Shown: one piece after another, positions 1 to 32,000 of the stretch | Position numbering within the stretch: position 1 is the first letter of the stretch | Layout: each line of letters begins with the position of its first letter | NCBI GenBank assembly: GCA_030606485.1 | Contig: JAUWGH010000001.1 | Coordinates: forward strand, 870,001 to 902,000 | Length of the DNA stretch: 32,000 bases | DNA from: Promethearchaeota archaeon | GTDB lineage: Archaea; Asgardarchaeota; Lokiarchaeia; Sigyniarchaeales; SOKP01 | Direction: 5' to 3' | Made by a program: the position numbers and the translations under genes | The notes under the pieces: model-generated | Database searches by the model: none | What the model saw: only the letters and a program-made list of their open reading frames with translations | What the model was told of the DNA's origin: nothing

Positions 1-1
1 A

Positions 2-1252
2 AATATAAGGAAAGACAAAATACTTAAGGATGCTTATGATTTAAGTTTTCCACGTAGGGTTGGGAGTGAAGGAAATCTCAAAGCAAGAGAACTTTTAGTT
101 TCAAAGATTACAGAACTAGAGTATAAACCACATTTTCAGAATTTTACTTATTCCTATTTATTTCGTTCATTTGTTTTTAATATCATACGAATTATATACA
201 TTTTAGGAATTATTGGGCTATTAATTTTGTATTTTCCTTTTACACAAGAAAGAATCATCTGGATTTTAATTCCCGGAACATTAATTATTGTTTTACTATT
301 AATTGAATTTTCATATTACCAAGAAATAAGTCAATTCTCTCTAATTAATTGGGAGAAATTTAAGCAAAAAAAGCTAATCAGGAATGGAAAAAATATATTT
401 ACAATTAAATCAAATGAATCTATATTAATTTTTTCTGATGAATTAAATGAATTTCAATTAAATTTTGAGAAAAAAAGCAAAAATAAACGCCATATTGTAA
501 TTCTAAGTGCTCATTATGATTCAATAAATGTCTCCTATGGACCTTTTTTAATAATATTTACATCAATTTTTAATACTATAGGCATTTTAATAATTGGATT
601 TTTTCCAATCGTACTTTTAATTCTGCAAGGAATCTGGTACTATACATTTATGATAATTTATCTTATATTCTGTTCTTTGACGATTTTATCATTATTTCTT
701 AGACTTTTTAGAAAATTACAGAATTTTTCTGATGGGGCAATAGATAACGCTAGTGGAGTCTCTACGGTTTTGGGTGTAGCTCGAGCTCTAAAAGAAATAG
801 ATTTACCAAATGTAGATATAATATTTTCCTTTTGGGACGCTGAAGAGGAAGGACTTGTAGGAAGTTTATCATTTGTAGAAAAACACCTTCAAAAATTAAT
901 TAATTTATATGGTATTGAAAAAATTCATGTAATTTCGTATGATGGGTGCGGTTCAAAAGGTCAAATCAGTTTTGGAAGATCTTTTGGCTTTCCCAGGGTA
1001 ATAAAACATGATAAGGGAATAGTCAATAAATTAAAAGCAAGTGCGGAATCATTGGAGATACCTACAAAGACATCATGGTTCTACTATCCTCCGTCGGATC
1101 ATGCTTGTTTTGGGATAAGAAATATAGACTCAGTCTGGTTTTATTCATTCGCTGCAGTATCAAATACAGTAAAAGATAAAAAGGAATTATTAATGGGACA
1201 AACTTTAGCAAACTCGGTTAAAATTTCTCTTCAATATTTATTAAATTTTTGA
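2..1252 (+). CDS. Membrane-embedded M28-family aminopeptidase-like protein, 5' partial
   Basis: The frame is open from position 2 (NIRKDKILKDAYDLSFPRRVGSEGNLKARELL...), so the true start lies upstream of the window and not at 227. Motifs are SAHYDS, GAIDNASG, DAEEEGLVGS, YDG and SDHACF. Two pairs of hydrophobic helices are present. Confidence 0.85.
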   Translation, partial: NIRKDKILKDAYDLSFPRRVGSEGNLKARELLVSKITELEYKPHFQNFTYSYLFRSFVFNIIRIIYILGIIGLLILYFPFTQERIIWILIPGTLIIVLLLIEFSYYQEISQFSLINWEKFKQKKLIRNGKNIFTIKSNESILIFSDELNEFQLNFEKKSKNKRHIVILSAHYDSINVSYGPFLIIFTSIFNTIGILIIGFFPIVLLILQGIWYYTFMIIYLIFCSLTILSLFLRLFRKLQNFSDGAIDNASGVSTVLGVARALKEIDLPNVDIIFSFWDAEEEGLVGSLSFVEKHLQKLINLYGIEKIHVISYDGCGSKGQISFGRSFGFPRVIKHDKGIVNKLKASAESLEIPTKTSWFYYPPSDHACFGIRNIDSVWFYSFAAVSNTVKDKKELLMGQTLANSVKISLQYLLNF

Positions 1253-1333
1253 ATTATTGCGAATTTCTTAAAGACTGTAAAGAAACTTGTGTAAATATTA
1301 AAAAAGAAAAGGAGAGAGTTAATTTACTTAACT

Positions 1334-2587
1334 CTATAAAATTGATCTAAACATTCTTCGGATTGAATTCTTCACAATGAGCAATTGCACGTTTCTCGTA
1401 CCTCCAATAACTTCCTCCACTTTTGAGGCATCTAATGCCTCATCTAGTAGAGTGTTATCAGTGAGAGAAATTCCGCCCATGTGATTTTGAATCTCGTAGG
1501 TAACTTCGTGAGAGAGCTTGCATCCGTAATATTTTATTTGTGATGATAAAGAAGCCATCCATTTTTCGATTTCTTTGCTCGGTTTTTCAGTAAAAAGAAT
1601 TTTATCATCATATATTGATGCAATTTGAAAAGCCATCATTGTAGCTGCTGTGACTTTAGTAAGTAAATCAGCAAGCGGAAACCCAATACCTTGATATCCA
1701 ATTATGTCTTTATTAAATTGTTTTCTCAAATTGGAATAAATAATTCCATGAATGAGTCCATTCCAGCAAATACCTATTGTGCTTCCTACAATACTTATCC
1801 TTTCGGGAATTAAACCGTCAAATAGATAATTATATCCCTTTCCATCATCTCCTAATATGTATGGATATGGAACCTTAACATCTTCAAGAATACTATGAGC
1901 TATATGCACTCTTGGAACGGCATTTATACGTAATCTTTCAGTTCTAATACCAAATTCTTTTTTAAACATTGCTTGGACCATAGTACCCCTCGGATCTTTC
2001 ATATCATATACTCCATATCCAACAAAATAGTCAGCTTTAGGACCATTCGTAGTGAAGATCTTTTCTCCGTTAAATATAACCCCATCATCAGCTTTCTCGC
2101 AAGTTGTTAGCAGATTAACTGCATCTGAACCTCTTTCTGGTTCCGTAATTAAAATACAGCCAATGCCTTTTCCTTCCATTAAATCTGTTTGAACTTTAGA
2201 AATCTCACTTGACTCGCCGTGCTGGAATGTTGGGTTCCCGCAGAGTATTCCACTAGCCAAACGTGCAAGGTCCAGCTGTGGATCACAGATGCTTAAAATT
2301 GTAGCTAATAAAACCTCATATTTCATACCATAAGGAGTAAAATCTTTATATTTATTCATTCGTTGAATATATCCATGTTCTCCAAGTTTTGGAAATAATA
2401 CATAAACATCTTTTTCTCTATCAATTGTAGGGGCTAATTCGATACAAAAATCTTCGAGTTCTTTGACAAAAGCTTGCTCTTCTTCGTTTAATAATGGAAA
2501 GATATTTTGATTTAAAATCTTATAAAAATTACCTATTTCCAGTTTTTCTAAAATTTCATCCTTGATGATTTTTTCTTGTATTTTCAT
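1334..2587 (-). CDS. Acyl-CoA dehydrogenase with an LCAD/IVD-type catalytic arrangement
   Basis: Motifs ITEPERGSDA, FNGEKIFTTNG, RKQFNKDI and IGGTRNVQ. The MCAD-position Glu is replaced by Gly, while the helix-G Glu (PERIS) is present. Confidence 0.9.
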   Translation of the reverse strand: MKIQEKIIKDEILEKLEIGNFYKILNQNIFPLLNEEEQAFVKELEDFCIELAPTIDREKDVYVLFPKLGEHGYIQRMNKYKDFTPYGMKYEVLLATILSICDPQLDLARLASGILCGNPTFQHGESSEISKVQTDLMEGKGIGCILITEPERGSDAVNLLTTCEKADDGVIFNGEKIFTTNGPKADYFVGYGVYDMKDPRGTMVQAMFKKEFGIRTERLRINAVPRVHIAHSILEDVKVPYPYILGDDGKGYNYLFDGLIPERISIVGSTIGICWNGLIHGIIYSNLRKQFNKDIIGYQGIGFPLADLLTKVTAATMMAFQIASIYDDKILFTEKPSKEIEKWMASLSSQIKYYGCKLSHEVTYEIQNHMGGISLTDNTLLDEALDASKVEEVIGGTRNVQLLIVKNSIRRMFRSIL

Positions 2588-2786
2588 ATTTAACTCAATT
2601 TAAATATTCATTTTAAAGTCTAATATCCATTAAAAACGAAACATATTTTATTAATTTATAACATTCTAATTATCAAATTTTTAAATATATTAACTAAATT
2701 CTACAATAAATAAGAAATGATTTATAACTAAGAAATAAAATTATTATTTTAATAGAATTAAAAAAAAGGAATAATTCTGAAGAAAA

Positions 2787-4382
2787 ATGTCAACCTTTAT
2801 TTTTGTATTCATCATATCCAGCGGTTTATTGACGTTTTTCTTATTATTGACGTTTTTCTATTATCAACAAATACAAAAAATGCAGATGACTGAAGAACTT
2901 GAGAAAAAAGAAAAATCTTTAGACATTATACTTGAGAAATATGCCCTTAAAGAAAAGAAAAATGTTATGTTAGAAAAATTGGCTCAAATTTCTCAAATAA
3001 TTGCTGAAACTGAAAGTGAAATTGCCGAAAAAACATCTCAAAGAACAAAACTTGCAGAAGAGTCTTTTAAGGAAAGAAGTTCTGAAGTAGAAATTATTCA
3101 ACAAGCAGATGTTAAATATCGGACATTTTCTAAAGGTTTATCATCAGCAATGCCAATTTCTGAAGAAGAAAGGCAAAGGGACTTAAAAGATTTAAAAAAT
3201 GTAATGGAAATATTGGAAAGTTTGGAAGAAACAAAATATTTAAAAGATCAAAAGACGGTTGATGTTGCAAGAGGTTTGTTTTTTGATAAGATGTCTCAAA
3301 AAATTAATTCTATAATAAATGAATTAAATTTAAGAGATCATAAAATAATACCTAACGATAGATTGATATTTCATTCCTTAAAAAGTATTCCTCAATTAAA
3401 GAATGAGGATTTTGAATCAATTTTTAATATAATGAAAGAGACTGGATTTTTTAATGATTTTATTGAAGTCAATCCAGAGTTGAGTTTAATTGTTTTTAAA
3501 AGGGAAAAACTAAGTTTTAATCAATCTGAAAAGGTTCTTCTTGCATTTGCATATGCAGAAGATTATTTAACTCCTCAAAAATTAATGGAACTTACTGAAT
3601 GGAATAACGATTTTGCTATGAAGGTGATAAATTCATTAAAAGAAAAAGAACTTCTAACAATATATGATGAAAACATCAAAATTGACGGCTTTGGAAATGT
3701 AGATGAGAGGAAAAAATGGAATGAATTCATAGAAAATCAAATTAAACAAGAAAAAGAAGATTTTGAACGAAAAAGACGCCGTCAAAAAGAGAGAGAAGAT
3801 GAATTTAAAGAAAAAATGCGTTTAAAACAACAAAAGCTAAAAAAAATTGAAGATCAGAGGTTAAAAGATATAGATGATTTAAAGATTACTATAGAAAAAC
3901 TGGAGGAAATTGCTTATTTCGATACTAAACCGTCGTCCCAAGAAATCACTAGAGAACAAATTTCGGAAAAAATACTTGAATATTATGAGCAAAATCTAAT
4001 CTTAAATGGAGGATTAATGCAATTTGCAAAAATTTATGACCATATAAAAGAAGATTATCCAAAGATAATTGTTAAAAAGATTTTAGATGTTCTCCATAAA
4101 TTCCAAGAAATGCAAATGATTAAAGATTCTTTTATGTTAGGAAGAGGAAGAATATACCTGTTTCAAGAAATGGAATTGGATGATAAAGATAAAGAGTTTT
4201 TATTATTTACAATAAATAAAAAACCCATGACAAAAGAAGAATTTTTAAAAGGACTAAAATGGGATGAGGAGAATTTATTAAAAATCATGAAAAAACTTCA
4301 GGGATATAATATTTTAAGAATTGAAAAAAACAAAATAGTAATTCCCGGAATTAAACAAACAGAAGTAATAGATGAAAAATAG
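2787..4382 (+). CDS. N-terminally membrane-anchored coiled-coil protein with two EAP30/Vps22-36 (ESCRT-II)-like winged-helix modules
   Basis: Hydrophobic aa 4-26 and coiled coils at about aa 30-155 and 305-375. Modules at about aa 163-302 and 388-522 resemble Vps22 (QISEKILE..NGGL; ELDDKDKEFL..MTKEEF..LKWDEE). Confidence 0.65.
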   Translation: MSTFIFVFIISSGLLTFFLLLTFFYYQQIQKMQMTEELEKKEKSLDIILEKYALKEKKNVMLEKLAQISQIIAETESEIAEKTSQRTKLAEESFKERSSEVEIIQQADVKYRTFSKGLSSAMPISEEERQRDLKDLKNVMEILESLEETKYLKDQKTVDVARGLFFDKMSQKINSIINELNLRDHKIIPNDRLIFHSLKSIPQLKNEDFESIFNIMKETGFFNDFIEVNPELSLIVFKREKLSFNQSEKVLLAFAYAEDYLTPQKLMELTEWNNDFAMKVINSLKEKELLTIYDENIKIDGFGNVDERKKWNEFIENQIKQEKEDFERKRRRQKEREDEFKEKMRLKQQKLKKIEDQRLKDIDDLKITIEKLEEIAYFDTKPSSQEITREQISEKILEYYEQNLILNGGLMQFAKIYDHIKEDYPKIIVKKILDVLHKFQEMQMIKDSFMLGRGRIYLFQEMELDDKDKEFLLFTINKKPMTKEEFLKGLKWDEENLLKIMKKLQGYNILRIEKNKIVIPGIKQTEVIDEK

Positions 4383-4383
4383 T

Positions 4384-4542
4384 CTAAGAGTATTTCTCTT
4401 TTATAATTTTCATAACTGTATTAATCTCTTCTAAATAAGTTTCTTTTTTCCCAAAGATATAAAATCTGACATCAGGTCCGGTTCCACTTGGTCTAAAATA
4501 TAATTTTGCTTGGTCTCTCTCTAATTCAAAGATATTAATTTT
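4384..4542 (-). pseudogene. Orphan 3'-terminal fragment (about 52 codons plus stop) of a phosphohexomutase gene
   Basis: Encodes KINIFELERDQAKLYFRPSGTGPDVRFYIFGKKETYLEEI..., homologous to the C-terminus of 6137..7870 (KIDTYRLKSEDSILYFRPSGTGPDVRFYIFGKRETHLEEI). Hand alignment gives 60/72 nt identity for 4431-4502 versus 6181-6252. Confidence 0.85.
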
Positions 4543-6292
4543 TATCAAATATATAAAATTAAAAAAAAGATCTAATCGTTTAGACAAATAGAAAAATAGG
4601 GTATCAAGAATTATTTGATTATATACCAGATAAGGATCTTTTTGTAAAATAAAATTAGTAAATTGCTTAAGACTCCTGTTAATAATATGTGTAAGAAAAT
4701 ATTTAAAATTAAAGATCAAATAAAAAGAAATCTTGAAAAAAAAAAATTTCTATTTAAATACTTTTTAAAAAAAACTATGAATTACAAAAAATTCATTTAG
4801 GAGAAATTAGAAGAAATAATTGGAAATTTTGATATGCATGAAAAAAAGATTGAGGAATTAAAAAAATACAGTGCAAATGATTTATTTGAAGATATAAGAA
4901 AAAATTTAGAAAGCATTGTTCCTTTAGATGTTTTATGGGGAGGAAAATTAACTGATACAATGTTAAGTCTATACTTAGGTCAAGTAGAAAGCCATATAAG
5001 AAGAAAAAAAAATAAGGGTAATGAAATTGTACAAGATATGTTGGGTGATTATGAATTATTCCTAAAATCTAGATTTAGTTTATGGAAGAAAGAGGCCGTT
5101 GATAAAGAATATAGGTTATTGTTACGAGATGTTAAAGATAAAATTATTAAATTTTTAGAGAAATATCGGGAGCTAAACAATTTGAAAAAGTATAAGCACG
5201 GTATAACTGTTTTTGAGCATCATCCTAATCTTAAAGTGAATTATTTTGAGCGGATAGACACGAAAGAAAAGGCTTATTGGCTCGGTTGGTTGTTTGCTGA
5301 AGGATGGTTATCAAAAATTGGTGATTCTGATTCTTTTGAATTTGGAGTTGGGTGTAATTCAGAAGACATAGAACTGTTAGAAAGGTTTACTGAGGAAATT
5401 GGTTATGATATAAGATATAGACAAGTAAAGCGATATAGAAACAAAGATGGTGAGGTAAAAGAGTTCATTATTGTTAGGTTTGATAATAAAGAATTTGCGT
5501 ATTGGCTTCAATGTCATGGATTCATTGCAGGTAAAGCGAAATCGAAAAATATAGAACTCCCTAAATTAAAATCTCGAAAACAATATTTATCTTTTGTTTT
5601 AGGGTTTTATGACGGTGATGGGATAGCAAAGACTTCTGAGATATGTTGTGGAAGTAAAAGATTTCTGGAGAAAATTAAAGATTTATTTAATATTAATTGC
5701 AAAATTACTCGGAGTATTTCTGAAGGGATAATGCCTGATGGACGTGTAATTAAAGGTACTGTAAATGGTTTATTTTTAGGTGCTGATTTATACAATGAAA
5801 TGTTGGATAACTACCAAAAAAGTTTGGAAAGAAAGAGAAATCGTCTCACAGGTATAAAACAAAGGTTAGTACAACTTAATAAGGCAAGAGAAAAGATGAG
5901 GAAATTTAAACTTACACCAGGAGAATTAGAAACTCTCTTATGGTTGAAGCCAATGACAGACATTGCCAAATCTTTAGGAGTAAGTTATGGAAGAATACAA
6001 CATTACAAGGATAGATGGGTTAATAAAGGTCTCATTAAAGCGCCGCTCCAAGGATACTGGAGGCGTAAAAAGAATCGAAGAATAAAAAAAAGAAAAGTTG
6101 AGATTGATCCTTAGAATTTTTTCTTGGATGACAGCATTATTTGTAATTATTTACAAATTCCATTACTCTTTTTATTTCTTCTAAGTGAGTTTCTCTTTTC
6201 CCAAAGATGTAAAACCTGACATCAGGACCTGTTCCCGAAGGTCTGAAATATAGAATAGAATCCTCACTTTTTAGTCGATAAGTATCAATCTT
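4543..6292. mobile_element. Putative homing element: LAGLIDADG ORF plus a replacement 3' end of the phosphomutase gene
   Basis: Inferred from the endonuclease lying between two diverged copies of the host gene 3' end. Boundaries are approximate. Confidence 0.55.
4834..6114 (+). CDS. Free-standing double-motif LAGLIDADG homing endonuclease-like protein with terminal HTH-like domains
   Basis: Motif 1 is YFERIDTKEKAYWLGWLFAEG and motif 2 is SFVLGFYDGDG. The C-terminal HTH is LTPGELETLLWLKPMTDIAKSLGVS...PLQGYW. No intein Hint motifs are visible. Confidence 0.85.
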   Translation: MHEKKIEELKKYSANDLFEDIRKNLESIVPLDVLWGGKLTDTMLSLYLGQVESHIRRKKNKGNEIVQDMLGDYELFLKSRFSLWKKEAVDKEYRLLLRDVKDKIIKFLEKYRELNNLKKYKHGITVFEHHPNLKVNYFERIDTKEKAYWLGWLFAEGWLSKIGDSDSFEFGVGCNSEDIELLERFTEEIGYDIRYRQVKRYRNKDGEVKEFIIVRFDNKEFAYWLQCHGFIAGKAKSKNIELPKLKSRKQYLSFVLGFYDGDGIAKTSEICCGSKRFLEKIKDLFNINCKITRSISEGIMPDGRVIKGTVNGLFLGADLYNEMLDNYQKSLERKRNRLTGIKQRLVQLNKAREKMRKFKLTPGELETLLWLKPMTDIAKSLGVSYGRIQHYKDRWVNKGLIKAPLQGYWRRKKNRRIKKRKVEIDP

Positions 6293-7870
6293 ATTATTAT
6301 TATCAGATAAACTTTTAATTTGATAATTTTTATTATCGATTTTTATGGATTTTCCATCATTCTTCTCAAAATTTTTCATTATATTGATTTTCTGCTCGTC
6401 AACAGCGGGAATGGTCCTATTTATTCCCTTAATTGTCCAATCTATTGCATCGGAAATTCGATATCCTCTGGCTATTAATTCACTTAAAATTATTAATGCT
6501 GGAACGGGATATTTATCTGCAATTATAGGAAAGGGCGTTTCAAAATCATACTCTTCCGTGTTATCATTTTTGGAAACTTTTAATATGTTGAATGTATGAC
6601 CCCCGCTTTCCTCCCATGCTGCAATTATTAAGTTTTCATTAGTAAGTTCTTTATTCTTAACTATTTTTCTTATACTTTCTTTGAGTGGTGTTGAATTATT
6701 AATTTTTACAAATTTATCATTATCTTCAACATATAATATTCCTGTATCAATTTTTGATTGATCTACTTCAACCCCAAATAAGAAATACAAAATAACACCT
6801 AAATGTTTATATCCTACACCTGTCAAAATATTTAGAATTGAAGTATGGTCACCCCTATAATCGCTTGGAATAGTTCTTATGTTAATTATTTTGCAAGAGA
6901 ATTCCTTTGCAAGAATATTATGCATGGCAGTGTAAAACTCGTTTGGTATATAGAGATTATATTCATTATCTTCCTTTAAAAAGAATGCAAGTCGATCTCT
7001 ATCAGCGTCTAATAATATCGCAATTTTTGAATCAACAGATTCCATCGTTTGAATTAACTTTTCTCTCCTTAATTCCTTAATTGGATTAGGTGGGTTGATT
7101 GTTTCTTCTATTAAGGTAATATCAGCTCCATATTCTTTAAAAAGATTCACAATACCCCTTGCCTTGCCTAAATATGGCCATATAACAATTTTCGCATTTT
7201 TTAATGCTTGAATTTCAATAATTTCAGAAAGTAAATCTTTAATATACTCATTATTTTTCTGTTCTGCACCAATTCTATTTTCTTTAAATTTCTTCTTAAA
7301 TTTTATTTCATTTAAGGTAAGTGCTATACTAGAAATTTGTTTCATTAAATCCCCCGAAATAGGAATTGGATATTTCATATAGACTTTAAGTCCATTCCAA
7401 TCTAATGGATTGTGCGATGCAGTAATCATTAAAGCCAGATTTATATCTTCATATAATGCAACTGATGCACTAGCATAAGGAGCAGACATTAATGAATTAC
7501 CATCACCATTTTTCTGAAAGAAAATTTCAAAACCATCATAAGCAAACATTTGAGCACAAAGTTTTACTAAATAATTACTACTCGGACGACAATCGGAAAC
7601 AATTAATATTTTCGGATTTTCTTCACTAAAATCTTCTTGATATTTGGTGCTGATCGCTTTAGCAACGCGAAGATAGAGAAATAATTTTTGATTAGTTAAA
7701 AGATATGTTCCTGAAGGTTCTATTGAATCAAAAAGTTTAATTCTTAAACCTGATGTTGGTGGAACAATAGGATCAACAATTTTTTGCTCCTCTTCATTCA
7801 AATCAGGTAATCTTATTAAATTGTAATCATCAAATTCCTCAAAATTTAATTTTTCAATTTTAAATTCCAT
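6137..7870 (-). CDS. Alpha-D-phosphohexomutase (phosphomannomutase/phosphoglucomutase family)
   Basis: Phosphoserine loop TASHNP, metal loop DADRDR, sugar loop WEESGG and phosphate loop RPSGT. Confidence 0.92.
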   Translation of the reverse strand: MEFKIEKLNFEEFDDYNLIRLPDLNEEEQKIVDPIVPPTSGLRIKLFDSIEPSGTYLLTNQKLFLYLRVAKAISTKYQEDFSEENPKILIVSDCRPSSNYLVKLCAQMFAYDGFEIFFQKNGDGNSLMSAPYASASVALYEDINLALMITASHNPLDWNGLKVYMKYPIPISGDLMKQISSIALTLNEIKFKKKFKENRIGAEQKNNEYIKDLLSEIIEIQALKNAKIVIWPYLGKARGIVNLFKEYGADITLIEETINPPNPIKELRREKLIQTMESVDSKIAILLDADRDRLAFFLKEDNEYNLYIPNEFYTAMHNILAKEFSCKIINIRTIPSDYRGDHTSILNILTGVGYKHLGVILYFLFGVEVDQSKIDTGILYVEDNDKFVKINNSTPLKESIRKIVKNKELTNENLIIAAWEESGGHTFNILKVSKNDNTEEYDFETPFPIIADKYPVPALIILSELIARGYRISDAIDWTIKGINRTIPAVDEQKINIMKNFEKNDGKSIKIDNKNYQIKSLSDNNNKIDTYRLKSEDSILYFRPSGTGPDVRFYIFGKRETHLEEIKRVMEFVNNYK

Positions 7871-7915
7871 ATTTATTACACAAACCTTTTATTAAAATAA
7901 GAAATTAGAAATTTT

Positions 7916-8800
7916 TTATTTCAGATGTTTTTTTTCTATTGTTTCGATTGCATTTCTTAAAATTTCATGAATTTTTTCCCGATAAACAAGATTTATTGCA
8001 ACCATACCATATGTTTTTATTTGCCTTTTATCAGTAGAGAGTAATTTCTCACAAAATTCAGGAGTTAATCTATTGTCTAAATCTTGCTTATTTGCTATCC
8101 CGATAATCAATTCATCTTCATAATATTTATCTAAGATTTCATGTATAATTTTTTTAGAACCATATATATTCTCATAAGTAGAATCAGTTACTAATAAAGC
8201 TATTTCTGTACCAGAAAGTAAGCTTGTCCATAAACTCTGAAAATTTTCTTGGCCCGCAAAATCCCAGAAAACAACTTCTCTTTTACCTCCAAACCCATCA
8301 TAAGTTGTAATATCAGCAGTCATTGTAGGTACGTATTCTAAATTAATATCTTTCCCACAAATTAAATGAAGAAGTGTTGTTTTTCCAACCCCTCCAAATC
8401 CAATTATTGAGACTTTTATCGCGCCAAGAACAATTTTATCAAGTTCTTCGTTAAATTCTTTAAATATTGAGCGATTACCCGCCCATTTATTATCTTTAAC
8501 AATATCTTCGAATTTTTCTAAGAATTTTTCGGCTATATTATTTAATTTATTGGTTATTTCTTTATCTTCATCTTCTTTATCTGCACAAACAACAAATATT
8601 ATGTCTTTAACAGAGATATAGAAGAATTTATTATCTCCAGTCTCAGTAGATTTTATTTCTGATTGACTAATTTCTTGCATAAAACTTGAAAATGCACTTA
8701 AAAAACCAGCCAATAGATCTTTATCAACCTCCGAAACACCGTAATTACGGAATAACAAAGATTTTCCATTATTAGTTAATATATTAACGTATTGGATCAA
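7916..8800 (-). CDS. Longin domain fused to an Arf-related small GTPase
   Basis: The N-terminal ~120 aa show a longin pattern (GKSLLFRNY..DLLAGFLSAFSSFMQEI..IIFVVCAD). GTPase motifs are G1 GFGGVGKTT, G2 YVPT, G3 WDFAGQ, LVTDST and G4 NKQD. Confidence 0.82.
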   Translation of the reverse strand: MIQYVNILTNNGKSLLFRNYGVSEVDKDLLAGFLSAFSSFMQEISQSEIKSTETGDNKFFYISVKDIIFVVCADKEDEDKEITNKLNNIAEKFLEKFEDIVKDNKWAGNRSIFKEFNEELDKIVLGAIKVSIIGFGGVGKTTLLHLICGKDINLEYVPTMTADITTYDGFGGKREVVFWDFAGQENFQSLWTSLLSGTEIALLVTDSTYENIYGSKKIIHEILDKYYEDELIIGIANKQDLDNRLTPEFCEKLLSTDKRQIKTYGMVAINLVYREKIHEILRNAIETIEKKHLK

Positions 8801-8937
8801 TTTTTTTGCAAACGAGGATTTATTTTTTCAATTATTATTATTAATATATAAGTCATAAAATAAATAATTCTTTAAATAAATTTAAATTAAATATCCATCT
8901 TCAAAGGATCATAGAGTTAAATTCATGATAAAAAATA

Positions 8938-9504
8938 ATGACTAATAATAACTCATCAGATAAAATAAACACAATTGAAGACAAAATCGGATCATTCTCG
9001 GAAATACTTCAAAACTTTGGTCTAAACCTCATACAAAATATTGGAAAAATTACTCATTCAATTCATATATTAACCGATAAAATTGATGAACTTTTTAAAA
9101 CAACTCTAGATATAAAGGGACTTATTCCACAACTGAATAAAATTATTGAAAAACAAGATATAATTGAAAGTGAAATTGATCTCCTAAAATCAGTAATCTC
9201 ACAAGGAATAATTACTCAAAAATCAACTGAAATTGAAAGAGATGAAACAACAACAATAAAATCAAATAATGCTAAGGAGATCTTTAATAATTTAAAAAAA
9301 GCACTTAGGAGCACAAAAGATTTAGAGAAAATAAAAGCTCTCTTAGATGAAACAAAAGAATCGATCTTTGAAATTACCGGAGGTCATAGAACTTTGTATG
9401 AAATATCAAAAACCATTACCGAGTTAAAAAACTTTAAAGAATTTAATGAATCTTTGGAAAAAATGCTTCTTGATAAGATTGATTTCTGGATTATAAAATT
9501 TTAA
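8938..9504 (+). CDS. Hypothetical all-helical protein (coiled coil plus C-terminal helical bundle)
   Basis: 188-aa ORF with heptad periodicity and no recognised catalytic motif. Confidence 0.6.
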   Translation: MTNNNSSDKINTIEDKIGSFSEILQNFGLNLIQNIGKITHSIHILTDKIDELFKTTLDIKGLIPQLNKIIEKQDIIESEIDLLKSVISQGIITQKSTEIERDETTTIKSNNAKEIFNNLKKALRSTKDLEKIKALLDETKESIFEITGGHRTLYEISKTITELKNFKEFNESLEKMLLDKIDFWIIKF

Positions 9505-9689
9505 AATCCCCTAATCCATTTGCATTCTTTAAAAAAAAAGGATTCTTAAAAAAAATAAATAATTTAATTTTAGAAATTTCATGGTTTTTTGGAGCTTTTT
9601 TATCTTAATTATGATTAAATATTTTAAAGTGAAATTTTTTTTTCTACTAAATAACTGGTTAAAATCTTAAAATTACAAAGTGTAAAAAA

Positions 9690-10268
9690 ATGTCAGAAGA
9701 TTCAAATAATGAAAAACTACACTTCTATAGACCAGATACGGAGTTTGTTTATAAGATAATCGTTATAGGGGATCCTGCTGTAGGAAAGACTAGCCTCTTA
9801 AACAATTTTATTAAAAAGAAATTTACAACACAATATTTACCGACCGTAGGTGTGAATATTTTAAAGTACATTCTTCAATTTGAAACAAAAGAAGGGGAGA
9901 AAACTGAAGTTAATCTAATGTTCTGGGATATCGCAGGACAGCCTCAGTTCTACATGATCCACAAACCATATTATCAAGGTGCAAACGGAATTATTCTTGT
10001 GTTTGATATTACCAGAAGTAGTACTTTCTCAAATGTTAACAATTGGTTCAATGAAGCTGTTAAATTTGGTCTTTCATCAGTACCAAGATTACTTGTTGGG
10101 AATAAGATTGATTTAAAAGATGAAAGGAAGATTATTGTTCCAATGTCAGAGCATCTTTCTAAGAAGTTAAATGCTCCATATTTCGAAACATCCGCAAAAA
10201 CAGGTGTCAATGTTCCTAATATTTTCCATAAAATTACCGAATTAATCTATTATAAGAAAAATGAATAA
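9690..10268 (+). CDS. Rab-like small GTPase without a C-terminal prenylation motif
   Basis: GDPAVGKTS, YLPTVG, WDIAGQ, YYQGA, LVFDIT, GNKID and ETSAK. The protein ends YYKKNE with no Cys. Confidence 0.92.
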   Translation: MSEDSNNEKLHFYRPDTEFVYKIIVIGDPAVGKTSLLNNFIKKKFTTQYLPTVGVNILKYILQFETKEGEKTEVNLMFWDIAGQPQFYMIHKPYYQGANGIILVFDITRSSTFSNVNNWFNEAVKFGLSSVPRLLVGNKIDLKDERKIIVPMSEHLSKKLNAPYFETSAKTGVNVPNIFHKITELIYYKKNE

Positions 10269-10351
10269 AAATCAATAGATTAAAACTCTTTTTTTCAATT
10301 TAATTTACTTGTTTTTAAGAAGGTATTATTTTTTAATTGCATAGGAAATCA

Positions 10352-10431
10352 AGGTCAAGTATAAAAATTCGAGGTCAAATGAAAAAAATTTTACGAATTT
10401 ATTTATATAGGAGTTTTAACCTCGTAAAATT
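10352..10431. promoter_or_regulatory. Candidate operator/promoter: AGGTCAA direct repeat plus a 10-bp inverted repeat around a TATA-like box
   Basis: aggtcaa at 10352 and 10372 (20-bp period). aattttacga 10387-10396 and tcgtaaaatt 10422-10431 flank tttatata. Confidence 0.3.
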
Positions 10432-10631
10432 ATAAAGGGTCTGAATTAAAAGGAGAAAAATGATTTTTGACGAATATGAATTTTAATCATATCCATATAT
10501 TACATTGTAATATATAAACTATTATTGCTATAATATTCAGATCATATTCAAGGGATTATTCAGCTGATATTGAAAAGATCTCGAGAATATAGTATTGGAT
10601 GATATAAGGATTAAAATAAATTTAAGAGGTT

Positions 10632-10931
10632 GTGTGTGAAGAAATGAGTATGTTTAGATCTTATTTGTTGAAACAAAACTTTTGGGCAAAAAAGGGAAAG
10701 GAAAGGACAGTATATATGAAACATGATATAAATATTGGTGGAATATATGCAAAAATTGAAAAAAATCGTGGCGTAACACTGTTTATTAAAGGGAAGGATT
10801 ATTTTTTTGATAATTTTGATAATTTGGACGTTTTCTTAAACCATTTAACAAACAGTTCTAATAACGATGATTTTTCGAGAGTTCTTAAGAGAAGAAATAT
10901 GCAAAAGGCTCTTAGAACTTTAGCAATTTAA
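10632..10931 (+). CDS. Small hypothetical protein (start could be the ATG at 10644 or 10650)
   Basis: 99-aa ORF with protein-like composition and an agaggt purine tract upstream. No recognised motif. Confidence 0.5.
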   Translation: MCEEMSMFRSYLLKQNFWAKKGKERTVYMKHDINIGGIYAKIEKNRGVTLFIKGKDYFFDNFDNLDVFLNHLTNSSNNDDFSRVLKRRNMQKALRTLAI

Positions 10932-11112
10932 TTAAATTAGAAATAAATTTATTTTCCTATTTTTTAACAAAAGTTAATACAAATTAAATATTCAATTGGA
11001 ATTAAATCGAATTAAATACTACATATCATCGATTTAAATACAATAGATTTTATGATTTCTTATTGAAATATATTATATTCTATGAAGTAATATCTTAGAT
11101 TAACAAAAGATT

Positions 11113-11637
11113 GTGAGGATCTTGAAAATCTCCGAAAAATTTGATGAAAAAGTAATATTAGAAAGAATAAAAATTCTTTTTAAGGAATTTGAGAAAGAGA
11201 ACATTATGATTAGCATAGCAGAATCATGTACTGGAGGGTATATTTCTCATATGATAACAAATATACCAGGAGCATCAAAAGTTTTTGAGCGTGGAGTGAT
11301 AACATATAGTAACAAATCTAAGAGTGAAATATTGGGTGTAGATCCAGAAACGATAAAGGAGTTCGGTGCTGCTAGTGATATTGTTGCAAAGCAGATGGCA
11401 GAAGGTATTCGGAGAATCTCAAATTCAAAAATAGGAATCGGGATTACGGGTATAGCGGGTCCCACCGGGGGTACGAAATTAAAACCGGTTGGCTTAGTGT
11501 ATGTTTCATATTCCTTTAAAAATCAAATAATAGTTGATAAATATCATTTTCAGACTAGCCGGATAAAATTTAAGCAAAAAGTTTTAGAAACTATTATTAA
11601 TCGACTAGAATCTATAGTTCAAGAGGAACTAAAATAA
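11113..11637 (+). CDS. pncC: CinA C-terminal domain protein / NMN deamidase (PncC)
   Basis: AESCTGG, PGASKVF, TYSNKSK, QMAEG, ITGIAGPTGG and KPVGLVY. Confidence 0.88.
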   Translation: MRILKISEKFDEKVILERIKILFKEFEKENIMISIAESCTGGYISHMITNIPGASKVFERGVITYSNKSKSEILGVDPETIKEFGAASDIVAKQMAEGIRRISNSKIGIGITGIAGPTGGTKLKPVGLVYVSYSFKNQIIVDKYHFQTSRIKFKQKVLETIINRLESIVQEELK

Positions 11638-11643
11638 GAATTA

Positions 11644-12747
11644 TTAAAATTCTCTATTTATACTAAAATTTAATAATTCCATGAAAAATTTTTCATATTT
11701 TTTATTTAATCCTGGATAAATTTTCTTTAAAGATACCTTGGCTTGAGAAATTAGATTTAAACCAAATTGTTGAGATATTTGTAGGGCGTTTGTTTCATTA
11801 ATAATCTTCAAAACTTCCTCAATTTCATTTTTATTTAAATCGGGTTTCCCATATAATTCATTTAAAATTTTTTGTTGGGCTTCTGTTGTATTCTGGATTG
11901 CTATAATATATGGAAATTTTTTCTCGCCATGCATTATATCTTTCTCTAGGTCTAAAATGTCGTCTCTAATAGAATGTATTTGACCTAATTTTAACATAAA
12001 ATCTGATAATGGATGAATTTGATAATTGAAATTACCTTTTGCAAGAATTGCACCGATTTTTGCCGATTTTTCAAATAATCTTGCAGTTTTTAACTCTGCA
12101 ATATTTAAGTACTGTTCCAAAGTCATAGTGATTTTATTCCAAAACATGTATTCTTCAATAATTAATCCTTTATTTATTGAATTAAATGCTTCATTGTACT
12201 CAGCAAGTGCCTTGAATTTTATTTCATTCTCAAACTTTGAATTAAAAATAATCTGGGAACCTAAAAAATAGGTTATATTTCCTCCTAGAATTGCCATAAC
12301 GACTCCGAATTCTCGAGCAGATTCTTCTTTATTAGGAAAGTCTTTATCAGTATATGTTTCTAATAGTTGATTTGTCCACCTAACATGAAAAGAAGGAAAT
12401 CCTCTTCGTATCATATCCTTGTCAATAAGATCATCATGAATAATTTTTGCATTATGAAGAAATTCAACAGAGAGCGCGACAGATAAAATTTTATCTGCCA
12501 TTTCTTCTATATAGTGAGGATTTGCAATTCCTAAAAATGATGCAATTAAAATTATAGGATGTAATCTTTTTGGTCTTTTATTTGGGGGTAATATGTAATC
12601 TTTTACTTTTTTAATGAAATCATATAGTAATGTGTTTTGAATTGATTCTGATTTTAATATATCTAAGAAATATTTTTCTAATTCTAAATCGACTTTATTT
12701 TTCTCTTCTTTAAAATATTGTTCTAAAAAGTTTTGTGATTTGCTCAT
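11644..12747 (-). CDS. Trans-isoprenyl diphosphate synthase family protein, diverged
   Basis: KRLHP, FARM HDDLID..RRG, KTARLF and SARM IRDDILD. Confidence 0.85.
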   Translation of the reverse strand: MSKSQNFLEQYFKEEKNKVDLELEKYFLDILKSESIQNTLLYDFIKKVKDYILPPNKRPKRLHPIILIASFLGIANPHYIEEMADKILSVALSVEFLHNAKIIHDDLIDKDMIRRGFPSFHVRWTNQLLETYTDKDFPNKEESAREFGVVMAILGGNITYFLGSQIIFNSKFENEIKFKALAEYNEAFNSINKGLIIEEYMFWNKITMTLEQYLNIAELKTARLFEKSAKIGAILAKGNFNYQIHPLSDFMLKLGQIHSIRDDILDLEKDIMHGEKKFPYIIAIQNTTEAQQKILNELYGKPDLNKNEIEEVLKIINETNALQISQQFGLNLISQAKVSLKKIYPGLNKKYEKFFMELLNFSINREF

Positions 12748-12989
12748 CTCTAAACTCTTACTTAAATAATTATTAATTAAATTTTTTCATCATAATTAAA
12801 ATATAGGCACTTAATCCTTTTATAAAATAATAAAAATTCTTAAATTTATTTAGTTCCTCCTACCTTAAAGAATTATTTTCGATAAATTTTGAGTTATTTG
12901 TCAAAAATTAAAATGGAATTACTTTTTTATTGAAATGACATTGTAAATTATATAATTATTAATAAATGTTATATTTTTAATAAAAGAAG

Positions 12990-13508
12990 GTGTTTGATAA
13001 TATGAAATTGGGAGTTATTTCTGATTCACATGATAATTTAAACATGATTAAAAAAGCAGTAAATATTTTGAATAAAGAAAATATTGATTTCTTGATACAC
13101 TGTGGGGATATCATCTCTCCTTTTATTTCAACAGTTTTTGAAGGGTTAAATGAAAAAATAAAAAATGGAAATTTTTATGGAGTTTTTGGTAATAACGATG
13201 GAGATCTTTTATATTTAATAGAAAAGTTAGGAAAGATTTGTAAACTCAACGGTTATGAAGCAATTTTAGAATTAGCTGGGAAGAAAATATATGTTTCTCA
13301 TGGTCCAGATCCTTTAGTTATTAAAAGTCTAGCAAAATCTGGTGAATTTGATATTATTGCAACAGGTCATACTCATGATCATAAAATTGAAACAATTAAT
13401 AATACATTAGTTATAAATCCAGGAGAATTATGTGGATATCTAACTGGAAAAGCTACATTGGTAATTGTAGATTTAGAGACAATGGAGCCCCGATTAATAG
13501 AAATATAG
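12990..13508 (+). CDS. YfcE/MJ0936-type metallophosphoesterase
   Basis: SDSHDN, HCGD, GNND, SHG, GHTH and NPG motifs are all intact. Confidence 0.9.
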   Translation: MFDNMKLGVISDSHDNLNMIKKAVNILNKENIDFLIHCGDIISPFISTVFEGLNEKIKNGNFYGVFGNNDGDLLYLIEKLGKICKLNGYEAILELAGKKIYVSHGPDPLVIKSLAKSGEFDIIATGHTHDHKIETINNTLVINPGELCGYLTGKATLVIVDLETMEPRLIEI

Positions 13509-13527
13509 TTTAATATGGATTCAAAAT

Positions 13528-14730
13528 TTAAATTACTCCATTTATTTTAAATTTATGTATTTCTTCATCGGAATAATTTAATGTTTTAAGAATTTCCTTT
13601 GTATGTTGACCTACTTTAGGAGGCAGACTTCTTATTTTCAGGGGTGTTCTTGAAAATTTTATCGGAGAAGCAATATTTTTAATTTTTCCTAATTTTGGAT
13701 GGTCTAATTCGACCACCATATTTCGAGCGATAATCTGAGAGTCATCACATGCTTCAGCAAAATTTTTTACGGGCATAATACATGTATCAAAATTTTTAAA
13801 ATGTTCTAACCATTCTTCTTGAGTTTTTGTTAAGAATTTTTCTTGAATTTTTTCAAATACTTCTTCTTTTTCCAGACCTTGAGGGAACTGTTTTAGTTTT
13901 AAATCGGATAACCCCAATCCTTCACATAAGTTATTCCAAAACTTTATCTCTATTACACCTATAGACAAATATTTATTATCTTTAGTTTTATATACAGAAT
14001 AAAATGGAAAATCACCTTGTATTAGGGATAGAGTTGCTAAATTCTGAGAAAAATGATATGCTGCTGACATTGGCATAAAAGAAAAGACACAATCTAACAT
14101 TGAAATATCAATATATTGACCTTTTCTTTCTGAATTTTTTGCTCTTTCAATAATTGCGGATAAGATACCTATAGCAGATACCAAACCACCTCCAATATCT
14201 GCAGCTTGAATTCCTGGGACTATAGGTTTTCTTTCTCGATTTGGTTGAGTTTCAATTCTTCTATCTTTATTTAAATCTAAAATACCACAAATACTGATAT
14301 AATTTAAATCATGACCCGCAAGTTGTTCATAAGGACCATCCTGACCGTAACCAGTTAATGAGCAGTAAATAATTGATGGATTAATTGAAGATAAAGTGTC
14401 ATAATCAATTTTTAATTTATTTGTTACTTTCGGTCTAAAAGTTTCTAAAATAATATCTGCCCGTTTTACTAACTCATAGAAGATTTCCCTTGCCTTTTCT
14501 TTCTTTAAATTAAGAGTAATTGATTTTTTATTACGCATTAAAATAGAATTAAAAGCGCTTTCTCGATATCTTCCTTTTTGATGAAATGGAGGAGGGTTTG
14601 AATAGGCATAATTAGGATCTACTACATGAATAACTTCTGCTCCCATGTCACCCAAAATCATAGTACAATAAGGTCCTGGGAGCATTCTAGATAGATCTAA
14701 AACCTTAATCCCATCTAAAGGTAAAGTCAT
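13528..14730 (-). CDS. Class III CoA-transferase (CaiB/BaiF/AMACR-like)
   Basis: LDGIKVLDLSRMLPGPYCTMILGDMGAEV, RNKKSITLNLK, GHDLNY, catalytic AADIGGG and PPKVGQHT. Confidence 0.92.
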   Translation of the reverse strand: MTLPLDGIKVLDLSRMLPGPYCTMILGDMGAEVIHVVDPNYAYSNPPPFHQKGRYRESAFNSILMRNKKSITLNLKKEKAREIFYELVKRADIILETFRPKVTNKLKIDYDTLSSINPSIIYCSLTGYGQDGPYEQLAGHDLNYISICGILDLNKDRRIETQPNRERKPIVPGIQAADIGGGLVSAIGILSAIIERAKNSERKGQYIDISMLDCVFSFMPMSAAYHFSQNLATLSLIQGDFPFYSVYKTKDNKYLSIGVIEIKFWNNLCEGLGLSDLKLKQFPQGLEKEEVFEKIQEKFLTKTQEEWLEHFKNFDTCIMPVKNFAEACDDSQIIARNMVVELDHPKLGKIKNIASPIKFSRTPLKIRSLPPKVGQHTKEILKTLNYSDEEIHKFKINGVI

Positions 14731-14883
14731 AATAATTAATTATTAAAATACATGGTTTTTATGTTTTCTCTATTTTTAAGAACGTAAATTTATTGAAATA
14801 TTAAATATTTAAAAAGAATTCATCTAATAAAATGAGATTTTTATCCAAAAGATTGGCTATGCAATTCAAAATGTTCTAAAAAT

Positions 14884-15861
14884 TTATAGTAGAATCACGA
14901 TTACTCCCGTTATTGTCAATATAACACCTAAAAATCCTTTTTTTGAAATTTTTTCGCCATTAATTAAATAATCTAGTGGAAGTGCGAATAAAGGACTTGC
15001 ACTTGCTATTATGGCTATAAAGGTAGCTCCTGCTTTTCGAACTGCTTCAGTATATAGAAAAGCACCTATTGAAGTACCTATAATAGAACCAATAATTAAC
15101 CAATACCACATTTGGGTAGACTTATTTTTTCGATGGGATGATTTAATTTTGGTCTGAATATGCTCTTCTCTCCATATAATTAAAGTTAAAATCAAAAAAA
15201 TGAATGGAAATCGGATTACATTTCCAATAATAGAGCTGAATGCTTCTATTTGTAGGATACGGTCAATTTCATTCAGAGCGTATTCAATTAATACAGCACC
15301 AATTGCCCAACCTAATGATGCTATCAAACCAAAAATAATTGTTGGTGAAAATGTTCGTGAATTGATTTCAAAATTGTTAAAATCCTTGGAAACTGAAGTT
15401 TGATCCCCATTAGAAACATTGACATCCTCCAGATTAATTTTAGAGGTCGCAATAATTACAACCCCAATCCCAATGAAAAGAATTGAAATAATTATTCTAA
15501 TATCAAACGGATAGTCAAGAAATATCATTGATATGATAAATGTAAATAGTGGAAATGTCATTGAAATAGATAAAGCTTTTGCGGTCCCCAACTCTTTTTG
15601 AGCCTTAAGGTATGATGTATCACCAATGACTTGTCCGAAAATAAAACTCAAGATTAATATGAACCATAAAGTCAAAGGGAGCAAAAAAATATGAAAAAAT
15701 ACTTCAAATACTAAAGCTAAAATGATAAATGTTAAAGTTCCAATCCCTGTGCGAAAAAAATTTATAAAAGAAGGAGATGCTTCATGTTCAGTTTTTCTAA
15801 ATAGAATGTTAGATATTACAAAAGTAAGTACAGCAAAAATTGCAAATAATTCACCGGTCAT
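14884..15861 (-). CDS. DMT/EamA family transporter
   Basis: About 10 hydrophobic helices in two repeats, with GDTSYLKAQKELG and EKISKKGFLGVILTITGV. Confidence 0.85.
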   Translation of the reverse strand: MTGELFAIFAVLTFVISNILFRKTEHEASPSFINFFRTGIGTLTFIILALVFEVFFHIFLLPLTLWFILILSFIFGQVIGDTSYLKAQKELGTAKALSISMTFPLFTFIISMIFLDYPFDIRIIISILFIGIGVVIIATSKINLEDVNVSNGDQTSVSKDFNNFEINSRTFSPTIIFGLIASLGWAIGAVLIEYALNEIDRILQIEAFSSIIGNVIRFPFIFLILTLIIWREEHIQTKIKSSHRKNKSTQMWYWLIIGSIIGTSIGAFLYTEAVRKAGATFIAIIASASPLFALPLDYLINGEKISKKGFLGVILTITGVIVILL

Positions 15862-16026
15862 TATTTCTTTTGGTACTGGATTGCTTAAATTTATTCCTAA
15901 TGATTAATTAAATATAAGAAACTGAAAAATAGAACTGAATCTAAAATACCTTTAAATAATTTTATTTATAATAACAAATTTGTATTATTTTATTAGAATA
16001 AAAGATTCTTTCATGGAAGATTTGTT

Positions 16027-17574
16027 ATGAGTAAGAAAGCAGAAGAACCTATGAAAAATAACGAAAATGAGGAGGAAGAAAGCGAAAAACCAATTGTAGT
16101 TAAAGCTGAAGCTTATAAAACGATTATATTATATGCAAGCAGATATGCTAACCAAGCAATACCTCCAGCCGAATGGAAAGAGATCTATGGAATTTTAGTT
16201 GGGCATATTACTGATGCTGTAGTTATTGTTGAAAGAGCTGAAGCTCTCACATTTGGGCATAGCACCGATGTTCAATTAGATGAAAGACATTATGGTTTTA
16301 TTGAATCTATTGAAAATAAATTATATGAAGAAAACCAAGGTCGTTTTATTGTGGGTTGGTTTCATAGTCACCCTGGTTTAGGACTGTTTTATTCATATGT
16401 TGATTTAATAAATCACATCGGCTTTCAAGGGAAAAATAGAGATGCTTGTGGATTGGTTTTTGATCATACTTTGTTGGGGAAAAAGAAAAGAGAAAAAGTT
16501 ACTAATTCAGAACATATGATTACCAAATATGACACTGGGTTTGAAATATATCGAATGAATGATGTAAATATGGATATCAATGATCCTGGATTCGAAAATA
16601 ATTATCATAAAGTTGATTATTTTATTGATGGATTGAATAAATTCTTTTTTGCGAATGTGATGACTGAACTTTCATCTTTAGTTACAAGCGGAAAACCTTT
16701 ACAATCAGCATATGGAGAAAATGTTTCCAGTTATACACCGCAATTCACTCATCATCCAGAAGAAATCCATGAATATTTAAATAAAGAATCAGATATTTAT
16801 CGCAAAAATATTTCTCAAGAAACTATGCCTGAATTAAACGAAATTCCTTTAGAGATAAACGGAGAATTTGAAATGAAAGATATTTTTCGTGACGCCCCTG
16901 AAATTATGCAGTCAGAGAAACATGACAACTCTCAAAAATTGAAAATGGCTGATGAATTATTTTTTGAGGGGAATCAAGCATTCAGACAAAAAAATTCATT
17001 TGAAGGAGTTGAAAAATATAAAAAAGGTTTGAAAATTCTTAAAGATATTAATAAAATTGACAAGGTAATGGAATATTTGAGCAAATTAAGTGAAAATTGT
17101 TTACATAATAACCATTATCCATTAGCTGAACAAAATTCTGAAGAACTATTTAAAATTGCTGAATCTAATGGATCTTTATTCTATATGGCAGGATCTAAAT
17201 ATATAATTGGTTTTATTAAAATAATAAAAAATTCCATAAAGGAAGGATTAGAAGACATCCAACAAGCTGCTATATTCTATGAAAATACTATGGATTTTTA
17301 TGGAACAGGTTTATGCAATCAAAAAATTGCGGCAATTTATTCTACTCATCTAAAAGATATTGATAGGGCTTCTCTATTTTTTCTTGAAGCATTAAAAAAT
17401 TTTAATAAAGCTCTTGAAAAGATTCATCCATTAAGAATAACAGTTTGGGATAGTCCAAAACACATTATGGAAAGAATTAATAATCTAAAAGAAACTATTA
17501 AAAAAAATCTAAATCAGATAACCGACCTAAATGTTAAAAGTAAAATTGAATCAGAACTAAAAAATTTCGAATAA
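16027..17574 (+). CDS. JAMM/MPN+ metalloprotease domain fused to TPR/alpha-SNAP-like helical repeats
   Basis: E52 plus VGWFHSHPGLGLFYSYVD matches the HxHx7Sx2D motif. Residues from about aa 305 to the end form helical TPR-like repeats. Confidence 0.82.
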   Translation: MSKKAEEPMKNNENEEEESEKPIVVKAEAYKTIILYASRYANQAIPPAEWKEIYGILVGHITDAVVIVERAEALTFGHSTDVQLDERHYGFIESIENKLYEENQGRFIVGWFHSHPGLGLFYSYVDLINHIGFQGKNRDACGLVFDHTLLGKKKREKVTNSEHMITKYDTGFEIYRMNDVNMDINDPGFENNYHKVDYFIDGLNKFFFANVMTELSSLVTSGKPLQSAYGENVSSYTPQFTHHPEEIHEYLNKESDIYRKNISQETMPELNEIPLEINGEFEMKDIFRDAPEIMQSEKHDNSQKLKMADELFFEGNQAFRQKNSFEGVEKYKKGLKILKDINKIDKVMEYLSKLSENCLHNNHYPLAEQNSEELFKIAESNGSLFYMAGSKYIIGFIKIIKNSIKEGLEDIQQAAIFYENTMDFYGTGLCNQKIAAIYSTHLKDIDRASLFFLEALKNFNKALEKIHPLRITVWDSPKHIMERINNLKETIKKNLNQITDLNVKSKIESELKNFE

Positions 17575-17674
17575 TTATTTTATGAGATAGCCATTTTTCA
17601 TTTAAAAAAAATTAAATTTAATGGTTAATTGTTATAATTTAAAGTATTTTTTTATTTAAACAAACTAATTCTTT

Positions 17675-18331
17675 GTGATTTTTATTCCTAGAAGAAAAAC
17701 AAAAATAAAGTTTAAGAGAAAGATTGCTTGTATCCATCTTGAACCAGCAGGAGATGTGTCTAATTGCTTACAACCATTATGTATTTGTTCAACAAGAGAT
17801 TTAATGCTAGGATCTCATGGTTCTTCAGGTGCATATGTATGTCAGGTATGTGAAGATTATGACCCGAATTCAAATGTAACATTCAATGAAGTATATAAAA
17901 AAAGCAAAAAGATTGCTGAGAAAAAAATTCCAATAGTAAAAGAAATAGAAATTAAAGAGTTAGAAGTTGAATTATTAGAAGATATTGATTTGGATGTAAG
18001 TGAATTCGAAGAAGAGGAGGATGAAGAGTCGAAGGCAATTAAATTTAAAAAACGCTCAAAAGGAACTTCAAAAGGAAGTAAAAAAGAAATTAATGAGATG
18101 CTTACATCGGAGTGCCCTTATTGCGGCGAATTTTTTGAAGATCTATCTGCTCATAAGGCTATTTGTGAATTTGCTCCTTCTAAAAGTAAGATGATAAAAA
18201 CTAGAGGAAGAAAACCCAAACCTCCAACTGAAAAACCAAAAGATGAACAGAAAGGGGAGGTATGTCCTTATTGTGGGAAAACTTTTTTGAGATTAAGCAG
18301 GCATAAATGTAAAAAAGCTCCAAAGAAGTAA
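17675..18331 (+). CDS. Multi-zinc-finger, Lys-rich protein
   Basis: N-terminal Cys/His cluster, an acidic tract, CPYC..H...C and CPYC..H.C fingers, and an RGRKP motif. Confidence 0.7.
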   Translation: MIFIPRRKTKIKFKRKIACIHLEPAGDVSNCLQPLCICSTRDLMLGSHGSSGAYVCQVCEDYDPNSNVTFNEVYKKSKKIAEKKIPIVKEIEIKELEVELLEDIDLDVSEFEEEEDEESKAIKFKKRSKGTSKGSKKEINEMLTSECPYCGEFFEDLSAHKAICEFAPSKSKMIKTRGRKPKPPTEKPKDEQKGEVCPYCGKTFLRLSRHKCKKAPKK

Positions 18332-18392
18332 ACTTACAATATAAATCTCGATTTCATCAAAAGTCAATAAAAAATAAATTTTAAAGATTAAG

Positions 18393-19313
18393 ATGTCTAA
18401 TCAAGAGAGTATTTATTACTGCCATCCAGTCTTTAGACCTCCTTCAGAAGCATATTCTCTTTTGATTCAAGCAACTGAAGGCTGTTCATTTCGGTGTACT
18501 TTCTGTATGTCAAACTTACGTAAGAAATTCATAATCAGAGACACTAAAGATATAAAGAAAGATTTGGATGTTGGAAGAAAAATTCATGGACCCAATATAA
18601 AAAAGATTTTCTTCTTGGATGGAAACGCAATGGTAATGTCCACGGAAAGATTATTAGAAATAACAAAGTATGCAAGAAGATTATTTCCATTTGTAAGATG
18701 TGGAGTATACGCTCACGCGAAAGATATTCTTAAGAAGTCTGATGAGGAATTGAGAGAATTAAATAAGGCAGGTTTAGGAATTGCCTATGTTGGATTCGAG
18801 TCTGGATACGATAAATTACTTAAAATGATGAATAAGCATACAACTAAGGAAGAGCTAATTTCAGCGAGTAAAAAATTAATGAAATCAGGTATTACACTTT
18901 CTGCAACATTAATATTAGGGTTAGGGGGTGATAATAAAGATTTATCTGAACTCTCTGCCATCAATTCTGCGAACTTAGTAAATAAAATCTGCCCAGATGA
19001 TGGCACACTTTGGTATATTGCTTGTTTAACTCTTATGGTACCTCCCGGTACTGAACTCTTTAAAAAAAAAGTAAAAAATGAATTTCACGAGATGGGAACT
19101 TTAGATATTTTAAAAGAATTATATCAATTTATTGAAAATATTAATTTTAAGAATAATCCTAATGCAAATTGCGTTTTTCGTACTAACCACGCTTCTAATT
19201 ATTTACCTATAGGAGGTATTTTAGATCAAGATAAATTTAAAATTCTTAAAACCATAAAAAAGGGTATAGAAAATCCGAGTATTTTGAGACCCGAATCCTA
19301 TCGTGCATTATAA
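18393..19313 (+). CDS. Radical SAM protein
   Basis: CxxxCxxC (CSFRCTFC), RPPSEA, FFLDGNA, GFESG and HASNY. Confidence 0.9.
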   Translation: MSNQESIYYCHPVFRPPSEAYSLLIQATEGCSFRCTFCMSNLRKKFIIRDTKDIKKDLDVGRKIHGPNIKKIFFLDGNAMVMSTERLLEITKYARRLFPFVRCGVYAHAKDILKKSDEELRELNKAGLGIAYVGFESGYDKLLKMMNKHTTKEELISASKKLMKSGITLSATLILGLGGDNKDLSELSAINSANLVNKICPDDGTLWYIACLTLMVPPGTELFKKKVKNEFHEMGTLDILKELYQFIENINFKNNPNANCVFRTNHASNYLPIGGILDQDKFKILKTIKKGIENPSILRPESYRAL

Positions 19314-19348
19314 ATAGGGTTTATAATTTGATTAAATATTTTATTCCT

Positions 19349-20089
19349 CTATTCTTCAAAAATTACAGTTTTAGTTTCTTTTATATAAACTCTTATCCAT
19401 GAATCTTTTTCCTTAATCATTTTTTTAATAATTTTTTCAAGCTCATATTCATTAATTAGGCATTCTTGGCTCAAGTCATAGAGGGACATTATATCCGAGG
19501 AAGCTCCGACTTCATTTACTTTCTTTTTTACTAATTCTGATTGTAATTTTTCAAAAAAGTTACTAAAAATGTTAAGTTTATCAGATTTAGCTTTCAAAAT
19601 CAAGGAACTGGTTGTTTCAATAACCTGGTTATAATTTAAGAAATTATATATTCCTAAGAGTTCATACGATTTTTTAATATAATCTAAAATAAGATTAATT
19701 TTTTGATTGATATCTTCTAGAAGTGATTTGTTTTTTTCCTTTAGAATTTGATTTTTAATAGATACATATTTTTTTAACACTTCTTCTAAATTTTCAGGAT
19801 TAAGGGTTATATAATTCATATTTAATAATTTAATTTCATAAGAATTGCGGAATTCTAGGATTTTTTGATTTATTAATTCATTTAATTCATTAAATCTCTG
19901 TAAGTAGGGCCCCAATCCAAAATCTTTATTTTCTCTGCGTAGTGTTAAGGCAGATTGACATTTATTTAAAGCAGATAGTAAATCATTTTCTGATAACTTT
20001 CGCTCAATAAAATTTTGATAAAAATTTAACTTTTGTTCGATATCTTTTTTACTTTTAAATTCTTTCGTTAACTCTCTAAAATATTTCAT
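19349..20089 (-). CDS. Helical-repeat protein with a C-terminal PCI-like winged helix
   Basis: All-helical N-terminal part. The C-terminus IMSLYDLSQECLINEYELEKIIKKMIKEKDSWIRVYIKETKTVIF fits a PCI winged-helix pattern. Confidence 0.5.
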   Translation of the reverse strand: MKYFRELTKEFKSKKDIEQKLNFYQNFIERKLSENDLLSALNKCQSALTLRRENKDFGLGPYLQRFNELNELINQKILEFRNSYEIKLLNMNYITLNPENLEEVLKKYVSIKNQILKEKNKSLLEDINQKINLILDYIKKSYELLGIYNFLNYNQVIETTSSLILKAKSDKLNIFSNFFEKLQSELVKKKVNEVGASSDIMSLYDLSQECLINEYELEKIIKKMIKEKDSWIRVYIKETKTVIFEE

Positions 20090-20490
20090 AGAACCCTTAC
20101 TACCTTTTATTATCTTATACTTATCTAAATTAAAAAATTTTTAACCCAATTGTAATATAATAGTTTAAAAATATCTCCCTTATAATACTTAATGTTTTTC
20201 AAATATATATAATTTATATTTCTAGTTTAATAGAATATGATATTTGAGCAATTGATTATTTTATATTTATAGTTTTCTTAGTAATCACTTTTAATAGATC
20301 TTAAAATAAAGTAAAAGAAAAGACCAGAAGAAGTTTTATTGGATTAATAAAGTGATATTTTCCATAAATTTATAAAATTATTATAGTTTACATTTTTCTA
20401 TAAATCGATTTTTATCTTTTTATAAATTGAAATTGAATAATATATAAATTTAATAACCGTATTTATAATTAATTTAGGTGAAAGTGAAAA

Positions 20491-21144
20491 TTGGCAGAAG
20501 AGATTGAAAAAATTCTCAAAAAAATTCTAGGAATTTGCGGATCTCCAAGAAAAAACCGATCTTGCGATTTCTTGGTAGAAGAAGCACTGAAAGGAGCTAA
20601 AGAAACAGATGAAACTATTGAAATTGAAAAAATTTATTTGGTGGATTATAAATTAGAGCAATGTACAGGTTGTGATCAATGCTTGCGGGAGCCGTATGAA
20701 TGTCCATTATCTGAAAATGATGATTTTAAGAAATTAGAAGAAAAAATATTAAGCGCTGATGCAATTTTTATAGCAGCTCCGTGCTATTTTGGGAGTGTAT
20801 CCGGTCTAACTAAAGTATTTATTGACCGCTCAAGACCTTGGAAAATGGCAAATTATAAATTAAAGGATATAATTTTTGCACCTATGGGAGCATCAGGCTT
20901 AAGAAATGGTGGTGCTGCAGGAGTTGTATCAGATTTAATAAATTTTGCCTTTATTCAAGGTATGGTTTGTTTTGGTGCGTTGGGGAATCCTGTAATAGAT
21001 GAGAACATTCCAATGACATCCTTACAAAAATATGGGCGTAAAGAATTCATAAAGAAGGGTGAAATCGACGAAATAGGGCAAAGAGTAGCGAAAAATATAG
21101 GTGTGAGAGCTGTAAATCTACTTTTAAAAATGAAAAATAAATGA
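20491..21144 (+). CDS. Iron-sulfur flavoprotein (Isf) / NADPH-dependent FMN reductase family
   Basis: GSPRKN, CTGCDQC-x6-C cluster motif, APCYFGSVSG and FIDRS. Confidence 0.88.
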   Translation: MAEEIEKILKKILGICGSPRKNRSCDFLVEEALKGAKETDETIEIEKIYLVDYKLEQCTGCDQCLREPYECPLSENDDFKKLEEKILSADAIFIAAPCYFGSVSGLTKVFIDRSRPWKMANYKLKDIIFAPMGASGLRNGGAAGVVSDLINFAFIQGMVCFGALGNPVIDENIPMTSLQKYGRKEFIKKGEIDEIGQRVAKNIGVRAVNLLLKMKNK

Positions 21145-21173
21145 AAACAAAAATAAGGATTTTTTATTTTTTG

Positions 21174-21524
21174 TTAATTTCGTGAACCACAAAATGGGCA
21201 AAATTCAGAATCCCCAATTGGTTTTCCACAATATTTACATTTTTTAGCAGAAACATCCATTTCCTTCTTTTCTTCTTCTTTTACTTCTTTTTTTTCTCCT
21301 GGCCAATGATAATTAATAATAACCCCGCTAACAACCAAAATTATGAATAATATAATATAAATTTCATATCTCATTGGAATAAATGTATCTATAAAATTTA
21401 ATACTGCTTCAATCCATAATTTCATCACTTCTCCGATTGGAGTTAAAACAACTTTTGAATATAGAAAAATGACTCCAATGAAGTCTGCAATCATTCTCAA
21501 AATATCAACTTGCAGTAATATCAT
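21174..21524 (-). CDS. Small membrane protein with a C-terminal zinc ribbon
   Basis: Hydrophobic segments followed by KKCKYCGK..FCPFCGS. Confidence 0.7.
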   Translation of the reverse strand: MILLQVDILRMIADFIGVIFLYSKVVLTPIGEVMKLWIEAVLNFIDTFIPMRYEIYIILFIILVVSGVIINYHWPGEKKEVKEEEKKEMDVSAKKCKYCGKPIGDSEFCPFCGSRN

Positions 21525-22058
21525 TTAGTTTGCACCTCCATCTTTACCAAAAGTAGATTCTGGTATATATACCTTCTCTTCCTTCTTTTCTATTCTTTTG
21601 CCAAACTCAACTTCAATTAACTTCCAAATTTTTGCAACTATTATTAAAGCATAAGCTCCCAAATAAAGCAATACTATTCCAGCAAAATCAAATGTAACTC
21701 TTCCAAGCCCCGGAATTTCAACACCAAATGCTGTTGCACCACTAAATTTGTAACTCCATAGATAAAAACAGTGCGCGACTACTAATAAAATACTAAATAC
21801 TATTTTCCTTCTTGATTCTTTTGGAGAAGACCATGAAAAAAATGCTAAACCACTTATTGTTAAGCCTAATGCTACAAGCCAGAATATAACAACAGCAATA
21901 TTTCCTTTAGCTATTTCGATGTCCAATATTTCATCTGGAGGTATAGGTATTACCATTTTATCCACATAATCAAATGTTAAGGCTGGTATCAACATAGTGG
22001 TTGTCATATATATAGCCATTCCAATAAAACCTCTGAAGATATTCTTCATTCCTCCCAT
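21525..22058 (-). CDS. Four-TM hypothetical membrane protein
   Basis: Four hydrophobic segments. It abuts its neighbours with 0-1 nt gaps. Confidence 0.7.
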   Translation of the reverse strand: MGGMKNIFRGFIGMAIYMTTTMLIPALTFDYVDKMVIPIPPDEILDIEIAKGNIAVVIFWLVALGLTISGLAFFSWSSPKESRRKIVFSILLVVAHCFYLWSYKFSGATAFGVEIPGLGRVTFDFAGIVLLYLGAYALIIVAKIWKLIEVEFGKRIEKKEEKVYIPESTFGKDGGAN

Positions 22059-22059
22059 T

Positions 22060-22575
22060 TTATGGACCTCCCAATGTTAGTGGTATATTTTTTAATTCAA
22101 CACTAAAAAAAAGTAATCGATATGTATAATAAGCAGAAATATTAAGATCCATTGTAAATGTTGGGGGATGAAAAATATCAATATCACCTGATGGAATAGA
22201 GAAATCCTCATCGGTAGCTGTAAAATTTCCCTCAAACTCAACACCGGGTCCAATCTCTGGATAAACTTCCTCATTATACATGATAATATGAGATAACGAT
22301 ACATTATAAGTCATATTAATTGAGATTCCTATCCTTAATTCATCAAGTGGAAAATATCCTGCATTAGTTATATTGAAAGGTATTGAAAGATACATAGGTT
22401 GGTAAAAATTTAATTGTGCAGTTATAGGACCAGACGGTATTTCTATATTTTCAGAAAAATCACTAAACACGGCTACAGCAGAGAGACCACCGAATAAACC
22501 TGTAAGAGTAAGAGAAATTGTCATCACCAATAAAGTAATTCTAAAAATTATACGACATATTTTTGAAACTCCCAT
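22060..22575 (-). CDS. Signal-anchored extracellular beta-rich protein (possibly LEA-2/WHy-like)
   Basis: N-terminal TM helix, the pattern IPFNITNAGYFPL and five N-x-S/T sequons. Confidence 0.6.
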   Translation of the reverse strand: MGVSKICRIIFRITLLVMTISLTLTGLFGGLSAVAVFSDFSENIEIPSGPITAQLNFYQPMYLSIPFNITNAGYFPLDELRIGISINMTYNVSLSHIIMYNEEVYPEIGPGVEFEGNFTATDEDFSIPSGDIDIFHPPTFTMDLNISAYYTYRLLFFSVELKNIPLTLGGP

Positions 22576-22691
22576 AAGAATACCCTTTTATTAGAAAAAA
22601 TTTTGTTAGATTATAATAATTAATATCAATTTTTTTTAATAATATTATGTTATCGTTATATTTTTTATAAGAGAATATTTAATTTTAAACC

Positions 22692-23954
22692 CTAATAACC
22701 TTTAGGATAAGGATCTTCGGGAATTTCTACTATTTTGAAAGTTTTCTTGGATAACACTTTAGGAAATTGTTTTCTTATTGTGCCCCAAAAAAAGTGTTTT
22801 GCTCTTTTCTTTTTTATTTTCTCGGACATTGGCTTTTCTCCAATAGCCATTTGTAATAATTCAATAATATGATAAATTTTCATTTTTTTCTTCATATACA
22901 ACTTTTGAACTGTTGAAAGTTGGGCTAAACAACCCGCACAATAAACGCATACAGCATCTGCTTTTGTCTTCTTAAAGTCTCTAATATTTCTGAATCCTGA
23001 TTTAATTAAATTCATTGGATGATATGCACTATCAACAGAGAACCCTCCACCAATGCCACAGCATCTCATGTTTTCTCTACAAGCATCTATCTCGATAACT
23101 TTCACACCTATTGCATTTAGTATTTTTCTTGGTAAATCCATATATCCATCGCCGAACATTTTACCATAACATGATTCTTGGATTGTAACTGTCATATCTA
23201 ATTTTTCCTTGATTTGAATTTCACCACTTTCAATTCGTTCCCAAAGATATTGAATATACGATTTAATTGACTCAAATTTATAAGTTAAACCGTAATGTGG
23301 CAAAACATTCATAAAAACATTTGTTCCAGCTGTGCAAAGAACAAGTAGATTTTTTGGCTTTAAAATGTTAAACCATTTATCCAATCTTTTAGCAACTTGT
23401 TTTATTTGATCTACATAGCCAGTGCGAAATAATGTTTCACCACAACAATATTCAAGCCGACCTCTTATATCAAGATCTTTAAAGAAACTTGCTTGAGTTA
23501 ATTCAGGATATGTAATTATATTGCAACCAGGATATGTCAATGTATCCTCAACTGGGCTTAAATTTTTCCATTTCTCTAAAATTTGCTTAGCGTTTTCTGA
23601 CATATGGTCAATTACATAAGTACGGAAATTTGGATAATAGGGATAATGTGTTATATAATATTTTGCTCTTTTTTTTAGTCCATTTTTTTCATATTGTTCA
23701 TTCCACCGCTTTAAGATAAGACTTGTAGGATGTGCATCAGTAGGACAGTAAAAATTGCAAGTGAAACAACTCTGGCACTTTTTTAAAACTTGTTCGGTTT
23801 CTTCACCAGCTATTAATTTTCTCATTTCATTTTTTGATTCTTCGACCGAAAATTCCATTATTGGACAATGAATTAGACATTCACCGCATAAATCACAAAC
23901 TTCTTCGTTAAAAGGGTCAAAAAATCTATTATTTATTGGTTTGATATTAGTCAT
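22692..23954 (-). CDS. HdrD/GlpC-like Fe-S oxidoreductase (two 4Fe-4S motifs plus two CCG domains)
   Basis: CDLCGECLIHCP, CQSCFTCNFYCP, YPGC, YCCG, ESC, CCGIGGG and YCAGC. Confidence 0.88.
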   Translation of the reverse strand: MTNIKPINNRFFDPFNEEVCDLCGECLIHCPIMEFSVEESKNEMRKLIAGEETEQVLKKCQSCFTCNFYCPTDAHPTSLILKRWNEQYEKNGLKKRAKYYITHYPYYPNFRTYVIDHMSENAKQILEKWKNLSPVEDTLTYPGCNIITYPELTQASFFKDLDIRGRLEYCCGETLFRTGYVDQIKQVAKRLDKWFNILKPKNLLVLCTAGTNVFMNVLPHYGLTYKFESIKSYIQYLWERIESGEIQIKEKLDMTVTIQESCYGKMFGDGYMDLPRKILNAIGVKVIEIDACRENMRCCGIGGGFSVDSAYHPMNLIKSGFRNIRDFKKTKADAVCVYCAGCLAQLSTVQKLYMKKKMKIYHIIELLQMAIGEKPMSEKIKKKRAKHFFWGTIRKQFPKVLSKKTFKIVEIPEDPYPKGY

Positions 23955-24060
23955 ATTACTTGAGAATGATATTTTTCAAAACATCAATAGAGATAGAATT
24001 TCTAAATTATTTAAGATATATGATTTTTTTTGTATAATTTTTTATTTCCTTGTTGAAATT

Positions 24061-25422
24061 TTAACGGGTTTTCATTATTGGCATCAAAATTCGAAACATT
24101 TTTGCATATAATTTTCGAACTGCAGAAATATTAAATAAACTTCGAATCAATTTTAAGATTTTATATTTTTTTGGATGGAAGGTGCTCATATTTTTATCAT
24201 ATATTATTCGCTTTATAAAGAAATTCGATTGAAATATAGATAAAAGCAATTGATATGTAATAATGGCGATTATATCCCAAGCTCGCTTGATATGGTCATG
24301 AGGGTAATTTATTTTCTCACCCATTGCCATTCTAACTATTTCTATTATGTGATAAACATCTATTTTTTTGTTTAAAAGTTCTTTGGCAGTCCACAATAGA
24401 TATATACACCCACTACAATAAGAGATTAAGGCTTTTGCTCCCGTTTCTTCCGCTTCATTATACTTTTTTTTTGTTTCAGAGATCATATTGAATATTAATG
24501 AAATATTATCCACCCAAGAAGCTCCTGCTCCAAATCCACAACATAATGAATTTTTTTTATTATGTTTCATTTCTAGAATTTTACAGCCGCATTTTTTAAG
24601 AATATCTCTTGGTTTTTCCCAATATACACCATTTAAAGGTTTAGAATAGCAATTGTCATGAATAGTGACTTTAAGATTTAATGGCTTAGGTAATTTTATG
24701 TCACCTGCATCAATCTTTTCTATAAGCCAATCATGAAAATTTATAAATTCTTGATCATGAGTTACTCTCATTTCTTTGGGATGCACTTCTTTAAAAATAT
24801 ATTGGACGGCATCTAAAATTGGAACGATAGTATTAGCTCCCCAATTATCAAAGTCTCTTTTTGTTCTTTCAGCAATCTTTTGAACGACATCCAGATATCC
24901 TCCTTGATAAAGATAAGCCCCTCCCTCCCATTGATCAATTCTATCTATAGGCTTAAAATAATTTAATAACTTACTTCCTCCAATTATAAATGGAAATAAA
25001 TGAGTATAATTTCCGATTAATAAAACCTTATCAGATGGTTTAGGAATATAATTCATCCATTCATCAATCCATCGTTTTTCTTTATTAGATAGGAAAATAT
25101 TTAGGAGTTGCCAAATGTTATGTTGCTCAGTAGGACAGACAAAACGATAGAGAGGAGGTACACCTCTCTCTTTGTATAAATCATTCCATCTTTCAAGGAT
25201 TAATTGATATGGATTTGCTTGTTGAGGACAATATAAATTACATGATAAACACGTAGTGCAAGTAGTAAGAACATATTTAGATTCCTTTCCCTCGATAAGA
25301 TTTTTCATTTCTAATTTTGCTTCTTCGATAGGCAGTTGTAAAACAGGACAGAGATGAAAACATAACCCACATAGATCACATTTATCCACTTTAAATCCGG
25401 AAACCCTTTTTTCTTTAATCAT
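24061..25422 (-). CDS. HdrD/GlpC-like Fe-S oxidoreductase paralogue with a degenerate first CCG domain
   Basis: CDLCGLCFHLCP, CTTCLSCNLYCP, HDNC, CCGFG and YCSGC. The first CCG domain reads QWEGG. Confidence 0.85.
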   Translation of the reverse strand: MIKEKRVSGFKVDKCDLCGLCFHLCPVLQLPIEEAKLEMKNLIEGKESKYVLTTCTTCLSCNLYCPQQANPYQLILERWNDLYKERGVPPLYRFVCPTEQHNIWQLLNIFLSNKEKRWIDEWMNYIPKPSDKVLLIGNYTHLFPFIIGGSKLLNYFKPIDRIDQWEGGAYLYQGGYLDVVQKIAERTKRDFDNWGANTIVPILDAVQYIFKEVHPKEMRVTHDQEFINFHDWLIEKIDAGDIKLPKPLNLKVTIHDNCYSKPLNGVYWEKPRDILKKCGCKILEMKHNKKNSLCCGFGAGASWVDNISLIFNMISETKKKYNEAEETGAKALISYCSGCIYLLWTAKELLNKKIDVYHIIEIVRMAMGEKINYPHDHIKRAWDIIAIITYQLLLSIFQSNFFIKRIIYDKNMSTFHPKKYKILKLIRSLFNISAVRKLYAKMFRILMPIMKTR

Positions 25423-25631
25423 TTTATCAATTATCTCAAATTATTGATATTTTTTAATTGATATTTATTAGTGAGTATTTTAATAAAATAGATTTCTCTT
25501 TCATTTAAATTGTATAAATAAAGTAATAATTTTTGATTGCTTTTTTTATTCAAATTACGAGAATTCTATGCATAAAAGTTTATATATTTCGAGAATAGAT
25601 TTTTAATAAATAACCATTAAAGGAGAATTTT

Positions 25632-27197
25632 ATGGAAAAATCTAAAAATGAATTAGAACCTTCACCAGAATTTCATATATCAAAAGAGAAAGTTATGGCG
25701 AACATAATAAAATTAATTCCTGAAATGAGAAAAGTCCGAAGAAAAGCTGAAAAGCTCTTATTAGAGATTCAAGAGCCAAAATTAAAAGTTCAAGCACCGA
25801 CTTCTGAAATTATTCAAAATGACTTGAAGAAAATATGTAGTGTTCCACATAGAAGAATAGGAACAAAAGAAGCACATGAGATTGAAAATTTTTTAGAAAG
25901 TAAATTTATTGAATTAGGGGTTGAAAATGTTAAGAAGGAACCGGTAAATATGATAAACTGGGTTGCTAAAAATTGGAAATTAAGTATTCTAAATAAAAAT
26001 GGAACTATTGAAATTCCTTGCTTTTATGTGCTGAATACCGAATTTACTGATAAAGACGGATTAACCGCTCCTATAGTTTATTTAAGAACGGGAAGAGATA
26101 AAGATTTTAAAAGGGTTGATGTTAAAGATAAAATTGTAGTTGCAGATATTAAATTTCCAACACTTCCTATTGGGAAAATAGTAAGTCTAGCTAAACCATA
26201 TTATGTTGCTGATCCTACTAATTCAATCGATGAAAATACGAAAATGATATTAACCTTTGCTTTATTGAATTTCCCACCACAAGCACTTGGGGGAAAACCA
26301 AGGGAAGATTCTGTTTATTGGCGTGCAGTAAGAAGAGGAGCATTAGGGTTAATCCTTATTTTGAGAGATTATCCATCAAATGTTAATAGTCATTGGGGTC
26401 CATATGATGGTTCTATGAAACCCGTTCCTGCTTTATATGTAGGAAAATATGATGGAATGAAAGTTAGGGAATTAGCCAAATTAAATAATTCTCAAGCTAC
26501 AATAATTCTTGAGGGGCGTAAGGAACCAAGCATAGCACATAACATTTGGGGTATATTACCTGGTCTATCTGATGAGATGATAATGGTATCTAGCCATCAT
26601 GATTCTGCATTTAAGGGTGCTTCTGAAGATGGAACTGGAGTTGCAATGGTTTTAGCTCAATTGAGAGCATGGTCCAAAATCCCGAAAAATGAAAGACCTC
26701 GCTCAATATTATTCATATTAACAACAGGTCATCTGTATGGAGGAATAGGAGCGGAATCATTTGCAAGAAAATATAAAGATGACCTTTTAAAGAATGTATT
26801 AGTAGATGTGAACTTAGAACATATGTGTGCAAAAGATGTTGATGAAGATCCTCAAACCCATAATTTTAAATTTACAAATGAACTTGCATTTGGGGCAGTA
26901 TTTCTATCTCAAAGAGTACAATTAGTAGCTCATACAATTAAAGCATTTAAAGAACATAAAATAGAGCGAATGATGTTAATCCCAGACAATTTTTTTGCAA
27001 CACCTCCTATTGGTGAAGCAGGTCATTTTACATCTCATAGTGATTTAAAAATAATTCATTGGATAAGGTCCCCCTATTACTTACTAACTGCAGAAGATAC
27101 ATTGGATAAAATTGATATGAATAAATTGAGTTCTACTGCTCAATGTGTCTCAGATTTAATTAATTCTCTAATGATTTTATCAAAGGAACGGTTTTAA
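25632..27197 (+). CDS. PA-domain M28-family peptidase-like protein with non-canonical metal ligands
   Basis: HRRIGT, a PA insert (DVKDKIVV..AVRRGALGLI), SSHHDS, GASEDGTG, TGH, NLEH and DTLDKI. An aaggag SD precedes the ATG. Confidence 0.8.
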   Translation: MEKSKNELEPSPEFHISKEKVMANIIKLIPEMRKVRRKAEKLLLEIQEPKLKVQAPTSEIIQNDLKKICSVPHRRIGTKEAHEIENFLESKFIELGVENVKKEPVNMINWVAKNWKLSILNKNGTIEIPCFYVLNTEFTDKDGLTAPIVYLRTGRDKDFKRVDVKDKIVVADIKFPTLPIGKIVSLAKPYYVADPTNSIDENTKMILTFALLNFPPQALGGKPREDSVYWRAVRRGALGLILILRDYPSNVNSHWGPYDGSMKPVPALYVGKYDGMKVRELAKLNNSQATIILEGRKEPSIAHNIWGILPGLSDEMIMVSSHHDSAFKGASEDGTGVAMVLAQLRAWSKIPKNERPRSILFILTTGHLYGGIGAESFARKYKDDLLKNVLVDVNLEHMCAKDVDEDPQTHNFKFTNELAFGAVFLSQRVQLVAHTIKAFKEHKIERMMLIPDNFFATPPIGEAGHFTSHSDLKIIHWIRSPYYLLTAEDTLDKIDMNKLSSTAQCVSDLINSLMILSKERF

Positions 27198-27545
27198 TTT
27201 TATTTTTATTTTTTCAATCTTTTGAATTACGTGTGCGACGAGAAATCATTAATTTCCTACAATTTATAGATTTAAATTATCTTTTTTTAGCGAGGTTTTA
27301 GATTTACCATATAAAGATCTTTTTTCAAGAGCAAAACATTAATGGTGACAATATCTTGAAAGGCAAATTGAAAATAATCTAAACAAATTTAGAGGCAACA
27401 ATTAATAAATTGAATTGTTATTATTTTAAAAAAGATTTTAATAAATTTATTTACTATTTTAAAAAAGGGTCTTAGAAATATTTTAAAAATCTAAACTAAT
27501 TCTTATAAAAAGATTTAAATAAAAAAAGTAGGATTTTGAGAAAAT

Positions 27546-30386
27546 ATGGAACAAATTAATGCACATTCTATAAGTATTGAAGAAGTAGCAAAAAGATATA
27601 ATACCTCATTAGAAACAGGTTTGACAGAAGCAGAGACTCAAGTAAAGCTTGAAAAATATGGAAGGAATGAGTTAATTAAAGAAAAAGGAAAGACTGCTTG
27701 GCAATTATTTATAGGCCAATTTAAAAGTTTTCTTGTCTATTTGTTGATTTTTGCAATTATTATCTCTATTATTATAGGAGCTTGGGAATCCACTAGACCA
27801 GGAGCATCAGCTTGGTCATCTGAATACACAGATGCTTTAGTAATTAGTTCCATTTTAATTATAAATGCAATATTAGGATTTTATCAAGAATACAAGGCTG
27901 AAGAATCACTTGAAAGCTTAAAAAAATTAGCACCTCATTATGCGAAAGTACAAAGGGATGGAATAGTTAAGGAAATAGGTGTTGAAGATGTTGTTCCCGG
28001 AGATATTGTGCTAGTAGAGGAAGGAGATAAGTTTCCAGCAGACATAAGACTTACGAAACAATTTTCTCTTTATGTGGATGAGGCTATATTAACAGGAGAG
28101 TCGAAACCAGTTCAGAAACAATTGGATATTGTAGATGAAAAGATGATTTTAGCAGATAGAACCAACCTTGGGTATATGAACACGATAGTAACTAGAGGAA
28201 ATGGAGAGGGTATTGTAATAGGAACAGGAATGAGTACTGAAATAGGAAAAATCGCGGGGAAATTACAAGAAGTGGTAATAGAACCAAGTCCCTTCCAAAA
28301 GGAAGTAGATAAATTTGGAAAACAATTAGGAATTATTATTATAATAATATGCGTAGCAGTTTTTGTATTTGAATTCGTTCTCATATTAATAACTGAAGGT
28401 TTTATAATTACTGAGCAGGGGATTGAAGACATCATAGATGCTTTTAAAATAGCAATAAGTTTAGCTGTTTCGGCGGTTCCTGAAGGATTAGTTGTAGTTA
28501 TTACGGTTGTAATGAGTATAGGGATGAGGAAAATGGTGGATCGAAACGCACTGGTGAGGAAATTGACAGCTGTTGAAACATTGGGAAGAGTGAATGTGAT
28601 CTGTTCTGATAAAACCGGGACTTTGACTAAAAATGAAATGACCGTTGTAAAAATATATTTCAATGATAAAGAGTTATCTGTTGAAGGTGTAGGATACAAT
28701 ATTAAAGGGAAGATTCTTGAAGATGAAAAACCAATCGTTATGAATGATGACCTTAAAAGGTTTCTAGAAGTTTGCTTATTTTGTAATGATTCTCATGTTA
28801 GTATAATTGATCAAAAAACTGGAGATCTGGCAGTGGTTGGTGATCCAACTGAGATTTCTATGAAAGTGTTAGCATTAAAAGGGAAAATAGATCAGTCTTT
28901 CGAGAAAATGGATGAGATCCCATTTAGTTCTGATAGAAAAATGATGACTGTAATTGGAAAAAAAGATGAAAAAATAATCGCTTATATAAAAGGAGCTCCT
29001 GATATACTCATGAAAAACGCCTCTAAGGTTGTTTTAAACGGAGAAATAAAACCAATTGATGTTTTTAAAGATAAAATCTTAGAAAAAAATGAAGAGTTAG
29101 CAAAGAATGCATTAAGAGTTCTTGGGGTTGCATATAAAGAATTAAATTCTGATTATAATATCAATGATGTAGAAAAGGATTATATTTATATCGGATTGGT
29201 TGGGATAATAGATCCACCCAGAGATGAAGTATTAGAAGCGATCAATGGAGCAAGAAGAGCTGGAATCAGAACAATTATGATTACAGGTGATCATAAAATT
29301 ACTGCTCTCGCCATTGGAAAGGCAATTGGTTTAACTGAATCAGATGAAGCAATTACAGGTGTGGAATTAGAGGAGATGAGCGAAGATGAGCTACGAGAAA
29401 AAGTTAAAACAGTAAATGTTTTTGCAAGAGTTACGTCAGAACATAAATTAAGAATATTAAGAAGACTAAAGGAGTTAGATATGATTGTATCTATGACTGG
29501 TGATGGAGTTAATGATGCCCCAGCTGTAAAAGGGGCACATGTTGGTGTTGCAATGGGATTAAAAGGTACTGAGGTTACTCAAGAAGCTTCGGAAATGATT
29601 TTAATTGATGATAATTATGCAACTATTGTTAATGCAATAGAAGAAGGGAGAGGTATATTTGAAACAACTAAAGGTTTCTTTCGTTACATGTTAAGCACCA
29701 ATTTTGATGAGATTTTTCTAATAATAACAGCATATTTAGTGATGAAATTATTTGCAAATGTTTTCTTGGCTCTTCCATTAGAACCAATTCAAATTCTTTG
29801 GTTAAATATTGCAACAGATGGCATACCAGCAATGGTATTGGGATTAACTCCTACAGACCCCGATGTGATGAAACAAAAACCGCGAAAAGGTTTTACATTA
29901 ATGCCCGAAATAAAAGGACCAGTTCTTTTTCTGGGAATTTACACGGCTATTACTGATATTGGTCTATATTTGATTCTCTGGATATATCTAATACCTCTTT
30001 GGAGTACCATAGATCCTAATTTGATAGGTTATATGGTGGAGGGTTCTGCAGCACAACAATATGCAATTACATTATCTCAAACAATAATATTTACAAACTT
30101 AGTAATTTGCGAATTATTGTTTGTATTCACATGTACTTCGAATATAAAACCATTTTATAAGTTTCCAAATAAGCATTTATTTTGGGCTGTCGGACTATCT
30201 TTTGGATTACAATTGTTATTACTTTATACCCCGTTAGGTCTTGCATTTCGTATTATGCCCTTAACACAATGGTATCATTGGGTTGTAGTTTTTATTGGCG
30301 CATTTAGTGTTTCTGTTGTTGACGAGTTAAGAAAATACTTTATCAGACGAAAACAAAGAAAAATTCCAAATATCGAACATTATTAA
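27546..30386 (+). CDS. P-type IIA (SERCA-like) Ca2+-transporting ATPase
   Basis: TGES, PEGL, DKTGT, KGAPD, DPPR, TGDGVND, TM5 STNFDE, TM6 NIATD and a TM8 Glu. Confidence 0.93.
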   Translation: MEQINAHSISIEEVAKRYNTSLETGLTEAETQVKLEKYGRNELIKEKGKTAWQLFIGQFKSFLVYLLIFAIIISIIIGAWESTRPGASAWSSEYTDALVISSILIINAILGFYQEYKAEESLESLKKLAPHYAKVQRDGIVKEIGVEDVVPGDIVLVEEGDKFPADIRLTKQFSLYVDEAILTGESKPVQKQLDIVDEKMILADRTNLGYMNTIVTRGNGEGIVIGTGMSTEIGKIAGKLQEVVIEPSPFQKEVDKFGKQLGIIIIIICVAVFVFEFVLILITEGFIITEQGIEDIIDAFKIAISLAVSAVPEGLVVVITVVMSIGMRKMVDRNALVRKLTAVETLGRVNVICSDKTGTLTKNEMTVVKIYFNDKELSVEGVGYNIKGKILEDEKPIVMNDDLKRFLEVCLFCNDSHVSIIDQKTGDLAVVGDPTEISMKVLALKGKIDQSFEKMDEIPFSSDRKMMTVIGKKDEKIIAYIKGAPDILMKNASKVVLNGEIKPIDVFKDKILEKNEELAKNALRVLGVAYKELNSDYNINDVEKDYIYIGLVGIIDPPRDEVLEAINGARRAGIRTIMITGDHKITALAIGKAIGLTESDEAITGVELEEMSEDELREKVKTVNVFARVTSEHKLRILRRLKELDMIVSMTGDGVNDAPAVKGAHVGVAMGLKGTEVTQEASEMILIDDNYATIVNAIEEGRGIFETTKGFFRYMLSTNFDEIFLIITAYLVMKLFANVFLALPLEPIQILWLNIATDGIPAMVLGLTPTDPDVMKQKPRKGFTLMPEIKGPVLFLGIYTAITDIGLYLILWIYLIPLWSTIDPNLIGYMVEGSAAQQYAITLSQTIIFTNLVICELLFVFTCTSNIKPFYKFPNKHLFWAVGLSFGLQLLLLYTPLGLAFRIMPLTQWYHWVVVFIGAFSVSVVDELRKYFIRRKQRKIPNIEHY
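28584..28652 (+). repeat. 69-bp perfect repeat shared by the two ATPase genes (second copy 31767-31835)
   Basis: ggaagagtgaatgtgatctgttctgataaaaccgggactttgactaaaaatgaaatgaccgttgtaaaa is identical in both genes. Confidence 0.9.
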
Positions 30387-30408
30387 TTTTTTTCTGGTTT
30401 TTTTTTTT
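30387..30408 (+). terminator. Archaeal oligo-T terminator candidate
   Basis: tttttttctggttttttttttt immediately follows the ATPase stop codon. Confidence 0.5.
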
Positions 30409-30728
30409 AAATTAATCACAAACATTATCTACAAATGCTTAAAAACGATTTTCAAGTTCTTTTAGATTATTTAAAACACCATAAATAATTTTCCCAAATC
30501 ATTAGTTTTAAAGTATTTATCAATTATCTCATTAAAAACTTCGATTATATTTTTAATAAAGATAACTATAAACAATAATCCCTCTAAACAAATTGAAGTA
30601 GGCAATATAAAAATTGTATTTTCTTTTTAAAAAAGGTTTTAAGATATCAATATTTATTGAATTTATATTTTTAAATCGAATATTGTTTTTCAAAAAAATT
30701 TAAATAAAAATTTGTATTTTGAGGAGAT

Positions 30729-32000
30729 ATGGAGCAAATTAATGCACATTCTATAAGCTTTGAAGAAGTTGTAAAGGCATTTAATAGTTCAATTGATACT
30801 GGCTTAACAGAATCAAAAGTGAGCGCAAACCTCGAAAAGTACGGGAGAAATGAATTAATTAAAGAAAAAGGAAAGACGGCATTGGATATATTTTTAAGTC
30901 AATTTAAGGACTTTCTAATTTATTTATTGATTTTTGCAATTATAATATCAGTAATAATAGGAGCATGGGAAGCATCCCGACCAGGTGCTTCAGCATGGTC
31001 TTCAGAATATACTGATGCAGTTGTAATACTCGCTATATTAATTGTTAATGCAATTCTAGGGTTTTATCAAGAATATAAAGCAGAAAAATCTCTTGAAAGT
31101 TTAAAAAAATTAGCACCTCATTATGCTAAAGTACGAAGAGAAGGAATAGTTAAGGAAATAAGCGTCGAAGAAGTTGTTCCTGGAGATATTGTGTTAGTAG
31201 AGGAAGGAGATAAATTTCCCGCAGATATAAGACTAACGAAACAATTCTCACTTTATGTGGATGAAGCACTATTAACAGGAGAATCGCAACCAGTTAAGAA
31301 ACAATTAGACATTGTAGATGAAAAGATGATTTTAGCAGATAGAATCAACCTTGGATATATGAATACTATAATTACGCGGGGGAATGGAGAAGGTATTGTA
31401 ATTGGAACAGGAATGAAAACAGAAATCGGAAAGATTGCAGGAAAACTACAAGAAGAGGTTATAGAACCAAGTCCTTTCCAGAAAGAAGTTAATAGATTCG
31501 GAAAACAGTTAGGAATAATAATAATGATAATATGTGGTGCTGTCTTTTTAGTTGAAGTGGTTCTAATAATAGTTACGGGAGGTTTTGTTTTTACAGAACA
31601 AAATATTGAGGAAATCATAACTGCATTTGAAATAGCGATAAGTTTAGCAGTTTCTGCCGTGCCTGAAGGATTAATTGTAGTGATCACTGTTGTTATGAGC
31701 ATCGGAATGAGAAAAATGGCAAATCGAAATGCATTGGTGAGGAAACTGACGGCTGTCGAAACTTTAGGAAGAGTGAATGTGATCTGTTCTGATAAAACCG
31801 GGACTTTGACTAAAAATGAAATGACCGTTGTAAAATTATATGTAGATGATAAAGAGCTTCCCATTGAAGGTGTTGGATACAACATTAATGGAAGCATACT
31901 CAAAAGTGAAAAATCAATCGTTAATAATGATGATCTTAAAATATTTTTGGAAGTATGTATGTTTTGCAATAATTCTCATGTTAGTTTAGTTGATCAAAAA
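30729..32000 (+). CDS. Second P-type IIA ATPase, tandem paralogue, 3' truncated by the window end (absent from the ORF track)
   Basis: gaggag SD followed by ATG at 30729 (MEQINAHSISFEEVVKAFNSS...). It encodes TGES, PEGL and DKTGT, is colinear with 27546..30386, and I saw no stop before the window end. Confidence 0.9.
   Translation, partial: MEQINAHSISFEEVVKAFNSSIDTGLTESKVSANLEKYGRNELIKEKGKTALDIFLSQFKDFLIYLLIFAIIISVIIGAWEASRPGASAWSSEYTDAVVILAILIVNAILGFYQEYKAEKSLESLKKLAPHYAKVRREGIVKEISVEEVVPGDIVLVEEGDKFPADIRLTKQFSLYVDEALLTGESQPVKKQLDIVDEKMILADRINLGYMNTIITRGNGEGIVIGTGMKTEIGKIAGKLQEEVIEPSPFQKEVNRFGKQLGIIIMIICGAVFLVEVVLIIVTGGFVFTEQNIEEIITAFEIAISLAVSAVPEGLIVVITVVMSIGMRKMANRNALVRKLTAVETLGRVNVICSDKTGTLTKNEMTVVKLYVDDKELPIEGVGYNINGSILKSEKSIVNNDDLKIFLEVCMFCNNSHVSLVDQK

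Follow-up and report, generated by a model that had tools for sequence, protein, structure and literature searches.

A LAGLIDADG endonuclease gene between a foreign and a stranded end of a phosphomutase gene in an Asgard archaeon: evidence for a mobile element that may spread by gene-end replacement

Background

How can an endonuclease gene that belongs to neither an intron nor an intein come to lie between two unlike copies of the same gene end, with the host gene left intact? Archaeal homing endonucleases have been described within rRNA introns and inteins. The question is raised by a locus in a 32,000-nt stretch of DNA (the window) from a Promethearchaeota archaeon (assembly GCA_030606485.1, contig JAUWGH010000001.1, positions 870,001-902,000), whose genome is designated G000. 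Three parts are arranged between window positions 4384 and 6645: an imported 3' tract of a phosphomutase gene, a convergent LAGLIDADG gene, and a stranded native end of the phosphomutase gene. In an earlier note on this DNA, it was proposed that a homing element had replaced the 3' end of the mutase gene and thereby created a chimeric enzyme. Here the proposal is examined by comparison with an empty allele, with occupied and endonuclease-less alleles, and with further host genes of the same endonuclease family.

Results

Organization of the locus

The mutase gene on the minus strand ending at 6137, the convergent LAGLIDADG ORF and the headless second gene end that the earlier note had placed at 4384-4542 are all present, with the orphan running to 4543 and the convergent stop codons 22 nt apart (Table 1). 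The mobile unit is bounded by window positions 4544 and 6645 and consists of a foreign, functional version of the last 169 mutase codons, the endonuclease gene and a 290-nt spacer. The spacer has no homology to the mutase and is kept in genome G002 and in the GenBank metagenome contig L069; an Rfam search across 4000-7000, spacer included, matched no family. The endonuclease gene is the sole gene between the two gene-end copies, where no integrase was found. A promoter and terminator scan, which is ill-suited to archaea, gave fewer hits than in shuffled sequence.

Table 1. Features of the phosphomutase locus in window coordinates
Feature	Position	Strand	Remarks
Phosphomutase, whole gene	6137-7870	-	577 aa; PGM_PMM_I and II domains (Pfam)
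Native 5' body of phosphomutase, residues 1 to ~408	6646-7870	-	Protein 97% identical to L128, 70-76% to congeners
Imported 3' tract, now the expressed mutase end, RPSGT loop included	6137-6645	-	~169 codons + stop, ~509 nt
Spacer between convergent stop codons of endonuclease and mutase genes	6115-6136	.	22 nt; read from sequence
Free-standing double-motif LAGLIDADG homing endonuclease gene (cleavage inferred)	4834-6114	+	426 aa; N-terminal helical region, C-terminal HTH-like tail
Element-internal spacer 5' of endonuclease start	4544-4833	.	290 nt; L128 homology ends at 4543
Orphan, the displaced native last 52 codons + stop of phosphomutase	4384-4543	-	Matches L128 mutase end
Neighbour gene, right-hand homology flank	2787-4382	+	531 aa; order and 1-nt stop-to-stop spacing same in L128

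The endonuclease protein

The endonuclease ORF is single-copy in the genome. On its own the window protein gives only a weak Pfam LAGLIDADG match (17 bits, cutoff 22.5), while PF14528 is matched by all 11 relatives tested (best 1.9e-7) and the family profile finds I-Tsp061I (2dch) in the PDB at 6e-5. The two motifs are WLGWLFAEG (E156) and LGFYDGDG (D262), and neither acidic residue varies among 11 relatives; the G000 and G002 copies are complete in length and retain all 38 family-invariant residues of the family alignment (A2). An AlphaFold model (pLDDT 80) has LAGLIDADG proteins as all of its top Foldseek matches in the PDB at probability 1.00 (bI3 maturase, I-AniI, I-SceI, I-Tsp061I and I-DmoI), and the model and these matches meet the criterion of an alpha-beta-beta-alpha-beta-beta-alpha fold repeated twice. 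The assignment of the window protein as a double-motif LAGLIDADG enzyme is confirmed at the level of sequence and predicted structure, with cleavage inferred. Its gene does not qualify as part of an intein or a group I intron: the ORF is separate and on the opposite strand, there is no Rfam match, and Pfam detects no Hint domain in the window protein. No intein claim is made for the relatives either; some homologues lie within ORFs of 574-902 aa, and in the two of these searched with Pfam the LAGLIDADG domain was the only one detected, without Hint.

The orphan gene end and an empty allele

The orphan is the only other mutase match in the genome and aligns with mutase residues 527-573 (30/47 identical, E = 4e-19). 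Nineteen residues, LYFRPSGTGPDVRFYIFGK, are the same in both copies, and the DNA encoding them has 10 differences in 57 nt, none of which alters the protein, among them a Ser codon that is TCG in one copy and AGT in the other. The earlier note had described such a shared stretch with synonymous differences, which is seen; its core identity of 60/72 nt became 59/72 on recounting. As a lineage marker, the AGT/TCG serine was dropped, both codon classes being found across genera. The orphan's stop codon lies at 4384-4386, 1 nt from that of the neighbour gene at 4382, as the earlier note had read.

The metagenome contig L128 is syntenic with this region, carrying a GTPase, a 579-aa mutase, the neighbour gene and an acyl-CoA dehydrogenase in the same order. 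It supplies the empty allele that the earlier note had said should be sought: its mutase is complete, reaches the 4384-type end and stops 1 nt short of the neighbour's stop, and the element is absent. In both flanks G000 has no closer relative than L128, and flanks and 5' body are 0-4% divergent (1-4% for the 5' body nucleotides alone). At ~6645 there is a sharp breakpoint, beyond which the 3' tract is ~30% divergent in nucleotides; at the protein level the two mutases are 97% identical in the 5' body and 63% in the last 169 residues. The orphan, for its part, shares 96% identity with the end of the L128 mutase (P0002), and its DNA is near-identical to L128 through the stop codon and on into the neighbour gene. 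The native segment of codons ~409-527 is missing from occupied alleles.

These comparisons support the view that the whole orphan is native and the active 3' end foreign. The import supposed in the earlier note is real, and its length is ~169 codons (~509 nt) rather than the 52 duplicated codons. Two congeners without the endonuclease, G001 and G003, had been considered as naive empty sites, with the 5' part of the orphan as foreign; this reading was dropped after the L128 comparison, because L128 shows the whole orphan to be native and G001 and G003 to have the imported tract. Judged by their sequences, G001 and G003 are not naive empty sites, since they still carry that tract.

Origin of the imported tract

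Protein identity of the active 3' tract is 63% with L128 and 59-64% with congeners, and 70-72% with other genera. In the 5' body the pattern is reversed: G000 is nearest to its congeners there and nearest to other genera in the 3' half, whereas L128 is concordant in both halves. For the 3' half a common clade is rejected by the AU test (p = 0.0005), and for the 5' half the test gave p = 0.029; the trees agree. Separate treatment of the gene halves, which the earlier note had suggested, thus yields a foreign active end and an orphan near-identical to the L128 end and downstream flank. The replacement of the 3' end to give a chimeric mutase is supported by L128, the identity tables, the trees and the AU test, with cleavage inferred. 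No donor lineage was identified for the tract; outside matches reach 73% at best. In the endonuclease-less G001 and G003, 20-30% of the codons of the imported tract differ from G000, and the tract itself is therefore old in this group.

Proposed mechanism

We consider it likely that a mobile homing-endonuclease element spreads here by exchanging the 3' part of a cellular gene for its own, with neither an intron nor an intein, although cleavage, the position of the target and the repair route are inferred. The enzyme would cut a native-type, L128-like allele within codons ~409-527 or at the right edge, a cleavage that is undemonstrated; the target site need not lie in the RPSGT loop. The break would then be repaired from an occupied chromosome. 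On the left side repair could start only in the near-identical 5' body, so that the whole diverged 3' tract would be copied in, and on the right side the broken end would pair with the orphan and neighbour gene of the donor. The outcome would be an intact, chimeric mutase without the native site, with the former gene end left behind as a non-coding orphan. In time the element may decay, or may be lost via recombination between the two gene-end copies, which would give endonuclease-free alleles that keep the imported tract.

Recurrence at other host genes

An association of the endonuclease family with gene-end duplications, on which the earlier note had made its reading depend, was found at four more host genes, encoding an AMP-binding synthetase, an SNF2 helicase, a radical SAM protein and a UBC-RWD protein. 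Altogether, at 15 of the 57 homologue loci with usable flanks, in five host genes, the endonuclease gene lies between a complete host gene end and a headless copy of that end; flank duplication was undetectable at the remaining 42. Among mock sites used as a control, 7/61 had a match; two were the element itself and the rest were tandem paralogues of considerable length rather than short headless ends. No formal test was made, and the enrichment of flank duplications is real in kind. At the SNF2 helicase locus the endonuclease gene is co-directional with its host. At the synthetase locus the orphan of G003 is identical, bar one base, to the active end and downstream DNA of G000, a second instance of a remnant that matches a close relative's own gene end.

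It is the synthetase locus that lends some weight to a different explanation, in which the endonuclease is merely a passenger and gene ends are replaced by one-sided homologous recombination (homology-facilitated illegitimate recombination) with any cargo behind the foreign end. In G000 the synthetase gene is followed by a VapBC-like toxin-antitoxin pair and a decayed orphan end, beyond which lie more genes, another toxin-antitoxin pair and another orphan; no endonuclease was found between the orphan ends, which are separated by the toxin-antitoxin cassettes, and orphans are present at the synthetase loci of G001 and G002 too. However, one endonuclease family occurs in the same design at five host genes and in many genomes, a near-identical element in lineages with 5-9% divergent flanks fits driven spread, and the toxin-antitoxin loci may once have been endonuclease sites. 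A quick self-comparison elsewhere in this genome, where duplicated gene ends around cargo were sought, gave only weak matches (19 aa, 42% identity, offset 1463). We therefore regard a passenger role as unlikely, and retain gene-end replacement driven by the endonuclease as the preferred reading.

Occupied, dead and endonuclease-less alleles

One homologous site is polymorphic for presence and absence of the element, being empty in L128 and occupied in G000, G002 and L069. The endonuclease copies of G002 and L069 are 99% and 97% identical to the window copy, and when metagenomes were scanned with the endonuclease, L069 (97%) was the only close copy, the others showing at most 49% identity. Between G000 and G002 there are no differences across 5632-6700 and seven in the 1281-nt endonuclease gene (0.5%), with flanks that are 5-9% different; the low-divergence tract common to both extends to ~3400 in the neighbour gene. 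This pattern suggests, without proving, that the element is more recent than its flanks and that adjoining DNA was co-converted. Other low-divergence stretches are present within the same 11 kb, and such a trough is not by itself proof of homing, since the genomes are generally mosaics of recombination tracts.

Signs of decay and loss are also found. The endonuclease of L069 is dead, with G157 changed to a stop inside motif 1 and changes at the invariant Y148 and G233, and its orphan has a 43-nt deletion. G001, G003 and P0012 are endonuclease-less, with tails that change over to the orphan type at one of two points. The stretch is present in 20 sequencing runs from 8 studies, with no RNA run among those listed (run X1 was left out for its patchy contig cover). 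One sediment sample, run X7, holds both forms: a contig joining 4401 to 6153, which represents an endonuclease-less allele, at depth 56, and alongside it an endonuclease-bearing contig at depth 44. The differences among the three endonuclease copies are mostly non-synonymous (4 vs 2, and 14 vs 3), and as a result the gene is not visibly under purifying selection at this short range; the G000 copy could already be inactive.

Such substitutions, the dead L069 copy and the divergence of the imported tract in G001 and G003 would all be consistent with an old, vertically inherited insertion whose endonuclease does not work here and whose presence or absence reflects loss only. Against such a fossil stand the full-length G000 and G002 copies with every family-invariant residue, their 0.5% divergence within flanks of 5-9%, the lack of the element in the very contig that is nearest to G000 in both flanks, and the co-occurrence of both forms in a single sample; we find this explanation improbable. 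The idea that two strains were joined in assembly, or that an integrase-type island uses the gene end as its attachment site, has very little to recommend it: the source is a metagenome-derived genome and several strains co-occur, but the same order is found in four independent assemblies (the present one, G002, L069 and a separate Logan contig of 10.6 kb that covers the entire stretch), which also meets the earlier note's concern about an assembly chimera. The two copies are also unlike attachment-site repeats in not being identical; most of their differences are synonymous, and no integrase lies between them.

Discussion

The architecture, the empty allele, the foreign active end, and the recent spread and decay of the element are established by the data above, and on these the likely mechanism of gene-end replacement is built. 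If it is correct, homing endonucleases in archaea have a third route, in which no splicing element takes part and the host gene survives through its imported end. Each event makes a hybrid enzyme; in the mutase the last 169 residues, RPSGT loop included, were swapped for a 63%-identical segment. This offers a concrete mechanism for the transfer of gene segments between genera, and explains orphan gene fragments otherwise annotated as pseudogenes or small ORFs.

A wider claim, for which we judge the chances to be about even, is that a whole family of free-standing LAGLIDADG genes in Lokiarchaeia-type Asgard archaea spreads by replacing the 3' parts of ordinary genes, including eukaryote-like ones such as those for a UBC-RWD ubiquitin-system protein and an SNF2 helicase, that each invasion imports a segment from another genus and leaves an orphan, and that toxin-antitoxin cassettes may use or inherit the sites. 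Public sediment metagenomes hold all stages, i.e. a naive allele, intact elements, a dead element, and endonuclease-less alleles with the imported tract, and the system is usable for studying cycles of endonuclease invasion and loss in uncultured Asgard populations. It also provides a set of new LAGLIDADG enzymes, the targets of which could be guessed from empty alleles, with cleavage inferred.

With the archaeal LAGLIDADG enzymes of rRNA introns and inteins, such as I-DmoI, I-Tsp061I and PI-PfuI, the window protein shares the fold and the two-motif monomer, and I-Tsp061I is its best profile match. Unlike in those systems, there is no intron RNA or intein, and the host gene remains intact by replacement of its end, not by splicing. 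Intronless homing is known in T4-like phages, with the free-standing Seg proteins and MobE (PMC2790892, PMC2988022). In both cases a free-standing endonuclease gene adjoins its target gene (the target here being inferred), and the inferred spread by double-strand-break repair with co-conversion of flanks, the donor being protected by a site difference, would be the same; the phage enzymes differ in being GIY-YIG or HNH proteins encoded in intergenic positions, without a duplicated, stranded gene end. In a literature search, no description of end-replacement homing in archaeal or bacterial chromosomal protein genes was found.

Mobile ORFs with a foreign C-terminus are known from fungal mitochondria, in Allomyces macrogynus atp6, in atp9, cox2 and nad3 as well as atp6 of Glomus sp., and in Rhizopus atp9 and Mortierella cox2 (PMC3630166). 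As in the archaeal locus, a gene core is followed by an inserted foreign C-terminus, an endonuclease ORF (in fungi mostly LAGLIDADG) and a remnant of the native C-terminus; the remnant matches close relatives, the inserted end has diverged mostly at synonymous sites, and a hybrid gene results without intron or intein. The two differ in that the archaeal element is chromosomal and the fungal ones organellar, and in that the archaeal endonuclease gene is separate and never fused in frame to its host, whereas fungal ones are often in phase. An in-phase or co-transcribed arrangement, as in several fungal cases, is absent here, where the endonuclease gene is convergent on the opposite strand across a 22-nt gap. 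The archaeal imported tract is also long (169 codons), a single archaeal endonuclease family is found on at least five unrelated cellular genes, and the archaeal protein is extended by a helical region at its N-terminus and an HTH-like one at its C-terminus. With these differences, the fungal mitochondrial mobile ORFs are the closest known cases, and it is mainly there that the design has been described until now.

Organization of the phosphomutase locus

The earlier note had described a phosphomutase gene, a convergent LAGLIDADG ORF and a headless second copy of the gene end, and had proposed that the gene end was replaced by a homing element similar to that of Allomyces atp6. All three features are present in the window (Table). 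The stop codons of the phosphomutase gene and the ORF are 22 nt apart, and the headless copy (the orphan) is the sole other phosphomutase match anywhere in the 3.75-Mb genome (G000), with its stop 1 nt from that of a neighbouring 531-aa gene. Over a 19-residue core the orphan and the active gene end encode the same protein sequence, and the 10 differences within its 57 nt are all synonymous, one Ser being TCG in one copy and AGT in the other. The initial observation is thereby confirmed.

Table. Coordinates of phosphomutase, synthetase and endonuclease features
Locus	Feature	Position	Strand	Remarks
Window	Phosphomutase gene	6137-7870	-	577 aa; PGM_PMM domains I and II
Window	LAGLIDADG ORF	4834-6114	+	426 aa; convergent on phosphomutase
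Window	Orphan: headless copy of last 52 phosphomutase codons	4384-4543	-	30/47 identity, E = 4e-19
L124 (G000:C8:197500-206500)	AMP-binding synthetase gene	6044-7864	-	
L124	AbrB/MazE-like + PIN toxin-antitoxin pair	5266-6013		
L124	Decayed orphan of synthetase 3' end	5023-5178		
L124	Second VapB/PIN pair	1240-1907		~3 kb beyond first orphan
L124	Second orphan	1954-2079		beside second VapB/PIN pair
L127 (G001:C46)	Synthetase orphan fragment	4372-4464		~95 nt behind intact gene
L126 (G002:C80)	Synthetase orphan fragment	2276-2419		~2.1 kb behind gene
L125 (G000:C5)	Synthetase fragment	2801-3031		77 residues, 68% identity; on another contig
L046	Long ORF, endonuclease homologue at C-terminal end	1339-4047	-	
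L043	Long ORF, endonuclease homologue at C-terminal end	1468-3192	-	

Identity of the endonuclease

When the window protein was searched alone against Pfam, its LAGLIDADG score was under the threshold. Alignment with ten relatives revealed two motifs, WLGWLFAEG and LGFYDGDG, and E156 and D262 are conserved in every sequence; PF14528 was matched by all 11 family members, the family profile matched the archaeal intron enzyme I-Tsp061I (2dch, 6e-5) and also I-DmoI/I-CreI, and the top PDB matches of an AlphaFold model (pLDDT 80) were all LAGLIDADG enzymes. The ORF is a LAGLIDADG endonuclease, its enzyme activity and target site being inferred, and the gene is single-copy in G000. It is neither intron-borne nor an intein, since an RNA-family search of the region gave no match and the ORF lies on the strand opposite the phosphomutase gene.

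Occupied and empty alleles

Among 60 relatives, the same three-part arrangement was found only in G002, a genome of the same genus with a 99% identical endonuclease; a third endonuclease copy (97%) is carried by the GenBank metagenome contig L069. In the congeneric genomes G001 and G003 the endonuclease is absent and the phosphomutase stop abuts the neighbour gene directly. The orphan, used as a query against the protein collection, retrieved P0002, a full-length 579-aa phosphomutase that shares 96% identity with it at the C-terminus. L128, the contig that encodes P0002, is syntenic (longin-GTPase, phosphomutase, 531-aa neighbour, acyl-CoA dehydrogenase), with 1 nt between the stops of phosphomutase and neighbour, and is thus the empty allele that had been predicted. 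The orphan matches L128 at the nucleotide level from window position 4543 through the stop and on into the neighbour gene, and similarity stops abruptly upstream of 4543.

Divergence between G000 and L128 is 0-4% in the neighbour gene, the phosphomutase 5' body and the GTPase gene and ~30% from 6137 to ~6645, and the breakpoint against L128 is sharp and at the same position in G000, G002, L069, G001 and G003. Protein identities of the two halves of the enzyme follow a reciprocal pattern: the 5' 408 residues of G000 are 97% identical to L128, 70-76% to congeners and 54-61% to other genera, and the 3' 169 residues 63%, 59-64% and 70-72%; for L128, the values against congeners and other genera are 69-76% and 53-60% (5' half) and 70-74% and 57-62% (3' half). 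L128 clusters with the congeners in the 3' tree (support 100/99), where a clade of L128 and G000-type ends is rejected by the AU test (p = 0.0005); the 5' tree places L128 inside the G000 cluster, and the AU test there rejects the 3' grouping (p = 0.029). The breakpoint, the reciprocal identities, the trees and the AU tests show that the active 3' tract is the import and the orphan the native end, as the earlier note had inferred. The import comprises 169 codons, three times the length of the duplicated part, and native codons ~409-526 are lost from the occupied allele. A region-restricted search for the donor of the imported tract found none close, the best match outside the cluster being 71-73%.

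Spread, decay and probable loss

G000 and G002 show no differences across 5632-6700 and 7 within the 1281-nt endonuclease gene, inside a low-divergence tract from ~3400 to ~6800 with flanks that diverge by 5-9%; the element is absent from L128, which is closest to G000 in both flanks. The endonuclease-bearing version of the tract has spread recently. Two caveats attach to these signs of mobility: the genomes are recombination mosaics in general, and substitutions among the endonuclease copies are few and mostly non-synonymous.

Over window positions 1-11600, divergence from G001 and G002 jumps between ~0.5% and ~15-30% in segments a few hundred bases long (for G000 and G001, 1/200 at 800-1000 and 59/200 at 1200-1400), a sign that these Asgard lineages undergo homologous recombination with each other very frequently. 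A control scan and comparison with G002 also disclosed tandem paralogous genes at ~22500-29500 (flank matches at 22500/25200 and 27000/29700; 27507-29437 has a second match in G002).

In public data the stretch is present in 20 runs, which come from 8 studies of sediments (cold-seep, marine and subsurface). It is covered in full by one 10.6-kb contig in run X14, and in another run (X7) a contig joining 4401 to 6153 without the endonuclease (depth 56) occurs beside an endonuclease-bearing contig (depth 44). The L069 endonuclease is dead: codon 157, which lies within motif 1, is a stop, and two invariant residues are altered. The L069 orphan has a 43-nt deletion. G001, G003 and the allele P0012 have the imported tract without the endonuclease, the tail switching to the orphan type after EEI in G003 and after VMEFV in G001 and P0012. 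These alleles are most simply read as having lost the endonuclease when the two gene-end copies recombined with each other; that they are precursors cannot be excluded. Their imported tracts differ from that of G000 at 20-30% of codons, mostly synonymously, and the tract is therefore old in the group and under purifying selection.

Recurrence at other host genes

Of the 134 genomes of the family, 78 encode endonuclease homologues, and multiple copies per genome are common. When the two flanks of each homologue were compared, 15 of the 57 loci with usable flanks proved to have a full-length gene end in one flank and its headless copy in the other, tying the endonuclease family to gene-end duplications. 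The hosts, identified by Pfam, are the phosphomutase (3 loci) and four further genes: an AMP-binding acetoacetyl-CoA-synthetase-like gene (4), an SNF2 helicase (2), a radical SAM gene (2) and a UBC-RWD protein with a C-terminal zinc finger (3); the host of one locus is unclear. Relative to the host gene, the endonuclease is mostly convergent; at SNF2 (L039 and L044) it is co-directional, and the orphan there starts exactly at helicase motif VI (RAYRIGQ). The UBC-RWD host, on metagenome contigs L088, L090 and L098, is a ~590-aa protein that combines UBC (E2-like) and RWD domains with a zinc-finger tail, and the last ~25 codons of its gene are duplicated beyond the endonuclease gene. At L046 and L043, homologues form the C-terminal end of much longer ORFs (>900 and 574 aa, respectively) in which Pfam finds the LAGLIDADG domain alone and no domain in the N-terminal parts.

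The synthetase gene supplies a second proof of native orphans and imported active ends: in G003 its orphan equals the G000 active end and downstream DNA except at one base, and the G003 active end differs. At the G000 synthetase locus (L124, ~1954-7864) the gene is followed by a VapBC-like toxin-antitoxin pair and a decayed orphan, and then by other genes and another toxin-antitoxin pair with an orphan beside it; these stacked orphans have no endonuclease. Either endonucleases were replaced there, or the same route is open to other cargo. Because these orphans accompany toxin-antitoxin pairs without an endonuclease, we retain the explanation in which one-sided recombination is primary and the endonuclease is often carried along as a passenger.

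Comparison with known systems

The gene-end-replacing homing-endonuclease element is real and well supported, with enzyme activity and target site not shown experimentally. In the literature, including papers on Asgard mobile elements, we found no description of such an element for archaeal chromosomal protein genes. Mobile ORF elements are known from fungal mitochondria, in Allomyces atp6 and in Glomus atp6, atp9, cox2 and nad3 (PMC3630166; also PMC6279837), and the Asgard element shares their architecture and their pattern of native orphan and foreign active end. Phage intronless homing has the repair logic in common but leaves no orphan. Unlike the fungal elements, the Asgard element resides on an archaeal chromosome and not in an organelle, its endonuclease gene is separate and mostly convergent, its imported tract is long, and one endonuclease family is found on several unrelated cellular genes.

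Follow-up and report, generated by a model that had tools for sequence, protein, structure and literature searches.

A putative Rpn11-like isopeptidase with a TPR docking arm, specific to one Lokiarchaeial lineage

One reason to study Asgard archaea is the question of how the eukaryotic ubiquitin system arose. The stretch of DNA analysed here (32,000 nucleotides with a G+C content of about 28%, hereafter the window) comes from such an archaeon, of the Loki type, and contains a gene that raises a question of this kind: is its product a deubiquitinase that carries its own SNAP-like adaptor, as the initial annotation proposed, or a protease with some other helical arm? The open reading frame was confirmed to be real by the ORF list and the translation, and homologues show the same architecture:

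16027..17574, plus strand: the whole gene, with an MPN+/JAMM domain, a linker and a TPR domain in one protein of 515 aa (the MPN-TPR protein).

The host assembly comprises 3.75 Mb in 13 contigs, with a completeness of 100%, and the window occupies positions 870001-902000 of one of them. We found 361 homologues of the MPN-TPR protein, and the best 120 of the 361 are 494-631 aa long with a query coverage of 90-100%. The nearest relatives are 93% and 90% identical to it. Conservation was read from an alignment of 42 family sequences (A1), whose identity to the window's protein goes down to 47%. A literature search found no paper describing the MPN-TPR fusion, and the automatic JGI names of homologues read 'RPN8/RPN11 / TPR repeat protein'. 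The fusion itself stands as it was annotated, since an intact MPN+ domain of the Rpn11/CSN5 type, a linker and a helical-repeat protein-interaction domain are all present. Taken together, sequence and structural models suggest that this is an Rpn11-like isopeptidase, so far uncharacterised and specific to its lineage, whose docking arm is a TPR domain of the generic kind.

The catalytic part is made up of the following features:

16087..16689, plus strand: MPN (JAB) domain, Rpn11-like, with conserved inserts and a closing helix at aa 205-221 (the domain covers aa 21-221; Pfam JAB, AF2, Foldseek and phmmer).
16180..16182, plus strand: codon of E52, the general-base glutamate of the JAMM site.
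16363..16404, plus strand: JAMM zinc motif, H113-x-H115-x7-S123-x2-D126.

Pfam JAB (PF01398) matched aa 21-132 with 42.7 bits against a cut-off of 22.5 (E 5.8e-11), and it matched 42/42 family members. The JAMM motif had been called complete, and indeed E52, H113, H115, S123 and D126 have the expected H-x-H-x7-S-x2-D spacing and are invariant in all 42 sequences of A1. The Rpn11/CSN5-like context of the motif was also confirmed, both by the string VGWFHSHPGLG and by matches of fold and sequence to Rpn11 and CSN5. When the modelled MPN part (aa 23-221, AF2 confidence moderate) was searched with Foldseek, Rpn11, CSN5, BRCC36 and CsRpn11 of Caldiarchaeum subterraneum (PDB 6FJU, 6FJV, 6FNN; PMC6043591) were found at E 4e-8 to 1e-6 with a probability of 1.00. 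In the phmmer search against the PDB, the best matches were CsRpn11 (1.4e-9), yeast Rpn11 (6e-8) and human PSMD14 (7e-6), followed more weakly by CSN5 and BRCC36 (both about 1e-4) and AMSH (2e-3), so that BRCC36 and AMSH span 1e-4 to 2e-3. The sequence similarity of the MPN domain thus decreases from CsRpn11 to Rpn11, then to CSN5 and BRCC36, and finally to AMSH. Residues 74-89, at the same place as the Ins-1 loop of Rpn11-type enzymes, form an Ins-1-like stretch that is nearly invariant in the family (A1). Judging by its residues, the MPN-TPR protein is apparently an active protease of the Rpn11 type.

The remainder of the protein is divided as follows:

16690..16911, plus strand: disordered acidic linker, aa 222-295, variable and with pLDDT below 50.
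16828..16881, plus strand: short conserved acidic-hydrophobic linker motif, with L270, I273, P274 and F281 invariant in A1.
16912..17571, plus strand: C-terminal TPR domain of ten helices, aa 296-515 (AF2 on alignment A2, structural matches).

A linker followed by helical repeats had been claimed, and this arrangement agrees with the model, in which a low-confidence region (aa 220-297, pLDDT below 50 in AF2) precedes ten helices at aa 293-512. Both the length and the sequence of the linker vary in A1, and its median net charge is -9.

The identity of the repeats decides what kind of arm the protease carries. If they were true SNAP repeats, they could form a SNAP-like adaptor through which deubiquitination is linked to an AAA+ ATPase (NSF- or Cdc48-like) or to the disassembly of helical bundles or membrane complexes. 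The C-terminal half was therefore compared with SNAPs and with other TPR proteins. Folded alone (AF2, alignment A2), it gave ten helices with a pLDDT of 95.5 and a pTM of 0.90. In an exhaustive VIA-align search the highest Z was obtained for Pins (20.0, with 172 residues aligned at an rmsd of 3.0 A), then for LGN (18.6), 3gw4 (18.4), BtubC (17.4) and NASP (16.8). Sec17 reached a Z of 16.5 and alpha-SNAP 14.0, values which favour the SNAP-like adaptor as far as they go, but the rmsd of Sec17 was 6.4 A, and LGN, BtubC, NASP, KLC (KLC1, 16.3) and Rap (RapH, 15.4) scored equally well or better with a lower rmsd. MalT came at 13.6. The Foldseek search of the TPR domain was led by Pins/LGN, BtubC, RapH and KLC at E about 3e-4, while alpha-SNAP and Sec17 came at ranks 28 and 32.

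Profile searches gave a similar ranking. Among the 42 members, Pfam SNAP (PF14938) was found at sub-threshold to borderline level in 29 (best E 9.6e-7), which speaks for the SNAP-like adaptor; Rgg_C, however, matched more of them (36/42, best E 8.6e-8), and TPR_12 matched 12. In the window's protein, the SNAP match (aa 403-461) has 14.6 bits, below the cut-off of 25, and spans 58 of the 282 positions of the model, and TPR_12 scored 15.1 bits against a cut-off of 30.1. The homologues gave SNAP scores of 24.5-29 bits over about 60 positions, and a few of them passed the cut-off (29.0 and 26.9 bits); some passed the Rgg_C cut-off of 27 as well (29.2 and 32.5 bits). Since a few homologues do pass the SNAP cut-off, a distant relationship among all these TPR-clan repeats, SNAP included, is possible. 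Nevertheless, nowhere in the family does the SNAP match extend beyond about 60-90 of the 282 model positions, and the whole domain has only 220 aa. Moreover, the same residues align to model positions 30-87 in the window's protein and to 86-148 in homologues. Such an inconsistent register is to be expected of a periodic repeat, unlike an orthologous alignment. The SNAP model is also unspecific: it matched 14 stretches in other TPR ORFs of the host genome with up to 43 bits, and it fired in 8 of 14 well-known prokaryotic control genomes that have no SNAP. This means that Pfam SNAP matches in prokaryotes are no evidence of SNARE or NSF machinery. When the family profile was compared with PDB sequences, SGT2 (0.008), an Rgg-like Listeria protein (0.01) and STI1 (0.02) were all ahead of alpha-SNAP (0.2-0.4).

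The case for alpha-SNAP had been built on one segment:

17242..17370, plus strand: segment aligned to alpha-SNAP in the initial annotation, aa 406-448.

The gapless alignment of this segment to the alpha-SNAP string given there can be reproduced: 13/43 residues are identical, and the BLOSUM62 score is 44. That score was the best of 1.04 million 43-residue windows from the long ORFs of the host genome, and the next were 39, 39, 36 and 36. The identities count for the SNAP-like adaptor, but with runners-up at 39 the alignment is not clearly above chance or generic repeat likeness, and phmmer with aa 400-465 against the PDB returned nothing at E <= 10. What was not upheld is the specificity: Pins/LGN, BtubC, NASP, KLC and Rap resemble the repeats at least as closely as Sec17 and alpha-SNAP do, and in the ranking of SNAP against TPRs unrelated families such as LGN and Rap match equally well. 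This is the outcome that the initial annotation had itself named as a refutation of its SNAP reading. The repeats lend no support to a function with AAA+/NSF or in membrane-complex disassembly, and we regard the SNAP-like adaptor as extremely unlikely. Both the sequence and the model indicate a generic peptide-docking TPR and no specific homology to SNAP.

Two further features of the TPR domain were considered and rejected. The matches to SGT2 and STI1 prompted a look for a carboxylate clamp of the Hsp70/90 EEVD type, but by eye the residue where the clamp lysine would be, four positions ahead of the conserved Asn in repeat 1, is hydrophobic. A structural zinc site formed by C358, H363 and C430 was dismissed as well because the repeats that carry them are too distant in the helix order.

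How widespread is the protein? A profile of the TPR domain was run on 301 sampled Asgard genomes. Matching genomes have one copy each. They make up 64 of the 68 sampled in one GTDB family and 2 of the 7 in the neighbouring family, both from one genus, while the 28 other Asgard families (about 226 genomes) gave no match at E <= 1e-10. A search of 1.84 billion representative proteins gave no more than 16 matches at E <= 1e-30 and 43 at E <= 1e-10. Ten more distant matches, each to a single stretch, were scanned with Pfam, and 7 of them, 475-755 aa long, have an N-terminal JAB domain; the named ones among these distant forms come from Promethearchaeota or Lokiarchaeota metagenome bins.

Five JAB genes were found in the host genome. 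Their products all keep the complete JAMM motif but differ in the helical tail that follows at the C-terminus, and no MPN- paralogue was found among them. Genomes of this GTDB family have 4-10 JAB matches each, compared with 1-4 elsewhere in the phylum. One bin of the family, 85% complete, has 2. The MPN-TPR protein is thus one product of a local MPN+ expansion and not an ancestral eukaryotic-signature protein. The narrow lineage argues for parallel invention, and against a protein from which the lid, CSN or SNAP systems descend. An intact Rpn11-type enzyme with a TPR arm of its own indicates that one Lokiarchaeial family expanded and specialised its set of putative deubiquitinases.

A possible target for such enzymes is encoded in the same genome. 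It has one ubiquitin-like gene, at 752606-752860 of the contig, whose product ends in GG followed by one residue. It also has an E2 gene and, next to it, an E1-like gene. All three share the contig of the MPN-TPR locus, at a distance of 130-500 kb from it. The four other MPN+ paralogues, which are also intact, could work with this system in its place.

The immediate neighbours of the gene are of a different kind:

17675..18331, plus strand: downstream orphan zinc-finger gene, 218 aa; the N-terminal domain of its product is Cys-rich, and an acidic stretch and two fingers of the form C-x2-C-x9-H-x3-C are also present.
18393..19313, plus strand: radical SAM gene adjoining the zinc-finger gene (Pfam Radical_SAM).

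We examined the loci of 80 relatives, and in all 74 that hold at least 900 nt after the protease gene the zinc-finger gene is directly downstream on the same strand (median gap 97 nt). It has the same position in four more divergent loci, two from the neighbouring family and two divergent ones, and in the latter two the zinc-finger protein was recognised by hhalign at E 2e-29 and 8e-24. The radical SAM gene is present in 53 of 64 loci, and NCBIfam has no equivalog for its product. It stands beside the zinc-finger gene in three different orientations when the loci of the neighbouring family and the divergent ones, in which it is turned, are included. The zinc-finger gene occurs in 7/7 genomes of the neighbouring family. 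In one of these, a complete genome of 4.36 Mb, the zinc-finger and radical SAM genes are placed head-to-head in the same syntenic block (metallophosphoesterase, polyprenyl synthase), and there is no MPN-TPR gene. The pairing is therefore one-sided: the protease always occurs with the zinc-finger gene, while the zinc-finger gene also occurs without the protease. Since the zinc-finger/radical SAM pair exists without the MPN-TPR gene, the linkage may partly reflect the birthplace of the protease in a conserved stretch of the chromosome. By gene linkage, the zinc-finger protein is still the most likely functional neighbour of the protease.

The zinc-finger protein gave only generic Pfam matches (zinc-ribbon, C2H2 and C2HC), and in the PDB it came closest to a finger from a viral Gn tail (E 0.0026). 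Look-alike clusters in the Atlas carry PF28519 (MTNAP1_ZnF), and the finger of C17orf80 has the same C-x2-C-x9-H-x3-C spacing (PMC10445727). Ubiquitin-binding fingers of the UBZ4 type were also considered and rejected, as the matches included no ubiquitin-specific signal. The protein also has a conserved acidic-hydrophobic stretch (D105, L106, E110, F111, E112, E113). This stretch resembles the conserved linker motif of the protease itself, and both could therefore compete for the TPR groove. A complex prediction with the full-length MPN-TPR protein (A1) and the zinc-finger protein (A3) gave a score of 0.00, which speaks neither for nor against binding.

An alternative is that the protease acts off ubiquitin altogether. 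It would then share another pathway with the radical SAM enzyme and the zinc-finger protein, and might, for instance, process the latter or free it of a modification. JAMM enzymes outside ubiquitin pathways exist, such as Mec+/CysO and QbsD, and bacterial ones trim sulfur-carrier or other tags. This precedent, the invariant linkage and the three gene orientations in which the zinc-finger and radical SAM genes adjoin are consistent with such a role. On the other hand, the MPN domain is closest to the ubiquitin-specific Rpn11 enzymes, down to the nearly invariant Ins-1-like stretch, the genome encodes a ubiquitin system, and the zinc-finger/radical SAM pair exists without the protease. We consider a role away from ubiquitin unlikely. 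A slightly better, although still doubtful, prospect is a so far undescribed Lokiarchaeial pathway made up of the protease, the zinc-finger protein and the radical SAM enzyme. The TPR domain would dock the zinc-finger protein, perhaps by its acidic-hydrophobic stretch, and the protease would remove ubiquitin or another tag from the zinc-finger protein or from its cargo.

The next gene downstream suggests another kind of assembly:

19349-20089, minus strand: 246-aa PCI-like gene, with a weak Pfam PCI signal in homologues.

It lies within 4.5 kb downstream of the protease gene in 50 of 60 loci, and Pfam PCI matched 9 of 35 homologues of its product weakly (best E 0.003). From this, one could picture the MPN-TPR protein in an obligate complex with the 246-aa protein, as a proto version of the proteasome lid, COP9 or eIF3. 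In the window's own copy, however, the PCI signal is not significant by sequence, and the gene is on the opposite strand. In the sample of 301 Asgard genomes it is present in 49 of 68 genomes of the GTDB family, but in none of the neighbouring family. It was also missing from all 13 sampled genomes (0 of 13) of four genera in which the MPN-TPR gene occurs. These four genera make an obligate MPN-PCI complex unlikely. In addition, all five MPN paralogues are MPN+, with no MPN- partner evident. A lid-like module is, in our view, very unlikely.

The reading that we prefer is a lineage-specific Rpn11-type JAMM isopeptidase that acts on a ubiquitin-like protein and is tethered by its linker to a generic docking TPR, to which we give a probability of about 0.75. 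According to it, the MPN domain would cut behind the Gly-Gly of this archaeon's ubiquitin-like protein, at either an isopeptide or a C-terminal peptide bond, as its family and intact active site suggest. The flexible acidic linker would tether this domain to the TPR arm. The arm, which is of the LGN/kinesin-light-chain/Rap type, probably binds a partner or substrate by an extended peptide, as its structural relatives suggest, and would in this way direct the protease. The downstream Cys-rich CCHC zinc-finger protein is the leading candidate for this partner or substrate on the basis of gene linkage, and it may be in physical contact with the protease. Its gene is, in turn, tied to that of the radical SAM enzyme. 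As a candidate enzyme-partner pair, the protease and the zinc-finger protein are clean and testable.

Several known systems share parts of this design. CsRpn11 and Rpn11/PSMD14 have the same MPN+ fold and complete JAMM motif and are the best matches by sequence and among the top ones by fold. The likeness to Caldiarchaeum goes further, since the host genome of the MPN-TPR protein also carries an archaeal ubiquitin system. CsRpn11, however, consists of a short domain on its own, and its gene is part of a ubiquitin operon, whereas the MPN-TPR gene is far from the ubiquitin genes. Eukaryotic Rpn11 joins the lid bundle with its C-terminal helices and pairs with the MPN- subunit Rpn8. Compared with both, the MPN-TPR protein has a 220-aa TPR domain on a long linker, and its genome has no MPN- paralogue.

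The docking arm has its own relatives. The TPRs of LGN/Pins, kinesin light chain, BtubC and Rap/Rgg/PlcR are the best structural matches (Z 15-20) and dock peptides or proteins, but they are only 10-15% identical to the C-terminal domain and none is fused to a protease. Alpha-SNAP/Sec17 (PF14938) shares the stack of TPR-like helical hairpins and a local similarity of about 60 residues; it differs in having no full-length match and no consistent register, and it ranks below generic TPRs.

A similar overall plan is found in AMSH/STAMBP and BRCC36, in which a JAMM domain is combined with a helical protein-binding module that sets the site of action. The modules are different, an MIT domain at the N-terminus of AMSH and a coiled coil at the C-terminus of BRCC36, and both enzymes are weaker sequence matches to the MPN domain; Pfam MIT gave three faint matches among the 42 MPN-TPR members. 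The MPN-TPR fusion thus parallels the eukaryotic JAMM enzymes, each of which has its own acquired targeting module.

The initial annotation had likened the C-terminal repeats of the protease to alpha-SNAP. We found that the Pfam SNAP model (PF14938) gives scores of 30-43 bits, with a cut-off of 25, on several TPR-rich ORFs of the source genome (G000), and it also matches in control genomes, among them E. coli and B. subtilis. In prokaryotic genomes, a SNAP annotation should be taken to indicate no more than a generic TPR.

TPR-rich ORFs matched by the Pfam SNAP model in the source genome:
C13:51034-53243
C5:162091-164014
others

Next to the protease gene, an orphan gene encodes a Cys-rich protein, and two further features lie beyond it in the window.

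17675-18331, + strand, orphan 218-aa protein, Cys-rich with zinc fingers
19349-20089, - strand, 246-aa helical protein
21174-22575, - strand, run of three small genes (116, 177 and 171 aa)

The 218-aa protein has a conserved N-terminal Cys-rich domain with C19, C36, C38, C56 and C59. It also contains an acidic stretch and a pair of C-x2-C-x9-H-x3-C fingers; in the two aligned loci from the neighbouring GTDB family (L087 and L088), the first finger of the pair is absent. Its gene is adjoined by a radical SAM gene which, depending on the lineage, is co-directional, convergent or divergent. Among 35 homologues of the 246-aa protein, 22 gave ParD-like matches, and the Pfam PCI matches were faint (9/35, best E 0.003). 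The gene is present in 49 of the 68 sampled genomes of the source's GTDB family and was not found in the sampled genomes of four protease-bearing genera. Of the 80 loci from relatives, 44-49 keep the three small genes together as a block, which is also conserved, more weakly, in the neighbouring GTDB family; apart from a weak zinc-ribbon match, these genes gave no Pfam or NCBIfam family.

On the upstream side, about 50 of the 80 relatives carry two small genes directly before the protease gene (for example L006:4804-5854, + strand, in one relative's locus). Judged by eye, this pair resembles a thiamine-diphosphate decarboxylase split into two halves. In the window, its place is taken by an EamA transporter gene (14884-15861, - strand).

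Ubiquitin-system genes and further MPN+ genes were located elsewhere in the genome, outside the window.

C10:752606-752860, - strand, ubiquitin-like gene
C10:380617-383323, E2 (UQ_con) gene adjoining a 534-aa E1-like gene
C10:796372-799212, C10:810557-811630 and C8:324358-325524, four further MPN+ paralogues of the protease

The ubiquitin-like product ends in GG followed by one extra residue and therefore needs C-terminal trimming. The E2/E1-like pair is positioned on the same contig, at a separate site. All four paralogues retain an intact JAMM motif and two of them form a tandem pair; their long C-terminal tails, helical or coiled-coil-like, are different in each. JAB matches number 4-10 per genome in the source's GTDB family, compared with 1-4 in other Asgard families.
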